Part shown: one piece after another, positions 1 to 64,000 of the stretch
How the letters are laid out: every line of letters begins with the position of its first letter
Position numbering within the stretch: the stretch's first letter is position 1
NCBI GenBank assembly: GCA_040776945.1
Contig: JAXGZN010000002.1
Location: forward strand, 608,001-672,000
Direction: 5' to 3'
DNA: 64,000 bases
DNA from: Methanomassiliicoccaceae archaeon
GTDB taxonomy: Archaea > Thermoplasmatota > Thermoplasmata > Methanomassiliicoccales > Methanomassiliicoccaceae
The notes under the pieces: model-generated
What the model saw: the letters and a program-made list of their open reading frames with translations, nothing else
Told to the model about the DNA's origin: nothing
Databases searched by the model: none
Position numbers and translations under genes: made by a program

Positions 1-217
1 CCAGGCGGACAAGGTAGATTGGACCTCCTTGAAAGGCGGAGCGGATATCGGTATGTCAGTTTTCCTGACGTTCGCTGACGGCACGACCCGGACGTTGTAC
101 CGTGAGGATATGCAAGATCAGGGCGAGAGGTATTCCATCAGCGAGCCGGTGAACATATTGGAGAGAGGAGGAACGGTCTCCGCGAGCCTATTAACAGTAT
201 GGGTGTGGTACCCCTGA
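1..217 (+). CDS. hypothetical protein, 5'-truncated by the window edge (possibly pilin-cluster associated)
   Basis: Frame is open from the window start to TGA 215-217 and overlaps the start of the next gene. Confidence 0.55.
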   Translation, partial: QADKVDWTSLKGGADIGMSVFLTFADGTTRTLYREDMQDQGERYSISEPVNILERGGTVSASLLTVWVWYP

Positions 218-648
218 AAGATCGGCTAGGGATTGCCGGACTGTTCGATGCGCTCATATTCCTAGCCGTTGCCTCCCTGGTGTCAGTCTCCCTCATTGCC
301 ACCTTGAGCGCTCATGTAGCGCCGGTGGAGGCTGTGAACGAGAGGATCGAAGCAGCCCACACCGTACTTCTCCGTTCTACCGTGAACGATTCCCGAGGGA
401 ACCCCTCGACCGTCGAAGAGCTGTTCAAACTGCGAGGTCCAGGTGATGGTTGCGAAGAGCATGTCACCAGTGTGCTCGACCTTCTGCTGCCGCGTTCCGG
501 ATGGAGATGGTCCGTGGAACGAGGAGAGCATCGGTGGGCCTTCGGCTCGAAGCAGGTCCCGAACGGCGATGTCATATGCTCCATCTTCAGGGCCCCCATT
601 GATGGACAAGAGGTGACCTATCGCCTTGAGGCATGGCCCCTTCGCTAG
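199..648 (+). CDS. putative type IV pilin-like / class III signal peptide protein
   Basis: N-terminal KDRLG followed by hydrophobic IAGLFDALIFLAVASLVSVSLI resembles an archaeal class III signal. Confidence 0.5.
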   Translation: MGVVPLKDRLGIAGLFDALIFLAVASLVSVSLIATLSAHVAPVEAVNERIEAAHTVLLRSTVNDSRGNPSTVEELFKLRGPGDGCEEHVTSVLDLLLPRSGWRWSVERGEHRWAFGSKQVPNGDVICSIFRAPIDGQEVTYRLEAWPLR

Positions 649-1001
649 CGGACCCGTCCCTTCCGCGCGTCCACGATGCGGCGGGCCTCTTGGTTCGTTC
701 TGCCGAGATCAAGGTAGGAAAAGATGAAGGATAGGACGATGAGGCCGAACACCAGGGAGATGTACAGTGTTTCGTCAATGCCGGATATGAACGACGCAAG
801 GCCCCACTCAAGGTCTCGGTGCGCGAGATAAAGTAGGGCCATGGCCGCCGCCAAGGCGCTGGTGATGTACATCGCGGCCCCATATGATGACCTACGCACC
901 TTGATGGTCAGGGCATCACCGCGGCACTGTTCGCAACGGCCGTCCATAAGGAACGTCATTGGCCTAAGGGCATCGCACCCGGGGCAGTACTTGTACCTCA
1001 T
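645..1001 (-). CDS. zinc-ribbon membrane protein
   Basis: Start moved to ATG 1001 (MRYKYCPGC...CEQC), 2 nt after the apgM stop. Two hydrophobic helices follow. Confidence 0.75.
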   Translation of the reverse strand: MRYKYCPGCDALRPMTFLMDGRCEQCRGDALTIKVRRSSYGAAMYITSALAAAMALLYLAHRDLEWGLASFISGIDETLYISLVFGLIVLSFIFSYLDLGRTNQEARRIVDARKGRVR

Positions 1002-1003
1002 GC

Positions 1004-2245
1004 TCACGCTCCGAACTTCTTCGAACGGTCTGCCCGGTCGAGAAGGATCGGTAATAGGTCCTTGCCCCTTATCCTGCCCAGGGCTCCGGCAGCACACGAC
1101 ACCTCATCATAGGACCTGACACCGTCCCTGATCGACGTTTCCGAAAATATCGTGAGCGGGACAGGGTCTCCCGAATGGTCCATCCTGCTCACTGGGGTGC
1201 AGTGATCGGCGCAGAAAGCCACCACCGAACCTTCCGGCAGGCCCTTCCGGAGATCTCCTGCCATCTCGTCCAGTCGTCCGATCACCTCGATCTTGCGCCT
1301 ATGGTCGCCATCGTGGGAGGCTATGTCCGCCGCTTTGATGTTCATCAGCACGAGGTCCTTTCGGTCAAGCTCCTTCAGCGCGGTCTTGGCCTTGGACATC
1401 ATATCCGTATCAAGCCCTCCAGTCGCTCCTGGGGCATCGATTATCTCAAGGCCGCACACCCTGCAAATGCCTTTAATGAGAGATACGCCGGCCACGCAGG
1501 AGGCGGTCATGCCGTATCTTTTTTCGAACGGCTCGATGTTCGGGAACTCCCCTCCCCCCCGTGGAAGCAGGACATTGGCCGGGAGGAGCCCTTCCTTGCG
1601 CCTCCTAATGTTCACGGGATGCGCGTCCAAGACCTCATAGCTCTTCCTGACGAACTCGTTGACCGCGTCCGCAGTTCTCTGTGCTTGAGGGACCAGCGCC
1701 TTGGAGATCTGCACCTTCGCCGCGCCATGAGGGTCGGCATCGGTAACATTAGGATCAAGCCCATCTCCTTTGAGCAGAAGAACGGCCCTATGTTCGGTGG
1801 CCTCCTTGACGATAGCTTTGATGCCGTTGACCTCCAGCCCCTCAAGGGACTTGACCAGCTCCGTGGTGTCCGGCTCCTTTATGCGTCCGGCCCGGCGATC
1901 GAGAACATCCATCTTGTGGTCCACGGTGGCGAAGTTGCATCGGAAGGCGATGTCGCCCTTCCTCCCGAGAAGCCCAACGCCTGCGGCCTCGAACGGGCCT
2001 CGCCCAGTGTAGACCTCATATGGATCGTATCCAAGCAAGGCCAGGTGTGAAGTGTCCGAGCCCGGGCGGACGCCGGGAGAGATGACATCCATGCAACCCG
2101 AGGTTCCGTTACGAGCGAACCAGTCCAGATTGGTCTTCTCCGCAGATTGGAGGGGTGTACGATACCTCAATCCCTTCACCGCGCGATCGCCCAACCCGTC
2201 CATCACCACAATGAGTATCTTACCTCCGGTCTCCATCTGAACCAT
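1004..2245 (-). CDS. apgM: archaeal 2,3-bisphosphoglycerate-independent phosphoglycerate mutase
   Basis: Motifs MDGLGD, PGSDTSHL, GRGPFEA, DIASHDG and ADHCTP...HSGDPVP. Confidence 0.95.
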   Translation of the reverse strand: MVQMETGGKILIVVMDGLGDRAVKGLRYRTPLQSAEKTNLDWFARNGTSGCMDVISPGVRPGSDTSHLALLGYDPYEVYTGRGPFEAAGVGLLGRKGDIAFRCNFATVDHKMDVLDRRAGRIKEPDTTELVKSLEGLEVNGIKAIVKEATEHRAVLLLKGDGLDPNVTDADPHGAAKVQISKALVPQAQRTADAVNEFVRKSYEVLDAHPVNIRRRKEGLLPANVLLPRGGGEFPNIEPFEKRYGMTASCVAGVSLIKGICRVCGLEIIDAPGATGGLDTDMMSKAKTALKELDRKDLVLMNIKAADIASHDGDHRRKIEVIGRLDEMAGDLRKGLPEGSVVAFCADHCTPVSRMDHSGDPVPLTIFSETSIRDGVRSYDEVSCAAGALGRIRGKDLLPILLDRADRSKKFGA

Positions 2246-2290
2246 GATGTTATTGCCGGAGAGTATAAAAAAGGGTGTTAGGCCTTTCGC

Positions 2291-2668
2291 TCAGGCGGCT
2301 GACCTCGACCAGACCCCTTCGGGCAGAGATTCGTACAGCCCCATCTCCAGGTCCTCATTGACCAAGGACAAGGCCGCGAACTTTTCGATCTTCTCGATAT
2401 TTAGCCCCCAGTAGAACACCCTCCAGGTCCTCCCATTGGGAAGAACGACCTCCTCCCAACGAGTGGTCAGGAGCTGAACGTCCTGCAGGAAATAGAACAT
2501 CCTTCGGTCATCCTGATCGAGCACGTTGTCAATGATCTCGTAGTAGAACCCGAAGTAGTTTAGCATCCTCATCGAGATGTCCTCGGCGACATCATCGGTG
2601 ACCTCCATCTTGTTCTTAATCGCCCTGGTCAATGTTTCGTACGTTACTAGGTTCCTGATAGCGTTCAT
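2291..2668 (-). CDS. conserved Thermoplasmata hypothetical protein (DUF6015-like), paralog of 40485..40880
   Basis: FG..EIIDNVL..DDR..FY.L.D...EEV.L..GR.WR..YW pattern is shared with the ORF at 40485. Confidence 0.75.
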   Translation of the reverse strand: MNAIRNLVTYETLTRAIKNKMEVTDDVAEDISMRMLNYFGFYYEIIDNVLDQDDRRMFYFLQDVQLLTTRWEEVVLPNGRTWRVFYWGLNIEKIEKFAALSLVNEDLEMGLYESLPEGVWSRSAA

Positions 2669-2793
2669 CCCTTCTCCTCCCCTACCTATCTGTATGCACT
2701 ACTATATGAACTTAACGAATCATCCATCCAATGTGGGTACACGTCGTATTTTGTCATAAATGGAAATAATATTAATGGGTTTAAAAAGGGACC

Positions 2794-3846
2794 TTAGATT
2801 ATTATTTCGCCGTCCTTGAGTATCTGGATATCGTCCACCCATATCGACGGGCTCTTTACCAAGCAATCCTGGTGGATCAATGCCGGGCCATCATTGTCGT
2901 AGTTGAACCCGATAGCGAAGTGGCATGTCTTACCGACCTTCTCGTCCTCCAACATATTGTTGACCATCTTGGCCTTGTAGTTCAGCCCTATCCCCAGCTC
3001 TCCGATGTTCCTCGCATTGCGCTCCTCGGCGACAAGCCCGTTCTCCCTTGCCCGCTTCTCCCCGCTCCTTATGACGTTGAGCAATGCTTCTGCATCAGCG
3101 CCCCCGGTGACCTTATCGATGTATCCGTTCTTGAAGTCCAGACGCACCGGCTCCTTCGGCTGCACGGCGTGAGGTATAAGGTCCAACGTGCCATCGTACA
3201 CGATGGTGCCCTTTGTCGAGCCAACGACGGGGGAGACATAGACCTCGCCGCAGGGCACGTTCCCTCCGCTTCCGGGGGTTCTGAAGTCCCCGTCGTCCGC
3301 ATAGCCTAGGCGCCCCTCTATGGAAATGGTGACATCGGTCCCTCCAGGAGCGGTCACGTGCATCGATCTTCCGGCATCGATCACCTTTTTCAGCTTTGCC
3401 GCGTCCTCTCTCATCTTTGCATAGTCGATGACCACGCATCTCTCGAAGGTATCCCTGGTCAGGGAGGGGGACCAGAACGAGCGGATCCGGCGTTCTCCGA
3501 GCATGTAGTATTGGATGTGGTCGTACTTCTTCCCGTCATGCCCGATGTAGCCGACCTTCTGCCCATAGGGGTCTTTTCCGGTCTTGAAATGAGGCACCGA
3601 AATGAAGATATCGGGTGCTTCCCTGATGGCCGCCAGTACGGCGTGCTCTGCGAACTGCAATATGGTCTTGGGCTCTTGGAGCATCATGACCGGCCTCCCA
3701 CCGAGCGCCTTGGTCTGGTCGAACAGCGCTCGGGAGATATCAAAGGAATCCCCTTCGAAGTTGGCGGCGATGACCACTTCCTCTCCTGGTCTGAGCCCGA
3801 TAACATCACGCATGGCCACTAAGGCGGCCTCTTCAAGCTTTGACAT
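2794..3846 (-). CDS. M29-family (thermophilic metalloprotease) aminopeptidase
   Basis: Motifs GNVPCGEVY, NIGELGIG, EDEK...HFAIG and HQD. Confidence 0.88.
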   Translation of the reverse strand: MSKLEEAALVAMRDVIGLRPGEEVVIAANFEGDSFDISRALFDQTKALGGRPVMMLQEPKTILQFAEHAVLAAIREAPDIFISVPHFKTGKDPYGQKVGYIGHDGKKYDHIQYYMLGERRIRSFWSPSLTRDTFERCVVIDYAKMREDAAKLKKVIDAGRSMHVTAPGGTDVTISIEGRLGYADDGDFRTPGSGGNVPCGEVYVSPVVGSTKGTIVYDGTLDLIPHAVQPKEPVRLDFKNGYIDKVTGGADAEALLNVIRSGEKRARENGLVAEERNARNIGELGIGLNYKAKMVNNMLEDEKVGKTCHFAIGFNYDNDGPALIHQDCLVKSPSIWVDDIQILKDGEIII

Positions 3847-4008
3847 CAGAACCCTCTAGTTCACTGATGTTCTCGGAACCGGTTCGTTAGTATAATAGAT
3901 TTGGGAGATCGTTCGTTATCCTGGGACCAGTATAGAAGAGCGCCCTGTTCTAACGATGATGAGCAGAATGGAAAAAGAGGGAAGTTGTTTACGAGCGTTG
4001 GTTCCTGC

Positions 4009-4185
4009 TTAGAACCTTCTCTCGCTGCGTGCCGGCTTGTGCTTCTGGTAGCATTCCCTGCAGTAGACCGGCCTTCCCTCAGTCGGCTTGAATGGGACCT
4101 GGGTCTCGGCTCCGCAATCGGAGCACTTCGCTGGATGCATCTCACGGGGTTCGTCGCGCCTATATCCGCCTCTTCTGTCGTTCAT
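4009..4185 (-). CDS. small CxxC-x17-CxxC zinc-ribbon protein
   Basis: REMHPAKCSDCG...VPFKP...RPVYCRECY; start ATG 4185. Confidence 0.88.
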   Translation of the reverse strand: MNDRRGGYRRDEPREMHPAKCSDCGAETQVPFKPTEGRPVYCRECYQKHKPARSERRF

Positions 4186-4403
4186 ACGATTACCTGTTGC
4201 TGTTCTCCACACGCTGTTAGGACATGTGTATGCCTCTCCAATTCATAATCAGGTATAAAATAACAACTATTACGAACGCCATAATTACAAACCGAACGCT
4301 GGGTATGGCGGTCTTGGTGGTTTCCTGAAGGCATTTCTACATCCCCGCAGACCAAGCGGCATTTGATAAGATTTATATGGAAAACCGCTCATCCTTCTCT
4401 TCC

Positions 4404-4634
4404 ATGAACAAGAACGTTCTGTTGGTCCTTGTTATCATACTCACTCCGATCGTGGTCCTCGGATCCCTTGCCATGGCCGGGGCTGAGAACTTCAAGGTTC
4501 AGAAAGATAAGTTCGTGGAAGAGGAGAAGACCACTACCCATGGCGAAGGTGAATCGCTGCCATTGGCCATTGTCGAACAGTTCCGTTCGCCGTTCCTTCT
4601 CCAGGTCCCGACCTTTCTAGGGTCATCGGTCTGA
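4404..4634 (+). CDS. small membrane-anchored hypothetical protein
   Basis: MNKN followed by a hydrophobic helix; AT-rich box upstream; T-run downstream at about 4677. Confidence 0.55.
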   Translation: MNKNVLLVLVIILTPIVVLGSLAMAGAENFKVQKDKFVEEEKTTTHGEGESLPLAIVEQFRSPFLLQVPTFLGSSV

Positions 4635-4758
4635 ACACATCGTTCCTGACCGTCCCCGTTCCCGCGGGGCCATGTTCTTTTTTAAACGAGATCGAAATCG
4701 ATCTTCCATGTCGCTCGGCAATCGAAGGACATGAAAACAAATAGGGGCGTCGGCGAGG

Positions 4759-4983
4759 TCAGTCCTTGGTCCGGGCGGTTTTTGGCTCGGAGGTCATGAC
4801 GATCCTAACTCGCTTTCCAGGCGGGACATTGATGACGACCTCCTCCCTTATGCTCCTCTCGGACACCTCCTTCTCCTTCCTTACGCTCTTGTTCATCTTC
4901 AACATTTTCTCAGTGGGCTCATCTAGCAGCACAATGTTCAGCTGCCTTGCCTCGTCCGAAGCCGCCAATATTAGCTCTCCCAT
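4759..4983 (-). CDS. small hypothetical protein
   Basis: GGTGA ribosome-binding site before ATG 4983; charged, protein-like composition. Confidence 0.6.
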   Translation of the reverse strand: MGELILAASDEARQLNIVLLDEPTEKMLKMNKSVRKEKEVSERSIREEVVINVPPGKRVRIVMTSEPKTARTKD

Positions 4984-5350
4984 ATTATCACCTGCCGATC
5001 GTGTACATGAATAGGGACGGACCATGCCGTTCCGGGACCACAGCATGGTCCATTATCCGCTCTATGTAAGTCTGCGACATAACTTTAAACAAACCCCTAT
5101 AGTGGACCCCTCGATAGCATTTTCTATGCATTCTATCCCGGTATAGTCATGGTCCTTGAAGTATCGAAAGGTTATAAACATTTCATGGACCTTGGACGTA
5201 TGCTTGTCTCTGGCCGGAACTGCGGTGCTATCCGAACGGTCTACGGGCTATGACGCATCCTATGCAACAGGACCATAGTCTCGTAGTTCCGGTTTGAATT
5301 CACTAGATATTATTATTAGGTTCGGGCTCAGTATTCTCATATTCGATAAT

Positions 5351-6019
5351 ATGACGGGATCGAGTCCGCCTGCTGAGCCTAAGAAAGGCTTGCCAAAAAC
5401 GCTGGTAGTCATCGCCATCGTCGCTGTGGTAGCCATAGCGGCGATAGCGGGGGCCTATATGCTGATGAACAATCCTGGACCCAACGACAAGAACGGTAAC
5501 GGGAATGGGAATAACGATAAAGGCGGTGATAATGGTAAGACACCAATATCGGCCATAGCCAATGGGGACTATATCGAGATCAAGACGACCACCGAGAACG
5601 ATACGCTCTCCATGAACTCAACAATTAGGTGGGAGGTATCTAATGTCACCGCCACGGGGTATGACATAACCATACGCATAAATTATGGCTTGTTTAACCA
5701 GACCATCACCCATCATGCCAACCTGACCGATGTCATTGGAACCGGTGCGGTAAATGATAATTATTCGATAGGTACGCTTATCGGAATTGAAACGCTTTCC
5801 ACACCAATCGGAAATAAGAAAGTGGAGCACTGGAGGATCACCGAGACAGACGATACAAATCTGACGGTGACCGACTATTACGTCGGTAAGGACACCAAAA
5901 TGGTCTATAAATTGACCATGGTGAACACTGACTCCAGCTACCCTGAGAACAATATGAACTATACGTCCGTCCTGGTCGCCACCAACATAGAGTCATTGAA
6001 AAATGGGGATAAGGCCTGA
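5351..6019 (+). CDS. membrane-anchored extracellular protein (Asn/Gly linker, Thr/Asn-rich domain)
   Basis: N-terminal KKGLPK plus TM helix, NGNGNN linker and many N-x-S/T sequons. Confidence 0.8.
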   Translation: MTGSSPPAEPKKGLPKTLVVIAIVAVVAIAAIAGAYMLMNNPGPNDKNGNGNGNNDKGGDNGKTPISAIANGDYIEIKTTTENDTLSMNSTIRWEVSNVTATGYDITIRINYGLFNQTITHHANLTDVIGTGAVNDNYSIGTLIGIETLSTPIGNKKVEHWRITETDDTNLTVTDYYVGKDTKMVYKLTMVNTDSSYPENNMNYTSVLVATNIESLKNGDKA

Positions 6020-6031
6020 AGTAACTACAAA

Positions 6032-6080
6032 GCGAGGCCAGACGGCCTCGCGATCATCTTATTTTTCCTTATCCTTTTCA
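6032..6080 (+). terminator. hairpin plus pyrimidine-rich terminator
   Basis: GCGAGGCC-agac-GGCCTCGC followed by a T-rich tract, just after stop 6019. Confidence 0.6.
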
Positions 6081-6647
6081 TCCATTCCACGTCGTCCGAA
6101 TCATATCCATTTCGACGAAAAGCGAGCACAAGCCTCTGTTCGTGATCTAACTGCGCTACTGCGCATCGAACAATATCATCGATGATGGTGGCTCCTCTTC
6201 ACTTGACAGTTTTCTACCATTGGTTCGTTGAAGTACCACATCAGAAACGAGGACAGCTCTGGGCGAGCAACGATCGTATCAAGATGCAGAAATGAAAGGG
6301 CTGTGTTCGAATTCCGGAGCCACACATGGTTCTCTGAAAGCTCAACCATTCATTCCATGCTGAAGCCCTCAAGTGATGACTGTTCTTCAAATATTGTGAA
6401 AAGCTTCTGATCGTCAGTCCATTCGCCCAATGATGGGGGTCGCCCTAGAGAGGCCCCTGTAAGAACCTGGCCGCTTACTGGCCGATTACAGATCGGAACC
6501 GGAGAACTATATGTCGATCCTTCTTTTTTATTTAATGGAATATTTATATATAATCAAAAAACAACATTCACAACTTACGTCTTTATTTCATTCATAAACT
6601 GGCCCGTTCAAATCCGTTTACTGAATTCGAATATTGACGGGATTAAT

Positions 6648-7142
6648 ATGGACTTGAAAGCTACGAAGATCGGAGGGTCTGGAATCATTACTGCCCTAGT
6701 AATAATTTGTTTGAGCACATTCTTGATAGCGGCCTTCACTTGGTCATCGCAGATGACCGCGTTTAAAAATCCTCAAGAAATATCACTAGGAACGCCCAGC
6801 GTTAATGAGTGGGACGCGGCTCAGTTCTTCAAAGAAAGCGTCGATTACGATATTACTATGAAAGCGAACTACAACTTCCATAGTGGAGCCAGCATAACAT
6901 ATTATATCAAAGTCATTGCCTCTGCGATACAAGGGACGATTGAACTTGGAGACTTTACTCTATCAATATCGGGAGTAACGGCGACCCTAAGTGAATCATC
7001 TGCAGGCGTATGGGTTTCGACACCTATTAGTGTTTTTAAAAATAACCCGGACGACGATATTACTATTACAATAACGCCCTCTGTTAACGCACTTGATCTT
7101 GGCATGGTTTCTTTCGAAATATCTGCACAGTCGTCTGCTTGA
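6648..7142 (+). CDS. secreted/surface hypothetical protein in the AT-rich patch
   Basis: N-terminal hydrophobic helix and Ser/Thr-rich body; AT-rich promoter-like tract at 6520-6560. Confidence 0.7.
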   Translation: MDLKATKIGGSGIITALVIICLSTFLIAAFTWSSQMTAFKNPQEISLGTPSVNEWDAAQFFKESVDYDITMKANYNFHSGASITYYIKVIASAIQGTIELGDFTLSISGVTATLSESSAGVWVSTPISVFKNNPDDDITITITPSVNALDLGMVSFEISAQSSA

Positions 7143-7400
7143 GCGATAAACCCCTTCCCATCATTTTTCACCCGATGTCAGAAAGTGGATCGACCGTATT
7201 GTCGGGGATAGCACTTGATGATGAGTTTCAAGAAGGTCGGCCAGCAATCGTACTCATCCGAATGATCAATAGAACGATGAAACATATCATAACGCAACTA
7301 TTGTTATTCCTTCACGACATCTTCCTCTCGACATGCAACCGGCTTCGAATTACTTCATACCTCATTTCGCCATGCCTTTCGTCCGACTTGCAACATGCCC

Positions 7401-7719
7401 TTAATGCGAAGCATAGTTTACCATGCTGACCTCGATAATAATCGATACGGCCACGATTGACTTGAGGGCAGTTATCGGTTCATTGAAAAGTAAGTACCTA
7501 GCGCAACAGCGATTATGGTGCCAAGGCCGCTCCAAATGCCATATACGACGCTGATGCGTATCCCCTCAATGATGAGGGTGAGAAATCCGAAGCAAACAAA
7601 GTAGAACACACCAACAAGATCGGTTTCCAGCATCCATTCCCCGCCATCTTATGGCTTCATCATGGTTGTTCCGCCCCCTCCCCGAAGAGAAATGTCAATC
7701 CTAGATATGCCCATTCCAT
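7401..7719 (-). pseudogene. SMR (EmrE/QacE-like) multidrug exporter pseudogene
   Basis: Manual translation gives MEWAYLGLTFLF /fs/ GTTMMKP*DG...VVYGIWSGLGTIIAVALGTYF /fs/ FNEPITALKSIV..., with two frameshifts and one internal stop. Confidence 0.85.
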
Positions 7720-7739
7720 TACCATATCTTCTCCAGAGC

Positions 7740-8322
7740 CATAATTTGAACCCCCAAGAACCATATCAGCGATCGCATCGATTTCAATGGTGTCGCCTAT
7801 GTTTTGGGCACACACGGAACTTTGAACTGATATTCCATCAAGAACGGTGATCATGTTAGACGCTGATTCGATCTCCACATGATGGATGACCCAATGTCTT
7901 TTCTTCCATTATATGGTATTAACCTGATCTGGATAGCTTTCAAATGATGTGATGAAGCTATAACGGAGATCTTCGTTCATGTTCCATCCATCTCCGATCA
8001 ATCCGAGATGCAGTCTGGAATATCCTAGATAGCTCTTATCGAATCGATAACTGTTGATGATGAGCGCTCTGATATCCGATTCATCGTAGGTCTCGACGCG
8101 GCTATGTCATACTCCTCTCTTTGATAGGACTTCAGTGCCTGTTAACAAACAGTGTGAAAGAGCTCGTTCTTATCTCTGAAATAATGGCTAAGGGCACCCT
8201 TGGTGAGATTGGCCAAAGCAGTGAGGTCATCCCTCGATGCTCCATCCAAATCTTTCCTATATAAAGGATCAAACGCAGCGTCCACGATTTGCCCTCTGCT
8301 GCCTCCTCCCTCCTTGGTCGCG
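7740..8322 (-). pseudogene. TetR-family regulator pseudogene
   Basis: IVDAAFD...DGASRDDLTALANLTKGALSHYFRDKNELF is a TetR HTH. It has no start codon, an in-frame TAA at 8142 and a disrupted C-terminal part. Boundaries are approximate. Confidence 0.75.
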
Positions 8323-8428
8323 CTGAACTTAACTGGCCCGGAGAGAGCCGAGCCCCTACTCACCGTACATCGAGTTAGCCAGGTTGAAAACGATGGGCCG
8401 CATTCACGTCCTCTGGATTGAGAACTGC

Positions 8429-8515
8429 TGGTGCAGGGGGTGCGATTTGAACGCACGGACCACTAAGGATAGGATCCTAAGTCCTACGCCGTTGGCCAAG
8501 CTTGGCTACCCCTGC
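8429..8515 (-). tRNA. trnL: tRNA-Leu(UAG), CCA encoded, no intron
   Basis: Acceptor stem GCAGGGG/CCCCTGC, anticodon arm TAGGA-CTTAGGA-TCCTA, long variable arm, GTTCAAATC T-loop; TATA-like CATAAATA about 25-30 nt upstream. Confidence 0.96.
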
Positions 8516-9162
8516 GTGCTGGATGCGAATATCTGCGGGGTATTTATGCCTTGACTTGAGGAAGATACGAAATCACTTAGGCCCGATCATTTGACCACCT
8601 GACGAAGGAGATCGATGTTGGGCACATTGAGGCGTAAAGCAGAGTTGGAAAAGCGCACTGCCGAACGGCCTAGAGGAAAACGATGAGCAGAACCTCCAAG
8701 AAAGAGGCTCTCTCAGGTCCACGGGTTTTAGCGACCTACGGATGCGTGAGAACATTAGCGTTCGAGGAAAAAACTCTTTTAGAAAAGCCGGAGAGGGTTC
8801 GCGGTCCTATCGACCACCTGTCACTTACCTTGTATGGGTCGACACGGGGGCAGGAAAACAGGGTTCAGCAATATCTATATGATTTTAGCTCAATAGGCGG
8901 ACATCTCTACTATCGACCTCATCACCTATGCGCCGGCCTTGTCCGTGCACGAAAGACCTGGCCATGACATTCCAGTTTCTTATCGCTTGGGCGGGCTCAA
9001 GATTACCATCGATTGGAAAGCGCGGTCGTCAAATCCATTTCAACCGTTCCCATGCCCCGCAAGCCTTTGAGGGGCCCGGCGCTCATCATAATGGCCGTTC
9101 CCTTTTTTCACCATCTCCGACCGACCGGTCCTCCACGATGATAGCAGCCAGCGGTCCGATCG

Positions 9163-9612
9163 CTAACGATTCGTGCCCTTAGTTGCACGCTCGATCTCGG
9201 ATCCCAGCAAATGCTCCATAGAGGTCATGGCGTTCTCCCTGCTCTGAGGATATGACTTGACCTTGCCCTTGACGGCGATGACATCCTCGCCATTGGCCAG
9301 GACATAGCGTTCCTGGAACGCCTCCTGCTTGTCCAATCGGAAATAGAAGAAAGAATCATCGTCCATGCGCAGGTCGAGAGTATCGAGAAGGACCGTCAGG
9401 GACCGAGGGCCCAGGGAGCGCAGCAATGCCTTGATGTGCTTGGAGTCGCTGATCTTCGCCTCCATCACGATGATGGGATTACCGTAATATCCGGTGCTCG
9501 AGCTCCGGGTCACGGTCTCCGCGCCGGAAACGAACCGGAGCGCTCTCTCCACCTTCGCGGGGTCCTCGGTGCCGTGAGCGAACGTGCGAAAGGATAGGTT
9601 GGCAATGTCCAC
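9163..9612 (-). CDS. archaeal RNA-binding domain protein (COG1325-like)
   Basis: Motifs HGTEDPAKV, GYYGNPI, FRLDKQ.AF and KVKSYP. Confidence 0.85.
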   Translation of the reverse strand: MDIANLSFRTFAHGTEDPAKVERALRFVSGAETVTRSSSTGYYGNPIIVMEAKISDSKHIKALLRSLGPRSLTVLLDTLDLRMDDDSFFYFRLDKQEAFQERYVLANGEDVIAVKGKVKSYPQSRENAMTSMEHLLGSEIERATKGTNR

Positions 9613-9742
9613 GAATGTCCATGCAACTAGCGGATATTATTCATTTCCGTCCTGGGGCAGCGTATCCCAACGGAACAATTGCTCCGCAACCTTAAAATCG
9701 CCATTTCCATAATCGTTGAAGGAAGCAAGCGAGGTCAGAAGA

Positions 9743-10294
9743 ATGTTAGAGATACGATTCCACGGACGCGGCGGGCAAGGAGCTGTCGTCGCTTCCGAGA
9801 TCCTAGCCAGGGCGGCCATGAAGGAGGGCAAGCACGCATCGGCCTTCCCGTTCTTCGGCGTGGAAAGAAGAGGAGCTCCGGTCATGGCGTTCTGCCGCAT
9901 CGATGACCGCCCCATACGCATCCACGCCGGCATCTACGAGCCGGACCACGTTGTCGTCCTGGACCATGCGCTCATGAGGTTGGTCAACGTACTGGAGGGG
10001 CATAAGGAAGGCGGCTCGCTGGTCGTGAACACCTCTCTTCCGCTGAAGGAGCTGAGTCTCCCGGAAGGACTGAGGACAGTGCTCATAGACGCAACGACCA
10101 TAGCTCTCCGAAGAGGCCTGGGCAGCGCGACCGCGCCCATAGTCAACACCGCCATCCTAGGCGCTTTCGCCAAGGCCTGCGACATAGTGTCCATAGATTC
10201 CATACTTGAGAGCATCAAGGAGTCGGCGCCGGCCAAGAAGGAACAGAACGTGGCGGCGGCCCAGGATGCCTACCGTGCCGTGGGTGGGATGTGA
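9743..10294 (+). CDS. porC: pyruvate/2-oxoacid:ferredoxin oxidoreductase gamma subunit
   Basis: MLEIRFHGRGGQG, FGVERRGAPV and NTAILGA. Confidence 0.93.
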   Translation: MLEIRFHGRGGQGAVVASEILARAAMKEGKHASAFPFFGVERRGAPVMAFCRIDDRPIRIHAGIYEPDHVVVLDHALMRLVNVLEGHKEGGSLVVNTSLPLKELSLPEGLRTVLIDATTIALRRGLGSATAPIVNTAILGAFAKACDIVSIDSILESIKESAPAKKEQNVAAAQDAYRAVGGM

Positions 10295-10569
10295 TGTACA
10301 GGACCTACAAGGATCTCCCGTCCGAACCGGTTGCGTTCCAGAGCACCGAGGACATCATGACCGGTACCTGGAGGACCATACGCCCGGTCATCGACAAGGG
10401 CAAGTGCATTCGCTGCTACATGTGCTGGAAGTTCTGCCCCGATATGAGCATGATCGTGGAGAAGGAGGGCGACTATCCATACGTCGACCTTGACCATTGC
10501 AAGGGCTGCGGGATCTGCTCCAACGAATGTCCGCGCGGGGCCATAAAGATGGAGAGGGAAACACTATGA
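10291..10569 (+). CDS. porD: 2-oxoacid:ferredoxin oxidoreductase delta subunit (2x[4Fe-4S])
   Basis: TGTWR..RP, CIRCYMCWKFCP and CKGCGICSNECP. Confidence 0.93.
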   Translation: MMYRTYKDLPSEPVAFQSTEDIMTGTWRTIRPVIDKGKCIRCYMCWKFCPDMSMIVEKEGDYPYVDLDHCKGCGICSNECPRGAIKMERETL

Positions 10570-11747
10570 TCGACATGATGAACGCAAACCACGCCGCCGC
10601 GATCGCCGCCAAGCTCGCGCGGGTGGACGTCACCGCTGTTTATCCCATCACCCCGCAAACGTCCATCTCTGAAAAGCTAGCGGAGATGGTCCAGAAGGGC
10701 GAGATGGACGCCAAGTTCCTCACCGTGGAGAGCGAACACTCCGCCATGTCCGTGCTGATCGGCGCTTCGTATGCCGGGGCGCGTACTTTCACTGCGACCT
10801 CCTCTCACGGCCTTGCGCTCATGCACGAGATGCTGATGTGGGCCGTCGGTGCGCGGAGGCCCATCGTAATGCCGGTCGCCGCCCGCACCATCGGCGCCCC
10901 TTGGAACATCTGGGGAGAGCATCAGGACGTCATCACCGAGCGGGACACAGGCTGGCTGCAGATCTTCTGCGAGAACAACCAAGAGGTCCTTGACACCGTT
11001 CTGATGGCCTACCGCGTGGCCGAAGACCCCGAGGTCATGCTCCCGATCATGGTGGTCGAGGACGGCTTCATAATGTCGCACACCGTGGACATAGTGGACG
11101 TGCCCGAGCAGGATAGGGTGGACCGCTACCTACCGCCGTTCAGGCCCAAGTATCCCATTGACGTCAACAATCCCATGCGCCACGGCGGTCTCGTGATGCC
11201 GGACTGGTGGACCGAGTTCCGCTATCTGATCCACCTGAGCCAGGAGGCCGCGCGGACCAAGCTGGTCGAGGCGGAGAAGGCCTTCGAGGAGGAGTTCGGC
11301 CGCAGCTACGGCGGCCTTATGGAGTACTACCAGTGCGAGGACGCCGATGCCATATTGGTGATCGCCGGCTCCGCCGCCGGCACCGCCAAGGAGGTGGCCG
11401 ACCGCTTCCGCTCCGAGGGAAAGAAGGTCGGCGTGGCAAAGCTGCGCGTGTTCCGCCCATTCCCGGCCAAGGAGGTCCGGAGACTGAGCGAGATGACCTC
11501 CACCATAGGGGTCTTCGACCGGTCCTACACCTTCGGGGACGGCGGGGCCATGTTCAACGAGGTGCGGTCCGCCCTGCAGCCAGGAGACTCGATGGTCAAG
11601 AATTACGTCGGGGGGTTGGGCGGACGCGATGTGACGGTGAAGTACATCGAGTGGATCTTCGAGGATCTCCTGAAGATCTCCGCGGCAGGCAAGGTCGACC
11701 GCGTGGTCGAGTGGGTCGGCCTTAAGGACGGAACCGGGAGGTGGTAG
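10566..11747 (+). CDS. porA: 2-oxoacid:ferredoxin oxidoreductase alpha subunit
   Basis: YPITPQT, ESEHSA, TATSSHG and GLGGRD; ATGA overlap with the delta stop. Confidence 0.93.
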   Translation: MIDMMNANHAAAIAAKLARVDVTAVYPITPQTSISEKLAEMVQKGEMDAKFLTVESEHSAMSVLIGASYAGARTFTATSSHGLALMHEMLMWAVGARRPIVMPVAARTIGAPWNIWGEHQDVITERDTGWLQIFCENNQEVLDTVLMAYRVAEDPEVMLPIMVVEDGFIMSHTVDIVDVPEQDRVDRYLPPFRPKYPIDVNNPMRHGGLVMPDWWTEFRYLIHLSQEAARTKLVEAEKAFEEEFGRSYGGLMEYYQCEDADAILVIAGSAAGTAKEVADRFRSEGKKVGVAKLRVFRPFPAKEVRRLSEMTSTIGVFDRSYTFGDGGAMFNEVRSALQPGDSMVKNYVGGLGGRDVTVKYIEWIFEDLLKISAAGKVDRVVEWVGLKDGTGRW

Positions 11748-11748
11748 C

Positions 11749-12666
11749 ATGGAGAGCCCGACATCTATCAAGAGATACAAGCTGACGATACCTCACGAGG
11801 AATACATCTACCCTGGCCACAGCACCTGTCCGGGCTGCGGCGAGCCGCTGGCGCTGCGCTACCTCCTGAAGGCGCTGGGGCCCAACACGGTCCTCAACGT
11901 CCCCGCGGGATGCGGCGCGGTCATGCCCGGAGTGTGGCCTCGCTACGCGATCAAGGTCCCTTTCGTGGACCATGCCTTCGAGTGCACCGCGGCAGTGTCC
12001 TCCGGCATCAAGGCCGCTCTGGAGAAAAAGGGAAGGGACGACATCACCGTGGTAGGCTGGGCCGGAGACGGCGGCACCGTGGACATCGGGCTCCAAGCAC
12101 TGTCCGGCGCGGTGGACCGTAACACCGACATCCTGTACGTGATGTACGACAACGAGGCGTACATGAACACCGGGATACAGTGCTCCGGCTCCACCCCCTG
12201 CGGGGCGTGGACCACCACAACCCCGGGAGGAAGGAACGTGAAGCAGCGTCAGGGGAAGAAGAGGATCCTCGAGATGATGATCGCCAACGGCATAGTGTTC
12301 GGAGCGACCGTTTCCGTGGCCTACCCCGATGACTTCATCAGAACAATCCGCAAGGCCAAGGACATCAAGGGCCCCAGGTTCATCCATGCATACACGCCAT
12401 GTCCCTCGGGATGGAGGATGGACCCCCGGAAGGCGATCGAGGTCTCGAGGCTGGCGGTCCGCACAGGGGCCTTCCCCCTATACGAATATCACAACGGGAA
12501 GTACAAGTTCACCAAAGAGATTAAGAAGAGGAAGCCGGTTGAAGAATATCTTCGCCTCCAGGGGAGGTTCAGGCACCTGACCCCCGCTGACGTGGCCGAG
12601 GTCCAGGCCCTTGTCGATCGCGAGTACAAGGAGCTGGTGGCCAAGGTGGGGGCGGGCGGACGGTGA
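11749..12666 (+). CDS. porB: 2-oxoacid:ferredoxin oxidoreductase beta (TPP-binding) subunit
   Basis: CPGCG, GDGGT..IG...YDNEAYMNTG and PCPSGW. Confidence 0.93.
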   Translation: MESPTSIKRYKLTIPHEEYIYPGHSTCPGCGEPLALRYLLKALGPNTVLNVPAGCGAVMPGVWPRYAIKVPFVDHAFECTAAVSSGIKAALEKKGRDDITVVGWAGDGGTVDIGLQALSGAVDRNTDILYVMYDNEAYMNTGIQCSGSTPCGAWTTTTPGGRNVKQRQGKKRILEMMIANGIVFGATVSVAYPDDFIRTIRKAKDIKGPRFIHAYTPCPSGWRMDPRKAIEVSRLAVRTGAFPLYEYHNGKYKFTKEIKKRKPVEEYLRLQGRFRHLTPADVAEVQALVDREYKELVAKVGAGGR

Positions 12667-12670
12667 CCGG

Positions 12671-14485
12671 TTGGACAAGCTGCTGGAGAATAGCGGGAGG
12701 CTCCTCCTGCTGGGTAACGAGGCTATAGCTAGAGGTCTGATTGAGGCAGGGGTCGGGGTCGCTACCACCTACCCGGGCACGCCCTCCTCGGAGGTGGGGG
12801 GCATACTCGAGAACATCGCCGCGGATGCTGGGATGTACTTCGAGTACTCAATTAACGAGAAGGTAGCTCTCGAGGTCGCCGGGGCCGCCGCAGCTTCCGG
12901 GGTGCGTTCCTTCGCGTTCATGAAGCACGTTGGACTCAACGTCGCCAGCGACGCGTTCATGACCCTCTCCTATACCGGCGTCAGGGCCGGCATGGTCATA
13001 ATGTCCGCCGACGACCCCTCCTGCCACTCCTCACAGAACGAGCAGGACAACCGCTTCTACGCCAAGCTCGGACTTTACCCCATGATGGAGCCGTCCACGC
13101 CGGCGGAGGCGAGGGATATGCTGGTGGAGGCTTTCCGCATCTCCGAGACCCTGGGCGCGCCGGTGCTGTTCCGCACCACCACCCGAGTGAACCACGCGCG
13201 AGGCGCGGTGGAGCTCCGCCCCGCGCCGAACCCTGTCCGCAGGTCCAATTTCGAGAAGGACCCCCAGAGGTTCGTTACCGTTCCCGCCAACGCCCGCCTC
13301 GGCCGGCTGGAGCAGCTTAAAAGGATGGACAAGGCGCTGAAGCTCTCTGAGGCCTCGAAGCTGAACTTCGTGGTCGGCAACTCCCGCGTGGGGGTCATCA
13401 CCAGCGGGGTCACCTATACATATGCCAGAGAGTGGCTGGATGACGTGGAGATCCTAAAGCTCGGGTTCACCAACCCGGTGCCGGAGGATATGGTCCGCCG
13501 CTTCCTCAAGGGCAAGCAGCGCGTGGTGGTATTGGAGGAGCTGGAGCCGTACCTCGAGGACGAGGTGCGGCGGATCGCCCAGCAGGCCGGGATCGATATC
13601 GAGATACTGGGCAAACGCACCGGGCACCTTCCCCGGGCGTTCGAGTACTCGCCTGACCTCATCCTTTCGCTCGGCTCCGTACTAAAGGTCAGGCCGGAGA
13701 GGACGCCCCTGCCTTCGGTGCCCTTGAAGCTGCCTCCCCGTCCGCCGGTGCTGTGCGCAGGCTGCCCCCACCGCTCTACCTATTACGCGGTGAAGAAGGC
13801 GGTGGGCAAGGATGGCGCGATCTACTCGACCGACATTGGGTGCTACACCTTGGGCGTCCAGCCGCCGATGCAGTGTGCCGACTTCGTGCTGTGCATGGGC
13901 TCCTCCGTCGGCGCCGCGGGAGGCTTCGTAGAAGCGACCGACCAGAAGGTCGTGGCGTTCATCGGCGATTCGACGTTCTTCCATGCCGGCATTCCGGGGC
14001 TGATCAACGCGGTTTACAACCGGCACAACTACACGCTTGTCATCCTCGACAACCGCACCACGGCCATGACCGGCCACCAGCCCAATCCGGGCGTGGGGCG
14101 CGATTATTGCGGCATCGAGACCATAGGTCTGCCGATCGAGCCTCTGGTCCGAGCGTGCGGCGTCGAGCACGTGCGGACGGTCGACCCGTACGACCTGAAG
14201 GCGACAATCGAGGTGATGAAGGAAGCCGTCGAATACAGCGGGCTCTCGGTGGTCATCTCCGAGCATCCCTGCCCTCTCGCGGTCAGGAAGGAAGGCAAGC
14301 TCGCCCCGGTGAAGTACGCTATAGACCAGGAGAAGTGCATCAGGTGCTACACCTGCGTCTCCAAGTACTCCTGCCCGGCCCTCAGCAAGGAGGGCGGCAT
14401 GGTGAGCATAGACCTCTCGCTGTGCATCGGATGCGGGTGCTGCGCGCAGGTATGCCCCAAGCAGGCCATCGAGGTGGTCCAGTGA
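12671..14485 (+). CDS. iorA: indolepyruvate:ferredoxin oxidoreductase alpha subunit
   Basis: LGNEAIARG, YPGTPSSE, KHVGLNVA, SSQNEQD, LCAGCPH, IGDSTFFH and a C-terminal ferredoxin; TTG start inferred. Confidence 0.94.
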   Translation: MDKLLENSGRLLLLGNEAIARGLIEAGVGVATTYPGTPSSEVGGILENIAADAGMYFEYSINEKVALEVAGAAAASGVRSFAFMKHVGLNVASDAFMTLSYTGVRAGMVIMSADDPSCHSSQNEQDNRFYAKLGLYPMMEPSTPAEARDMLVEAFRISETLGAPVLFRTTTRVNHARGAVELRPAPNPVRRSNFEKDPQRFVTVPANARLGRLEQLKRMDKALKLSEASKLNFVVGNSRVGVITSGVTYTYAREWLDDVEILKLGFTNPVPEDMVRRFLKGKQRVVVLEELEPYLEDEVRRIAQQAGIDIEILGKRTGHLPRAFEYSPDLILSLGSVLKVRPERTPLPSVPLKLPPRPPVLCAGCPHRSTYYAVKKAVGKDGAIYSTDIGCYTLGVQPPMQCADFVLCMGSSVGAAGGFVEATDQKVVAFIGDSTFFHAGIPGLINAVYNRHNYTLVILDNRTTAMTGHQPNPGVGRDYCGIETIGLPIEPLVRACGVEHVRTVDPYDLKATIEVMKEAVEYSGLSVVISEHPCPLAVRKEGKLAPVKYAIDQEKCIRCYTCVSKYSCPALSKEGGMVSIDLSLCIGCGCCAQVCPKQAIEVVQ

Positions 14486-15072
14486 AGTACAACATCCAGC
14501 TTGTGGGAGTGGGCGGGCAGGGAGTGCTCCTGGCATCCACCGTCCTTGGCAACGCGGCGGTGGCCGAGGGGCTCCAGGTCGCCATGTCCGAGGTCCATGG
14601 CATGGCCCAGAGAGGCGGCAGCGTGCTGTGCTCGGTGCGCATGGGCGATGAGATATTCAGTCCCCTCATACCCATGGGGTCCGCGGACATCCTGCTGGGC
14701 TTCGAACCGGTGGAGACCTGCCGCGCGCTCAACACCGCGAACAAGGACAGTCACATCATCACCAACATCACGCCGGTGGTCCCCATCAGCGTCTCGGCCG
14801 GCAAGGAGACCTATCCTCCGATCAACGAGCTTCTGGACGCCATCCGCTCGGTCAATGGGAACCTCATAGCGCTGGACGCCACCGCGCTGGCGGTGCAGGC
14901 CGGGAGGGCGATAGCCGCCAACTCTGTGCTCATCGGAGCCATCTCCGCGGTCAAGGGCTTCCCGCTGTCCCGCGAGCGCATGCTCGATTCGCTGCTGGCT
15001 ATCGTCCCGCCCAAGGCCAGGGACATCAACGTCCGGGCGTTCGAGCTGGGGTATGAGAAGGCCAGGTCCTAG
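14482..15072 (+). CDS. iorB: indolepyruvate:ferredoxin oxidoreductase beta subunit
   Basis: GVGGQG and EVHGMAQRGGSV; GTGA overlap with the iorA stop. Confidence 0.94.
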   Translation: MKYNIQLVGVGGQGVLLASTVLGNAAVAEGLQVAMSEVHGMAQRGGSVLCSVRMGDEIFSPLIPMGSADILLGFEPVETCRALNTANKDSHIITNITPVVPISVSAGKETYPPINELLDAIRSVNGNLIALDATALAVQAGRAIAANSVLIGAISAVKGFPLSRERMLDSLLAIVPPKARDINVRAFELGYEKARS

Positions 15073-15109
15073 CGCGGGATCCGAATAATATTTAAGTTCC
15101 AACATCGCG

Positions 15110-15670
15110 ATGACCGCCATCATGAGATGGTGCGCTCCCCTGGCGGCGACGATGCTGGCACTATCGATCGTTGCCTGCGTCCCGCCCGCGGCGGCCTTCG
15201 ACGAGATGAGCGGGATAACCATGACCATGTCGCCGCAGGAGGCCACCAGCGGGGCCCGCCTGGACCTCGTGGTGACGCTGAGCAATCAGAACGACCGGGA
15301 CCTCACCATCACCTCGCTGACGGCGCAGATCTACAACGGCGGGATGTTCTCTCCGGAGGCTAAGTACGAGATGTACCACATAAATCCCTCCGAGGGCCTC
15401 GTGCCGGCTAACGGTACAAGGTCGTTCGAGCTCGGCGGGAACGCTCCTAAGTACGTGGGCATGTGCTCGGTGGCGGTGACCATCGCCGGCGTGTTCGAGG
15501 GCGATGAGAACGCCTCCATCGACATCCTACTCTCGTCCATCACGCTTAATCCCGATATCTGGGGCTTCATGCTGACGGGTGCGCTGCTGTTCATCATCCC
15601 GCTGGTGATCGCGGTCGCCGCCATAGCCGTCGTGATATGGCACAACGGCAAGAGCAGGGGCGGCCGGTAA
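15110..15670 (+). CDS. secreted protein with C-terminal membrane anchor
   Basis: Signal peptide (AAA-F), beta-rich middle region, C-terminal TM helix with basic tail; TATA-like box at 15085-15095. Confidence 0.8.
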   Translation: MTAIMRWCAPLAATMLALSIVACVPPAAAFDEMSGITMTMSPQEATSGARLDLVVTLSNQNDRDLTITSLTAQIYNGGMFSPEAKYEMYHINPSEGLVPANGTRSFELGGNAPKYVGMCSVAVTIAGVFEGDENASIDILLSSITLNPDIWGFMLTGALLFIIPLVIAVAAIAVVIWHNGKSRGGR

Positions 15671-15744
15671 GGCGGGCGTCCGAGAGCCCGATCGCTCCGC
15701 CGATGTCATGCCCGGAAAGGATCTCACGCCCTCTCCATCTAGCG

Positions 15745-16845
15745 CTAGGCTACCGGCGCCACCTGTTGCAGCGCGTAGCCGATGATAACTCGGATGTAGC
15801 CTCGAAGCCGCTCGTCCAGCTCAGGGTCCCCGGTATCCACCCGGAGGACCCTGGTCTCCCTCAGCTTATTGGGGGTGGCCATTACCACGATGCTCCGGAT
15901 GCCGGCCATCTCGATGACCCGGTGCGATATCTGCTGGTTCCCACGGCCGAAGATGAAGCCCTGGGCCCCGATGGGCGAGACCACGATCTTGGCCTTGGAG
16001 TATTGTGGCAACGCTCTTAAGATGGCGTCCTCGTCAACGTCCTTGGCCAGGAGCCTGCGGTCCGCCACCAGGTCCACCCCCAGCAGCGTCTTGCTGATGC
16101 CCAGCCTATCGGCGAGGGCCTTGATGGTGGTGCCCGGTCCAAGAATGTAAAGGACGCCGTTCTCCATGTTGTCGATGAAGTGCTTTGCCATCGCCTCCTT
16201 GTGCTGGTCCTCGGTGGCACCTCCGAGAGCGAGCTTGTACGGCTGCATCAGGGCCGGCTCGCTCGGCGTCAGCATATAGCCATATAGTGAACCGCTCAGC
16301 CTTCCTCGCCGCATCTCCTCTTCGTCCACGTCCATGACCTCAGAGGGGTGGGCCGGGAGGTTCTCAACTCGCGTTCTCCTGAGGAGGGCCCCCGCGTCCT
16401 GGGGCGTGTTGGCGAAGACGCCGGACTGCATCTTCACGCCCGACGGTATGCCGATGACCGGGGCCGCCTCACCGATCACGTCCATTATGTCGCGCGCCGT
16501 GCCATCGCCCCCGGTGAACATCAGAACATCCACGCCGGCCTTCAGGATGGCCGTGCATGCCTCCCTGGTATCCTTCTCCCCGGTTGGATCTCCCGGTGTG
16601 TACACGACCGTCACCCTTGGAGTATGACGCCGGAGGACATCCTCGCCCATCGTGCCTCCGGCGGTGAAGAATTCGTAGCCTTCGAGGTCCCCGGCGGCGC
16701 GAAGCGCCTCCTCGGTCCTGCGCTGGGCGATGGGGCGGGCTCCCCTCCTCATAGCCTCTTCCAGTATCTCCGCCGTATCTGTTCCCTTGAGCCCGGCCGC
16801 CCCTCCCATCCCGGCTATAGGGTTGATGATAAGTCCAACGCGCAC
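15745..16845 (-). CDS. ATP-NAD kinase family protein (COG3199/AcoX-like)
   Basis: INPIAGMGG..GLKGTD, GGDGTARD, IPSGVKMQS and GRGNQQ. Confidence 0.88.
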   Translation of the reverse strand: MRVGLIINPIAGMGGAAGLKGTDTAEILEEAMRRGARPIAQRRTEEALRAAGDLEGYEFFTAGGTMGEDVLRRHTPRVTVVYTPGDPTGEKDTREACTAILKAGVDVLMFTGGDGTARDIMDVIGEAAPVIGIPSGVKMQSGVFANTPQDAGALLRRTRVENLPAHPSEVMDVDEEEMRRGRLSGSLYGYMLTPSEPALMQPYKLALGGATEDQHKEAMAKHFIDNMENGVLYILGPGTTIKALADRLGISKTLLGVDLVADRRLLAKDVDEDAILRALPQYSKAKIVVSPIGAQGFIFGRGNQQISHRVIEMAGIRSIVVMATPNKLRETRVLRVDTGDPELDERLRGYIRVIIGYALQQVAPVA

Positions 16846-16934
16846 GCAACAACATTATTGGAAGGACGATAAAAAAGATAGGAAAAACGAGAGGGACGGG
16901 GAGGCCGGGGGGACGTACCTCCTCGCGTCCCTGC

Positions 16935-17738
16935 TCATCTTGATAGAAGTTCAGGACCCACTGTGGTGGTGAAGGTCATGTCCACGGCCTTCGGGTCGAC
17001 GCTGGCGGTCACCATCCCCGCTACCGGCGCGGCCGCGGGCCGGGCGACTATGGCGATGTCGGGCATCTCCCTGTAGTACGCCTCGACCTCCTCACGTATA
17101 GGCGAGATGAGCTCTTGAGTGATCCTCTGGGTCATGGAATCGATCATGCTTCCGATCGACCTCTCCATGATGGCGAAGCTCTCGTTGACCGGGATGTCCC
17201 CGGCCAGGTCCAGCAGCCGATCGTTCTCCAGAACGATCGTGTTCTCGGCGACCCCGCGGAGCTTCTTGATCCCCTCCTTGGCGGCGGCCTGCCTTCCCCT
17301 CTCGTACGAGAACGGGTTGATGGCGATGGCGAAGGTGACCGCGTTGAGCCCCTTGGCGACGTCGGCCACAATGGGCGCCGCACCGGTCCCGGTGCCGCCC
17401 CCCATCCCTGCGATGACGATGACTATGTCACTGCCCTTAAGAACGCTCTCGAGGGCCGATCTGGCCTGATGCGCGCAATGTTCCCCGACCTCCGGGAATC
17501 CCCTGGCTCCCTGGCCATGGGTCACGTCCTTACCGATAAGTATCTTCTTACTGGCGTTGATCCGCTCTAACTTGGTCTCATCGGTGTTGACGGCAACAGT
17601 TTCCACCTTCTTGTTGCTCCAGTAGATGCTGTTGACCACGTTGTTCCCGGCTCCGCCGCATCCCACGACGGATATCTTCGGTTCTAGGAGGCCCTTGCTT
17701 AGAGTGGCCACTAATTGATCGCTCTTGCTGTGCATCAT
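16935..17738 (-). CDS. ftsZ: FtsZ-family GTPase, C-terminally truncated (no T7 loop or activation domain)
   Basis: VVGCGGAGNN, AVNTD, GMGGGTGTG, PFSYER and LENDRLL are present; the expected NxDxxD is absent. GAGGGAG RBS before ATG 17738. Confidence 0.85.
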   Translation of the reverse strand: MMHSKSDQLVATLSKGLLEPKISVVGCGGAGNNVVNSIYWSNKKVETVAVNTDETKLERINASKKILIGKDVTHGQGARGFPEVGEHCAHQARSALESVLKGSDIVIVIAGMGGGTGTGAAPIVADVAKGLNAVTFAIAINPFSYERGRQAAAKEGIKKLRGVAENTIVLENDRLLDLAGDIPVNESFAIMERSIGSMIDSMTQRITQELISPIREEVEAYYREMPDIAIVARPAAAPVAGMVTASVDPKAVDMTFTTTVGPELLSR

Positions 17739-17848
17739 CCCCGCTCCCTCTCCGTCCCCAACCAAAGGTGGGCTGGAGGGCCCCATTGCTGGGGCCCCGT
17801 GCATCCCATCCCTCTGCAGACCACATCCCTTGGATCTGATAAGCTCTT

Positions 17849-18232
17849 TCAGTCAGGTATCACCTGTACCGTGCTCTTGAGGGCCTCCATTTTCTGCTTC
17901 TTCGTTGCCTCAAGGAATTCCTCGGTGTCGATGAACTTCTTCCTGATGCACTCCACCACCGCTTCCTCGGGGGAATTGTATATCCCTGCCCGGACCGAGG
18001 TCATGATGGTCTCATGCGCGAACCGGGGGACCTCGATAGTCATCACGTTGCTCTTCTTGCCGAGCTTCGTGGCTTCGGTTGCCCTGTCCCCCTCGAACTG
18101 CTCGATGAACGAACGAATGGCCACCCTGGCGAAGTTGGAGCGGTTCGAGTACTCAGGATGCTTCTTGATGAAACCATCAAGAAGGATCAGGTCCTCGGGT
18201 TCCAACCGCAGTGAGATCCTTTCTCCGTCCAC
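17849..18232 (-). CDS. tandem ribbon-helix-helix (CopG/CdrS-like) regulator
   Basis: ERISLRL...YSNRSNFARVAIRSF and a second unit VMTIEVP...GIYNSPEEAVVECIR; GAGGTGA RBS before GTG. Confidence 0.82.
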   Translation of the reverse strand: MDGERISLRLEPEDLILLDGFIKKHPEYSNRSNFARVAIRSFIEQFEGDRATEATKLGKKSNVMTIEVPRFAHETIMTSVRAGIYNSPEEAVVECIRKKFIDTEEFLEATKKQKMEALKSTVQVIPD

Positions 18233-18299
18233 GTTAGCTCACCTCTGTATTAGAGACGATTGGGAAATGTCCTATTTAGTATATAAAAATATGTCACTC

Positions 18300-18420
18300 G
18301 TCATATATTGTCATACTCAATTTTGATATTTTGATCCTGATCTACCCAGTCATCGATTTGAGAATTTATAATAATTTTTGGTAAAAGCCACAGTTCTATT
18401 CAATATGACAATGTACGACG
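18300..18420. promoter_or_regulatory. inverted pair of TGAC-containing sites upstream of the RHH-ftsZ promoter
   Basis: gtcatatattgtcata (18300-18315) and tatgacaatgtacgac (18404-18419) match 14/16 as an inverted repeat; minus-strand TTTTTATATA box at about 18280-18289. Confidence 0.55.
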
Positions 18421-18720
18421 GGGTCGATAATGGCCTTGCAATGCGAGCCGGCGGAAGATCGGCGCGATCGTGAGCGCCGCGGGCGGACCCAGCGCATCTC
18501 TCCATGCCCGGACCTTCCCGGCCATAAAATTGGGGCCTTACCGGACACGGCCTCAGAGATCATGAACGACCTCGGCGTTCATAGAGTCGCTCGCCGCACG
18601 AAGGGCGTCGCACTCGGAACCCAGGCAACCGCTCCCCATCCAGCCATGCCAACCAAGATGCGGTCGGATATGCATCCTATTTATAACAATAGCGTATTCC
18701 TGGCCACAATAGGTGTAGCG

Positions 18721-21600
18721 ATGTCAAGCTGGACCGCGGGGATCGAAGCCAAATGGCAGGCGCGCTGGTTAGATGCCAGGCTTTTCGAGGCGAATAGGGA
18801 CTCGAGGCCCAAGTTCATGGTGATCTTCGCCTATCCCGGCTTGACCGGATATCTTCACGTAGGGCACATGCGCGGGTACACCTACGTCGATGCTATCGCC
18901 CGCTACAAGCGGATGGCGGGGTTCAACGTCCTATTCCCAGTGGGGACGCACGCCACCGGCAACGGGGCCATATCCCTCGCGAAGAGGATAAGGGAGAAGG
19001 ACGGAAGGACCATCGATTATCTCCTGGCCAACGGCTGCCCGGAAGAGATGCTGCCGAGGTTGGTGGAGCCCCAGCAGGTGGTCGATTTCTTCAACCAGGT
19101 CTATGTGAACCAATACTGGAAGCGCTTCGGCTTCCTTGCGGACTGGCGCCGCTTCACCTCAACGACGAATCCGGACTACAGCAGGTTCATCCAGTGGCAG
19201 TTCCGAAAGCTGAACGATGCCGGCCTGCTTATCCAGAAGCCTTATTTCGCCCCGGCCTGCGTGGAATGCGGGCCGGTGGCGGTGGACGCCTCGGAGACGG
19301 ACCTCTCAAAGGGAGGCAACGCCGAGACCACCGAGTACACGCTCCTCAAGTTCCGCTGCGGGGACCTATTTCTTGTTGCTGCGACCCTGAGGCCGGAGAC
19401 GGTGTACGGGCAGACCAACTTTTGGGTGAACCCCGATGTGGAATATGTAAAGGTCAGGAGGAACGGCGAGATATGGGTCATAAGCCGTCCTTCGTATGAC
19501 AAGATGCGCTATCAGAAGGACGGTCTCGAGATCATGGGGACCGTGCCCGGGACTGAGCTTATAGGCCTGACGGCCATGGCGCCGGTCATACACCGCCCCG
19601 TGCCGGTGCTGCCGGCCATCTTCGCCAAACCCGAGGTAGGGACCGGCCTGGTGACCAGCGTGCCGTCGGACGCCCCTGACGACTGGGTGGCCCTCAAGCT
19701 GCTCCAAGAGGACGACGAGGTCCTGAAGAGGTACGGTCTGGACGCTGACCTCGTGCGATCGATAAGGCCGATCCCCATCATTGACACAAAGGGCTATGGT
19801 CCCCTGCCGGCGGTGGAGATGGTCGAGAGGATGGGCATCACCAGGTCCGGAGACCCGCGTCTGGACGAGGCCAAGAAGGCCATCTACAAGGACGGGTTCC
19901 ATACCGGGAGGATGAACGCCGCATGCGGCGAGTTCGCGGGCATGAAGGTCGAGGAGGCCAAGGAACTCATCAAACAGATGATGATAAGGAGCGGCGAGGC
20001 CGAGGTGTTCTATGACCTGTCGGAGGAGGTGGTGTGCCGTTGCGGCAGGCCCGTGGTGATCAAGAAGGTGGACGACCAATGGTTCATCGACTATGCCAAC
20101 CCCGGACTGACGGAGAACAGCAAGCGGCACGCTAAAAGCATGAGGATCCTGCCTCAAGAGTACTACGTGAACGTGCAGGGCGTTCTCGACTGGTTCCGTG
20201 AGCGTGCTTGCGTGAGGCAGGGCAACTGGCTCGGGACGCGGTTCCCCCTCGATCCCAAGTGGATCATAGAGGCGATCTCCGATTCCACGCTGTACCCGCT
20301 ATACTACATCATCGCACCGTACTTCAATTCCGGCCAGTTGGAACTCGGATCTCTGAACGAGACGTTCTTCGACCACGTATGCCTGGGCATGGGAAATGTC
20401 GAAGAGGTCTCCGCGGCCACCGGCGTGGCCGTCGATCTCCTTGAGCGGATAAAGGAGGATGTGTTCTACTGGTATCCTCTGGACATCAATCTCGGGGGCA
20501 AGGAGCACATGACCGTCCACTTCCCGGCGTTCCTTATGAACCATGTGGCCATCCTCCCCGAGGAGCTTTGGCCGAGAGGAATCTTCGTCAACTGGTACAT
20601 CACCGGCAAGCTGGGCAAGATATCCAAGTCCAAAGGAGGGGCGGAGCCCATACCTGACGCCGCTGAGCGGTTCGGGGTCGACGCTCTGCGCCTTTACTAC
20701 GCGCACATAGCCGCACCGTTCGCTGACGTGGAATGGGACGAAGGGGCCATAGACAACTACTCCTCGAGGATCGATCGCATAATCAGGACCCTCGATGAGC
20801 TGAAGTCCCTGAACGGCACCGAGGTCCAGAACGCGGACCGGTGGGTCCTCTCGCGCCTTTCCAATAGGGCCCGCACCATCCGATCGGCGATGGACGAGTT
20901 CGACCTACGCCGGATGGCCAACGAGGTCTTTTTCGAGACCCTCGCGGACATGAGATGGTACATGCGGAGAGGAGGCGACAACAGCGAGACCGTAGCGAAG
21001 GCGGTCAGGAGCTGGGTGCGCATGATGGCGCCGGTTACGCCCCATATCGCCGAAGAGCTCTGGGAGGGCCTCGGGGAGAAGGGCTTCGTGTCGATAGCTC
21101 CGTTCCCCGAAGAGGAGGAGCTTCCGTCCGACCCGTTGACGGAAGCTTCCGAGTACTACCTCCAGGAGGTGATGGCCGATATCAACGAGATCCTCAAGGT
21201 CACCGGCATCGTTCCCAAGAGGATCATAATCTACACCGCCCCTCAGTGGAAGTCGGACATCTTAAGGCTCGGACTGGACCTCGCCGGGTCCAAGCAGCTG
21301 AGCGTTCCCGGGCTGACGAAGGCCGTAATGTCCCGAGACGACCTCAAGCGGAGGGGAAAGGACTCCGCCGACTTCGCCCGGAAGACCGCCGAGGACCTCA
21401 TGAAGCGTTCCGAGCCGGAGCTGAGGCAGCTTGGAACGGAGATCGACGAGCTCACGTACCTCAAGGACGCTTCCAAGTTCCTGTCCAAGGAGCTGGACTG
21501 CGAGATGGCCATCTATCGCGCCGATGACGGGCAGGCCCCCGACCCTCAGAAGAAGGCCCGGGCCGCGCAGCCTCACCGGCCGGCCATCTATGTAGAGTAA
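18721..21600 (+). CDS. leuS: leucine--tRNA ligase (archaeal type)
   Basis: IEAKWQ, HVGH, DWRR.F.T, ATLRPET, SVPSDAPDD and KISKS; C-terminal P.RPAIYVE. Confidence 0.96.
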   Translation: MSSWTAGIEAKWQARWLDARLFEANRDSRPKFMVIFAYPGLTGYLHVGHMRGYTYVDAIARYKRMAGFNVLFPVGTHATGNGAISLAKRIREKDGRTIDYLLANGCPEEMLPRLVEPQQVVDFFNQVYVNQYWKRFGFLADWRRFTSTTNPDYSRFIQWQFRKLNDAGLLIQKPYFAPACVECGPVAVDASETDLSKGGNAETTEYTLLKFRCGDLFLVAATLRPETVYGQTNFWVNPDVEYVKVRRNGEIWVISRPSYDKMRYQKDGLEIMGTVPGTELIGLTAMAPVIHRPVPVLPAIFAKPEVGTGLVTSVPSDAPDDWVALKLLQEDDEVLKRYGLDADLVRSIRPIPIIDTKGYGPLPAVEMVERMGITRSGDPRLDEAKKAIYKDGFHTGRMNAACGEFAGMKVEEAKELIKQMMIRSGEAEVFYDLSEEVVCRCGRPVVIKKVDDQWFIDYANPGLTENSKRHAKSMRILPQEYYVNVQGVLDWFRERACVRQGNWLGTRFPLDPKWIIEAISDSTLYPLYYIIAPYFNSGQLELGSLNETFFDHVCLGMGNVEEVSAATGVAVDLLERIKEDVFYWYPLDINLGGKEHMTVHFPAFLMNHVAILPEELWPRGIFVNWYITGKLGKISKSKGGAEPIPDAAERFGVDALRLYYAHIAAPFADVEWDEGAIDNYSSRIDRIIRTLDELKSLNGTEVQNADRWVLSRLSNRARTIRSAMDEFDLRRMANEVFFETLADMRWYMRRGGDNSETVAKAVRSWVRMMAPVTPHIAEELWEGLGEKGFVSIAPFPEEEELPSDPLTEASEYYLQEVMADINEILKVTGIVPKRIIIYTAPQWKSDILRLGLDLAGSKQLSVPGLTKAVMSRDDLKRRGKDSADFARKTAEDLMKRSEPELRQLGTEIDELTYLKDASKFLSKELDCEMAIYRADDGQAPDPQKKARAAQPHRPAIYVE

Positions 21601-21752
21601 GACGCGCTCTTAGGTACCGCTCCCATCGCTCAGCGCGAGCGGTCCTCGTTATGTTTTTCTCGACCCAGACGGAGTTCCTTTTATAGCCGCTAACCGGTTC
21701 CGGTCGGTCGGAGGCCCTCAAGCTGGGGGCGATCCCCGGGTCAGAGGTCAAG

Positions 21753-24700
21753 ATGTTCGCGGGTCTCGCCGACCTCATCGTCAGGCGGCACAAGCTGATA
21801 ATCGCCGCATGGGTTCTGGCATTGCTAATAGCTCTGCCCATGGTGCCGTTGGCCAGCGACGTGGTTCAGTACGAAGAGACGGAGATGGCACCAGGTTCAC
21901 TGCCGTCATCGATCGCCAATGAGCATATTTCGAAAAGCTTCGGCAGCATAGCCGATCAGCCTACGACCCTGATCGTGATAACCTCCGACGATGTCATGGA
22001 CGAGCGCACCAGGATCATCACGCTGGCGATCGAGCGTGAGATAGCCGAGGCCTCCCTTTATGGTGACATCAACAAGGTCGAGGTGACATCGCCATATACG
22101 ATAGCGGAGAACTATGCCCTCAATGTAATCAAAGTGCTGAACTACGCCTGCTCCAGTGCCAACCTCTCCGCCTATCTCACCTTCGGACTGCCGCAGGAGT
22201 ACCGAATGGTGTGGACCGCCATCAACACCTCGGCCTTCGCCCTTTACACGGTGCCGGAAAGCTACGCGACCGCCTGGGCCGAGGCGATGGCCTCAAACCC
22301 CTCGCTCACCGTTGAGGAGGCGGACATAATCGCCTACGCCTCCGCCCGGTCTCGGACCGATGCCGAGGCCATGAACTTGGGCCCCGAGGAGCGCGCTCTT
22401 CTTCTCACCTGGCTCCGATCCTTCGCCGGTTCGTGGAACCTGACCGCGCCGATCGGGCTGCAGCCCGGCGAGCGGGCCGTTGCCGCTCGCTCCGATGCCT
22501 TCCTTCAGCTCCAGAGCTCCCTTGACCTGCCGGAAAGGGACAAATGGCTTATCCAGCAGGTGAGCGCGTCATTCGCTACCTTGGAGGTCGACTTCCGCAA
22601 CGTGAGCGCTGTAGCCCGCGAGGTGGTCGACGGCAGGATCGAGGCATCCGTTGCGAAGATGACCTCAGGGCAAGCATCCTACGGGAACGTGACCTCGGGC
22701 CAGGTGGTCCTTGTCAGGGAATACATGAACTCGTTTTATTCCTGGTGGTCCGGCCTTGGCAGAGTGCCCTCGGACGCCGAGATGGAGCACGGGATACTCG
22801 TTCTGTCCCTGGAGTTCGGCGAGGGGATATCGGACCGGGAGACCAGGGAGGTCTTCCTGGCCGTCCGTTCCTCCATCGGCGGCCTGGCCGTATACAAGGA
22901 CGCTGAGGCCAGAACGGAGGCCATAGTGGCAGTGGTGGCATCGATGCCATCGATCGTGGAGCGCGTCGCTCCCGAACGATGGTTGGTGAACGCTTCAGCG
23001 GAGATGGGGGGCTTCGACATGGTCAAGGCAAAGGCCTTGAGCCGCAAGATATCCTCCAACTCATCGCTGGACCACCTGCCGTTCAAGATGCCCGCGGGGA
23101 TCTTCGGGCAGCTGGTGTCCGCCGACAGGACCACGATGATCATGGGTCTGACCTACGAGGACATCAAGGGCGATCTTCATCCAGGACGGGAATGCGTCGC
23201 CGACGTCAGGGACATCGTCGCCGGCGTGGCCAATGGAGAAGCGGTCAGGTGCTACGTCACGGGGACGGACGCTCTCAACGTGGACATGGAGGCGACCACC
23301 TTCGAGGACCTAGGGATCATTGAGCCCATCACCATCGTCCTGGTCCTCGTTCTCATCGGATCGTTCTTCCGCTCGTTCGTCGCCTCATCCATACCGCCCC
23401 TCTCCGTCGGGGTAGCGCTCGGCATCAGTTATGCGGCGGTGTACATCATAGGGTCGTACGTTCTCGCGGTACACTATGCCGTTCTCACCCTCCTGCTGAC
23501 AGCTACGATAGGGGCGGGGTGCGATTACTGCATCTTCATCCTCTCCAGGTATCGCGAGGAGAGGTCGTCAGGAAAAGGAAAGGAGGAGAGCGTAAGGCAG
23601 GCGGTGACCTGGGCAGGAGAGAGCATCCTGATCTCGGGACTCACGGTCATCATCGGCTTCGGCGTTCTCGCCATCGGCGAGCTATCGCTGTTCAAGTCCC
23701 TGGGCGTCATCCTGGCCCTTAGCATCTCCATGGCTTTGCTGGTGGCACTCACCCTCCTTCCCTCCGTCCTTTTCCTTTTGGGCGACAGGAGCTTCTGGCC
23801 TGCGCGCATGGACCATCCGCCCAGAAAGCTCGCTCATCCAAGCTACTTCTCTCGAAGCGCCAGGTTCGCCATAAGGAACGCCAAGGTATTGCTCATAGTT
23901 GCAGCGCTGATGTCCATGCCTGCGATATACCTCACGTTATCGGCCGATACAAGCTACGATTACATCGGCTCAATGGCCGACGTGGAGAGCAAGCAGGGCC
24001 TGACAGTCATCCAGGAAGGCTTCGGTGGCGGCAAGATAACGCCGACCCAGATCTCGGTGGTCATGACCTCTGACATTGTGTCCAACGGCTCCTTCGACCT
24101 CGAGATGCTGGCATCGATCGAGTCCCTGTCCCTGAGGATCGCGAACCTTGACAACATCAAGAAGGTGAACGGACCGACGCGGCCTTTTGGCGACCCCATC
24201 GACATAACCAACGCCAGTCTCATGGACGAATATGATGCGGTGATCGGCCGCATGGTCAGCACGGACCGCCGGGCAGCGATCCTGACCGTTACCTTCGAGG
24301 CCGAGCCGTTCGACATGAGGTCGATCGCCAGCGTCCATGACCTAAGGGCTGTGGCCGAGGAGGCGGCAGGAACAGGAGGGATGGAGAAGGTATTGGTGGG
24401 CGGCTCGACCGCCTCCATGTCCGATATCGCGTCCATGAACCAGGGCGATTTTCGGAACATGGCCGTCCTGGCCGTCGCCAGCATCTACGCGGTGCTCATG
24501 CTGGTCTTGGGTTCGGTCATCAGCCCGCTGCGCTCCATCCTCACCATACTGCTGAGCATCTCATGGACCTTGGCGGTGGCCCTTCTGCTCTTCCAGGGGC
24601 TCCTGGGACAGCCGATATTGTATCTGGCGCCAATGATCCTGCTGCTGGTCTGCCTCGGTCTGGGGATGGACTATGATATCCTGCTCGTGACCAGGGTCCG

Positions 24701-25031
24701 CGAGGAGGTGGCCAAGGGGATGGATACCGACGAGGCCATCGTCCATGCGGTGGACCGTACTGGAGGGATAATCACCGCCTGCGGGGTCATCATGGCATCG
24801 GCGTTCGGATCCATGATGCTCTCGAACGGCTACCTGCTGAAGGAGTTCGGCTTCGTCCTTATGTTCGCCATCCTGCTGGACGCGACCGTGGTCCGCATTT
24901 ACCTGGTCCCGGCCGCCATGTCCTTGCTGGGCAGGTGGAACTGGTGGGCCCCCGGACCGATCAGGAGAATGAGCGAGGGCCGCGACCGGAAGCGTCTCGA
25001 CGCGCTGAAGGAAGGCAGGACGGGAAAGTGA
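21753..25031 (+). CDS. MMPL/RND family transporter
   Basis: Two TM repeats with GAGCDY...SRYREE and GLGMDY...RVREE, LDATVVR..LVPA and WNWW. Confidence 0.92.
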   Translation: MFAGLADLIVRRHKLIIAAWVLALLIALPMVPLASDVVQYEETEMAPGSLPSSIANEHISKSFGSIADQPTTLIVITSDDVMDERTRIITLAIEREIAEASLYGDINKVEVTSPYTIAENYALNVIKVLNYACSSANLSAYLTFGLPQEYRMVWTAINTSAFALYTVPESYATAWAEAMASNPSLTVEEADIIAYASARSRTDAEAMNLGPEERALLLTWLRSFAGSWNLTAPIGLQPGERAVAARSDAFLQLQSSLDLPERDKWLIQQVSASFATLEVDFRNVSAVAREVVDGRIEASVAKMTSGQASYGNVTSGQVVLVREYMNSFYSWWSGLGRVPSDAEMEHGILVLSLEFGEGISDRETREVFLAVRSSIGGLAVYKDAEARTEAIVAVVASMPSIVERVAPERWLVNASAEMGGFDMVKAKALSRKISSNSSLDHLPFKMPAGIFGQLVSADRTTMIMGLTYEDIKGDLHPGRECVADVRDIVAGVANGEAVRCYVTGTDALNVDMEATTFEDLGIIEPITIVLVLVLIGSFFRSFVASSIPPLSVGVALGISYAAVYIIGSYVLAVHYAVLTLLLTATIGAGCDYCIFILSRYREERSSGKGKEESVRQAVTWAGESILISGLTVIIGFGVLAIGELSLFKSLGVILALSISMALLVALTLLPSVLFLLGDRSFWPARMDHPPRKLAHPSYFSRSARFAIRNAKVLLIVAALMSMPAIYLTLSADTSYDYIGSMADVESKQGLTVIQEGFGGGKITPTQISVVMTSDIVSNGSFDLEMLASIESLSLRIANLDNIKKVNGPTRPFGDPIDITNASLMDEYDAVIGRMVSTDRRAAILTVTFEAEPFDMRSIASVHDLRAVAEEAAGTGGMEKVLVGGSTASMSDIASMNQGDFRNMAVLAVASIYAVLMLVLGSVISPLRSILTILLSISWTLAVALLLFQGLLGQPILYLAPMILLLVCLGLGMDYDILLVTRVREEVAKGMDTDEAIVHAVDRTGGIITACGVIMASAFGSMMLSNGYLLKEFGFVLMFAILLDATVVRIYLVPAAMSLLGRWNWWAPGPIRRMSEGRDRKRLDALKEGRTGK

Positions 25032-25067
25032 GAACGGACCAACATGCAACACGGCGCTGAAGGGCGC

Positions 25068-25610
25068 TCATTCCCACCGCTTGAAAAGGTCATGGTCCTG
25101 TCCCAGCTGGTCCAGGACCTTGCCCACGACGAAGTCTATCATCATGTCCACGCTCCTCGGCCCATGGTAGAACGCTGGAGAGGCCGGGAGGATGGTCGCT
25201 CCGGCGCGGGCCAGGGCCAGCTCGTTCTCCAGCATAATGACGTTGAGAGGGGTCTCCCGAGGCACAAGGACCAGCCTGCGGCGTTCCTTGAGGGTGACCG
25301 AGGCCGCCCTGGTCAGCAGACTGTCGGAAATGCCAGCGGCCAGCTTGGCAATGGTCGACTGCGAGCATGGACATACTACCATGGCGTCGACCACGTGGGT
25401 GCCGGAGGCGGGCGGGGCGAAGAGATCATGGTCATCATAGACCTCGTCCGCGAGCGAGCACAGGTCATCATAGCCGATGTCCGCCTCATGCTCGAGCACC
25501 TTCCTGCCCATGTCGGACACGATGAGAACCTTATCTCCCTCCAGTTCCTCAAGGAGCCTGATCCCGTACCGAATGCCCGAGCATCCCGTTATGGCCACCA
25601 CGCAGCGCAT
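25068..25610 (-). CDS. ubiX: flavin prenyltransferase
   Basis: ITGCSG, APPASG, PCSQST, LKERR.L.LVPRETP and PAFY. Confidence 0.93.
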   Translation of the reverse strand: MRCVVAITGCSGIRYGIRLLEELEGDKVLIVSDMGRKVLEHEADIGYDDLCSLADEVYDDHDLFAPPASGTHVVDAMVVCPCSQSTIAKLAAGISDSLLTRAASVTLKERRRLVLVPRETPLNVIMLENELALARAGATILPASPAFYHGPRSVDMMIDFVVGKVLDQLGQDHDLFKRWE

Positions 25611-25878
25611 GTTGGGAGGAACGGTCGCGGCCTATTAATTAGCTCCTGGGGACCGATGCGTTCCCTTTATAGGGCACGACCGCATAGGGCCGTGACGTTC
25701 CTGGGACAGAGGCGAGAGTGGCGCACCGGACCGGCGATCCAGCATGGTCATCAAGGCGGCCGCCATCCGCTCTCCAGCGATATCCAACCCTGGAAACGCT
25801 TTTATACGACCTCTATATTAATGCCGTAGGCATTATCCACATTTGGATAGTATTAGATATCATTTCGAGGTAGATCAG

Positions 25879-26304
25879 ATGGTCACAGTCTATGATGTCC
25901 CCCCGGAGAAGCTGATCGCAAAGGCCGCGGCCCAGCTGAAGCAGATGGATACGATCAAGGCCCCGGACTGGGCAGAGTTCGCGAAGACCGGAAGGCACAC
26001 CGAGAAGGCCCCTGTCCAAGATGACTGGTGGTATACCCGCTCCGCTTCCGTTCTACGAAAGGTATATTTGAAGGGCCCTATCGGAACCTCCAGGCTTGCC
26101 GCGGAGTACGGCGGTTTCGCCGACCGGGGGTCCAAGCCCAACAAGGCGGTCAAGGGCAGCCGGGCGATCGCTCGACGCTGCCTTATCCAGCTTGAACAGT
26201 CGGGCCTGATAGCAAAGCACAAGAGAGACGGCAGGGTCATCACTCCTAAGGGTCAAGCGATGCTCGACAACGCCGCCAAGGCGGTCTTCGACGAGACCCA
26301 CTGA
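25879..26304 (+). CDS. rps19e: 30S ribosomal protein S19e
   Basis: MVTVYDVP, PDWA..KTG...E..P...WWYTR and GR.ITPKG. Confidence 0.96.
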   Translation: MVTVYDVPPEKLIAKAAAQLKQMDTIKAPDWAEFAKTGRHTEKAPVQDDWWYTRSASVLRKVYLKGPIGTSRLAAEYGGFADRGSKPNKAVKGSRAIARRCLIQLEQSGLIAKHKRDGRVITPKGQAMLDNAAKAVFDETH

Positions 26305-26325
26305 TGCGAGCTGCGTGTGATCTAA

Positions 26326-26667
26326 ATGCAGGACGCTGAACTCGAGGAACTTCGGCGCCGCAAGATGGCGCAGTTGCAGCAATCCCAGGAAGCCCAGCTC
26401 CAGCAGCAGGCCATGATGGCCGAGCGTCAGAGGCAGGTGGAGCAGGCCAAGCTAGAGATGATGAGAAGGATCCTCACCCCTGAAGCAAGGGAGAGGCTCG
26501 CCAAGGTAAGGATGGCCTATCCGGACGTGGCGGCCGCGGTCGAGGACCAGCTCATACAGCTGCTCCAAATGGGCAGGATCCAGGATCAGATAGACGATAA
26601 TACTCTGAAGGCCATCCTTAGGAAGATATCGCCTCAGAGAAGAGACATTAAGATAGAAAGGGTGTAA
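26326..26667 (+). CDS. PDCD5-like DNA-binding protein
   Basis: [24 protein letters not shown] and IDDNTLK; conserved position between S19e and L39e. Confidence 0.93.
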
Positions 26668-26671
26668 TCCA

Positions 26672-26827
26672 ATGACCAGGAACAAACCGTTAGCAATGAA
26701 GGCCCGCCTAATGAGGGCGGAAAAGTCCAACCGCAGAGTGCCTGCCTGGGTAATGATCAGGACCAACAGGAACGTTCTCCGGCATCCAAAGAGGAGGAGC
26801 TGGAGGATGAGCAAGCTCAAGGAGTGA
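26672..26827 (+). CDS. rpl39e: 50S ribosomal protein L39e (not in the ORF track)
   Basis: Manual translation [13 protein letters not shown]...[12 protein letters not shown]...[14 protein letters not shown]. Confidence 0.96.
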
Positions 26828-26832
26828 TCTCC

Positions 26833-27105
26833 ATGGACGAGAAGGTAATGAACATCAACCTCAAGAAGACCAAGGCGGCCCCCAGGTCCAAGAAGGCGAA
26901 GAGGGCTATCAACGAGATCCGACAGCATGTCGTCAGGCACATGAAGGCGGACGAGGACAAGGTCTGGATCGATCACCGCCTCAACGAGGCCATCTGGGCG
27001 AACGGCATCCACCGGCCTCCTACCCGCATCACTGTGAAGGCGGTCAAGTTCGAGGACGGCCTGGTCGAGGTCTCCCTGCCGCAGGATTCCGTTGTAGAAG
27101 AGTAA
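26833..27105 (+). CDS. rpl31e: 50S ribosomal protein L31e
   Basis: NINL...RAINEIR...RHMK...LNEAIWANGI..PP. Confidence 0.95.
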   Translation: MDEKVMNINLKKTKAAPRSKKAKRAINEIRQHVVRHMKADEDKVWIDHRLNEAIWANGIHRPPTRITVKAVKFEDGLVEVSLPQDSVVEE

Positions 27106-27118
27106 TCGCGGTGCTGGC

Positions 27119-27775
27119 ATGATGAAGCTCTCGAGCTACAACGGTAACCCTTTCATTGGGGTCTACTGCGTAGCCAATGAGAGCCTGTCCCTGGTACCAT
27201 TGGACGCACCCCCCGGTCTTATTTCAGATATCGAGGAGGGCATGGGGGCCAAGGTCGTGACCGCCTCCTTGGCCTCTTCGACCATCCTCGGCACCTTGAC
27301 GGCGATGAACTCCTACGGGGCCATAACCACGGGGATGGCGACCCTGGCGGAGGTCCGTCCTCTGAGGAAGCTCCTGCAGGTGAAGCGGATAAAGGACCGC
27401 CTCAACGCTTGCGGGAACAACATCTTGGTCAACGACAACGCCGCTCTGGTGAACCCCGACCTGGACCGGTCGGCGATCAAGCTCATTGAGGAGGCGCTGC
27501 AGGTCGAGGTCGTGCAAGGCATGGTGGCTGGCCACAAAACGGTAGGCTCGGTATGCGCGGCCACCAACAAGGGCGTGCTGTGCCATCCCTCCACGAGCCG
27601 GGCCGAGCTTGAGATGCTGCGCTCCTTGTTCAAGGTCCCCACCGCCATCGGCACACTGAACTACGGCGCCCCCATGGTCGGGGCCTGCATGATAGCAAAC
27701 TCCAAAGGAGCGGCGATAGGGTTCCGCTCCACACCCATTGAGATGGGCCGGGTCGAGGACGTGCTCTTCCCTTGA
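27119..27775 (+). CDS. eif6: translation initiation factor aIF-6
   Basis: IGVY..AN, GNNILVND, VGS...ATNKG.L.HP and GTLNYG...VG. Confidence 0.95.
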   Translation: MMKLSSYNGNPFIGVYCVANESLSLVPLDAPPGLISDIEEGMGAKVVTASLASSTILGTLTAMNSYGAITTGMATLAEVRPLRKLLQVKRIKDRLNACGNNILVNDNAALVNPDLDRSAIKLIEEALQVEVVQGMVAGHKTVGSVCAATNKGVLCHPSTSRAELEMLRSLFKVPTAIGTLNYGAPMVGACMIANSKGAAIGFRSTPIEMGRVEDVLFP

Positions 27776-28433
27776 GGATGCCGCTTATCCCAATTTTCTG
27801 ACCTTCGTCCTATAGCTCGGCTCTATATCAGGGGGAAAAGACCCAAAACTCGGTCGCTGGAGGCAGGTCTTCCCGGCTGAACTCGACCTCGTTCCCGACC
27901 CTGACCACAACGTCCTCGGGTATGCCCTGAAGGAAGGGATCGATGGTATGGACGGAGATCGATAGTCCCCCCCAGCGGAAGTGCATGGGTATGGCCACCC
28001 GAGGCCGCAGCTTGGACACCAACGCCCGTGCCTGGGCACCATCGATGGTGAACACGCCTCCCACTGGAACGAACAGGACGTCCACCGGCCCTATGGCGCA
28101 GACCTGCTCCTCGGTAAGGTCATGCCCGAGATCGCCGCAATGGCAGAACCTGATGCCGTCCAGCTCGAAGTGGTAAACTATATTGCGCCCTCTTCGAGCT
28201 CCCGATTCGAGATCGTGAAACGTAGATACGCCATTGATCTGAACGCCTCTGAGAGAGCGTTCCCCGGGATCTCTGATCACCGAGGGGTCCCCCCTCACGA
28301 TCCGGACGCAGTTATGGTCGAAATGATCGTGAGTGACCAGCACTATGTCCGCCTTCACAAGAGGGGTCTTGATCCCTATGGACTTGCCATCGTGAGGGTC
28401 GGTGACCACAGTGACGGTATCCTTTATTTCAAA

Positions 28434-29575
28434 GGCCTTGTTGCAAAATCCAACCTGACACTTTGCCAATGTCAGTAAATCAAATTGTAATTAATTTATA
28501 TTGTTACCAATATTGATTACAAAATATTTAAGTGTGGGCCAATCCATGTTGCCAGTTGCTTAGAAAGGTGACTGGATTGGACACCACGATCATTGAAATA
28601 ACGTCGGAAGTATTCAAGTTTGACGGTCAATCGCGCCTCGACACCTTCAGCATCGACCTCGGTCGATGCTCCGAGGTCGAGGCGCACCGATTGCAGCTGG
28701 CCATGGAAGGCATACGTAAGAACGTCGATTCTTTCCCATTCTGGCAGCGGAGGAAGAGGGTCGGCCGACCCTCTTCCAATGAAAGGACGATCATGATAGG
28801 TTTCCTTATCCAGCAACTATTCCGTACGACCTTCCGCGATGCGGAAGGTCTGCTGCACATGCTGAGCTGGTACTTCAGGATCGACCGCGTGCCGGATCAT
28901 TCCGTGCTTTGCAGGGCGATGTCCAGCCAACGCTGGACATCGCTGCTGGAGAGGTTCTTCTCATTCTTACTGGATCGTCTGCCGAAGAGGAACGCCATTG
29001 TCGCTACGGATGCGACCGGCTACTCCGGTCGCAAGCGCGGATGGCGCGAGACGCCATACGCGCACCGACCGAACGAGGACTGGGTGAAGGCGCATGCCGC
29101 CATCGAGGTCGACCGTTTCCTCATCCTGAGCTACGAGCTCACCGCCTCGAACGTGCATGACAGCCAGGTGTTCTCGGATGTCTGGGAACGATTACCGGAC
29201 AACATAGTCCCTGTACGCAGCCTGGCCGATTCGGCCTATCACGGCGAGGCCTGCCTCGCCGCGGCCAGGCTGCACGGGGCGACACCGTTGCACAAGATCA
29301 AGAAGAACGCCAAAGGTCTGATGGAGCATCGGGTCAACTACAACAAGCTGGTGTTCTTCGCCCACCAGTTCCCGCGGCGCTTCGCCGCCTTGACGGCGAA
29401 GCGCAATCATGCTGAAACGGTGTTCAGCATGATCGGCAATCTGTTCGGTCATCGGATAAGATGCCGGAATAATGACGCAAGGAAAAATGAGGTTCGATGC
29501 AAGATCATCATGTTCAACCTGCATCAGCTGGCAGTTACCGGGCTAGCCCGGTAACTGTAATTTTGCAACAAGGCC
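28434..29575 (+). mobile_element. IS5-family insertion sequence (IS903/ISH1-like)
   Basis: Perfect 16-bp TIRs GGCCTTGTTGCAAAAT (28434-28449 and 29560-29575). Flanking duplication is TTCAAA, or TCAA if the ends are 1 bp longer. Confidence 0.95.
28532..29554 (+). CDS. IS5-family DDE transposase
   Basis: PDHS.L, DATG, W.K.H, NVHDS, ADSAY and R..AETVF; start codon uncertain. Confidence 0.92.
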   Translation: MWANPCCQLLRKVTGLDTTIIEITSEVFKFDGQSRLDTFSIDLGRCSEVEAHRLQLAMEGIRKNVDSFPFWQRRKRVGRPSSNERTIMIGFLIQQLFRTTFRDAEGLLHMLSWYFRIDRVPDHSVLCRAMSSQRWTSLLERFFSFLLDRLPKRNAIVATDATGYSGRKRGWRETPYAHRPNEDWVKAHAAIEVDRFLILSYELTASNVHDSQVFSDVWERLPDNIVPVRSLADSAYHGEACLAAARLHGATPLHKIKKNAKGLMEHRVNYNKLVFFAHQFPRRFAALTAKRNHAETVFSMIGNLFGHRIRCRNNDARKNEVRCKIIMFNLHQLAVTGLAR

Positions 29576-29615
29576 TTCAAAACAAGAATGGCCGTGCCAA
29601 ATGATCCTCATGTGC

Positions 29616-30440
29616 TCACTCCTTGGAGGGGGCCTTTCGGAAACGCACCCCGCAGGAAGGGCACTTGTTATCGCTGTCGGTCACTACTTCATGACACACC
29701 GGACAAAGGACCGCCTCGTCCTCGTCCTTCCTCTTGCCCCTAGTGACCATTGGCAGGTAACGGATCACAGCATAGACCATCAGCGCGGATGCCACGATGG
29801 AAACGCCCCAGGCCAGAGCGCCCGTCAGTATGCCTGCGGATACGACATAGATGTCCAGCACGTAGACCCCGATGCCCATGGCAAGCAGACCGCCTGGAAC
29901 AAACTGGGGCGTTCGAACGGTCCTCAGGGGAAGGCGCCTTACTGCCTCCCCGGGCTTAACGGGCTCTGCCGAGGCCTCCATAGGCGGCCTGATCGGATCG
30001 TCCTGTACAAGGGCGGGCTGTGGGGCCGCTGCCGGAGCTTCCGCTTCCGTCATCTCAGGGACCGTTTCGGGCGGTGTGTCCGGCGAGCTGTCGACGGCGG
30101 CATGGACGATATCGTCCCCGCGGTCCTCCAAGCTCAGGTCAGGAGGCAGCTCCAGGCGGGTCTCGATGCTCTTCTCTGCTACAGGCATCTCCGCTGGTCT
30201 TTTCATGGTCAGCTCGATCCTGGAGCGAACGGACGTATCCATGTCCGAGAGCTCGACGTCACGCCCGATGCGCTCCAGGTCGTTCACTTGCCCCATCCAG
30301 TCATCGGTAGCGGCCTTGAAGTCCCAGCCGCAGAAATCGCATTGGTAAGCACCTTGGCGATTTCTAAGCCCGCAGCGAGGGCATTCCTTCAGACCAGATG
30401 ACCTTTCCATGGACCTGCCGAGCGTCGGATTATCCTCCAT
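29616..30440 (-). CDS. zinc-ribbon membrane protein (N- and C-terminal CxxC pairs)
   Basis: CPRC..CDFC at the N-terminus, Pro/Glu linker, two TM helices, CPVC..CPSC at the C-terminus. Confidence 0.8.
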   Translation of the reverse strand: MEDNPTLGRSMERSSGLKECPRCGLRNRQGAYQCDFCGWDFKAATDDWMGQVNDLERIGRDVELSDMDTSVRSRIELTMKRPAEMPVAEKSIETRLELPPDLSLEDRGDDIVHAAVDSSPDTPPETVPEMTEAEAPAAAPQPALVQDDPIRPPMEASAEPVKPGEAVRRLPLRTVRTPQFVPGGLLAMGIGVYVLDIYVVSAGILTGALAWGVSIVASALMVYAVIRYLPMVTRGKRKDEDEAVLCPVCHEVVTDSDNKCPSCGVRFRKAPSKE

Positions 30441-31589
30441 TATTATAATCATTTTGTCAGAAAACTCACCTTTTGAGATATAGTCGCGGCACCATGGACG
30501 ATGGTCCTTGATGCGTTCCATGTCATTAATGCAGACCTCTCTTTGCCGGCGGCAGATCCCGATCGTCCGTTTTGGATCGACCCGAAGATCAAGCCCCGCT
30601 CCTCTCTGTCCACCGGCAGTTACCAGCTTGAGTCGGACGGCGCTTTTTGCACGGTCCTTTAGATCGCGATTTAGTGAACATCATCGCCCGGCCTCTGCTA
30701 CGGCCGGGAGATGACCGCGCTGTCCACGGGCCACGGGTCGGAAAAGATAGAGGAACTGCTGCTCCAGCTCCTGGACGCTGGAACGGTCCGGTGATGGCCT
30801 CAGGGGCCCCCAAAAATGGACATCAGCACTAAGATGCGGTGAAGGGATCGAAAATCTTTCAGATCGGCTCCCTTTCCTGCGACCCTCCCTATGTGAAAGG
30901 ATGCTCATATGGCTCAGGTTGCCGCAGTGACGGTGCATAATTTTGCGCCCCTTCGACGTTCTTGACCACAAGTCTCGACGGCAATATGGGGGGCAGCGTT
31001 CCCTCGGGCAAGCCAACACCTCTGCCTGGAAAGGACCATTGCTGCGATATCCTGGCATGGAAGGGTCTTCCTCGAAGAACAGCCCATTTGATCAGAGATC
31101 ATCGATCGGTGATCTGGTTCAGGTCGTCCATTGCTGCGGTGGAAGGCCTCGGCAACCGAGCTCGAAGTTATATGCCGGCTCATCGGGACACATAAGGATG
31201 GCCGCAAGGCCGTTGGCACCGATGGGCTCTTAGACGCCTTCGTTCGGACCCTCACTTGATATGGTAATTCGCCACCATCATTGAGCACGGGCGGCCAAGG
31301 CTTTGGCCGCGCGGCGGATGTCATCGGCCTTGGCACTATGGTCCATCCTTCATGCCAGATCCTTCCAGAGGGCGACCTGGTCAGCGGCATTTATGAATGT
31401 GGCCGATCAATGAGAACCAAACTCGAGCAGCATCTTGGAAGACGGGTCCCCGAAGGTTCTACACACTTTGACCGGCACAGAATGCCCGTGAGAAGCTAGC
31501 TCTGCATTAAGCAACTATCTGCTGTCCGGTCACCCAGGTGAGGATGGAAGGGGAAATTTAATTAGAATGTAACCAAATAGAGAATCAAA

Positions 31590-32735
31590 ATGAGGATTCT
31601 AGTTCTCTGCGTGGACCGGGACGATGACTTCGGTGTCAAGGCCGGTCTCAACAGTCCTTTCGTCGGCCGGGAGGAAAATCTCAAAGCAGCTATAGGGCTG
31701 GGCCTCAAGGACGCTGAAGACTCAGATACCAACACCCTTCTGGCGGCCATAAGCATCTACGATGAGATGATCAAGAAGGGAATGGACGTGGAGATCGCCA
31801 CCATTTGCGGGGACGTGCACGTTGGATACGAGAGCGATCTGGTGCTCTCTACACAGCTGGAGACCGTATTGGGCCTTGTAAGGCCTGACCGGGTCGTGCT
31901 GGTCTCCGACGGAGCTGAGGATGAGTACATCTATCCCGTGGTCTCTTCGAGGGTGAAGGTCGACTCCGTGCGCAAGGTCTTTGTCAAGCAGGTGCCCACG
32001 GTCGAAGGCACGTACTACATCCTGATCAAAATGCTGAACGACGAAAAGGTCAGAAAGCGCATCGTCGTACCCATCGGCCTGGCGCTTCTCGTGTTCGGCA
32101 TATTCGCTCTCCTGGACCCCATCATAATGCTGTTCCAGGGCTCAGCCGAGGTGTCGTTCACCAACATGGGGCTGGCCATGATCTGGGCGGTCGTCGGCCT
32201 GTACCTGGTTATGTTCGCGTACAAGGCCGGAGATAGGGCAAGGGAGTGGTGGAAGGAGACGCAAACCGCGGTGAAGGAAGGAAGCACCATGCTACCCTTC
32301 GCTGTGCTGGCGATCATGATATTCCTGTTAGGTCTGCTTTACGGACTGGACGCGGCTCTGTCGGACCCCGAGGCCGAGGTGCTGGAGAAGATCGTGCTGT
32401 TCGTGGGCGGCTTCATGTGGATGTGCGTGTTCGCCTACTTCACCTTCCAGGTCGGCCTGTTCATCAATGACTATCTGTCCAAGGGCGTTCTTCAGTACTC
32501 GTATCTCGTTGCCTCGGTCACGATATTCGCCCTGGGCTTCATCCTCCAGGGGGCCTTGGACGCTACTCAGGTTTTCTTTGGGTTCCGCAACTATGATCAA
32601 GCGGTGATCTTCTTGGAGATCATGGCCGGGTTCCTTCTGGCGGTCTTCGGGGCCCTTCTCAATACGTCCTTGAGGGGGATGAACGGGAAACAGAAGGGAG
32701 CGGAGAGCGGCGATCCAGTGGAGAGCGCGGAGTGA
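31590..32735 (+). CDS. DUF373-family membrane protein
   Basis: LVLCVDRDDD, EDSDTN and VSDGAEDE followed by multiple TM helices. Confidence 0.9.
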   Translation: MRILVLCVDRDDDFGVKAGLNSPFVGREENLKAAIGLGLKDAEDSDTNTLLAAISIYDEMIKKGMDVEIATICGDVHVGYESDLVLSTQLETVLGLVRPDRVVLVSDGAEDEYIYPVVSSRVKVDSVRKVFVKQVPTVEGTYYILIKMLNDEKVRKRIVVPIGLALLVFGIFALLDPIIMLFQGSAEVSFTNMGLAMIWAVVGLYLVMFAYKAGDRAREWWKETQTAVKEGSTMLPFAVLAIMIFLLGLLYGLDAALSDPEAEVLEKIVLFVGGFMWMCVFAYFTFQVGLFINDYLSKGVLQYSYLVASVTIFALGFILQGALDATQVFFGFRNYDQAVIFLEIMAGFLLAVFGALLNTSLRGMNGKQKGAESGDPVESAE

Positions 32736-33427
32736 GCGGACCGATGGACTATGCGGACTGGGAACCTCACTACCTTCGCATTGCGAGCGATTTCGGCTTT
32801 TCGATCCGAGAGGACGAGCTTGCTGCGTTGAGGCTCTATGAGCTGGCAAAGGGCAAGGAGACGTGCGCTCCCTCATGCCTCCGCAGCCGAATGGGCGTCG
32901 AGGCCACGGTTGTAGGCGACGGGCCCGGCCTTGAACTAGAGCTGAAGAAAGCGCCTTTAAGAGGAACGGTGATCGCAGCGGACGGAGCGACCTCCACGCT
33001 GATGCACACCCTCGGGAAGGTCCCGGACGTGATAGTCACAGATCTGGATGGGAACGTGCCCGATCAGCTTTCGGCAAACGCACAAGGTTCGATAGTTGTG
33101 ATCCTAGCGCACGGCGACAATGTTGAGGCCATCGAGAGATACGTCCCCTGGTTCACCGGACCCATTGTCCTTACAACCCAATCCCGGCCGTTCGACGGCG
33201 TGCATAATTTCGGGGGCTTCACAGACGGGGACAGGGCGGTGATGCTCGCCCGGCATTTCGGGGCTAAGAGAATATTCCTCGCGGGCTTCGACCTCGATGA
33301 CCCTAGGCCGAAGGAGGGCAAGGACCTTGCGATCAAGCGCCGCAAGCTCGAGGAGGCCCGCAGGCTGATTTGGGACATGAACCCCTCGGACGTTGAGATA
33401 GTTTCCTCCATCGCCCTTGATGGGTGA
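32732..33427 (+). CDS. mptE: 6-hydroxymethyl-7,8-dihydropterin pyrophosphokinase (DUF115/MptE-like)
   Basis: W.P.Y..I..DFG, AADGA, VTDLDG, AHGDN and NFGGFTDGDRA. Confidence 0.88.
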   Translation: MSGPMDYADWEPHYLRIASDFGFSIREDELAALRLYELAKGKETCAPSCLRSRMGVEATVVGDGPGLELELKKAPLRGTVIAADGATSTLMHTLGKVPDVIVTDLDGNVPDQLSANAQGSIVVILAHGDNVEAIERYVPWFTGPIVLTTQSRPFDGVHNFGGFTDGDRAVMLARHFGAKRIFLAGFDLDDPRPKEGKDLAIKRRKLEEARRLIWDMNPSDVEIVSSIALDG

Positions 33428-33678
33428 GGCCCGGGAACATGAACGACCATCGTGGCCTTTTTTTTGTTCCAGACAATCAGAAGTCATTTCGATAATTGAT
33501 AAATTTGCAGTCTTTTCTACGATTATAGAAATATAGAATTATCGATAATATATGATGCTGGATATCCTAAACAATTTATGAAATGTCCAATAATTATTAT
33601 ATAGCTCAGTTGTGTTATCAAGGGGTAATGTCTATCCCATTTTTCATAACGGGAAGACGTCATTAAGGAGGAAACTAA

Positions 33679-35538
33679 ATGGAAGGAAGTGCACCTGCTG
33701 CAAAAAAACGCGGCATGAGCAAGAAGCTATTGGCGGTCATCGTCGTAGCCGTATTGCTGATCGCCGCGATTGCTGCCGCCGTCTTGGTCCTTGGCAATCA
33801 GGGCAAGAGCGAGCAGGCAGACAACTGGCTCGATAAGGGCTTTAATCTGGAGATCTTCTATAATTCCGGAAATACGGCCCGCCAGACCGCTTGTGAACTG
33901 ATCAAATCAGGCCTAGAGTCCCTGAACCCCGGCAAGATCAAGATTACGGTCACTCCTCTCGAATGGTCCAACTACCTCGAGTACAGGAAGACCGGCAAGA
34001 TGGCCGCGATGTTCCTCGGATGGGCGCCTGACTATGCTGATCCGGACGACTATCTCCAGCCCTTCTACCTGTCCGGTGGGACCTATGCGTCAATGATAGG
34101 TTACAACAACGCGACCCTTGACGCCATGATCGCCGCCGCTGCCGCTGAGCTCGATGACACTCAGAGGGCTGCGCTGTACAAAGAGATCAGCATGGACATG
34201 TACGAAGAGTGCATCTATGTATGGACCGCCCAGGCCAACAACTTCGCCGCGCAGAGGAACTGGGTGGAGGGTTACGCGTACAACCCCATGTACTCCAACC
34301 TGTACTACTACTCTCTCAGCAAGACGGAGGCGGCCGCCGACACTACGACCTTTAGATATGCTAGTATCGACGGTAATGCAGAGAGCTTCGACCCAGTTGT
34401 CGACTACGAGACCGTGGGCGGTGAACTGCTCCAGAACGTGTATGAGACCCTGGTTTGGTACAACGGCACCTCTTCCAGCGACCTCATTCCGATGCTGGCC
34501 ACAGAGGTCCCCACGATCGAGAACGGCGGCATCTCCGCGGACGGGCTGACCTACACCTTCAACATCCGCTCCGGTGTCGAGTTCAGCGATGGGACCCCCA
34601 TGACCGCCGAGGATGTCAAGTACAGCTTTGACCGCGGCCTCATGTACAACGACCCGCACGGGCCGTTCTGGATGTATGGTCAGGTCCTGATACCTGACTA
34701 CTACAACTACGGCATGGCGACCTTCACCGATGCCGGCGTCATGCAGCCCGAGATCACTCAGGCCATGTGCGATGCCGCCATTTGGGTCGTCGACAGCGAC
34801 ACCGTCCAGTTCAACCTGACCCAGCCCTACCCTGCGTTCCTGAGCACCCTTGCCTTCAACGCTGGGTCCATTGTCTCCAAGAGCTACGTGGAGGCCAACG
34901 GCGGGCTGTCCAAGAACGGATATACCTTCATGAGCACTCACATGATGGGCACTGGTCCGTTCGTTCTTGGCGATTTCGCCACTGATGCATACTACAACCT
35001 GGACAGGAACGACAACTACTGGAGGGAACCCGCTGCCCTGGCCCACGTGATCATCAGCCAGGTCCCCGAGGTTGGCACCAGGATCCTTCAGCTCCAGAAC
35101 GGAGATGTGGACGCTGCGGCCATTCCCCGCGACAAGAAGACCACCCTTGAAGCTATGGAAGGCGTGGTCCTGAGGACCGGCTCCCCCTCGTTCAACGTGG
35201 ACTTCCTGGGCCTGAACCAGAAGCTGAACCTGACCGGCGCCAACCCCGACCTGACCAACGTCCCGTCGGACTTCTTCGCCGACAAGAACGTCAGGCTAGC
35301 GTTCGCTCACGCCTTCAAGTATTCGACCTATATCGAGAACACCCTGCAGGGCACCGCACTGCAGCCTAACGGAGCCATACCAAAGGGCATGTTCGGCTAC
35401 AGCGCTGATGTCCCCATCTACGACTACAATCTCGAAAAGGCCAAGGAATACCTGAAGGCGGCCAAGCTGCCGGCCGGCACTTCGTCCGCCTCCGCGCTGG
35501 ACGAGGTAGTTGCCGCGATCGCCAGGTTCGAGCTGTAA
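33679..35538 (+). CDS. peptide/nickel ABC transporter substrate-binding protein (family 5), circularly permuted
   Basis: Family-5 motifs (VYETLV, DGLTYTF..R.GV.FSDG, GTGPF, W.PDY.DP) are all present but in permuted order; N-terminal TM anchor. Confidence 0.92.
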   Translation: MEGSAPAAKKRGMSKKLLAVIVVAVLLIAAIAAAVLVLGNQGKSEQADNWLDKGFNLEIFYNSGNTARQTACELIKSGLESLNPGKIKITVTPLEWSNYLEYRKTGKMAAMFLGWAPDYADPDDYLQPFYLSGGTYASMIGYNNATLDAMIAAAAAELDDTQRAALYKEISMDMYEECIYVWTAQANNFAAQRNWVEGYAYNPMYSNLYYYSLSKTEAAADTTTFRYASIDGNAESFDPVVDYETVGGELLQNVYETLVWYNGTSSSDLIPMLATEVPTIENGGISADGLTYTFNIRSGVEFSDGTPMTAEDVKYSFDRGLMYNDPHGPFWMYGQVLIPDYYNYGMATFTDAGVMQPEITQAMCDAAIWVVDSDTVQFNLTQPYPAFLSTLAFNAGSIVSKSYVEANGGLSKNGYTFMSTHMMGTGPFVLGDFATDAYYNLDRNDNYWREPAALAHVIISQVPEVGTRILQLQNGDVDAAAIPRDKKTTLEAMEGVVLRTGSPSFNVDFLGLNQKLNLTGANPDLTNVPSDFFADKNVRLAFAHAFKYSTYIENTLQGTALQPNGAIPKGMFGYSADVPIYDYNLEKAKEYLKAAKLPAGTSSASALDEVVAAIARFEL

Positions 35539-35677
35539 TTCCTTCCCAACCTTCTTTTTCTTTTTCTTATTTTTTTACCTTGGCCAGCGGTATGGAACCG
35601 CCTTCGTTCCGTAAGTATCGCCCTTAGAACTATCATATGTATTATATAGCGATGAAAGGCTCCATGAATCGATTCTG

Positions 35678-36700
35678 ATGGGTCTGAAACGGTATATATT
35701 CAGACGGCTGTTATTGATAATACCCGTTCTCATCGGGGTTTCCATCATCATCTTCTCCCTGACCCGGATGGCAGGGGACCCTGCTGCGGCATACATCAAT
35801 GAAAAGATGAACGCCTCACAGATAGCCGACGTCTACCAGAAATACCATTTCAATGAACCCGTCTATGTTCAATACTTCTACTGGCTCAATGGCATACTGA
35901 ACCTGGACTGGGGATGGTCGAAGACCGCGACGATGCCAGTTACCGACGCCATAGCCTACTATTTGCCCGCAACGTTCGAACTTGCACTTACCAGCATCAT
36001 CATCGCCATAATCGCGGGCATCGCATTGGGGACCACATCGGCGGTCAAGAAGAACAGGCCGTTCGACCATACGACCCGGGTCATATCGCTCATAGGTGTT
36101 TCTATCCCGGTCTTCTGGCTCGGCCTTCTCCTGTTGTTGGTCTTCTATGCCCAGCTCGGCCTGTTCCCCAAGGGCGGGAGGTATAGCGACATCTTCATCT
36201 TGACCGGGGTCACCAAGAACCTGGTGACCGGTTTCATGACCGTCGATTCCCTGATCATGGGAAATCTGAACTTCTTCGCTGACGTCATCTGGCATCTGAT
36301 CCTGCCTGCAGTGACACTTTCGTTCTCCAGTATAGCGCTCATCCTCAGGATGCAGAGGAACAGCATGCTGGAAGTGCTGCATCTCGATTACATAAAGACC
36401 GCCAGGGCCAAGGGCGTGCCGGAGAGAGCGGTCATACGGAAGCATGCCCGAAGGAACGCCCTCATACCTACGACCACTGTCGTCGGACTGGCCTTTGGAG
36501 GCCTGCTCAGCGGAGCCGTGCTTACCGAATCTATCTTCCAATGGCCCGGACTGGGGAGATGGTCGGCGAAGTCGATATTGAGGATGGATACCGCCTCGAT
36601 CCTGGGCTTTTGCCTGCTGATAGCGTTCATCTATGTCATAGCGAACCTGGTAGTGGATATCATGTATGCATATCTCGACCCAAGGGTCAAGCTGGGGTGA
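35678..36700 (+). CDS. dppB: peptide ABC transporter permease (DppB/OppB-like)
   Basis: YI.RRL, PATFEL, P.FWL, DYIKTARAKG and LDPRV. Confidence 0.93.
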   Translation: MGLKRYIFRRLLLIIPVLIGVSIIIFSLTRMAGDPAAAYINEKMNASQIADVYQKYHFNEPVYVQYFYWLNGILNLDWGWSKTATMPVTDAIAYYLPATFELALTSIIIAIIAGIALGTTSAVKKNRPFDHTTRVISLIGVSIPVFWLGLLLLLVFYAQLGLFPKGGRYSDIFILTGVTKNLVTGFMTVDSLIMGNLNFFADVIWHLILPAVTLSFSSIALILRMQRNSMLEVLHLDYIKTARAKGVPERAVIRKHARRNALIPTTTVVGLAFGGLLSGAVLTESIFQWPGLGRWSAKSILRMDTASILGFCLLIAFIYVIANLVVDIMYAYLDPRVKLG

Positions 36701-36704
36701 TAAG

Positions 36705-37685
36705 ATGGCGATATCCACCAGATCCCGTACCGCAGCAAGCACTGCAACGGACAGCTCGATCATCAGCATTCGCGACATCACCGCCGAGCTACGGCCCAGG
36801 ATCAAGGAATGGAAGAACTCCTGGGACCTGATCCGGCATAACTGGACGGCGATGATGGGGCTTGTGCTCATCATCACCATAATCATCATCGCCATTCTGG
36901 CCCCGGTCCTCGCACCCCCCTCGGGAGTGGACGCGATGTACATCCCGAGGGATTTTGACCTTCCAAAGCCGCCCTTCATCCCCGGGCATCCGCTGGGCAC
37001 CGGAGAGATGGGAGCAGACATCTATTACGGGGTCATTTGGGGCGCGCGGACGACCATCGTCATCTCCCTCTATGTCGTACTGACCGCCGCCCTCGTTGGA
37101 CTGGTCGTTGGAGCGATATCTGGTTACTATGGAGGCGTCATCGACGAGGTCCTAATGAGGTTCACTGACATATTCCTCTCCCTGCCCGCACTGATCATGG
37201 CCATGGCCATCGCGTCTATACTCACGAGGAACCTGGAGAACATGATGTTCGCCCTGATCATAGTGTGGTGGCCGAGCTATGCTCGCCTCATAAGAGGGCA
37301 GGTACTTACGATCCGCGAGAGCACTTACGTAGAGGCGGCAAAGGCCATCGGAAGCAAGCGCGGAAGGATCCTTTTCAGGCACATCGTGCCCAATTCGCTC
37401 TCTCCCCTCATAGTGGCCATCACCCTGGACCTGGGCGCGGTGGCCCTGGTCGCCGCCAGCCTGAGCTATATAGGGTTCGGGGTACCAAGCGGCTACGCCG
37501 AATGGGGAAGAATGGTATCGGACGGGCAGGGATGGTTCCTGGCCAAGGTACCCTTCAATGGCGCCTATCACACCCCTTGGTGGGTAGTGTCGTTCCCCGC
37601 CCTTATGATCCTGCTGTTCACGATGGGCTTCAGCCTGCTGGGGGACGGCCTGAGGGATATTCTGGACCCGAGGTCAAGGAGGTGA
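36705..37685 (+). CDS. dppC: peptide ABC transporter permease (DppC/OppC-like)
   Basis: HPLGT..G.D, YVEAAKAIG, EWG.M and GDGLRDILDP. Confidence 0.93.
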   Translation: MAISTRSRTAASTATDSSIISIRDITAELRPRIKEWKNSWDLIRHNWTAMMGLVLIITIIIIAILAPVLAPPSGVDAMYIPRDFDLPKPPFIPGHPLGTGEMGADIYYGVIWGARTTIVISLYVVLTAALVGLVVGAISGYYGGVIDEVLMRFTDIFLSLPALIMAMAIASILTRNLENMMFALIIVWWPSYARLIRGQVLTIRESTYVEAAKAIGSKRGRILFRHIVPNSLSPLIVAITLDLGAVALVAASLSYIGFGVPSGYAEWGRMVSDGQGWFLAKVPFNGAYHTPWWVVSFPALMILLFTMGFSLLGDGLRDILDPRSRR

Positions 37686-37689
37686 GAAG

Positions 37690-38952
37690 ATGAGCTCTGA
37701 GACCATCATTGAGATCGAGGACCTGTATGTCAACTTCTACACCAAATCCGGAGTGGTCTATGCTCTTGACGGTGTCAATCTGAAGATAAACAGGGGTGAA
37801 GCTCTGGGCCTGGTCGGCGAAAGCGGATGCGGCAAGAGCGTCACCGCCAATTCCATTCTGCAGCTCGTTCCCAGCCCCCCGGGGAAGGTCGAGAAGGGAC
37901 AGATACTGTTCGATATGCCCTCTGAGGTAAGGAGGAAGAAGGAGAGCATAGGCGAGAAGCTGAAGCATTTGGACGAAAGCGCCCCCGAGGCCGCCCGACT
38001 CAGGGACGAGCTCAATACCGAGCTGGCAAAGTACGACATCGTCCGGAAGTCGCAGGAGGAGCTCCGAAAGGTGAGGGGGAAGGCCATATCCATGATCTTC
38101 CAGGAGCCCATGAGCTCCCTCAATCCAGTGTTCACGGCCGGTGATCAGATAGCGGAGGTCATCCTTCTCCACGAGCGGCCTGAGCTCGCTGCGGCGGTCC
38201 TGCGGAGCTTCGACCAAGGAAATGGCGCCGGCGGCATCAAGCTGAAGATCTATCGCAGCCTTTACAAGAGGATGCAGGCCGATCCCGAAGCTCTTCTGCT
38301 GAGGCTCATGTCCAAGGTGCCCCTGCTGCGGAGGTACGAGAGGCCGTTGGTCAAGGAGGCGAACGAGCGCGCGGTCAACATGCTCCGCCTGGTACGCGTG
38401 CCCGATCCGATCAACGTATCCAAGTCATATCCCTATGAGCTCTCTGGAGGGATGCAGCAAAGGGTCATGATAGCCATGGCCTTGGCATGCAAGCCTCAAT
38501 TGCTCATAGCCGATGAGCCTACGACCGCTTTGGACGTCACCATCCAAGCGCAGATAATCAAGCTCATGCGTGAACTGCAGAAGGATACCGGGACGACCAT
38601 CCTCATGATCACCCATAATCTAGGCATCATCGCGGAGATCTGCGATCGCGTGGGCGTTATGTACGCCGGCAACATCGTCGAGCTGTCGTCGAAGCGCGAG
38701 CTGTTCAAGGAGCCGCTGCATCCCTATACCCTCGGGTTGCTGGCGGCCATCCCCCGCATAGACATAGAGCTCCCGAGGCTGGAGATAATCGAGGGGAACG
38801 TTCCCAACCTCACCAAGCCTCCGACCGGATGCCGCTTCCATCCCCGATGCCCTTACGCCATGAACATATGCTCCACCGACAAGCCGTCCATGATAGAGAT
38901 AACCCCCGGTCACTCAGTGGCCTGCCATCTGTACACGGGGGTGGAGAATTGA
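37690..38952 (+). CDS. dppD: peptide ABC transporter ATPase (DppD-like, with insertions)
   Basis: [26 protein letters not shown] and C-terminal GCRFHPRC...VACH. Confidence 0.93.
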
Positions 38953-40058
38953 GCGACGACATCCTCATCGACGTCAGGGGGATGAAGAAGTATTTCCCCA
39001 TCCGTAAAAGCCTGTTCTCCCGGAGCGCGTCGGCGGTGAGAGCGGTGGACGACGTATCGTTCTATATCCGAAAGGGAGAGACTCTCGGGCTAGTGGGGGA
39101 GAGCGGCTGCGGAAAGACCACCACTGGTAGATGCGTTCTCCGCCTCATTAGGCCGACCGGCGGTCATGTATATTGGAAGATGCCCGCCGATGTCCGGACC
39201 AGACTGGACGATCTAGAGGCCCGCCAAACAGCGCTCCTCGAAGCAGGCGGATGGAACGGAAGCAAGGAACAACAGGCCGATATCGAGGGCGCCCTTAAGG
39301 AGATCCGCAGAAAGTACGCGATGGAGTACCGCTCCAGCGAGGACCTGCGGCACATGAGAAGGAACATGCAGATCGTGTTCCAGGACCCTTACTCGTCACT
39401 CAACCCGCGCATGCTGATCAAGGATATAGTCGGCGAGCCTCTGCAGATCCATGGAGTGGCGCACGGGCAGGACCTCTTGGAGAGGACGAAGAACCTTATG
39501 GAGGCGGTAGGGCTGAGCCCCGAGCACCTGTATCGATTCCCGCATGAGTTCTCCGGAGGACAGAGGCAAAGGATTGGGGTGGCCAGGGCGCTCGCGCTCA
39601 ACCCTGAGCTGGTGGTGCTCGACGAGCCGACCTCGGCATTGGACATGTCCGTGCAGGCGCAGATACTGAACATGCTCAACGACCTGCAGGCCAGCTATGG
39701 TCTAACATATCTGTTCATTTCCCACGATCTCAGCACCATCCACTACATGTGCGACCGGATCAACGTCATGTACCTGGGCAAGATCGTGGAATCGGCGCCC
39801 AAGCAGGAGCTGTTCGACAATCCCCTTCACCCGTATACCAAGGCCCTACTGTCGTCGATACCTGTCCCGGACCCCGACCTCCAGCGTGAAAGGGTCCCTC
39901 TGGCAGGCGAGATACCCTCTCCGGCCAATCCCCCCTCGGGTTGCCGGTTCCACACCCGGTGCAAGCGCCGGCAGGGAAAGTGCGAGACCGAGGTTCCGCC
40001 GTTGATAAACATCGGCGGGGAACACTTCGTGTCCTGTCATTATTGGGACCAGAAATAG
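38949..40058 (+). CDS. dppF: peptide ABC transporter ATPase (DppF-like, with insertion)
   Basis: GESGCGKT, FSGGQRQR, DEPTSALD and GCRFHTRC; TTG start overlaps the dppD stop. Confidence 0.93.
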   Translation: MSDDILIDVRGMKKYFPIRKSLFSRSASAVRAVDDVSFYIRKGETLGLVGESGCGKTTTGRCVLRLIRPTGGHVYWKMPADVRTRLDDLEARQTALLEAGGWNGSKEQQADIEGALKEIRRKYAMEYRSSEDLRHMRRNMQIVFQDPYSSLNPRMLIKDIVGEPLQIHGVAHGQDLLERTKNLMEAVGLSPEHLYRFPHEFSGGQRQRIGVARALALNPELVVLDEPTSALDMSVQAQILNMLNDLQASYGLTYLFISHDLSTIHYMCDRINVMYLGKIVESAPKQELFDNPLHPYTKALLSSIPVPDPDLQRERVPLAGEIPSPANPPSGCRFHTRCKRRQGKCETEVPPLINIGGEHFVSCHYWDQK

Positions 40059-40060
40059 AC

Positions 40061-40357
40061 ATGGCGCACAAACGCAGGATCGAGGTCGCTGAGCGCGTTC
40101 CCGGGCCGGAGGAGCCCGTTGATGAGATGGGATGGAAAGAGTGGGCTCTCAAGAGGTACGCAAGGGCGTGGTACTGGGTAGGCTGTCTGTTCCTCGATGT
40201 GGTCATATTTCTGGAGATGCAGCGGGCCCTGGACACCCACGTGATCGTGGCCGGATCGGCCTCGGTGGCCGCGGCCGCGGTCCAGTTCGCACTTTACTTC
40301 AGGATCTGGGGACGCGGAGGGCCTTTGGCCGACGACGGTCCCGATGATGAGCGGTGA
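40061..40357 (+). CDS. small two-TM membrane protein
   Basis: ATG lies 2 nt after the dppF stop; two hydrophobic helices. Confidence 0.7.
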   Translation: MAHKRRIEVAERVPGPEEPVDEMGWKEWALKRYARAWYWVGCLFLDVVIFLEMQRALDTHVIVAGSASVAAAAVQFALYFRIWGRGGPLADDGPDDER

Positions 40358-40484
40358 CCCTGCCGTAAGATAGGTCCATGAGACGGATGCCAGCACCTAG
40401 GATTTCAAATCTATAGTTTATTATTATTAATCATGAATGATTATCCAGAAAGATATATATGAAACAGCCTCCAATCATAACCCT

Positions 40485-40880
40485 ATGTCGGTGGTCAGCA
40501 TGGAGGAGCTTGTCTCAGCGTTGAAGAACACGTTGGGCAAGAAGGGGATGCAGGAGAGCGACATAAAGAGATTGGCAGAGTACACGATGAGCTTCTTCGG
40601 CTACACCGACTCGGTGATCGATAACCGGCTTACTTCAGAGGACCGTGATGTTTTCTATATGCTGGAAGAGGAAGGGTTCGTTACCACTACAGAGGAAGAG
40701 GTCCATCTAAAGAAGGGGAAGATGTGGCGCATCCATTACTGGATCCTCAAGAAGGACCAGATAATCCGTCTGGCGAACATGCCCGAGGAGATCAAGCCAG
40801 AGGTGGATGAGGTTGCATTGATCTACGAGAACATCGACAAGGACGTGTGGGCTCGCGAATCCCACAGCCAGTATCACTAG
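40485..40880 (+). CDS. conserved Thermoplasmata hypothetical protein (DUF6015-like)
   Basis: FFGY...IDN.L..EDR..FYMLEEEG...EEEV....GK.WRIHYW; paralog of 2291..2668. Confidence 0.8.
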   Translation: MSVVSMEELVSALKNTLGKKGMQESDIKRLAEYTMSFFGYTDSVIDNRLTSEDRDVFYMLEEEGFVTTTEEEVHLKKGKMWRIHYWILKKDQIIRLANMPEEIKPEVDEVALIYENIDKDVWARESHSQYH

Positions 40881-40936
40881 CACGAGCCACCAACGGTTTT
40901 AATAGTGCTATGCCATTAGAGCGATAGAGGAAGTGG

Positions 40937-42526
40937 ATGGACGGACTTCTCATCGCCCTTCTGATCATAGCTGCTTACTTGGCCATCGCCTTGACGCTGA
41001 ACAAGAAAAAGGTGCTCTCCAAGTTCAACATGTCCATGTGGGGCCCGTTCATCATGTGGAGGACGAGGCGTGGGCGCGACCTTATAGATAAGCTCGCTAA
41101 GCCGACAAGGTTCTGGAAAGGCTATGCCGCAATAGGCAAGGGCATCGTCGTCGTGGTCATGGTCGCCATAATGGCCCTTCTGATATGGGAGGCGTTCCTG
41201 GTATCCAACATCCCGGCCGAACAAGCTCCATCGCTGGACATGCTCATAGGGATCCCGGGGATCAACCCCATCATCCCCATTGGATACGGCATCCTGGGAC
41301 TGGTGGTGGCGGTCATCATCCACGAGTTCGCGCACGGCATCCTGACCGTCGTCGGGAAAATGAAGGTCCGTGCGCTCGGCATAGTGTTGATGGTCGTTCC
41401 CATGGGAGCGTTCGTGGAGCCGGACGAGGAGGCCCTGGAGAAGGTGGAGAAGAGGACAAGGTCCTCCGTCTATGCGGTCGGTCCGGCGACCAACATCATC
41501 GCTGCCCTGGTCTGCGCGTTCCTGTTCTCTTCTGTAATGGTGTCGTCGGCCGAGCCGATACGTGATAATCCGGTCATCGTGACGGTCATAGAGAACGGGC
41601 CGGCGCATCTTGCCGGCCTTAAGTACGGTGACCAGATCGTGAGCGTCAATGGGGTGGTGGTCCCCCAGGGCGGATACTCGAACATGACCTCAGGTGAACC
41701 GAACTCCACTGCCGTGGTGAGCTACTATCATGGCAGTGAGCTGCGGCAGGCGAACGTCACTTCGGGACTGGTCATAACGATGACCTCCGACGGCCTTCCC
41801 GCCGCCGAGGCTGGCCTTAGGGCAGGCATGATCCTAAGCTCGCTCAACGGGACGAGCATTACGAGCGAGGCCGAGTTCAAACGTGTGCTCGCAGGGGTCC
41901 CCGCCGGCAGCACGGTCCCTGTCGAGGCCTTACGCTACAATGCCACGAAGGGATTCTATGAGGATGCGGGCGTGACCACGCTCACCACCATCAGCAAGAA
42001 CGACTATTATGAGAGGACCTATGGGCAGTCTGCGGAGAACATATCGTTCATGGGGGTCAACACGGCCTACTTCGGAGCTACGACAAGCGATCCCCAGATG
42101 ATCCTGGACGTCCTGGGCCATCCCTTCGCTGGAAGCGGCTCGGTCGACGGCTTTGTTTACGACCTGCTGCATTACATTGCCCTGCCGTTCTATGGACTGC
42201 AGCCGCTGTCCCCGCCGCTCTCGGAGATATTCGCTCCTACCGGCATTTTCGCGTGGATGCCGACAGATGTGTTCTGGATGGTCGCCAACAGCATGTATTG
42301 GATCTTCTGGATAAACCTGATGGTGGGGATAACGAACGCCATGCCGGCCATCCCCCTGGACGGAGGGTTCCTGTACCGTGACTGGATCGATACCATCGTT
42401 TCCAAAGCCAGAAAGGGGCTGGAGCAAAAGGACAGGGACCGCTATGTTAACTCCATCGTTATGACCACTAGCCTGTTCGTTCTGTTCCTCATCATGTGGC
42501 AGCTTATCGGTCCAAGAGTGCTTTGA
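40937..42526 (+). CDS. site-2 protease (M50) with PDZ domains
   Basis: HEFAHG, GAFVEPDE, GPATN and NAMPAIPLDGG; two PA..AGL..G PDZ-like segments. Confidence 0.94.
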   Translation: MDGLLIALLIIAAYLAIALTLNKKKVLSKFNMSMWGPFIMWRTRRGRDLIDKLAKPTRFWKGYAAIGKGIVVVVMVAIMALLIWEAFLVSNIPAEQAPSLDMLIGIPGINPIIPIGYGILGLVVAVIIHEFAHGILTVVGKMKVRALGIVLMVVPMGAFVEPDEEALEKVEKRTRSSVYAVGPATNIIAALVCAFLFSSVMVSSAEPIRDNPVIVTVIENGPAHLAGLKYGDQIVSVNGVVVPQGGYSNMTSGEPNSTAVVSYYHGSELRQANVTSGLVITMTSDGLPAAEAGLRAGMILSSLNGTSITSEAEFKRVLAGVPAGSTVPVEALRYNATKGFYEDAGVTTLTTISKNDYYERTYGQSAENISFMGVNTAYFGATTSDPQMILDVLGHPFAGSGSVDGFVYDLLHYIALPFYGLQPLSPPLSEIFAPTGIFAWMPTDVFWMVANSMYWIFWINLMVGITNAMPAIPLDGGFLYRDWIDTIVSKARKGLEQKDRDRYVNSIVMTTSLFVLFLIMWQLIGPRVL

Positions 42527-42784
42527 TCACTTTCGGATGATCACGAGATCTTCATTGCATCGCGGGCACAGATCATAGTCCAATGCCCGGAAGTTGGACG
42601 TGACCTCGAAGATGAGGCCGCATCTCTTGCACTTCTTGAACGCTACCATGGCGGGTGTGAAATGGTCGCATTCGTATACCAGCTCACCCCGGGAATATAT
42701 GCATAGATCGGCTGAACAGTTATCGCAAAGGCTGCGCCTGTTCAGGTTGACCCAAAGACGTTCGCCGACCTTGACCCGTCCCAT
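42527..42784 (-). CDS. small Cys-rich (zinc-binding) protein
   Basis: CDNC...C...C, CKRC and CPRC; GAGGTGA RBS before ATG 42784. Confidence 0.7.
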   Translation of the reverse strand: MGRVKVGERLWVNLNRRSLCDNCSADLCIYSRGELVYECDHFTPAMVAFKKCKRCGLIFEVTSNFRALDYDLCPRCNEDLVIIRK

Positions 42785-42943
42785 CTCGTCACCTCTTGAC
42801 CTGTCAATTCCCAATGACTCACAACCCCTATAAAATGACATAGCAGAATATTCGCTAAAGAAAACAATGATTATTGAAAATTAAGGGGAAAAAGAGTGTA
42901 AAGAAAGGCAGAGGCCTATAGGCCTCCATTTAGGGCCGATGGT

Positions 42944-45064
42944 TCAGCCTATGATGTTGCGGTGGCGGTCCCTTAGCTCTCCCATCTTGCCCTTGTTCCA
43001 GCCCCTGGTCTTGGAGAAGAAGCCAGTAACGCGGGTGATGCCTTCGATGTCCGGGGACCCGCAGAACGTGCAGGCCTCATGGAGGCCCCTGGTGGTGCGT
43101 CCGCAGCTCAGGCAGGATGTGAACTCCGGCGAGAACGCGATCTGAGCGTTCTGAGTGTTCTGGAAGGTCTTGATGACGAAGGCCGCGATGCTCTCCGCCG
43201 GCGGCTTGGACTCCCCAAGCCAGACGTGAGTTAGCGAGCCTGCATCGATCAGGGGGTGGAACAGTCCTTCCTGCTTGACCCTCTCGATCGCCGAGATGTC
43301 CGCCCCGACGTTCAGGTAGGTCGAGTTGGTGTAATAGACCTCTCCAGAGGACTTGTTGCCCTTGATGACGGTGGCCGACTGCAGCGGATAGTACTTCATG
43401 TCCAGCTTGGCGAAGCGGTACGCGGTCGATTCGGCCGGTGTCTGCTCCAGAGGCATCTTGAGCCCGAACTCCTCGCCGATGCGCTCAGACTCGGTCTTCA
43501 TGTAGCTTATGACCTTAAGGCCGAACTTGAGGGCCTCCTTGGATTCATGCATCTCCTTTCCCGTATGGTATTGGACCAGCTCGTTGAGGCCGACCATTCC
43601 CACCAGGAATGAGGACTTGTTTATGCGATAGTAGGTCTCCCCATCCATGTTCATGGTCAGCAGGGACAGCGGACCATTCTTGCCCATGTTGAACAGCTGG
43701 GTGATGAACTCCCTCTTAAGGATGTGGGCCTGGGCCACCATCTCGATGCGCTTGGTCAGCAGCTCGAACAGCCGGGCATCGTTCTGATGGGCATCGTAGG
43801 CCACCCTCGGGAGGTTGATGGTAACGTTCTGCATGGCGCTGTAGCGCATCTTCCAAGGTGTCTTGGCGTCATCCAGATCGCTCTGTTCCAGCTTGAAGGT
43901 GAGGCGGCAGCACTCTGAAATCTTGGCGGTGCCGCCGCGGTCGAACACAAAGTAGGTGTTGCCCTTCTCGGAGGCGACCTTGCAGATCTTATTGAGGAAC
44001 TCCTCGTGACCCTCGGTCTTGAAGAACTTCTCGGTCATGTGCACGTTCGGCTTCGGGAAGAAGAACGGCCGCCCCATGGCGTCACCCTCGAGGTACACGT
44101 CGAAAAGCGCGTTGACGAACCTCTGCGCTTCCGGCAGGTAATCCTCATAGTTCTTACCGGTGAACTTGCCCTCCGGACCTATGGCCGGAACTCCCATGAA
44201 GTGGTCGGGGCATTCCCAGTACAGGTTAAGGTCGCTGAATATGGATTGCCCGCCACGAGCGACGGCCTGCTGCGCGAACTCGTATATCAGGATCTGGGCG
44301 ATCTGCTTCATCCTCTTGTCGTCCACGTCCACAAGGTAAGGGGCAAGGAACAGGTTGAAGGCGTCCCATCCAATGGCCCCGGAGAAGTGCCCTTGCAGGG
44401 CGGCGGAGAACTTTATTATCTGCTCTATCAGCACCTCGGGATGCCTTGCGGGCTTCGCTATTGAGAGCGCGTTGGGCAGATTGAGCCCGAACTTCTTCAC
44501 GTACTCGATGCTTTGTCCCGAGCAGTAAGGGCGGTCTACCATTCCTAGGTCGTGCAGATGAATATCGCCGCGCATATGCGCATCTGCAAGGTCCTGGGAA
44601 AAGACCTCGAGCAGGGCGAACTCCTTCTTGATGTTCTCTGCGAGCGTGAGATTGGTGGCCTCAGGACCGTGGGGGACGTTGGCGTTCTCCTTGTTCGGAG
44701 ACATGATGATCTGCCGGGCATCGTAGAGAGGGACCCCCAGGCGGGTGTGTTGTTTCCTTATCTTAGAAAGTCCGTACTCGACGAGCTTCGCGTTCGTAAG
44801 CTCCCTTATCAGGGGAGCGGTGATCATATCGATCTCAAGCTCCGAGATCATCTTCTCGACCTCGCGGGAGATGATCGCCGCGGCGTCCTCGCTGATCGTG
44901 GTCTCCCTTATCAGCGCATCATATATCTTGGAGCGGTCCCACTTCTTAAGCTCCTCGTCGGAAGTCCTGACGAATAAGGTCAGCTCGGTCGATTCCTTGT
45001 CACCGTATATGTCCGTGGCTCCCGCCATAGGATCAGATGCCTTCATGATATCACACTTACCCAT
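42944..45064 (-). CDS. nrdD: anaerobic (class III) ribonucleoside-triphosphate reductase with ATP cone
   Basis: ATP cone (VRTS...WDRSKI), HLHDL..PYC, ECCRL finger loop, TPAES, YYTNS, CxxC/CxxC and the RVTGF glycyl motif; start may be 45046. Confidence 0.95.
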   Translation of the reverse strand: MGKCDIMKASDPMAGATDIYGDKESTELTLFVRTSDEELKKWDRSKIYDALIRETTISEDAAAIISREVEKMISELEIDMITAPLIRELTNAKLVEYGLSKIRKQHTRLGVPLYDARQIIMSPNKENANVPHGPEATNLTLAENIKKEFALLEVFSQDLADAHMRGDIHLHDLGMVDRPYCSGQSIEYVKKFGLNLPNALSIAKPARHPEVLIEQIIKFSAALQGHFSGAIGWDAFNLFLAPYLVDVDDKRMKQIAQILIYEFAQQAVARGGQSIFSDLNLYWECPDHFMGVPAIGPEGKFTGKNYEDYLPEAQRFVNALFDVYLEGDAMGRPFFFPKPNVHMTEKFFKTEGHEEFLNKICKVASEKGNTYFVFDRGGTAKISECCRLTFKLEQSDLDDAKTPWKMRYSAMQNVTINLPRVAYDAHQNDARLFELLTKRIEMVAQAHILKREFITQLFNMGKNGPLSLLTMNMDGETYYRINKSSFLVGMVGLNELVQYHTGKEMHESKEALKFGLKVISYMKTESERIGEEFGLKMPLEQTPAESTAYRFAKLDMKYYPLQSATVIKGNKSSGEVYYTNSTYLNVGADISAIERVKQEGLFHPLIDAGSLTHVWLGESKPPAESIAAFVIKTFQNTQNAQIAFSPEFTSCLSCGRTTRGLHEACTFCGSPDIEGITRVTGFFSKTRGWNKGKMGELRDRHRNIIG

Positions 45065-45188
45065 CCCAGATAGACATTGGCTAGATGCAAGCTCTGCTAT
45101 CTAGCCTATGGTTTAAAGTAATTTTTGAACGCATTTTGGAGCAGAACTTGGTAATATTAAAACGCAAAAATGTCCATCGTTCAGAATG

Positions 45189-45210
45189 TTTGTTACCATA
45201 TCTGTTATCA
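45189..45210. promoter_or_regulatory. putative operator (repeat motif), nrdD side
   Basis: tttgttaccatatctgttatca is 19/22 identical to 45569-45590. Confidence 0.5.
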
Positions 45211-45560
45211 GAAGAAGCGTCCAGAGATAGACCATTAACAATGTTAAGCATAATTAAATGGCGTTAATGCGGTTCTCGATATTATTGTTCCTGATTATAG
45301 GAAAAGGTACTAAGGCCCCTTTCCCGCGAGATGCTGTTGAAAATTATTATGAGCGTTTTTATTCAATTTTTCCGAATGAACAAAATGGTGCATCGTTCCT
45401 CTTGATCTCACATAGCGACCTCCTTCCCTATATCTTGCGCTCAAGATAGCTCCCTGCCCCTTCCTCAATGTACTTCATCGTCGGAGGAGCGGGATGCAAC
45501 ATTGATCGCAAGAGGATGATCGTCTTTGGTGTGCCATGAAAAACGAACCAAGCTATTTAT

Positions 45561-45590
45561 TTATCATATTTGTTACCATATTGGTTACCA
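45561..45590. promoter_or_regulatory. putative operator, three 12-bp-spaced TTAYCA units between the TATA box and start codon
   Basis: ttatcatatttg-ttaccatattgg-ttacca lies directly before ATG 45592. Confidence 0.55.
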
Positions 45591-45591
45591 A

Positions 45592-46188
45592 ATGTTCAAT
45601 CCAGACAAGGCATTGAAGGACATTATCTTCGAAATTTTAAAAAACGACGGAAAATCCATCAGCGCGTTGTCACGAGAACTTGTGGAACGCGATATAAACA
45701 TACACCGACTTATCTTGACCGGCTATCTTCGGGCCTTGACCGACTGCAATTACCTTAAGGAGAAGGAGGTCCCGCCGGCAAAGGTATACGTGCCGGTCAA
45801 GGGCAGGGACAAGGATGTCTATGAGATGATTGGGGAATCCTGCCGAAAGCTGGAGAACGGGCAGGAGGCCGATCTGCTGATCCTCTTCAGTCTGAACAGG
45901 TTGTTCCGTCGTCCGGTGTTCTTCGAGGAGCTGAGGAGGGCAGGGGTGCGGGACATGCCCTCCTCGAAACAGGTAGGGGTCCAAGAGCGCCAGGAGGCCA
46001 GAAAGTTCGTTCAACGAGCAGGCATCAAGGTCGCCGACTTAAACTTGGTTTATCTTCACGAGGACCCCTCGCTTGTCCCGCGGTTCGAGGAGCTCCTTTC
46101 CATGATGCTCTCTGACCTCCTCTCGTTCTCAAGCCTCATCAGGGATACCAAACAGACCAAGCTGGACCTCACTCTGGCCGGGCCGTGA
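45592..46188 (+). CDS. putative winged-HTH protein
   Basis: IIFEILK...KSISALSREL...HRLILTGYLRAL...L.EK...KVY has a wHTH-like layout. Confidence 0.72.
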   Translation: MFNPDKALKDIIFEILKNDGKSISALSRELVERDINIHRLILTGYLRALTDCNYLKEKEVPPAKVYVPVKGRDKDVYEMIGESCRKLENGQEADLLILFSLNRLFRRPVFFEELRRAGVRDMPSSKQVGVQERQEARKFVQRAGIKVADLNLVYLHEDPSLVPRFEELLSMMLSDLLSFSSLIRDTKQTKLDLTLAGP

Positions 46189-46239
46189 GACCCTGGCGGT
46201 CCCGATAATCTATTTAATCTACCAGCCCATTGCAAGGCT

Positions 46240-47238
46240 ATGGACCTACAAGCGCTGGCAGATGGCATAAGGAACTACCCGGGCGTTACCCGGAAAAGGA
46301 CCATCTCCGAGGTCATCAGCTTCTTTCCGCTCATCCCCAACAATAACGTCCTGGCGGCCTATGGCGAAGATGCCGCGGTCATCAAGTTCAATGATGATGT
46401 CCTCCTGCTTGCAGCCGACGGGATCATGGAGTCCCTGATGAAGGTAGCTCCGTTCTATGCAGGCTACTATGCCGTGCTTGTGAACCTGAACGATATCTCG
46501 GCCATGGGAGGGATCCCGCTGGCCCTGGTCGACATAATCTCCATGAAGGACGAGAAGGTATGCGCCCAGGTGATGAGAGGGGTCGAGGAGGCAGTGGAGA
46601 AGTTCGGGGTCCCGATCGTAGGTGGACACACCCATCCTGATTGCGAGTACAACGCCATCGACGTCGCCGTTCTCGGCACCGCCCGGCAGGACAACGTCAT
46701 TTACTCACACACCGCTCAAGAGGGGGACGACATTGTCTTCGCTATGGACCTTGACGGCTTTTTCCCCAGCTCCCTGCCGTTCGCCTGGGATACCACGACC
46801 AAGAAGGACGCCGCTACCTGCCGGAGGCAGATGCTCATAATGAACGAGATCGGGAAGAGACGCCTGGCCCGATCGGGAAAGGACATCAGCAACCCTGGCA
46901 GCATCGGCACCCTGGGCATGCTGCTGGAAACCAGCGGAAAGGGCGGGACCGTGGACATCGGGGCCATCCCTCGGCCGGACAACGTCGATCTATCGCAGTG
47001 GATAAAGGCCTATCAAGGCTGCGGCTTCGCCCTTACCTGCGATCCCAGCCATTCACTGGCGATCGAGCAGCTGTTCGCCACCGTCGGGGTCACCGCGGCG
47101 GTGGTTGGCCGCGTCGACGGCACCCGGCGCCTCACCATCAGAGAGGGGAAGGATAGCGTGGTCGTGTTCGACTTTGCATCCGATAAGATAACCGGTTGCG
47201 ATCCGAGCAGGGTGCCCGCTAGAGGAAAGAAGCGCTAG
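46240..47238 (+). CDS. AIR-synthase-related protein (methanogenesis marker 2-like)
   Basis: G.TRK..I, GEDAAV, AADGI, VNLNDISAMGG, GGHTHPD and KDISNPG..GTLGMLLE. Confidence 0.85.
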   Translation: MDLQALADGIRNYPGVTRKRTISEVISFFPLIPNNNVLAAYGEDAAVIKFNDDVLLLAADGIMESLMKVAPFYAGYYAVLVNLNDISAMGGIPLALVDIISMKDEKVCAQVMRGVEEAVEKFGVPIVGGHTHPDCEYNAIDVAVLGTARQDNVIYSHTAQEGDDIVFAMDLDGFFPSSLPFAWDTTTKKDAATCRRQMLIMNEIGKRRLARSGKDISNPGSIGTLGMLLETSGKGGTVDIGAIPRPDNVDLSQWIKAYQGCGFALTCDPSHSLAIEQLFATVGVTAAVVGRVDGTRRLTIREGKDSVVVFDFASDKITGCDPSRVPARGKKR

Positions 47239-47543
47239 GCCACGAGGGTAGCCGCTCGGATCGGCGCGAGTGATCCTGCCAGCTTCTCAGCCCCGCTCCC
47301 CTTTGAGCGTTAGTAGTCCACGGTAAGGCTGCTCCCGTCAGGGCCTGACCCGTTCTCCATGACTATGACCGGGCATGCGACCCTCCGATCGCACCTCCCG
47401 GCCGCCTCCAACCCCATAGGACAGGGCCTCATTGTTGTTGTCAGGGCCCGCGCCTTTCCGGTTACGGCGTCCCCCGCTGTCACCCCCGCTGTCGACGTCT
47501 GCGGTGTAAAAGGGCGTGCCGAACGTCCCGGTCGAGCCTAGCC
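47234..47543 (-). ncRNA. ffs: archaeal SRP (7S) RNA
   Basis: 5' GCTAGGC pairs with 3' GCCTAGC; helix 6 GTGCGATC-GGAG-GGTCGCAT; helix 8 GGTCAGGCCC-TGAC-GGGAGCAGCC; about 310 nt; TATA-like AATAAATA upstream. Confidence 0.93.
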
Positions 47544-47649
47544 ATCCTCCTAAGATGATGGACCTATTTATTATTTCCTAACATCTGGATGGTCCTTGAG
47601 CATACTGGATGGACAAACTCCCGCCTCGCGGGCCTCTTCCCTCTCGGCA

Positions 47650-47931
47650 TCAGAACCTCTTTGGAGAGGTCCGCTCCCCTCCACGGGTGCAGTAGTGATG
47701 CCCTCGGAACCCAAGCTCGGAATGGACCGGGCACTTCCCGCATATGCACTTCAGCTCCCTGGTCACGCAGTCCGGGGAACGGCCGTAGAAGCAGAACAGC
47801 TTCTCCTCCCTCTCCTTGGCGCACTCGGTGTAGGTAGGGCACTTCGGGCAGGGGCACTTCGATCTCATGGCCGCTATCTCGGCCTTGCGCTTGTCGGGGG
47901 TCATCCGGTTCAGCTCATCAAGGCTGGGCAT
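47650..47931 (-). CDS. DUF2769-like Cys-rich protein
   Basis: C.C..CPTY..C.....LFC..G.S..C.....C.C..CPV....G....YC. Confidence 0.85.
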   Translation of the reverse strand: MPSLDELNRMTPDKRKAEIAAMRSKCPCPKCPTYTECAKEREEKLFCFYGRSPDCVTRELKCICGKCPVHSELGFRGHHYCTRGGERTSPKRF

Positions 47932-48046
47932 GTTCGATATGAACGCTTGCCAACGATATCAATCATTGCGACATCGGCATCGATCACGGCCTAACGCGCT
48001 CATGATGGGATTATTATGAAGGCCCGTCCAAGCACGTTCAAGGGCG

Positions 48047-48349
48047 CTACCGTCCGCCCTTCCGGACCTCCGACTCAGTGCCCTTGGTGCAGTAGTAGAG
48101 ATGGCCAAGCCCTGCCCTGTTGGCCACCGGGCAGTCCATCAGGCAGAAGCACCCAAGGTCCTCGGAGGTGATGCATTCCTTGCTCCGCCCTAGGAAGCAG
48201 TACAACAGCTCTCCCGCCGCCTCGGCACAATTGTTGTATGTCGGGCAGTCCGGGCATATGCACTCCGAGCTGAGATCCTTGACCGCCTTCTCCCTCTCCG
48301 CTCCGGTCTTGGAGTCCAGATCGCTCTGCATCTTCTCGTAGGCGTCCAC
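48047..48349 (-). CDS. DUF2769-like Cys-rich protein (tandem paralog)
   Basis: Same Cys pattern as 47650..47931. Confidence 0.85.
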   Translation of the reverse strand: MDAYEKMQSDLDSKTGAEREKAVKDLSSECICPDCPTYNNCAEAAGELLYCFLGRSKECITSEDLGCFCLMDCPVANRAGLGHLYYCTKGTESEVRKGGR

Positions 48350-48458
48350 TCGATCACCTGTGAATTATCCGAGGGCGGTACTATTTAGGGATGACGGGAC
48401 CGGTGCCTCAAGGACATCCGCTGCCTTTTTCACTCCGCTAATGCAATATTGATAGCAT

Positions 48459-49337
48459 ATGGTCGTCGGAGGAAAGCCCGAGTGGCTAAAGATCAGGGCT
48501 CCCACGGGAGACGGCTTTACCAGGTTGAGGGACCTGGCGACGAGGAGCGGCATAAATACCGTCTGCGATTCGTCCCACTGCCCCAATATTTCTGAATGCT
48601 GGTCACGGGGCCATCTGACGTTCATGGTCCTCGGCCGGACATGCACCAGGGCCTGTTCCTTCTGCGCAGTGGAACACGGCGTCCCTGAGAACGTCGATCC
48701 CCTGGAGCCGGAGCGCATAGGGGCCGCGGTCAGGGAACTGGGCCTAAGCCATGCGGTGGTCACCTCGGTGACCCGGGACGATCTTCCGGACCAAGGGTCC
48801 CAGCATTTCCGAGACGTTACGGAGGCCATCCGGCGCCTTAGCCCTGGAACCACCATCGAACTGCTGGTCCCGGACATGCGGTCATCGAAGAAGGACCTCC
48901 GGGTAGTGGCCGAGGCCCGGCCTGAGGTGCTGAGCCATAACATAGAGACGGTGGAGCGGCTGCAGCGGATAAGGGACCGCCGGTGCAGCTACCGCACCTC
49001 GCTCGAAACGCTGTCGTTCTTGAGGAGAGCGGCCCCCGGCGCGGTGATAAAGAGCTCGCTGATGCTGGGTGTCGGGGAGACCCCGGAAGAGGTGTTGATG
49101 ACCCTGCGGGACCTCCGGGACGCGGGGGTGGGGGCGGTAACGATGGGGCAGTACCTGAGGCCCCGGGGCGGCACCCTCCAGGTGGCCGAGTACGTCAGAC
49201 CCGAGGTCTTCTCCGAGCTGGGGGAGGCCGCGAGGTCCCTGGGGTTCGAGCACGTGGCATCGGCGCCCCTGGTCCGTTCATCATATAAGGCCAAGGAAGC
49301 ATTATCGGGCAGGAGGAACCACCATGCTGACCGATGA
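48459..49337 (+). CDS. lipA: lipoyl synthase
   Basis: KPEWLK, CX4CX5C (CDSSHCPNISEC), CX3CX2C (CTRACSFC), HNIETV and VRSSY. Confidence 0.96.
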   Translation: MVVGGKPEWLKIRAPTGDGFTRLRDLATRSGINTVCDSSHCPNISECWSRGHLTFMVLGRTCTRACSFCAVEHGVPENVDPLEPERIGAAVRELGLSHAVVTSVTRDDLPDQGSQHFRDVTEAIRRLSPGTTIELLVPDMRSSKKDLRVVAEARPEVLSHNIETVERLQRIRDRRCSYRTSLETLSFLRRAAPGAVIKSSLMLGVGETPEEVLMTLRDLRDAGVGAVTMGQYLRPRGGTLQVAEYVRPEVFSELGEAARSLGFEHVASAPLVRSSYKAKEALSGRRNHHADR

Positions 49338-50412
49338 CTACGACCCTCACCGGGGAAGGATGCTGAAGGTGCTCGACCAGAACGGGAAAGTAGTGGAGAA
49401 GGCCCTCGAGCCGAAGCTCGACGATTCGGTGCTGGAGAGAGCATACCGCACCATGGTGCTCTCCAGAGCGGCGGACGAGAAGGCGGTCATCCTCCAGCGG
49501 CAGGGCCGCCTGGGAGCGTATCCGCCCAATCACGGCCAGGAGGCGGCGTCCATGGGCCCGGCGATGGCGCTGGAGGAAGGGGATTGGCTCGTATGGGCGT
49601 TCCGTGAGCTGGCAGGACTGCTGTGGAAGGGCCTTCCTCTGCTGAACTATTATCTATATTGGATGGGGAACGAGGAGGGTAGCCGCTACCCGCCAGGGCT
49701 TAACATCACTCCGGCCTCGATACCGGTGGCGTCCCAGATGCCCATCTCGGTCGGCATCGCCTACGCCTCGGCGCTGCGCTCGGAGAACAGGGTCACCCTG
49801 GCCTTTTGCGGCGACGGGGGGACATCAGAGGGCGATTTCCACGAGGCCATGAACGTTTCAGGCGTTCTCCGCACGCCCAATGTGTTCGTGGTCCAGAACA
49901 ACCAATGGGCCATTTCCGTTCCCAGGAGCAGGCAGACCGCAGCGCCCACGATCGCCCAGAAGGCCTGCGCCTATGGCCTCAAGGGCATCCAGGTGGATGG
50001 GAACGACCTGTTGGCCATGTATATCGCTACCAAGGAGGCGGCGGAGCGCGCGAGGAGAGGCGAGGGCCCAACGCTGATCGAGGCGTACACCTATCGGATG
50101 GGGAACCACACCACCTCGGACGACGCGAGGAAATACCGCCTGGAGAGCGAAGCGAAGGGATGGGAGCTGCGGGACCCCATCTCCCGGCTCAAGGCGTACC
50201 TGATCTCCCGCGGATCGCTGGACGATGACCGGGAGAAGCAGGTTTGGAGCGATGCAAGAGAGGCCGTGGAGAAGGCGGTGGCAGAGGCGGAAGGCTTCCC
50301 GCCACCGGCCCTGGAGGACGTTTTCCAATACACCTACGCGGAGATGCCTTCGGAGCTGAAGACGGAGATGGACAGGCTGCGTGCCGAGCTGAGGGACGGT
50401 GATAAGGGATGA
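49324..50412 (+). CDS. pdhA: 2-oxoacid dehydrogenase E1 alpha
   Basis: LQRQGR, GQEA, GDGGTSEGDFHEAMN...QNNQWAIS and YRMGNHTTSDD. Confidence 0.94.
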   Translation: MLTDDYDPHRGRMLKVLDQNGKVVEKALEPKLDDSVLERAYRTMVLSRAADEKAVILQRQGRLGAYPPNHGQEAASMGPAMALEEGDWLVWAFRELAGLLWKGLPLLNYYLYWMGNEEGSRYPPGLNITPASIPVASQMPISVGIAYASALRSENRVTLAFCGDGGTSEGDFHEAMNVSGVLRTPNVFVVQNNQWAISVPRSRQTAAPTIAQKACAYGLKGIQVDGNDLLAMYIATKEAAERARRGEGPTLIEAYTYRMGNHTTSDDARKYRLESEAKGWELRDPISRLKAYLISRGSLDDDREKQVWSDAREAVEKAVAEAEGFPPPALEDVFQYTYAEMPSELKTEMDRLRAELRDGDKG

Positions 50413-51386
50413 GCGAGATGAACATGGTCTCCGCCCTGAACTCAGCCCTGGCAAACCTGATGGAGGAGGACCCATCGGTCGTGTTGCTGGGAGAGGACGT
50501 GGGGAAGGACGGCGGGGTGTTCCGCGTGACCGAGGGACTGTTCGACCGCTTCGGCGGGAACAGGGTCATCGATACGCCGCTCGCTGAGGCGGCCATCGCC
50601 GGCATGGCGATCGGGATGGCCCTCAACGGCCTCAGGCCGGTGGCGGAGATACAGTTCATGGGTTTCTCCTACCTCACGCTCAACCAGATGATATCCCATG
50701 CTTCCAGGCTCCGGAACCGTTCCCGGGGAAGGTTCACCGTGCCCATGGTCATGCGGACCCCGTACGGCGCCGGCGTCAAGGCCTTGGAGCACCACTCCGA
50801 GAGCACCGAGTCTCTGTACGTTCAGATACCAGGGCTGAAGGTGGTGGTGCCTTCCTCCCCGAGAGAGGCCAAGGGATTGCTCATCTCCGCGGTGCGGGAC
50901 CCTGACCCCGTGGTGTTCCTCGAACCCACCCGTTCCTACCGGCTGTTCAAGGAGGAGGTTGAGGGCACCTCGTTCTCCATCCCCCTGGGACGCGCCAGAA
51001 CGGTGCAGCCGGGCAGCGACGTGACGGTCGTGGGCTGGGGCGCGATGATGCCGCTCATCGCGAAGGCGGCGGAGGCCGCCGGCTCAGAGGGGATAAGCTG
51101 CGAGGTGATCGACCTGAGGACGCTCTCGCCTATGGACAGCGCCGCGGTGGTGAACTCTGTGCGCAGGACCGGGCGCTGCGTCATCGTCCAAGAGGCCCCC
51201 AGGACCTGCGGCGTGGCGGCGGAGCTGATCGCCCGGATCAACGAGGAGGCCCTTCTCTCCCTCGAGGCGCCGGTGGTGCGGGTCACCGCCCCGGACATCG
51301 TGGTGCCGCTCCCCCAGGGAGAGCATTATTATTATCTCAACGCGAACAGGATATACGACGCGGTGAAGAGGGTCGCGGCGTTCTAG
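50409..51386 (+). CDS. pdhB: 2-oxoacid dehydrogenase E1 beta
   Basis: GEDVG..GGVFR.T, DTPLAE, EIQF, EHHSES and IDLRTLSP. Confidence 0.94.
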   Translation: MSEMNMVSALNSALANLMEEDPSVVLLGEDVGKDGGVFRVTEGLFDRFGGNRVIDTPLAEAAIAGMAIGMALNGLRPVAEIQFMGFSYLTLNQMISHASRLRNRSRGRFTVPMVMRTPYGAGVKALEHHSESTESLYVQIPGLKVVVPSSPREAKGLLISAVRDPDPVVFLEPTRSYRLFKEEVEGTSFSIPLGRARTVQPGSDVTVVGWGAMMPLIAKAAEAAGSEGISCEVIDLRTLSPMDSAAVVNSVRRTGRCVIVQEAPRTCGVAAELIARINEEALLSLEAPVVRVTAPDIVVPLPQGEHYYYLNANRIYDAVKRVAAF

Positions 51387-51396
51387 GTGATGAAAG

Positions 51397-52632
51397 ATGG
51401 CGAAGGAGTTCAAGTTCCCTGACCTCGGAGAAGGTGTTACCGAGGGCGAGATCAAGAAGTGGCTGATAAAGGTCGGAGACACGGTCACGAAGGACCAATC
51501 GATCGCCGAGGTGGAGACCGACAAGGCGGTAGTGGAGATGCCCTCGCCATATTCAGGCAAGGTCTTGAAGCTGAACCATCCGGAGGGCGGCATAGTGAAT
51601 GTCGGCGAGGTGCTGGCGGTGATCGGCGAAGAGGATGCAATGGAGGAGCAGGCCGAGCCTCCGCCGTCAACGTCGGTGGTCGGCGAGCTCCCGGAGGCGG
51701 AGACCGAGGTGGTCACCGCCCGGACGTCCGCCGGACCGCCGATCCAGGCCGTTCCCGCCGTTCGAAAACTGGCCAGGGACCTCGGCGTCGACATCGCCGG
51801 CGTGAAGGGCACTGGCCCTGAGGGCAGGATCACCGAGGAGGATGTCCGCAAGGCCGCCGCGCCGGCCGCGAAAGGGGCGGCGCCGGGGTCCGCGGAACCG
51901 AGGATGAGGGCCAAGTTCGACATCTACGGCCGGATCGAGGCGAGGCCCCTCCGAGGGGTCAGGCGTTCGACCGCAAGGCACATGATGGAAGCAAGGTCCA
52001 GCGCCGCTCTCGTCACCACCATGGAGATCGCTGACGTGACCGATCTGGTCGCCCTCAGGAACAAGGTGAACGCCTACGCCCAGGGGTCCAAGGGATTGAA
52101 GCTTACCTTCCTGCCGTTCATCATGAAGGCCGTCATAGCGAGCCTGAGGAAGCACCCCTACATGAACTCCTCCATGGACGAGGAGGCCGAAGAGATAATC
52201 ATCAAGGACTATTACAATCTGGGAATAGCGGTGGCAACCGAGGACGGTCTCCTGGTCCCGGTGGTCAAGGCTGCCGACCAGAAGAGCATCTTCGAACTGG
52301 GCAAAGAGATCAAGGAGCTCGCGGAGGCGGCACAGAGCCGGAAGATCGACCTCGCCGACCTGAAGGGTGGAACGTTCTCCATCACCAACTATGGGGTCTT
52401 CGGAGGGACCTATGCCACTCCCATACCCAACTACCCGGAGGCGGCGATCCTCGGCTTGGGCCGCATTCAGGACGCGCCGATGGTCCACGAGGGAGCGGTG
52501 GTGCCTCGCAAGGTGCTGCACCTGTCCCTGACGTTCGACCACCGGATCATGGACGGGGCGCAGGCGGCCACCTTCCTCACCGACCTGAGGGACTTTCTAG
52601 AACGGCCCGAGCTGATGCTGCTGGACCTCTAG
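51397..52632 (+). CDS. pdhC: dihydrolipoamide acyltransferase E2 (one lipoyl domain)
   Basis: PDLGEG, ETDKA lipoyl Lys, peripheral-subunit-binding domain PAVRKLA...GTGPEGRI and catalytic DHRIMDG. Confidence 0.95.
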   Translation: MAKEFKFPDLGEGVTEGEIKKWLIKVGDTVTKDQSIAEVETDKAVVEMPSPYSGKVLKLNHPEGGIVNVGEVLAVIGEEDAMEEQAEPPPSTSVVGELPEAETEVVTARTSAGPPIQAVPAVRKLARDLGVDIAGVKGTGPEGRITEEDVRKAAAPAAKGAAPGSAEPRMRAKFDIYGRIEARPLRGVRRSTARHMMEARSSAALVTTMEIADVTDLVALRNKVNAYAQGSKGLKLTFLPFIMKAVIASLRKHPYMNSSMDEEAEEIIIKDYYNLGIAVATEDGLLVPVVKAADQKSIFELGKEIKELAEAAQSRKIDLADLKGGTFSITNYGVFGGTYATPIPNYPEAAILGLGRIQDAPMVHEGAVVPRKVLHLSLTFDHRIMDGAQAATFLTDLRDFLERPELMLLDL

Positions 52633-53375
52633 CGGGAGAAGGTCCAGGCCGGGTCCTCGTACCGCGCGCGCGACAGCTCCGAGGCCCTCGCGGACTCGGC
52701 GGCGGTGAGAGGCGATCCCGAGCACTCCTTTCCCCGGCAGAAAGCGGCCTGCAGGCTGGCAAGGAGGTCGCCCGCGCCGCATCCGGTGAGCGAGCGCACC
52801 GAGGTCACTCTGTCCCAGGGGTGCGACAGGGCCTTGTCCGATAGCTTGACCGGATCCACCTTGAGCACCGAGAACATCTTCGCGCTGTCGACATCGTACA
52901 GCACCGTGCCGTGCTGGAGAAAGACCCCTTGCCTGCGGGTCTGAGCGCAACCCGATATTTTGCGGCCTCCGGCCAAGATGTCGTTGATCGGAGCGAACTC
53001 CGAGGCTATCCCGAGATCGGCCAACGCCGCGATGACCCAACCGCAGACCTCCCGGTACGAGGCGAGGATGTCCGCCCCCATCATCGGCTCGGGCGCGATC
53101 ACGCTGTATGTGATCTCCCCGGAGCTGTCATGGTATACCGCCCCTCCGCCGGTGCGCCGGCGGACCACATCCACCCCCATGCGGGCGCAGGCCTCCAGGT
53201 CCACCTCGTCCTGGACCCTCTGAAACCTGCCGATGCTTACCGCCGACGGCCGCCAGGCATAGAACCTGATGGTCGGGGGAGCGTTGCCTAGGCCGACCGC
53301 TTCGGCCACCGCCTCGTCCACGGCCATGTTCACCGAGGCCCGGTGGCCGGTGAACGGCAGCAGGCGCCACCTCAC
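52629..53375 (-). CDS. lplA: lipoate-protein ligase catalytic subunit
   Basis: NMAVDE, RRRTGGGAVYHD, NDI...RKISG.AQ and QHGT. Confidence 0.93.
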   Translation of the reverse strand: MRWRLLPFTGHRASVNMAVDEAVAEAVGLGNAPPTIRFYAWRPSAVSIGRFQRVQDEVDLEACARMGVDVVRRRTGGGAVYHDSSGEITYSVIAPEPMMGADILASYREVCGWVIAALADLGIASEFAPINDILAGGRKISGCAQTRRQGVFLQHGTVLYDVDSAKMFSVLKVDPVKLSDKALSHPWDRVTSVRSLTGCGAGDLLASLQAAFCRGKECSGSPLTAAESARASELSRARYEDPAWTFSR

Positions 53376-53656
53376 TCCAGGGCCTCCCTGATCAGACCGG
53401 CGAGGTCAGGAGACTCGAAGCCGATGGCCACTATGCCGCGCTCCTTCAGTACCCTATCGATCAAAATGGAGATGTCCTTCGAGGCCGTGCTCAGCGGCAG
53501 GCCCGCCAGCGCTTCCTCGACGATATCGATGGCCTCCTCCGGATGCATGAAGAAGTCCCCGGATACCTCCGCCCGGACGATGACCGCTCCATCGTGCTCC
53601 AGGCGGACCGAGAGCATCTTGCCCCCGGCGATCTTCCGTCGGGCGGAGGCTTCCAA
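53372..53656 (-). CDS. lplB: lipoate-protein ligase accessory subunit (stand-alone LplA C-terminal domain)
   Basis: K..GGK...V...GDFFMHPEEAI..EE.L; overlaps the lplA start. Confidence 0.88.
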   Translation of the reverse strand: MEASARRKIAGGKMLSVRLEHDGAVIVRAEVSGDFFMHPEEAIDIVEEALAGLPLSTASKDISILIDRVLKERGIVAIGFESPDLAGLIREALE

Positions 53657-53659
53657 CGC

Positions 53660-53965
53660 TCACTCCTTGGCCAGGTCCAGGATCTGCTGCTTGGTGGTCC
53701 TCATCCCGCAGAGCGCCTTCTTGGTCCTCTCGTTGTACAGGGATGGCACGCCCAGCGAGCCTCCGCATGCCCTTTTAAGGACGTCCCCGTAGGACCGCAT
53801 GAGCTTTGCGTTCTCATCGGAGTGCCATACCTCGAGCTGGGTGATCCCCTGCCCGCCTGCCTTGACCAGCTCCTCGCTCACCTCGTCGACCACCGGGTGA
53901 AGCTTGGCGCAGTGGGGGCATTCGCGACCCCAGAAGAATATCAGTCTGCCGCCTTGTTCCGACAT
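53660..53965 (-). CDS. thioredoxin/glutaredoxin-like protein
   Basis: FWGRECPHC, cis-Pro motif GVPS and extra Cys residues (ACG, LCG). Confidence 0.88.
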   Translation of the reverse strand: MSEQGGRLIFFWGRECPHCAKLHPVVDEVSEELVKAGGQGITQLEVWHSDENAKLMRSYGDVLKRACGGSLGVPSLYNERTKKALCGMRTTKQQILDLAKE

Positions 53966-53966
53966 G

Positions 53967-54395
53967 TCATTTCCTCCCTACGAACAGGCCGCACCAGCAT
54001 TCCCCGGTCTCCCTGTAAACAGGCTGTATGAAGAAGTTGCAGGGGCAGATGAGGTCGAGGTCCTCCTCCAGGTTCCCGGTCGTGATCCTGCAGGGACAGT
54101 ACTTCAGGCCATGGTTCCTCTGGTTCTCCAGCTCACCCCTGGCCAGCGTCTTGACGAACTCGGCGTCGGGGTTCAGCCTGAACGGTTTGCCTTCGGCGAA
54201 CCTCTCCCAGACCTCCAAGAGCTGATCGACCTGGTCCAGGCGGTCCCCTCGGTCTATGATGACCTTCTTCGCTTCCGGATAGTCGATCAGCATGAACGCG
54301 TTCTTCGCGCCGCAGGTGGGGCAGACCTCCGGCCCCTTAATGCCATAATGGATGTCGTTGCACACGTTGCAACGCCAGAGCTTCTTCACGGCCAT
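53967..54395 (-). CDS. rubredoxin-like domain fused to ferredoxin:thioredoxin (disulfide) reductase catalytic domain
   Basis: N-terminal WRCNVC...PEVCPTC; C-terminal LNPD...YCPCR...CPC...GECWCGLF. Confidence 0.9.
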   Translation of the reverse strand: MAVKKLWRCNVCNDIHYGIKGPEVCPTCGAKNAFMLIDYPEAKKVIIDRGDRLDQVDQLLEVWERFAEGKPFRLNPDAEFVKTLARGELENQRNHGLKYCPCRITTGNLEEDLDLICPCNFFIQPVYRETGECWCGLFVGRK

Positions 54396-54494
54396 TATAC
54401 TCCTCCATTGACAATGTTATGTATCGAATATAAACAATTGGGGTCTCGCGAGGAAGCAAAGATTTTTAGGGAACGGCACCCATTTTTCCGCGAT

Positions 54495-54854
54495 ATGACC
54501 GCCATGCGATGCCCGTTCTGCGATACGTTCCTGCAAGGTGATGGGGAAGGACCGCTCTCTATTGCGCTTAAAGGCCACCTGTTGGAGGCACATCATCTGC
54601 GAGCGGAACGCGATGTGCTGTCCGGCGTTAAGTTCCGGGAGCACGATCCGCAAATGTGGGAGGGAATGAAGAGCGGCGCCGTGCCGACGGACCGTGCCGT
54701 GGGAGAGGACGTTGAGGAGTCGGTCCTGTGCCCCTTCTGCGGGGAACGCTTCTTCGGACACGACGGGGAGGACCTGACCCAGCATCTAATAGCCCATTTC
54801 CAGGACGTCCACGGCATCAGAACGCCGGGCAGATCGCTGACCCTGGTGCGCTGA
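54495..54854 (+). CDS. protein with two CxxC-x(18)-HxxxxH zinc-finger-like repeats
   Basis: CPFCD...HLLEAH and CPFCG...HFQDVH. Confidence 0.75.
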   Translation: MTAMRCPFCDTFLQGDGEGPLSIALKGHLLEAHHLRAERDVLSGVKFREHDPQMWEGMKSGAVPTDRAVGEDVEESVLCPFCGERFFGHDGEDLTQHLIAHFQDVHGIRTPGRSLTLVR

Positions 54855-55388
54855 TCAGAGCTTCTTCAGCACCGGGCCCGGGGTCCTGAACTCGCCGTCC
54901 CAGTAAAGGAGGACGTTGGACCTGTCGTAGTTCTTGGCCACATCAGTGTGGACGACCTTGCCCATGTACCATATGTGGTCCCAGTCCCCACGGTCGATCT
55001 GCTCGAGCTTCTTTACCTCGATGTTCAGAGGGCACTCGGCGATGCTTGGCGACCTGATCCGCTTGCCCGGCTCGGGGGTCAGCCCTATCTCGGAGAACTT
55101 GTTCAGCCTGCTGCCGGAATGGTGCCCGCAGCGAACGACGTGGTCCAGTATATCCTTTCCCGGCACGTTCAGGGAGAAATCGTCGGTTTCCTCCAGCAGC
55201 TTATAGCTGTATCTGGATGACCTGATCCCTATGCCCACGATGGTGGGGTCAACCGAGAACACGTTGAACATCCCTATGGTGGTTACGTTCTGCTCCTTCT
55301 CTCCCACTGCCAGGAGCATCACCGGGGCGGGTGGCAACTGCATTACCGCTTCGATCGCTCCCATGTCTAGCTTAATGTCCTCCGTCAT
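54855..55388 (-). CDS. flavin reductase-like (FMN-binding split barrel) protein
   Basis: P.PV, FSLNVP, CG..SG...KF, PSIAECP..IE and DH....G.V. Confidence 0.88.
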   Translation of the reverse strand: MTEDIKLDMGAIEAVMQLPPAPVMLLAVGEKEQNVTTIGMFNVFSVDPTIVGIGIRSSRYSYKLLEETDDFSLNVPGKDILDHVVRCGHHSGSRLNKFSEIGLTPEPGKRIRSPSIAECPLNIEVKKLEQIDRGDWDHIWYMGKVVHTDVAKNYDRSNVLLYWDGEFRTPGPVLKKL

Positions 55389-55490
55389 TGAGACACCGTA
55401 CTTCAATCGACGGCCGGCATTATAATAGCGTCTCCTAACGGGTGAGGGCCCGAGCGCGATCTAATTCCTCCCCGGTTTATCAGGGGCAGC

Positions 55491-55913
55491 TCAGTCCATC
55501 TCGGCGGGGTCCTCCTCGGGCGGAAGGGAGATGAGCCGGCGCCAGGTCTCTCGGTCCACCAGCCGGATGTCCCCCCACTCCTCGTAATAATGAAGCTGAT
55601 AATAGGACATCCAGTTGTTGTTAAGCTCAAGCAGCTTCAGCCGGAAGGCCGCTGCCCGGCCCCGGGGGACCAATACCACCAGCCTTGCCCTCCGCCTCAG
55701 CACCTGGGAGTACTCGAAGAGGAGCTTGGGGTCGTCCAGGGACTCGTCGGTCTCCACGAACTCCTTGCTGAGCACGAAGGCGTCCATGTACGCTGTGATG
55801 ATCCCCCTGCGCCCCCGGACCTCGTACCTTACCTTGGCCTCTGGATATTTCTCCCTCACCTCCCGCTCGGCATCGGCCGCCCTTTTCCTGGTAACCTCAT
55901 CGATCACATCCAT
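55491..55913 (-). CDS. hypothetical protein
   Basis: Fills the gap between neighbours and has host-like codon usage; start uncertain. Confidence 0.65.
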   Translation of the reverse strand: MDVIDEVTRKRAADAEREVREKYPEAKVRYEVRGRRGIITAYMDAFVLSKEFVETDESLDDPKLLFEYSQVLRRRARLVVLVPRGRAAAFRLKLLELNNNWMSYYQLHYYEEWGDIRLVDRETWRRLISLPPEEDPAEMD

Positions 55914-56033
55914 TCGGACCCCGGAGGACAAACGTCGATGGCACTATTTATCTGCAGGTCCCGAGGGCCTCCGCGGCAGCGATGGATAATCGCGGGACAA
56001 TGATTATCTAGGCGCCGTCTTTCATGATGCCAG

Positions 56034-56396
56034 ATGGCCAGGCGTAAGAAGAGGAGGTTCACGATCAAGCCCGTTCTCTCGGCCTTCGTGTGGGGCGTGC
56101 TCGTGTCCCTGGGGATCGATCCGGGGCAGATGGTGTTCGAGACCGTCGCCGCGCATCTCGGGCCATACTTCCGCATCGCCGCGGTGCTCCTCCTGCTCCT
56201 GACGATCTACTTCTCCTACGATTGGATCGTGGAGGGGATCTCTCGTTCCAGAAAGGCCTTCCGTGCCGCGGGCGCGGTGGGCGTCGCGGCGATCGTCCTG
56301 GCGTTCCTGGCAGGGTTCTTCGTGTTCACCTGGGACAGGGCTGCGATAATGCTTCTCGCCTCCGTGCTGGCCTGGCTGTGGGCCACTTTGAGATAA
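56034..56396 (+). CDS. small multi-TM membrane protein
   Basis: Basic N-terminus followed by four hydrophobic segments. Confidence 0.72.
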   Translation: MARRKKRRFTIKPVLSAFVWGVLVSLGIDPGQMVFETVAAHLGPYFRIAAVLLLLLTIYFSYDWIVEGISRSRKAFRAAGAVGVAAIVLAFLAGFFVFTWDRAAIMLLASVLAWLWATLR

Positions 56397-56434
56397 AGAT
56401 AAAGAAGAAGGAGGCCCGAAGGCCGCGAAGGGCC

Positions 56435-56716
56435 TCACTTGGAATCGATGATCTTTATGAGGTGGTAGCCGAACTCCGTCTTGACGGGACCGACGACCTC
56501 TCCCTTCTTCCCGTTGAAGGCGGCATCCTCAAACTTCTTCACCATCTGTCCCCGGCCGAAGGTGCCCAGGTCCCCGCCCTTGCTCTTGGAGGGGCACTCC
56601 GAGTACTGCTTGGCGATGGCCTCGAAGCTCTCACCGGATTTGATGCGGGCAAGAAGCTCGAATGCCTTGCTCTGGTCCTTGACAAGTATGTGCGCAGCGT
56701 GTACTTTGGTAGCCAT
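56435..56716 (-). CDS. ppiC: parvulin-type peptidyl-prolyl isomerase
   Basis: AAHILV, F..IAK.YS.CPS..KGGDLG.F..GQMV..FE and FGYHLI. Confidence 0.95.
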   Translation of the reverse strand: MATKVHAAHILVKDQSKAFELLARIKSGESFEAIAKQYSECPSKSKGGDLGTFGRGQMVKKFEDAAFNGKKGEVVGPVKTEFGYHLIKIIDSK

Positions 56717-57103
56717 GGCCTCTCGGCACGCTTGAACCGGGATAAATATCTTCGTCTGCAGCGGCAGTTAAAGCCGCGTCCTATCTGACCTCTCCAAGGC
56801 CGTGCTCTTTGGTCCGCTAACCGGCGCGGCCGGCGCTGCCGCCCTTAGGCGGCCGTCGACCGACGTCGCGGACGGGGCCCCACTCCGCCGGCCGCGGTCC
56901 CCATGGATCGATGCCCCTTAAACATCCGCGTTGGTCCCAGGGACGCCAAGGCCGTCATGGGCCGCCGTCCAAGCGAGGCGGTGCCTGTCCTACTGCATCC
57001 AATGGAGCGCCTTACACTTCAATATCGCAACGGTGCCTGCATTGGGTCCGTTTGGGCAACGGGAGAGAAAGAGCGTTATTCTCGTTCGATATTGCGCCTT
57101 TGG

Positions 57104-57775
57104 ATGCTGGAAAAGGCCCGTTATCTGGTAAGCCGTCATATCCGTCCCATCAATGCGCTGCAGGAGGGCATATACGGCCTCATCATGGCCCTGGCCACCA
57201 TCAGCGTGGTCTCCCTTACCATAGGGCTGGACGATTCCACCCGCACCACCATTGCGCTCTCGGCCTTGGGGGTCAACATAACCTGGGGCCTGGCGGACAT
57301 GCTTATCATAGGCACCCTGGAGAGCTTGGACCGCGCCTGCCGCGCCCGTCTGGCCGACCGCCTGTTCAGCGAGCCGGACGAGGACTGGGCCCTGGAGGCC
57401 GTCCGGAAGGACCTGGAGGGAACGGTGGTGGACCGCCTGGACCCTGTTGACCGGTCCCGCATATACCTTGATATCCTCGAAAGCGGCTCGATCTCACTGG
57501 AACCTTGCCCCCGTTTCGGGAAAGAGGTCTTTAAGGGCGCCGGGCTGTCCTTCGCGATCACCGTGATCGCGGCCCTCCCGGCAGTGTCGGCCCTCATGCT
57601 CATAGGCCCGGTGGTGTTGGCGTTCCAAGCGGCCTCGACGGCGGTCGTCGTCCTCTTGTTCCTACTGGGCTTCGCCTGGGCCCCCGTCGCCGGAGTGGCC
57701 AGGTGGAAGGTGGGTCTCGCGCTCTCGGGCATCGGGCTGCTGATCGCCCTGTCCACCCTTATCATCGGCGGATAG
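57104..57775 (+). CDS. membrane protein, VIT1/CCC1-like
   Basis: E.IYGLIMAL..I, G.NITWGLAD, a soluble loop and three C-terminal TM helices. Confidence 0.65.
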   Translation: MLEKARYLVSRHIRPINALQEGIYGLIMALATISVVSLTIGLDDSTRTTIALSALGVNITWGLADMLIIGTLESLDRACRARLADRLFSEPDEDWALEAVRKDLEGTVVDRLDPVDRSRIYLDILESGSISLEPCPRFGKEVFKGAGLSFAITVIAALPAVSALMLIGPVVLAFQAASTAVVVLLFLLGFAWAPVAGVARWKVGLALSGIGLLIALSTLIIGG

Positions 57776-57816
57776 GCACATCAACCTTATTAGCGGGGGC
57801 TCCATTCGCTGATGTG

Positions 57817-59073
57817 ATGTTGAAGCAGCTGGACGTTGGGCAGTGGAGCGTTAAGAGGCGAGGGAGCATCGCAGAGGTCCGCGCCCCCGTGGAGGATATC
57901 ATAGCCCAGGTCCGGGAGCGGGGGGACGAGGCCCTCCTCGACCTTACCGAGAGGTTCGACAAGGTCCGTCCAGACCGCATACGGGCGACGAGGGAGGATA
58001 TCGAGGACGCATATCGCCGGGTGGACGAGCGGGTGGTGAACGCCCTCAAGCGCTCAAAGGAGAACGTGGAAAGGTTCCATCGCTTGCAGCGCCCCGCCGA
58101 CATGTGGACCCAGGAGATCTCCCCGGGGCTGGTGCTCGGGGTGAAGACCACTCCCCTCGACCGAATAGGGATCTACGTTCCCGGCGGACGGGCGTCCTAT
58201 CCGTCGACGGTCATCATGTGCGCCGTCCCCGCCCGGGTGGCCGGCGTTCCGCACATCGCCATGTGCACCCCGCCGCCGGTGAGCCCACTCACTTTGGTGG
58301 CCGCGGACATCGCGGGGGTAGACGCCGTTTACACCGTAGGCGGGGCCCAGGCCATAGCTGCCATGGCCTACGGCACGAGGTCCCTGGACCCGGTGCAGAA
58401 GATAGTCGGGCCGGGGAATGTGTACGTGACCATGGCCAAGATGCTGCTCCGGGACATCGTGGAGATCGATTCCCCCGCGGGACCGTCGGAGATCGCGGTA
58501 CTCGCGGACGCCACGGCCGACGCGGAGCTCATCGCCGCGGACATGCTGGCGCAGGCAGAGCATGATCCCAACGCGGCCTGCGCGCTCATCACCACCGACG
58601 AGGGCCTGGTATCTAAGGTCGGAAGGGAGATCGAGAAGGCGCTTTCAAGGGCTGAAAGAAAGGAGATAATTGAAAGGTCGCTGAGCAATTGCGGCTATCT
58701 GCTGGCTAGGGACCTGGTTTCTGCGGTCGAGATCGTGAACTACATGGCGCCGGAACACCTGTCGATACAGGTGTCCGATCCGCAGGGAGCGCTTCAAAGG
58801 GTCCGCAACGCAGGCTCCATATTCGTTGGCAGGTATGCGGCGGTGGCCCTCGGGGACTACGCCTCCGGAACAAACCATGTGCTCCCGACAGCTGGATATG
58901 CGCATGTCCACTCCGGCCTCGATGTCATGCATTTCATGAAGCGCAGTTCACTGCAGATCGTGGACCAGGATGGCCTAGAGTCTTTGGCGGACACCGTGGA
59001 GACCCTCGCGAAGGCCGAAGGCCTTCATGCCCACGCGCGATCCGTCGCGGTGCGCCGCAGGAAACGCGATTGA
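57817..59073 (+). CDS. hisD: histidinol dehydrogenase
   Basis: YVPGG.A.YPS, GGAQAIAA, GPGN.YV, AGPSE, QAEHD, APEHL and GDYASGTNHVLPT. Confidence 0.96.
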   Translation: MLKQLDVGQWSVKRRGSIAEVRAPVEDIIAQVRERGDEALLDLTERFDKVRPDRIRATREDIEDAYRRVDERVVNALKRSKENVERFHRLQRPADMWTQEISPGLVLGVKTTPLDRIGIYVPGGRASYPSTVIMCAVPARVAGVPHIAMCTPPPVSPLTLVAADIAGVDAVYTVGGAQAIAAMAYGTRSLDPVQKIVGPGNVYVTMAKMLLRDIVEIDSPAGPSEIAVLADATADAELIAADMLAQAEHDPNAACALITTDEGLVSKVGREIEKALSRAERKEIIERSLSNCGYLLARDLVSAVEIVNYMAPEHLSIQVSDPQGALQRVRNAGSIFVGRYAAVALGDYASGTNHVLPTAGYAHVHSGLDVMHFMKRSSLQIVDQDGLESLADTVETLAKAEGLHAHARSVAVRRRKRD

Positions 59074-59126
59074 TCACGGCAGGCCAGGGATAAAGCTGGC
59101 CTATCGGCTTAAGGTCACGGAGGAAC

Positions 59127-59648
59127 ATGGTCACCACAAAAAAGTTGCCGGCAATGCTGTCGTGGAGGCAGCCTCAGGCCTCCAGGAGGTACTTCGAGCT
59201 TGTTTCAGAGGACCGGACATTGGCCGCCTTGAGGTTTCCCAAGCTGACGGGAACTTTGGCCGAAGCTCAAGCGGACGGTACCAGCTACACGTTCAAGCGC
59301 TCAGGCTTTCTGAGACCGAAGGTCACCATCAGGAAGGCCCCGTTCGACCAGGACATAGGCGTGGTGAATATGTCCCGGAGAGGTGACGGCGAGGTCGACA
59401 TGATCAACGGCAGGCGGTACGTCATCAGGCGCCCGTCGGTCTGGTCCTTCCGATGGCAGGTATTCGACGAGAGCGATGGTTTGATGGCTGATGTCCGTTC
59501 AAGGTCTGGCCTCCTGCGCCTTGAGGGTAAGGCGGACATAACGGAAAAGGGAGCGCTTAGCGCCGACATGCTCCTCCTTCTCGTCCTGGAATGGTACATC
59601 ATGGCCCTTATCCGCCGGGATAGCTCCACCGGCGCCTCGGGAGCCTGA
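59127..59648 (+). CDS. hypothetical beta-rich protein
   Basis: GGAGG RBS; paralogous to the next gene. Confidence 0.75.
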   Translation: MVTTKKLPAMLSWRQPQASRRYFELVSEDRTLAALRFPKLTGTLAEAQADGTSYTFKRSGFLRPKVTIRKAPFDQDIGVVNMSRRGDGEVDMINGRRYVIRRPSVWSFRWQVFDESDGLMADVRSRSGLLRLEGKADITEKGALSADMLLLLVLEWYIMALIRRDSSTGASGA

Positions 59649-59653
59649 CCCCG

Positions 59654-60127
59654 ATGGCCATCCCTACGGGGGAGATGGTATGGGGGCGACCGAAGCCTTG
59701 GAAGCTGGACTGGGAACTGCGCCAGGGCAGCAAGGTCGTTGCAAAGATGTCGTCCCCGTCGATGTTCGGGACCACCGTCCGCGCCTCCATCGGCGATGAG
59801 CATTATGTGAACAGGAAGGGCGGGCTGCGCAGGCCTGGAGCGGCGATCGCCAGACAGGGCGAGCCGAACGACATCGGGCGGTTGGAGTTCGACTCGCTGG
59901 ACAGAGGAACGGTGCTTCTCGCCGACGGTGCGACTTACAGATGGGAGCGCCAGGGACCGGCCGGGACATGGGCGATGCTCCGCGACGACGGGGACGTGCT
60001 GTTCACCGTCCATCGGAACGCGCGGGATAAATACCCTGTCGGCAGGGTCAAGGTGATGGCGGCCGATCGGTCCATGGGAGTCCTGCTCATCCTCTCGTGG
60101 TTCGTGATCAACAGCACCGAGTGCTGA
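59654..60127 (+). CDS. hypothetical beta-rich protein (tandem paralog)
   Basis: Shares W..P....EL, R.G..RP...I....DIG and LL.L.W with the preceding gene. Confidence 0.75.
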   Translation: MAIPTGEMVWGRPKPWKLDWELRQGSKVVAKMSSPSMFGTTVRASIGDEHYVNRKGGLRRPGAAIARQGEPNDIGRLEFDSLDRGTVLLADGATYRWERQGPAGTWAMLRDDGDVLFTVHRNARDKYPVGRVKVMAADRSMGVLLILSWFVINSTEC

Positions 60128-60523
60128 TCCCTCCCTCCCGATCGTAGCCCATTTCGCGCTTTCTCATGAAGATGGGCACCACGGGGGCGTGGGTGGGAAC
60201 GGGCGCTCGCCCACGAGCATGGAGCCAACGGTCCTCAGCCCCCGAGCCCGTGAACGCGGGATGTCAGCGAGGCCGCCCTCGTCTCCGGCCTCTATAGGAG
60301 GACAGGCTCGGTCAGGTGCCTGGGCACAGCGTCCTCATGGGCCTGCGGCAACCATCCCTCTCGGCAGGATGCTTAACAGGGCGTGTCCAATTACTGGACA
60401 CCGGGGTTTGGCCCGGCCAGGTCGTCCGCCGCGCTCAAGCAGGATCTCCGAACCTCTCGCACGCCAACGAGCCTCTTCCTCATGTCAGCGGTGGTTTGAT
60501 TTCCCTCGCGGCCATCCACCTGT

Positions 60524-61186
60524 GTGGCCGAAAGATATGGAAGGACGCCATCGCAAGCGAGGTCCTATGAGGACCAGAGAGCCTATTGGGACCGCGAGTA
60601 TTCCGGCCCCCATCCCAAATGGAGGGGGCCGCCATCCGGCGTCCTTTCTCCAGACCTTCATGGAAGGGTGCTCGAGTTGGGCTGCGGCAACGGGAAGACG
60701 GCCGGCCTGATCATCGGGCGGGGCGCGGAGCTCGTGGCCGTAGATTTCTCCATCAACGGACTGCGCGCCTGCCGGCGTTCGTTGGGCCTGGCCAACCTTG
60801 AGGCGGTCCTGTCGGACGTCCGCTTCCTCCCATTCACCTGCGGCTCCTTCGACAGCGTGGTAGCATATCACGTGCTTGGTCACCTGATGGAGGAGGAAAG
60901 ACGGGAAGCGGTAAGCGAGGTCCACAGGGTGCTGAGGCGGGGCGGCACGCTGTTGCTGAAGGTCTTCTCGGTGCAGGACATGAGGTTCGGACAGGGGAAG
61001 GAGGTGGAGAGGGGGACCTTCCGCCGTGGCACCGGAATAAGGACACACTTCTTCGAACGGGAGGAACTGCTCGCTTTGACATCGGGCTTCGAGGAGGTAT
61101 CTCTGACGGAGGAGATCGCAAGGAAGCGCTATGGCGGAGAGGAAAGGTCGCGCGGGGAATGGATAGGGACTTTCAGGCGCCCGTGA
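60524..61186 (+). CDS. class I SAM-dependent methyltransferase
   Basis: VLELGCGNG, VDFS, D...LPF..GSFD and RVLRRGG. Confidence 0.9.
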   Translation: MAERYGRTPSQARSYEDQRAYWDREYSGPHPKWRGPPSGVLSPDLHGRVLELGCGNGKTAGLIIGRGAELVAVDFSINGLRACRRSLGLANLEAVLSDVRFLPFTCGSFDSVVAYHVLGHLMEEERREAVSEVHRVLRRGGTLLLKVFSVQDMRFGQGKEVERGTFRRGTGIRTHFFEREELLALTSGFEEVSLTEEIARKRYGGEERSRGEWIGTFRRP

Positions 61187-61431
61187 GGCGCATCTCCTGA
61201 GAAATGACGCAGGTCTTCCGACGAGCGGGGCCCGAGACATAGTTGGGGCCAACGCCCCCTGAGATCCTGGGATGGAACGATGCGGAGACAGTATCGGCGC
61301 GACCGTCCGGGCGCGCGGCCGTGCCTTCATGCGGTACGCCGATACTAGAGGAACACCTCGCTCGGCCCTCCGCTTATACGCCTTGCTAATAGTGGCGGTC
61401 GCGTTCGCGGGGCCCGGGGGGGGGACAGGCG

Positions 61432-63216
61432 TCACTTTCTCAATATCTTTCGTTCCTTGCCGGGGACCCGCCTGAGCTTTCCGTTGTCCAGCGCCCATTG
61501 GAAGTTCGCCTTCTCCGACGGGGCTACCAGCACCTTGTCCCCAGCCGCATACTTGGTGCGGGAGGCCCAGTCGGTGAAGCCGGATACGACCTTGTAGACC
61601 TCCGCCTCCTCGACCACGTCCCGCCCCGGCCGGGCGCCCTTGTATTGAGAATAGCTGCCCTTGAACACCGTCAGCTTGCCGTCCCTCAGCTCCGCCACCT
61701 CGCTGCACGCAGAGTCCAGGAGATATCGGTCGTGGGTTACGATGATGAAGGTGCCGCTGTAATCGGCCAGCGCCATCTCCACGGCATGCTTGGCCATCAG
61801 GTCCAGGTAGTTCGTCGGCTCATCCAGGACCAGGAAGTTGAGGTCCATAGACAGGAGGAGCGCCAGCCCCACCCTGGCCCGCTCCCCGCCGGAGAGGGTA
61901 GAGATCGGCCTTTCCGCGTCCTTCTGGGTCAACATGAACCGGTAAAGGAACGATCTTGCTCTGGCCCTCGCGTCCCCTGCCAGTGATCTGTCGATCTGCT
62001 CCAGGGCGGAAAGCTTAGGGTCCATCAGGTCGTGGCCCTGGGCGAAGTACCCGATGCGGGCCCCCGGCGCGACCCACAGGTCGCCTCGGAACGGCAGATC
62101 GCCCAGGATGGCCTTTATCAGAGTGGTCTTCCCCGAACCGTTGGGGCCGAACAGACCGATCTTGTCGCCGCTGTCGATGTCAAGATCAAGGTCCTGAAAG
62201 ATCACCCGCTTGCCCCTGGTGACCTTCAGCCTCCTAGCTATGACCACGTTCTTCCCGGACTTCTGGGCGGTGCCGATGTCCAGGGTGAGGTCCTTCCTCT
62301 TGTCGGGCGCCTCCTTGACCTCCATTCGCTCCAGCATCTTCAGGCGGGTCTTGTGGGTGGAGGAGAACCATAGGGCCCGATGCTGCTCTTCCGCGATCTT
62401 TGCCTGCCTGTCGCGCTCCCGGACGTTCCTCTCGTACTCCTTGCGCTGCCTCTCCAGCTCCATGGCCTTCTTGTCCACGAACTGCGAGTAGTTGCCGCCA
62501 TAACGCCTGAGCCGAGCGTTCTCCAGCTCATAGACCTGGGTCACCGTCCGGTCGAGGAAGTACCGGTCATGGGACACGATCAGCACGGCGCCCTTGAAGT
62601 CCAGCAGGTGCTCCTCCAACCACTCCACGGCGTCGATGTCCAGATGGTTGGTCGGTTCGTCAAGGATGAGCAGGTCCGCTTTCTCCGCCTGCGCGAGCAC
62701 CTTCGCCAGCATGACCTTGGTCCTTTCGCCCCCGCTCAGCTCCGCGACCTTGCCGGACATCCGGTCGTCGATGCCGAAGGTCCTGAGGTGCTCCAGGGCC
62801 CGCTCGGCATCGCTCATGTTTTGCGGGCTCGATCCCTCCTGCAGCCTGGCATACTCCAAGGAAATGTCGTTCCAATCCATCCCCCGGGGCAGCTCCCCGG
62901 AGGCCATGATCGCCTCCAGTTCCTCCATCCGCTTCTGCTCCTCGGTGCGAGGCGCCGCGGCAAGTGCATCGTTCACGGTCGTAGAGCCATCGAACGAGGG
63001 GAATTGGGAGAGATACACGATCTTGTTGGTCTTGATGGACACCTCCCCGGTGTCCGCTCTCACCTCTCCCGTTATGATCTTCAGCAAGGTGGTCTTACCG
63101 GCCCCGTTCGGTCCCACCAGGGCGATGCGGTCATTGTCGTTGATCTGCATGGAGGCGTTCTTTATGAGTTCCTTGGGACCGAAGGCCTTGGACACGCCTT
63201 CCAGACGAATGAGCAT
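61432..63216 (-). CDS. ABC-F family ribosome-associated ATPase
   Basis: Two NBDs (GPNGAGKT and GPNGSGKT; LSGGE twice; DEPTN twice), GNYS linker, no TM segments. Confidence 0.93.
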   Translation of the reverse strand: MLIRLEGVSKAFGPKELIKNASMQINDNDRIALVGPNGAGKTTLLKIITGEVRADTGEVSIKTNKIVYLSQFPSFDGSTTVNDALAAAPRTEEQKRMEELEAIMASGELPRGMDWNDISLEYARLQEGSSPQNMSDAERALEHLRTFGIDDRMSGKVAELSGGERTKVMLAKVLAQAEKADLLILDEPTNHLDIDAVEWLEEHLLDFKGAVLIVSHDRYFLDRTVTQVYELENARLRRYGGNYSQFVDKKAMELERQRKEYERNVRERDRQAKIAEEQHRALWFSSTHKTRLKMLERMEVKEAPDKRKDLTLDIGTAQKSGKNVVIARRLKVTRGKRVIFQDLDLDIDSGDKIGLFGPNGSGKTTLIKAILGDLPFRGDLWVAPGARIGYFAQGHDLMDPKLSALEQIDRSLAGDARARARSFLYRFMLTQKDAERPISTLSGGERARVGLALLLSMDLNFLVLDEPTNYLDLMAKHAVEMALADYSGTFIIVTHDRYLLDSACSEVAELRDGKLTVFKGSYSQYKGARPGRDVVEEAEVYKVVSGFTDWASRTKYAAGDKVLVAPSEKANFQWALDNGKLRRVPGKERKILRK

Positions 63217-63487
63217 GGCCCTCGATATGGCCGCCCGGCCATAAGCTTTGCCCAGGGAACGGCGCGCTTGGACGGGACCAGCGCACGATGGCCTTTGCAC
63301 GCCGGCACCGCCCTCGCGGCCCGCGCCCTGCGCTAGTGGCTTTGGAGCGCTCGACGGTCTTCACGCATCTCTGCCCATCCTTCGCCGCCGATGACGTCGG
63401 AGAGAGGCTCTAACTCATTCAGGCCGAACGATGGAAAAAACCGAAAAGGAGATATGCTCGAGCTTTCTGTCAGTCGAACGATAGACC

Positions 63488-63706
63488 ATGAGGATCAAGC
63501 GCTCTGAGATCTACTCTCATGTTAAGAGCTATGAGAACAGGACGGACATGACCGGATTTCTCGAGTTCATCGACTCGCCCATTCGAGAGCTTAGGGTGAT
63601 CAAGCTCCCCGAGGACCGCATAAGGCTGAAGTACATCGATCAGCACAACAACATCCAACGTGTGGACGTCGGAGCGGATGAGAGCGAGGAGATAGAGTTC
63701 CCCTAG
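63488..63706 (+). CDS. small hypothetical protein
   Basis: Clean 72-aa ORF convergent with, and overlapping, the next stop. Confidence 0.6.
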   Translation: MRIKRSEIYSHVKSYENRTDMTGFLEFIDSPIRELRVIKLPEDRIRLKYIDQHNNIQRVDVGADESEEIEFP

Positions 63707-64000
63707 GACGGGGGCCCGGCCAGGACGTTCTCGACCATAAGCCCCGCCGACGGGCGGCACGCCTCGCAGTAGGCCCTCATGCGCATCATGAACCGTTTGA
63801 ACATGATGTCCGATCTCCACTTCTCTATGGCCTCCATGCTCTCGAACGGCATGAAGCTGTAGAACAGCCTTGGATCGTCGGAATCCTGAACAAGGACGCC
63901 TTCCGAGGCGCCCATACTCGCCTCCGCCGTCCATTGGACCAGGTCGCTCCAGGTCGACCTGAACTCGTCCTCTCTTCCCGCCTTGATGGTCCATGCTCCG
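63703..64000 (-). CDS. antibiotic-biosynthesis-monooxygenase-like dimeric barrel protein, 5'-truncated
   Basis: Frame is open to the window edge: WTIKAGREDEF...QD.DDP..F.SF..FES.EA...WR. Confidence 0.75.
   Translation of the reverse strand, partial: GAWTIKAGREDEFRSTWSDLVQWTAEASMGASEGVLVQDSDDPRLFYSFMPFESMEAIEKWRSDIMFKRFMMRMRAYCEACRPSAGLMVENVLAGPPS

Follow-up and report, generated by a model that had tools for sequence, protein, structure and literature searches.

We analyzed a minus-strand FtsZ-like gene in a window of 64,000 nucleotides (the whole stretch of DNA under study) from a Methanomassiliicoccaceae archaeon. The family to which the gene product belongs carries the database name 'cell division protein FtsZ'. 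The open reading frame counted from the first ATG covers 16935..17804 (-) and would encode 289 aa. Since the orthologs share both the N-terminus MM(H/Q)TKSEQ and their length, position 17738 is likely the true start of the gene, which gives a short FtsZ (hereafter sFtsZ) of 267 aa, as the preliminary description of the locus had also placed it. The features of the locus are as follows.

17849..18232, minus strand: CdrS-like ribbon-helix-helix (RHH) protein of 127 aa, the upstream partner of sFtsZ (Pfam RHH_8, CdrS NF058555, ortholog profile).
17739..17848, no strand: spacer of 110 nt between the RHH gene and sFtsZ (coordinates).
16935..17738, minus strand: sFtsZ coding sequence, 267 aa plus stop (ORF, Pfam, TIGR00065, orthologs of the same start and length).
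17199..17687, minus strand: FtsZ/tubulin GTP-binding domain, residues 18-180, with elements T1, T2, T3, T4, T5, and T6 (PF00091, pLDDT, dN/dS, invariant pocket).
17070..17189, minus strand: helix H7 with a helical extension of ~20 residues, residues 184-223 (model, alignment, dN/dS).
16962..17063, minus strand: Pro/Ala-rich variable linker, residues 226-259, probably disordered (pLDDT <50, dN/dS 0.50).
16938..16961, minus strand: conserved C-terminal peptide VGPELLSR, residues 260-267 (recurrent end motifs, dN/dS 0.22).
16871..16936, minus strand: stem-loop followed by U5 and U6 tracts, likely a transcription terminator (folding, sequence).
16951..18245, minus strand: stretch covered by RNA-library contigs spanning the RHH gene and sFtsZ (four metatranscriptome studies).

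The sole Pfam domain in sFtsZ is PF00091 (residues 21-179, E 1.2e-37), and no Pfam match to FtsZ_C (PF12327) was obtained. The TIGR00065 ftsZ model gave 205.6 bits, below its equivalog cut-off of 295.2, over profile positions 15-210 of 353 only. The motifs GGAGNN (residues 28-33), NTD (51-53), GGGTGTG (113-119), and PFSYE (142-146) and the H7 stretch ESFAIMERSIGSMIDSMTQRIT were all located and vary little or not at all among 37 short-family members, in which the residues of the GTP pocket and of T3 are invariant. The T7 acidic motif N.D[FY].D (the NxDxxD synergy loop) is absent from the sFtsZ sequence, and in the alignment the protein departs from full-length FtsZs after H7, just where the T7 loop is expected to begin. 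The AlphaFold2 model has pLDDT >90 over about residues 20-170, a single long helix at residues 184-223 that makes H7 ~40 residues long including an extension modeled at moderate confidence (pLDDT 65-81), and pLDDT <50 over residues 228-267. In Foldseek comparisons with FtsZ structures just 187-210 columns aligned, corresponding to the N-domain and H7 of sFtsZ, with an rmsd of 1.1-2.2 A to most FtsZ N-domains and 35-41% identity in the GTP domain. The architecture first read from the sequence, an intact FtsZ GTP-binding domain with its signature motifs and an H7-like helix, no T7 loop or C-terminal domain, and a Pro/Ala-rich tail (ARPAAAPVAG), therefore holds by Pfam, TIGR00065, AlphaFold2, and Foldseek alike. 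The tail does not model as a divergent activation domain: the model shows no C-domain there and only low-confidence residues.

A stem-loop begins one base past the sFtsZ stop codon (-28.6 kcal/mol, z -3.6; as stable in 0 of 200 shuffled controls) and is followed by UUUUU and UUUUUU tracts. The hairpin and T-tract of the preliminary description are thus visible on direct folding, although a consensus terminator/promoter scan with bacterial criteria called no terminator 3' of sFtsZ. The next downstream gene, NAD-kinase-like, starts 89 nt past sFtsZ, and the six FtsZ_C matches in the same genome (five strong, one weak) all map elsewhere, in keeping with the earlier view that no frameshifted remainder follows. 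Codon usage is host-like, as had been stated, with a GC3 of 0.80 for sFtsZ compared to 0.80-0.85 in neighboring genes.

The short architecture is kept across the Methanomassiliicoccales and in other Thermoplasmata. Among the best 120 database relatives of sFtsZ, 118 have a length of <=300 aa and only one contains FtsZ_C. The latter, P0074 (377 aa, 58% identity), occupies a lone 2.1-kb contig, and its first ~120 residues match the short family while the remainder is bacterial-FtsZ-like; judged from its sequence it is probably a chimera, and it was rejected as a full-length relative. The T7 motif is missing from all 43 named short-family loci (L033-L073, L077, and L078), whereas the 19 next-best loci examined are all full length and carry it. 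The genomic setting is also shared: within the genus the order is IorAB-(NADK)-sFtsZ-RHH adjoining LeuRS, and the sFtsZ copies of Methanomethylophilaceae are likewise flanked by these IorB and LeuRS genes. Full-length orthologs in relatives, which the preliminary description had named as the outcome that would speak against it, do not occur at this locus, and strain-specific deletion is not the explanation of sFtsZ.

The dN/dS ratio for whole sFtsZ was 0.15, indicating purifying selection. It was lowest in the N-domain (0.09) and amounted to 0.19 for residues 181-225, 0.50 for the linker (residues 226-259), which varies in length and sequence among family members, and 0.22 for the end peptide, where few sites are available. 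The conservation and selection analysis that had been proposed as a check thus shows a short form that is order-wide and beyond and is held under constraint. A decaying gene remnant or an assembly artefact would account for the missing domain itself and for the broken tail frame found in 2 of the 43 short-family loci. We nevertheless give it virtually no weight, as length and motifs are conserved class-wide, the ratio is low, the synteny is fixed, and sFtsZ was recovered in the RNA libraries of four studies.

The RHH gene stands directly upstream of sFtsZ in 41 of 41 loci checked, with spacers of 16-127 nt. Its product, which apparently contains two RHH-like repeats by sequence, is matched by Pfam RHH_8 (E 8e-4), and the best NCBIfam match is CdrS NF058555, a weak one (E 0.0024, 17.8 bits versus a cut-off of 100). 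A profile built from the RHH orthologs also finds RHH genes upstream of full-length FtsZ2-like genes, including CdrS-sized ORFs of 59-83 aa in Methanosarcinales. The RNA libraries X1, X3, and X6 yielded single contigs of 1283-1317 nt spanning both genes, X2 yielded two overlapping contigs, and adapter read-through in X1 at position 18245 shows that a fragment ended there, 13 nt before the RHH start. The two genes are apparently co-transcribed, contigs alone being no proof of one transcript. The RNA contigs of the four runs did not cover 16428-16882 or 18248-18400, and their cover of 16155-16427 was absent or near zero, which does not imply silence of these segments.

This arrangement, an RHH gene immediately ahead of an FtsZ gene and apparently transcribed with it, resembles the cdrS-ftsZ2 operon (Darnell et al., 2020, PMC7439475). 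The likeness extends to the RHH protein, a CdrS relative by profile, and to the flexible linker and terminal peptide that sFtsZ shares with FtsZ2; the end peptide is similar to the C-termini of FtsZ2-like proteins from Thermoplasmata. The pair differs in that the globular C-domain of FtsZ2 is missing in full from sFtsZ, together with the T7 loop, and its RHH protein is 127 aa with two repeats, compared to about 60 aa for CdrS. Since the tail consists of a variable linker and a conserved C-terminal peptide, the sFtsZ-RHH pair looks like a derivative of a cdrS-ftsZ2-type operon copy. An internal deletion would have removed the globular C-terminal domain and the T7 loop, retaining the GTP pocket, the 'top' nucleotide-side polymerization surface with T3, H7, the flexible linker, and the C-terminal peptide. 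The preliminary description had been silent on the RHH pairing, the conserved peptide, and this origin. A description of a short FtsZ was not found in the literature searched, and the cdrS-ftsZ2 loci in Table S1/Fig. S1 of PMC7439475 may already include the pair.

The placement of sFtsZ was assessed with quick trees rooted on CetZ and with SH-aLRT support. The short proteins fell outside FtsZ1 and FtsZ2 (SH-aLRT 99 for the separating branch), a position that long branches may have produced; in the AU test a single clade of short and FtsZ2-like proteins was not rejected (p 0.08). CetZ formed a separate long branch, and sFtsZ is closer to FtsZ than to CetZ, in line with the match scores (E 5e-40 for M. 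jannaschii FtsZ versus 2e-9 and 2e-8 for CetZ structures). The tree position and the weak CdrS match run against an FtsZ2-operon origin. Table S1 of Brown and Duggin classes all six M. luminyensis homologs as FtsZ1 (three) or FtsZ2 (three). sFtsZ would add a third FtsZ type to FtsZ1 and FtsZ2 in Thermoplasmata.

In FtsZ filaments, the T7 loop inserts into the neighboring subunit and triggers GTP hydrolysis, and the two globular domains are both considered necessary for polymerization, since each subunit's T7 loop completes the GTPase site of the following one. Filaments grow by docking of the GTP-bound N-domain of the incoming subunit on the exposed C-domain/T7 end, as described in PMC11157280 and PMC11938149 and, with the same polarity, in PMC9897490; a protein made of the N-domain only could dock there yet would present no C-domain face to the next subunit. 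We tentatively favor, as a quite possible reading, that sFtsZ, GTP-bound and tethered by its tail, attaches to the T7 face of two-domain FtsZs and so terminates or anchors their filaments. sFtsZ would bind GTP, and its nucleotide face would contact the T7/C-domain face that a two-domain FtsZ exposes at the growing end. The candidate partners are the FtsZ1 or FtsZ2 paralogs in Methanomassiliicoccus and, in most Methanomethylophilaceae, an FtsZ2-like protein that has two domains and is highly divergent. As sFtsZ has no C-domain face, no further subunit would add to the bound end, which would leave an ended filament or a terminal heterodimer. The tail peptide would tie the filament end to a reader of FtsZ tails, for which SepF is the leading candidate, and the co-transcribed CdrS-like RHH protein probably sets the sFtsZ level.

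The constancy of the RHH gene can also be taken to mean that sFtsZ works off filaments, as a nucleotide-dependent switch that acts with its CdrS-like partner and tunes the transcription of division genes. The RHH gene is the only ever-present partner (41 of 41 loci, and also in Methanomethylophilaceae), the pair persists where no other tubulin-family gene was found, and in haloarchaea CdrS is described as controlling ftsZ2 along with other division genes (PMC7439475). We consider such a switch unlikely, given that no RHH-FtsZ protein contact is known, that the pairing of a regulator with its target in one operon requires none, and that the conservation of T3 and of the terminal peptide better fits FtsZ-type contacts.

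The Methanomethylophilaceae place a further constraint on the function. FtsZ_C was found above the Pfam cut-off in none of 40 genomes of this family, yet sFtsZ is kept in 39 of them. In 37 of the 40 it is the only strong FtsZ homolog at E 1e-20, and in at least five, from four genera and 94-99% complete, it is the sole tubulin-family match. sFtsZ is the best-preserved FtsZ left in this family of gut methanogens, which are wall-less-looking. The preliminary description had proposed a non-polymerizing or end-capping modulator of the canonical FtsZ filament. The capping part fits the growth polarity and is retained in the docking model, but the canonical partner fails here: modulation of canonical FtsZ alone cannot account for the Methanomethylophilaceae, as no FtsZ_C exceeds the cut-off there.

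Many Methanomethylophilaceae genera encode the tail-less, highly divergent two-domain FtsZ2-like protein (model pLDDT 90, TM 0.75-0.85 to FtsZ structures). An RHH homolog precedes its gene in four of four loci checked (L025-L028), and its sequence has no recognizable T7 acidic motif. The missing motif weighs against the docking model, as does the lack of a visible filament partner in the five genomes with sFtsZ as sole match. Decay of the GTP motifs is seen in one genus, at L024 (GGETGTD, T3 lost). A divergent FtsZ-like gene of the genome studied here, L007, was rejected as the partner; it has no RHH neighbor and is not an ortholog of the Methanomethylophilaceae protein. A Pfam search for Snf7/ESCRT-III in this genome and four Methanomethylophilaceae genomes gave no match, but the Sulfolobus control was only weakly positive, so this negative carries no weight.

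It is conceivable, if unlikely, that FtsZ in Methanomethylophilaceae has become two complementary halves, sFtsZ and the T7-degenerate two-domain protein, forming an obligate heterodimer or co-polymer, and that genera with sFtsZ only divide without any FtsZ filament or by a novel assembly. In such a pair, loosely like alpha/beta-tubulin, the N-domain-only sFtsZ would bring the tail peptide and the FtsZ2-like partner would be tail-less; assembly in the sFtsZ-only genera would be unlike that of any tubulin-family protein known. Quite improbable, in our estimate, is that sFtsZ self-assembles through a new interface such as the extended H7 and is itself the division scaffold in this family. Its status as the only strong FtsZ homolog or even sole tubulin-family match, the ~40-residue H7 predicted by the model, and the assembly by a novel mechanism predicted for FtsZl1 in PMC2875224 would agree with this possibility. 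However, every known longitudinal contact of FtsZ or tubulin requires the C-domain/T7 face, the helix extension is modeled at moderate confidence only, and the decay of GTP motifs at L024 does not fit a scaffold.

The anchoring part of the docking model concerns the end motifs that recur across the sFtsZ family. Archaeal SepF binds the C-terminal peptide of FtsZ, for which a GID motif is described in PMC8178401; VGPELLSR resembles this motif yet differs from the GID consensus. The genome studied here encodes SepF, as do 77 of the 80 genomes sampled from the order's other six families. In Methanomethylophilaceae its Pfam model matched just 18 of 40 genomes, an observation that also counts against the docking model. 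In genera g12 and g25, SepF was found in 1 of 11 genomes each and the sFtsZ end peptide is still kept. A complex prediction for the SepF core (residues 40-127) and the sFtsZ tail (226-267), run without controls, scored 0.00 and speaks neither for nor against such binding. With a conserved terminal peptide behind a flexible linker, SepF in nearly all of the other families, and the described SepF-peptide binding, sFtsZ could be imagined mainly as a decoy that competes for SepF or another anchor and limits the membrane attachment of filaments with no capping. We regard this as very doubtful, since it leaves the strong purifying selection over the entire GTP domain unexplained, the end motif departs from the consensus, and the peptide persists in g12 and g25, where SepF is mostly not found.

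Counterparts of the favored docking model include engineered proteins: FtsZ N-terminal fragments and bottom-face mutants are reported to cap filaments in E. coli (Du et al., 2018, PNAS). The principle is shared, in that a protein exposing the nucleotide face alone should join the growing end and stop further growth; however, those cappers are laboratory constructs, whereas sFtsZ, for which capping is proposed here, is encoded by a conserved gene that occurs in nature and comes with a tail peptide and a regulator of its own. Plant ARC3 and magnetotactic FtsZm are natural derivatives of FtsZ, too; their ends are altered, and they modulate canonical FtsZ or act beside it. ARC3 is fused to other domains, and FtsZm keeps both globular domains and lacks the tail only, a pattern opposite to that of sFtsZ. 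MciZ, SulA, MinC, and MipZ act on the same FtsZ face as the proposed sFtsZ target and shorten filaments, as described in PMC11938149 and PMC9897490, but their folds are unrelated to FtsZ, whereas sFtsZ is itself an FtsZ domain that would use the natural subunit interface. FtsZl1 (Makarova and Koonin, 2010, PMC2875224) likewise has a tubulin-superfamily GTPase domain without the canonical FtsZ C-domain; it is described there as lacking T6-H7 and having a coiled coil and an alpha-helical C-domain, in contrast to sFtsZ, which keeps T6-H7 and is near true FtsZ. sFtsZ is thus a natural, widely conserved FtsZ reduced to its nucleotide-binding half and a tail peptide, and would be a ready tool for testing filament polarity and capping in archaea. 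The mode of division in Methanomethylophilaceae becomes a testable question, as an FtsZ is named in databases and no canonical FtsZ was found, and FtsZ censuses and pipelines that count PF00091 will over-call functional FtsZ in sFtsZ lineages.

The gene for the short FtsZ protein (sFtsZ) has the following setting in the window:

12611 to 15072, plus strand: IorA/IorB, indolepyruvate ferredoxin oxidoreductase-like, named from their translations
15110 to 15670, plus strand: open reading frame of 186 aa with a hydrophobic N-terminus and a membrane-like C-terminal stretch
16935 to 17804, minus strand: sFtsZ open reading frame, 289 aa counted from the first ATG
ATG at 17738, minus strand: start of the likely sFtsZ coding sequence, 267 aa; orthologs begin at this same second ATG
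17849 to 18232, minus strand: CdrS-like ribbon-helix-helix (RHH) gene
18430 to 21600, plus strand: leucyl-tRNA synthetase (LeuRS), named from its translation

A Pfam search of sFtsZ detected the tubulin/FtsZ GTPase domain alone (residues 21-179, E 1.2e-37), and the NCBIfam FtsZ equivalog model scored 205.6 bits against a cut-off of 295.2, covering profile positions 15-210 of 353. Among solved structures, the top match was M. jannaschii FtsZ (E 5e-40, query residues 19-209 against chain residues 37-229), with CetZ structures reaching only about E 1e-8 to 1e-9. The AlphaFold2 model, built on an alignment of 37 family members, comprises a GTP domain with pLDDT >90, a single long helix (184-223), and an unstructured stretch (228-267). 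Foldseek superposed 178-210 columns of this model, corresponding to the N-domain and H7, on FtsZ structures with an rmsd of 1.1-2.2 Å for most, and in the alignment sFtsZ departs from the full-length pattern precisely at the start of the PGL-x-NLDF-x-D T7 loop. A strong stem-loop (-28.6 kcal/mol, z -3.6) begins one base past the stop codon, with tracts of U5 and U6 behind it; the next gene downstream, NAD-kinase-like, starts 89 nt away. The GC3 of sFtsZ resembles that of neighboring genes. The preliminary description, namely an intact GTP domain without T7 loop or C-terminal domain, a terminator-like hairpin and T-tract right after the gene, and host-like codon usage, is therefore right on every testable point.

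The best 120 database relatives of sFtsZ have a median length of 267 aa, 118 of them do not exceed 300 aa, and one alone carries FtsZ_C. The latter protein (P0074, 377 aa, from a 2.1-kb contig) is probably a chimeric assembly, joined at GGGTGTG, with its first ~120 residues belonging to the short family and the remainder resembling bacterial FtsZ. In the sample of the order Methanomassiliicoccales, 120 of 121 genomes had an sFtsZ match at E 1e-20 or better, and in the six families other than Methanomethylophilaceae the top match was nearly always a short open frame. All 43 family loci from named genome records (L033-L073, L077, and L078) encode 246-332 aa without a T7 motif, the tail frame being broken in two, and the next-best 19 loci examined were all full length with T7. 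A profile search of the class (151 genomes, including the unpublished G235, on which no result depends) revealed short frames in at least nine more families, matched from residue ~3-7 to beyond 228. The dN/dS within the genus Methanomassiliicoccus (10 sequences, NG86 method, dS ~1) was 0.15 overall; by region, it was 0.09 in the GTP domain, 0.19 in H7 with its extension, 0.50 in the linker, and 0.22 in the last eight residues. Both conservation of the truncation in relatives and dN/dS, named beforehand as checks, came out in its favor, and the C-domain-less sFtsZ is a real, conserved, and apparently expressed gene and no local accident.

Within the genus, the locus consistently reads IorA-IorB-(membrane protein)-(NAD kinase)-sFtsZ-RHH, opposite LeuRS, and IorA/IorB and LeuRS are stable synteny anchors order-wide. 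The sFtsZ copies of Methanomethylophilaceae are flanked by the same IorB and LeuRS genes and thus are positional orthologs. No Pfam family matched the 186-aa frame, the C-terminal portion of which is kept beside the NAD-kinase-like gene in five of the eight genus loci compared. A same-strand RHH gene of 120-150 aa lies immediately 5' of sFtsZ in all 41 loci with upstream DNA (spacers of 16-127 nt). The profile built from these RHH proteins also matched RHH genes immediately 5' of FtsZ2-like full-length FtsZs in Thermoplasmata, among them that of the FtsZ2-like paralog in the genome carrying the window (contig C1:660.9-661.9k). Further matches were 59-83-aa frames that precede FtsZ2-like genes in Methanosarcinales and their relatives and, in Methanomethylophilaceae, genes that precede a divergent FtsZ-like gene. 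The CdrS model was the top NCBIfam match for all three RHH proteins tested (E 4e-18 for the FtsZ2-side RHH of the same genome, 2e-17 for a Methanosarcinales frame, and only 0.0024 for the RHH in the window). We concluded that the RHH-sFtsZ pair is a putative diverged copy of the cdrS-ftsZ2 operon, which is described in PMC7439475. Sequence trees did not place the short proteins within FtsZ2: quick trees rooted on CetZ set them apart from FtsZ1 plus FtsZ2 by a branch of SH-aLRT 99, long branches being involved. A single clade of short and FtsZ2-like proteins was not rejected by the AU test (delta lnL 5.5, p 0.08).

Transcription of the pair was assessed in four studies of sludge, digester, and bioreactor, with one metatranscriptome run from each. 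RNA contigs cover 16951/16955 to 18237/18245, corresponding to RHH and sFtsZ, as single contigs in three of the four runs, and one contig terminates in adapter at 18245, 13 nt 5' of the RHH start. None of the runs covers 16428-16882 or 18248-18400, and coverage of 16155-16427 was near zero or absent. That these boundaries recur in all four studies reasonably suggests joint expression of the two genes, the contigs being no proof of one transcript and DNA carry-over being possible. That sFtsZ and its RHH neighbor form a nucleotide switch is an explanation we consider unlikely.

The last seven residues are recurrent throughout the short family. Proteins of the Methanomassiliicoccaceae type end in (N/S/T/P)P(E/Q)(L/F)L(S/T)R or TL(I/M)(M/V)R, those of other Thermoplasmata in FGP(S/N)MFG, and those of Methanomethylophilaceae in I-x-x-L-(I/M)-S-A; similar ends (ISLVR, IPLVQ, or VPLVT) occur in Thermoplasmata FtsZ2-like proteins. 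Archaeal FtsZ tails have a GID motif at their center that is bound by SepF, according to PMC8178401. In sFtsZ, a variable linker joins the conserved domain to an end that is itself conserved, as is usual for FtsZ tails, from which we infer that the globular C-domain was probably lost by internal deletion rather than by simple truncation. A role of sFtsZ as a tail decoy appears very improbable.

FtsZ filaments treadmill, their growth end is the exposed C-domain/T7 face on which the GTP-bound N-domain of a newcomer docks, and known FtsZ inhibitors cap this end, as described in PMC11157280, PMC11938149, and PMC9897490. With its GTP pocket and T3 loop kept and no C-domain, sFtsZ would be a natural end-cap or terminal subunit, and its conserved tail would tie it to a tail receptor. 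We tentatively regard this tethered end-cap or terminal subunit as a realistic possibility, whereas assembly of sFtsZ through a new interface seems improbable.

The family Methanomethylophilaceae, which includes gut methanogens, is labeled after several cluster members whose sources are named Candidatus Methanomethylophilaceae and Ca. Methanoplasma. sFtsZ was found at E 1e-20 in 39 of its 40 sampled genomes, as the sole match at that level in 37. FtsZ_C was above the Pfam cut-off in none of the 40 genomes (three weak matches) compared to all 80 from the other six families, and four complete single-contig genomes had no FtsZ_C match at E 0.1. The best 120 relatives of one sFtsZ from this family, named 'cell division protein FtsZ' by NCBI, all have 157-281 aa and PF00091 only. 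SepF was found in 18 of 40 genomes here and in 77 of 80 from the remaining families; its Pfam model matched one of 11 genomes in each of two large genera and gave only weak matches in the others. Many genera have an additional 270-295-aa FtsZ-like protein that is barely recognized by Pfam (loci L025-L028 and L169-L188). Its model shows a complete two-domain FtsZ fold (pLDDT 90, TM 0.75-0.85 to FtsZ structures) without linker, tail, or acidic T7 motif, an RHH homolog lies 5' of it in all four loci checked (L025-L028), and we interpret it as an ortholog of FtsZ2 that evolves rapidly. The features of this tail-less protein and of sFtsZ are complementary, and it may be the partner of sFtsZ in this family. 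A six-frame genome search identified sFtsZ as the sole tubulin-family match in five genomes of four genera (G042, G017, G136, G128, and G126; 94-99% complete). The initial proposal of a non-polymerising or capping modulator of canonical FtsZ is retained in part: the end-cap fits, but sFtsZ is not solely such a modulator, since Methanomethylophilaceae have kept the gene beyond the loss of canonical FtsZ. For archaeal cell biology, sFtsZ is a natural system in which to test end-capping of FtsZ, and it exposes a gut-methanogen family without canonical FtsZ.

Full-text literature searches did not turn up any account of an FtsZ lacking the C-domain in these archaea, and the supplements of PMC7439475 may list the locus as a cdrS-ftsZ2 pair. 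The main text of the CetZ/tubulin-superfamily survey PMC9856176 mentions neither Methanomassiliicoccales nor a truncation; its Table S1 gives six homologs for M. luminyensis B10 (three FtsZ1, three FtsZ2, and no non-canonical), sFtsZ probably being counted there as an ordinary FtsZ. sFtsZ is a novel FtsZ variant rather than a new system. The same table gives zero homologs for Picrophilus. In the class sample, family f24 includes two genera (g60 and g67) in which five genomes, all nearly complete, had no match to the short-FtsZ profile, and so no FtsZ of any kind, at the E 1e-30 level.

The genome carrying the window (2.17 Mb, two contigs) has seven tubulin-family matches, comprising five full-length FtsZs, sFtsZ, and one weak divergent protein; order relatives have 3-9 matches per genome at E 1e-20. 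Among the full-length paralogs, locus L029 (G000:C1:659.9-667.0k) lies outside the window. Two tandem FtsZ copies in this region are immediately 5' of the genes for ribosomal proteins L11-L1-L10-L12, a neighborhood of the FtsZ1 type, and the FtsZ2-like copy with its own CdrS-like RHH gene is ~3 kb off. The divergent FtsZ-like protein of ~317 aa (G000:C2:137.2-138.3k, loci L007 and L032), also outside the window, has a degenerate signature, GLGGETGSH, and a weak FtsZ_C match (E 0.002-0.007); both an acidic T7 motif and an RHH neighbor are absent. A relative of this protein is encoded in another Thermoplasmata genome (locus L138).

Follow-up and report, generated by a model that had tools for sequence, protein, structure and literature searches.

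A 64,000-nucleotide stretch of a Methanomassiliicoccus genome (the window) carries what appears to be a special 2-oxoacid dehydrogenase, in which E1αβ and a lipoylated E2 would be expressed jointly with the cofactor genes lipA and lplAB and without E3. The putative partners of the complex are a thioredoxin-fold CPHC protein (Trx-like) and an iron-sulfur disulfide reductase, the rubredoxin-fused ferredoxin:thioredoxin reductase (FTR) domain protein RdFTR. From sequence comparison, we hypothesize that electrons pass between lipoyl-E2 and the Trx-like protein, which RdFTR would serve as well, a reading that we regard as evenly balanced. Replacement of E3 is possible; the part of this idea backed by evidence is the role of the Trx-like protein as a redox partner of lipoyl-E2.

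The genes form two convergent operons, lipA–E1α–E1β–E2 (48459-52632, plus strand) and RdFTR–Trx-like–LplB–LplA (54395-52629, minus strand), which share 4 nt (52629-52632; Table 1). All eight genes (8/8) were found where the original prediction had placed them, and the coordinates bear out its overlapping operon stops and its gaps of 3 nt or less in the second operon. Overlaps of 14, 4 and 4 nt join lipA to E1α, E1α to E1β and LplB to LplA, respectively, and gaps of 10, 1 and 3 nt separate E1β from E2, RdFTR from Trx-like and Trx-like from LplB. The E2 protein is composed of lipoyl, peripheral-subunit-binding (E3_binding/PSBD) and catalytic domains. The best NCBIfam matches of LplA (NF053750/NF053751, ~200 bits) lie below their cut-offs, as does the Pfam Lip_prot_lig_C match of LplB (20 bits); the place of LplB in the cluster is kept through the order. 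As predicted, the catalytic motifs are intact, with open frames and strong domain scores. The translations contain what we take to be the characteristic motifs of LipA (CX4CX5C, CX3CX2C and RSSY), E1α (GDG...N), E2 (ETDKA and DHRxxDG) and RdFTR (CPC/CPC/CWC plus two CxxC pairs). The two DUF2769 proteins are possible accessory parts of the module; homologues adjoin lipA in loci of family f1 and lie directly upstream of RdFTR in five bacterial loci (L169, L171, L178, L182 and L183).

Table 1. Features of the lipoyl–redox locus and related genes in the window
Feature	Coordinates	Strand	Evidence or remark
Pyruvate:ferredoxin-oxidoreductase-type genes	~10605-13228		
NrdD (class III ribonucleotide reductase)	42944-45064		9 kb from the redox pair
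DUF2769 cysteine-rich small protein, copy b	47650..47931	-	Pfam PF10967, 63 bits
DUF2769 cysteine-rich small protein, copy a	48047..48349	-	Pfam PF10967, 60 bits; divergent from lipA
Lipoyl synthase LipA	48459..49337	+	NCBIfam NF004019 361 bits, TIGR00510 316 bits; both above cut-offs
E1 alpha subunit (ThDP-binding)	49324..50412	+	Pfam E1_dh 285 bits; TIGR03181 455 bits (cut-off 411)
E1 beta subunit	50409..51386	+	Pfam Transket_pyr and Transketolase_C; NF006667 298 bits, below cut-off 321
E2 acyltransferase	51397..52632	+	Pfam Biotin_lipoyl 81, E3_binding 62, 2-oxoacid_dh 284 bits
Lipoate-protein ligase large subunit LplA	52629..53375	-	Pfam LplA-B_cat 171 bits
Lipoate-protein ligase small subunit LplB	53372..53656	-	NF053749 53.5 bits, below cut-off 65
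CPHC Trx-like protein	53660..53965	-	Alignment and structure model
RdFTR (rubredoxin-fused FTR domain protein)	53967..54395	-	Pfam FeThRed_B 63 bits, RUBY_RBDX 33 bits

The CPHC protein is a member of a distinct thioredoxin-fold family, in whose alignment C16, C19, EVWH 45-48, VP 73-74 and C86 are invariant; its structure model (pLDDT 86) finds thioredoxins as the best Foldseek matches (TMq 0.6-0.69). RdFTR consists of an N-terminal rubredoxin-like domain followed by an FTR catalytic domain of the ferredoxin:disulfide reductase (FDR) type. It shares with the FDR of Methanosarcina acetivorans/barkeri and the plant-type FTR catalytic subunit the FeThRed_B domain with its six cysteines (CPC...CPC...CxC) and a rubredoxin-like domain; in the nearest solved structure, 4tpu (3.8e-23), the two domains stand in reverse order, with the rubredoxin domain C-terminal. 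According to a passage of PMC6262447, FDR reduces atypical thioredoxins. The form with N-terminal rubredoxin adjoins a gene of the CPHC family in 80/80 loci, usually with E1–E2 genes as well. A scan of the 10 longer homologues revealed no Trx-like domain fused to E1, E2 or FTR.

To analyze the genomic context, 382 relatives were collected and 80 loci were kept for neighbourhood counts. E1/E2 genes lie within 6 kb of RdFTR–Trx-like in 61 of these, are absent from flanks of at least 2.5 kb in 11, and could not be judged in 8 with too short a flank. The neighbourhood survey proposed with the original prediction thus found the linkage far beyond the order, in four arrangements across archaea and bacteria. 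Within the order, all 15 fetched E2-bearing loci (families f1, f2, f3, f4 and f6) show lipA–E1α–E1β–E2 converging on LplA–LplB–Trx-like–RdFTR. In the Thermoplasmatota families f27/f33, the order is Trx-like–E1α–E1β–E2 without an adjoining E3 (6/6 loci), and in four loci labelled 'Bathyarchaeota' RdFTR–Trx-like converges on E2–E1β–E1α. In bacteria (Aminicenantes, Eubacteriales and unclassified), RdFTR–Trx-like–E1α–E1β–E2 lie on the same strand in 8 of 14 loci, as a compact operon with unrelated genes on both sides.

In the E2 tree, all Trx-linked E2 proteins (29/29), that of the window included, form one clade (SH-aLRT 99), and the 12 E2 proteins of E3-containing operons fall apart from it; the four arrangements are therefore rearrangements within one lineage rather than independent origins. 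Across five families of the order, E2 identity is 58-79%. No Trx-like gene was found within ~8 kb of any of the 12 Thermoplasmatota operons with E3 beside E2 (0/12). The Thermoplasma-type E1α–E1β–E2–E3 operon encodes homologous subunits (in locus L093, which belongs to a same-class genome of 1,564,906 bp, E2 is ~40% and E1β ~50% identical) and has in common with the module the E2 domain order, LipA and a bipartite LplA/LplB-type ligase. In contrast to it, the module has no E3 after E2, an E2 of a separate clade, and a linked Trx-like gene, mostly with an RdFTR gene too. The E1α, E1β and E2 proteins of the Trx-linked clade hold no clade-specific conserved cysteines, and no E2 cysteine is conserved there at 50% or more; the lipoyl group is therefore the only conserved dithiol and the likely target of the Trx-like protein.

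In the proposed mechanism, E1 would decarboxylate the 2-oxoacid and reductively acylate the lipoyl arm, E2 would move the acyl group to CoA, and the Trx-like protein would re-oxidise the dihydrolipoyl arm by dithiol–disulfide exchange. RdFTR would join the same protein to ferredoxin, which would make the Trx-like protein a hub charged by reduced ferredoxin or by 2-oxoacids and handing electrons to thiol-dependent acceptors. Ferredoxin would be a poor final acceptor of dihydrolipoyl electrons, since by textbook potentials this transfer is thermodynamically unfavourable.

By analogy, the module most likely works like the Lpd–DlaT–AhpD–AhpC peroxidase of M. tuberculosis, for which passages of PMC12995895 state that AhpD, a thioredoxin-like protein, draws its reducing power from reduced lipoate on E2 and that E1-dependent ketoacid decarboxylation can yield reduced E2. 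Common to both would be the transfer of electrons from lipoylated E2 to a thioredoxin-like adaptor. The adaptor here differs in its thioredoxin fold with CPHC, without a match to AhpD in any search made, and in its gene, which lies in or beside the E1–E2 operon and has that of an iron-sulfur ferredoxin:disulfide reductase as its partner; a linked peroxiredoxin is also missing, as is a canonical E3 in the genome. A second parallel is the glycine decarboxylase/PrpU system of the strict anaerobe Eubacterium acidaminophilum, likewise a lipoyl-dependent multienzyme system with a small operon-encoded CxxC/U redox protein. An excerpt of PMC4056300, which cites Meyer et al. 1991, describes this organism as lacking dihydrolipoamide dehydrogenase and its glycine decarboxylase operon as encoding a CxxU protein suggested to work alongside the thioredoxin system, so that electrons would pass via PrpU and thioredoxin. 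That system differs in relying on the glycine cleavage H protein instead of a 2-oxoacid dehydrogenase E2, and on a flavoprotein reductase instead of an FTR-type iron-sulfur enzyme.

The operon ends at 52632 without E3, as predicted, and a whole-genome search for Pyr_redox_dim agrees that the window has none: both matches (n=2) lie outside it. One is CoA-disulfide-reductase-like; the other, LpdL (G000:C2:945504-946925, 285 kb from the locus), is the genome's sole class-I flavoprotein disulfide reductase and an E3 homologue. LpdL reaches none of the curated dihydrolipoyl-dehydrogenase cut-offs (556 vs 592; 303 vs 408.8). Among solved structures it comes closest to mycothione reductases (1e-84), with true LpdA at ~1e-50, and its clade is separate from the operon-encoded E3s (SH-aLRT 98). 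The Glu at the end of strand β2 of the NAD fold, present in 11/11 operonic E3s, is absent from 26/26 LpdL members, which carry Arg/His-Asn...Arg in its place, a motif of the NADPH rather than the NAD type. The genome is thus without a canonical E3, and the lpdA search suggested with the original prediction upholds the absence of canonical lpdA while revealing an E3 homologue.

LpdL is central to the strongest alternative, which we consider somewhat unlikely: an ordinary complex with its E3 encoded elsewhere (LpdL in archaea, an orphan canonical Lpd in bacteria), which the glycine cleavage system would use as well. The redox pair would then be accessory, maintaining the complex or its lipoyl groups or regulating it by ferredoxin redox state, without catalytic flux. 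LpdL retains the CxxxxC pair and the His-Glu dyad and accompanies E2 in 62/63 E2-bearing genomes of the order sample and, for f27/f33, in 11/11 of the phylum sample; moreover, the genome encodes GcvH, GcvT and GcvP, a set normally dependent on an L protein. Yet its divergence from operonic E3s weighs against this role, and LpdL also occurs in 17 order-sample genomes without detected E2 (seven with completeness of 94% or more) and in E2-less lineages, with an LpdL–glutaredoxin-like–FDR operon in three genomes of family f24; GcvH occurs without LpdL in 12 genomes from genera g2 and g23. The subunit-binding domain retained by E2 could suggest E3 binding; however, in E1αβ-type complexes this domain binds E1 too, so its retention need not imply E3. 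Regulation is further disfavoured by the lack, in E1/E2, of a conserved cysteine pair able to form a regulatory disulfide. Of the eight bacterial genomes that have the operon, seven encode an orphan Lpd of canonical type, and all eight contain GcvH and no E2 other than the Trx-linked one; unlinked lpd genes serving several complexes are common in bacteria.

A second alternative, which we judge quite improbable, holds that the redox pair reduces thiols in general at the expense of ferredoxin, e.g., for class III ribonucleotide reductase, standing beside the dehydrogenase by inherited synteny. The order NrdD, marker-2 gene, lipoyl cluster, Trx-like, RdFTR, HisD is indeed kept through the order, and where the lipoyl cluster is lost the pair lies 2-4 kb from NrdD. 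In the E2-less genomes of the order that were examined (5/5), lipA–E1–E2 and LplAB are absent and Trx-like–RdFTR is kept in place, and three bacterial loci show SecA–IMPDH–RdFTR–Trx-like without E1–E2 at the same site; the pair is therefore not exclusive to this dehydrogenase. Nevertheless, the E1–E2 linkage recurs beyond the order in other gene orders, the 14 bacterial loci gave no NrdD match, and RdFTR, Trx-like, E1α and E1β overlap or almost touch in the bacterial operons. In genus g23, NrdD is present in 8/8 genomes, with the Trx-like gene in 0/8 and a full RdFTR in none. Table 1 of PMC9176816, which like PMC6262447 cites Wei et al. 2015, gives the glutaredoxin-like NrdH as the reductant of NrdD3.

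Metatranscriptome contigs at least 99% identical to the locus, from three runs with three study codes, span both operons and bridge the LplB/Trx-like/RdFTR, E1α/E1β and E1β/E2 junctions; they carry neither strand nor expression level, DNA carry-over is possible, and the neighbouring SRP RNA is ~1000 times deeper than the operons. The idea that the dehydrogenase genes no longer function, as a relic in a methanogen relying on ferredoxin oxidoreductases, which are present as predicted (5 POR_N matches genome-wide, 2 in the window), is highly improbable: the cluster has been lost repeatedly inside the order and some relatives hold frameshifted copies (G066, G114 and G128), but the intact frames and motifs, the E2 identity maintained over five families, the retention of lipA and lplAB along with the dehydrogenase and the recovery in metatranscriptomes argue against it.

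For the predicted thioredoxin/FDR relay, the linkage, the E3-containing operons without Trx-like genes, the missing canonical lpdA and the missing clade-specific cysteines speak in its favour, and the co-occurrence of LpdL with E2, the orphan bacterial Lpd, the survival of the pair beyond E1–E2 and the poor suitability of ferredoxin as an acceptor count against it; complete replacement of E3 is accordingly rather doubtful. No description of this module was found in the literature searched. The linkage of the complex to the redox pair reaches distant archaea and bacteria, wider than first expected, and the module points to an undescribed mode of electron handling for a classic 2-oxoacid dehydrogenase complex in anaerobes.

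The locus consists of two convergent operons, and all eight genes that the original prediction had read from the sequence, together with the gaps and overlaps between them, were recovered in the ORF list and by Pfam and NCBIfam searches; the operons share 4 nt at their stop codons. The forward-strand operon encodes the parts of a 2-oxoacid dehydrogenase complex, namely a ThDP-dependent E1alpha and E1beta and a three-domain E2 whose translation contains the ETDKA and DHRxxDG motifs. The lipoylation machinery is represented by LipA, LplA and LplB, and a second LplA is encoded at C1:285763 of the 2.17-Mb source genome. No E3 is encoded with the complex: there is no Pyr_redox_dim match in the window, in agreement with the prediction, and the two proteins of the whole genome that carry this domain are both encoded elsewhere. 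The cluster is flanked by NrdD and methanogenesis marker 2, which are syntenic with it throughout the order Methanomassiliicoccales, while the flavin-reductase-like gene keeps its place in family f1. Marker 2, together with homologues of the Trx-like protein named from Methanomassiliicoccus, assigns the source organism to that genus. The DUF2769 proteins have some ten cysteines within a span of about 60 residues, and in five bacterial loci (L169, L171, L178, L182 and L183) RdFTR is directly preceded by a DUF2769 homologue; these proteins could be a candidate metal-binding electron carrier of the module. The only mention of DUF2769 found in the literature is a passing one, without a function, in a small-protein study of Methanosarcina mazei.

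Genes and RNA features of the dehydrogenase locus and its flanks (positions in the window)
Feature	Position	Strand	Evidence or remark
Class III ribonucleotide reductase NrdD	42944-45064	-	TIGR02487, 421 bits
Methanogenesis marker 2	46240-47238	+	TIGR03267, 400 bits
Archaeal SRP RNA	47233-47543	-	Rfam RF01857, 146 bits; between marker-2 gene and DUF2769 pair
DUF2769 genes, tandem pair	47650-47931 and 48047-48349	-	Divergent from lipA
lipA	48459-49337	+	LipA above NCBIfam cut-offs
E1alpha	49324-50412	+	Pfam E1_dh, 285 bits; TIGR03181 above cut-off
E1beta	50409-51386	+	Transket_pyr, 161 bits; Transketolase_C, 126 bits
E2	51397-52632	+	Biotin_lipoyl, 81 bits; E3_binding, 62 bits; 2-oxoacid_dh, 284 bits
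LplA	52629-53375	-	Recognised by Pfam/NCBIfam
LplB	53372-53656	-	Recognised by Pfam/NCBIfam
CPHC Trx-like protein, 101 residues	53660-53965	-	Thioredoxin matches sub-threshold only
RdFTR	53967-54395	-	FeThRed_B PF02943, 63 bits (cut-off 22); PF21349, 33 bits
Flavin-reductase-like gene	54855-55406	-	PF01613; upstream of RdFTR

RdFTR, in which an N-terminal rubredoxin-like domain is fused to an FTR catalytic domain, has the six FTR cysteines (CPC...CPC...CxC) in alignment with the structures 4tpu and 7pwe, and is assigned to the FTR catalytic subunit/ferredoxin:disulfide reductase type as a predicted disulfide reductase. The nearest structure, the Methanosarcina acetivorans FDR (4tpu), likewise has a rubredoxin-like domain, which is C-terminal there whereas it is N-terminal in RdFTR. 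An alignment scan of species-representative genomes for the neighbouring Trx-like protein returned 382 relatives, the best 80 of which were analysed; the N-terminal form of RdFTR was covered in 78 of these 80 loci. The Trx-like protein itself, 76% identical to its homologue in Methanomassiliicoccus luminyensis and with a further homologue in Methanomassiliicoccus sp., was modelled with a pLDDT of 86, and its top Foldseek matches are thioredoxins (TMq 0.6-0.69). It has the helix-1 CxxC and the cis-Pro loop of a thioredoxin fold, C16, C19 and the VP pair at 73-74 being invariant along with F11, G13, E15, EVWH 45-48, N52, N78, C86 and G87. Its PF00085 score of 18.9 bits falls short of the 23.5-bit cut-off, and the active site reads ECPHC instead of WCGPC; CPHC is found in 76 of the best 80 of the 382 relatives, and CPPC, CDHC or CEGC in families f27 and f33. 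With 257 clusters at E <=1e-10 among 1.84 billion representatives, the protein defines a family of its own. Ten longer homologues were scanned for fusions and carry only thioredoxin-type domains, so Rosetta-stone evidence is absent.

To describe the distribution within the order, an identical sample of 151 genomes was used for every query. E2 was matched in 68 genomes and counted as real in 63, four genomes of genus g2 being dropped for matching over the catalytic half only (35-37% identity) and G108 for a 96-residue fragment with a TGA. RdFTR was matched in 91 genomes, in about 75 of them across the protein at an identity of at least 40%, the other matches being to the rubredoxin part only or to a paralogous FTR domain; the Trx-like profile matched in 77. 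RdFTR and the Trx-like gene occur together in 61 of the 63 E2 genomes, and the two misses are G044 (78% complete) and G130 (64%), where E2 lies on short contigs. Family f7 (64 genomes) is almost entirely without E2, RdFTR, the Trx-like gene and LpdL-type proteins, LpdL being the unlinked E3 homologue of the source genome. All 15 of the E2 loci retrieved, which represent five families, retain the arrangement of the window. In five E2-less genomes (G010, G039, G078, G053 and G024), Trx-RdFTR is in place and both lipA-E1-E2 and LplA-LplB are gone; GcvH is kept in four of the five and the second LplA in all. Because Trx-RdFTR persists in E2-less genomes, it is the stable core and the dehydrogenase its dispensable partner. 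In the four g2 genomes (G006:C1:1100059-1100907; G011:C6, G016:C5, G025:C6), the Trx-like gene converges at about 10 bp on an ORF of about 205 residues that matches the E2 catalytic half only, at 35-37% identity, and may be either a vestige or a free-standing acyltransferase; E1, RdFTR and LpdL were not found in this genus.

Outside the order, 20 E2 loci were examined in a phylum sample of 301 genomes. Twelve are canonical operons with E3 adjoining E2 (families f8, f10, f16, f30, f31, f34 and f38, one locus coming from a genome of 1,564,906 bp in the same class), and in no case does a Trx-like gene lie within about 8 kb. In all six loci of families f27 and f33, the order is Trx-like-E1alpha-E1beta-E2 with E3 not adjacent, and four of them have a convergent LplA; their E2s are the closest in this sample to that of the window (46-50% identity). 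The remaining two loci, L102 and L103, are of neither type. Among the best 80 of the 382 Trx-like relatives, RdFTR adjoins the Trx-like gene in every locus, LpdL-like matches are absent from all 80, and 61 have E1/E2 no more than 6 kb away; of those, 48 are of the window type, four are convergent without LplBA and nine are on one strand (L172 doubtful). The flank is too short to judge in eight of the others, and E1/E2 are absent from 11 whose flank extends for at least 2.5 kb.

Within the same 80 are 14 bacterial loci, eight of which, from Aminicenantes, Eubacteriales and unclassified bacteria, have RdFTR-Trx-E1alpha-E1beta-E2 in this order on one strand. L174 is a compact five-gene operon with genes overlapping or almost abutting, followed by convergent panD-panC-panB; at the corresponding site of its sister loci L169, L175 and L176, E1-E2 are absent and SecA-IMPDH-RdFTR-Trx is followed by panDCB. 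In four MAGs labelled 'Bathyarchaeota' (L133, L136, L141 and L150), RdFTR-Trx is convergent on E2-E1b-E1a; their E2 nests within the Methanomassiliicoccales clade of the tree, reflecting either transfer or a wrong label. All 29 Trx-linked E2s, i.e., those encoded near a Trx-like gene, fall in one clade (SH-aLRT 99) separate from the 12 E2s of E3-containing operons. The association arose once, and was followed by several rearrangements and one between-domain transfer. The link of the E3-less E1-E2 to the RdFTR/Trx-like pair, which the prediction had proposed to survey by gene neighbourhood, is real, old and cross-domain, being retained in the order and beyond it, bacteria included. No prior description of the module was found in the literature searched, a search that stopped short of most subscription journals.

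As to the target of the pair, the cysteines of E1alpha, E1beta and E2 were compared between 27 Trx-linked sets and 12 sets from E3 operons. No clade-specific conserved cysteine was found in the Trx-linked sets, and no E2 cysteine position is conserved at 50% or more among the 27; a regulatory disulfide in E1 or E2 is therefore unlikely. This leaves the lipoyl group as the sole conserved dithiol in E1-E2 and, judging from these alignments, as the most plausible contact point of the pair. By analogy with thioredoxin active-site variants, a CPHC site may render the Trx-like protein a stronger oxidant than lipoamide. Operation in reverse, with ferredoxin driving 2-oxoacid synthesis through FDR, Trx and lipoyl as the original prediction had allowed, is ruled out on general energetic grounds, because the E1+E2 half-reaction runs forward with roughly -39 kJ/mol. 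Since lipoamide lies at about -290 mV and ferredoxin at about -420 mV, ferredoxin is also an energetically awkward acceptor, and is unlikely to be an obligatory one. A documented transfer from lipoyl-E2 to a thioredoxin-like protein, as proposed for the present module, exists in M. tuberculosis, where AhpD is described as driven by reduced lipoate on E2 (PMC12995895).

The search for an E3 elsewhere in the source genome gave a divided answer to the prediction, which had called for a whole-genome lpdA check: a canonical E3 is lacking, but an E3 homologue is present 285 kb from the locus. Of the two Pyr_redox_dim proteins, the first is CoA-disulfide-reductase-like with a single cysteine, and the second is LpdL (474 aa, G000:C2:945504-946925), a class-I flavoprotein disulfide reductase. 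Its C51 and C56 (CxxxxC) and the His-Glu dyad H451 and E456, as expected of a dehydrogenase of this type, are invariant in 29 sequences. LpdL scores below the curated dihydrolipoyl-dehydrogenase cut-offs (NF004947, 556 vs 592 bits; TIGR01350, 303.5 vs 408.8 bits), and its closest solved structures are mycothione reductases (1e-84), with true LpdA at about 1e-50. For calibration, 26 LpdL orthologues were compared with 11 operonic E3s, encoded directly 3' of E2 in other Thermoplasmatota. GxGPGGY..AAIR and HPT are shared by all 11, as is a Glu that closes the second strand of the NAD fold (beta2), whereas the GPGGY..AAIR signature and the NAD-type acidic residue occur in none of the 26, all of which have GSGAGxN, (Q/G)(R/H)N..R in place of the beta2 Glu, and IHPA. 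The beta2 residue governs coenzyme choice in glutathione reductase and lipoamide dehydrogenase, and the pattern in LpdL points to probable use of NADPH. In the tree, LpdL forms one clade apart from the operonic E3s (SH-aLRT 98, stem length 1.5), to which it is 25-31% identical. Scores, motifs and tree thus agree that the E3 homologue of this genome is not a canonical E3. In three orthologues from the order sample (G051:C48:6760-8178, G005:C1:76958-78349 and G035:C59:195480-196874), one in-frame TAG might reflect pyrrolysine read-through, sequencing error or decay.

The foremost rival explanation is an ordinary complex served by an E3 in trans, with the redox pair as an accessory, and we regard it as possible but on balance unlikely. 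It draws on the near-perfect co-occurrence of LpdL with E2 in archaea: LpdL was matched in 89 of the 151 genomes of the order (79 at an identity of at least 46%) and is present in 62 of the 63 E2 genomes, the one exception, G126, being 59% complete. The f27/f33 genomes likewise encode LpdL and an FDR-type gene elsewhere than at the Trx-like-E1-E2 locus. A canonical-type Lpd also occurs in seven of eight bacterial genomes with the operon; all eight have GcvH and no E2 besides the Trx-linked one, and in the eight loci examined the bacterial Lpd is solitary, without E1, E2 or GcvH within 6-7 kb. However, LpdL also occurs without any E2, in 17 of the 151 genomes of the order, seven of which are at least 94% complete, and in family f24, where 34 of 35 sampled genomes are without E2. 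Three f24 genomes have an LpdL-glutaredoxin-like-FDR operon (L067:9134-11319 and L081:9613-11778, both on the minus strand, and G322:C39:5580-7516), encoding an LpdL of 40-42% identity, a glutaredoxin-like protein of 89-97 aa and an FDR whose rubredoxin domain is C-terminal. The LpdL clade is thereby connected with both a redoxin and a ferredoxin:disulfide reductase, which fits a role of LpdL as an NADPH-dependent reductase of a redoxin or of a small disulfide. According to a review (PMC7278568), the haloarchaeal homologues called 'E3' may in fact reduce bis-gamma-glutamylcystine. Modelling of the E2 subunit-binding domain with a dimer of LpdL returned a score of 0.00 and no answer, and has no bearing on binding.

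GcvH, matched in 96 of the 151 genomes, occurs without LpdL in 12 genomes of genera g2 and g23. Gene context is uninformative for both proteins in the source genome, because each is an orphan amid unrelated genes. The glycine cleavage genes are scattered (GcvH, G000:C2:157788-158141; GcvT, C1:691371-692189; GcvP, C1:973919-975223), and the canonical L protein is absent from the genome.

An unrelated thiol system, either general or directed at NrdD, is improbable. The syntenic run in the order is NrdD, marker 2, lipoyl cluster, Trx, RdFTR and HisD; NrdD was matched in 95 of the 151 genomes, and in genus g23 it is found in all eight genomes and the Trx-like gene in none. That the dehydrogenase genes are a relic is very hard to credit. 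Contigs at least 99% identical cover both operons in three sludge metatranscriptomes under three study codes, bridging several junctions, and a digester run covers the locus partially; some stretches, e.g., 47948-48221, are without contig cover. The SRP RNA reaches a depth of 2,600-10,500 against 2-14 for the cluster in the three metatranscriptomes, and the libraries therefore reflect RNA. The flavin-reductase-like gene has a depth of about 60, about 5-10 times that of the cluster. At such low depth, the contigs cannot prove transcription of the cluster.

The reading we prefer, in which the Trx-like protein is a redox partner of lipoyl-E2 and RdFTR serves the Trx-like protein as well, has in our estimation an even chance of being correct. 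The original prediction is thus supported in part, through the cross-domain linkage and the plausible lipoyl contact; complete replacement of E3 by a thioredoxin/disulfide-reductase relay is less likely, given the awkwardness of ferredoxin as an acceptor and the co-occurrence of LpdL or Lpd. Only tentatively do we suggest that RdFTR and the Trx-like protein form the true third component of a new, NAD-independent class of 2-oxoacid dehydrogenase complex that strict anaerobes of both domains possess. In that case the Trx-like protein would be the sole route by which dihydrolipoyl-E2 is re-oxidised, and electrons would leave through the [4Fe-4S] and rubredoxin centres of RdFTR to thiol-dependent reductases or to a carrier resembling ferredoxin, for which the linked DUF2769 protein may be a candidate, leaving LpdL and the orphan Lpd with other tasks.

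The mycothione-reductase-like LpdL clade calls for caution in annotating such proteins as dihydrolipoyl dehydrogenases. 2-Oxoacid dehydrogenase complexes are textbook E1-E2-E3 assemblies, NAD+-linked and found mostly in aerobic life. If the present module exchanges the operonic E3 for a Trx-like protein and an iron-sulfur disulfide reductase, it is an exchange conserved across domains, in which the lipoyl arm would feed the thiol redox network directly, as with AhpD of M. tuberculosis, or the complex would run free of NAD. The module offers testable partners in the form of five small soluble proteins, and bears on the role of 2-oxoacid dehydrogenase genes in strict anaerobes, methanogens included.
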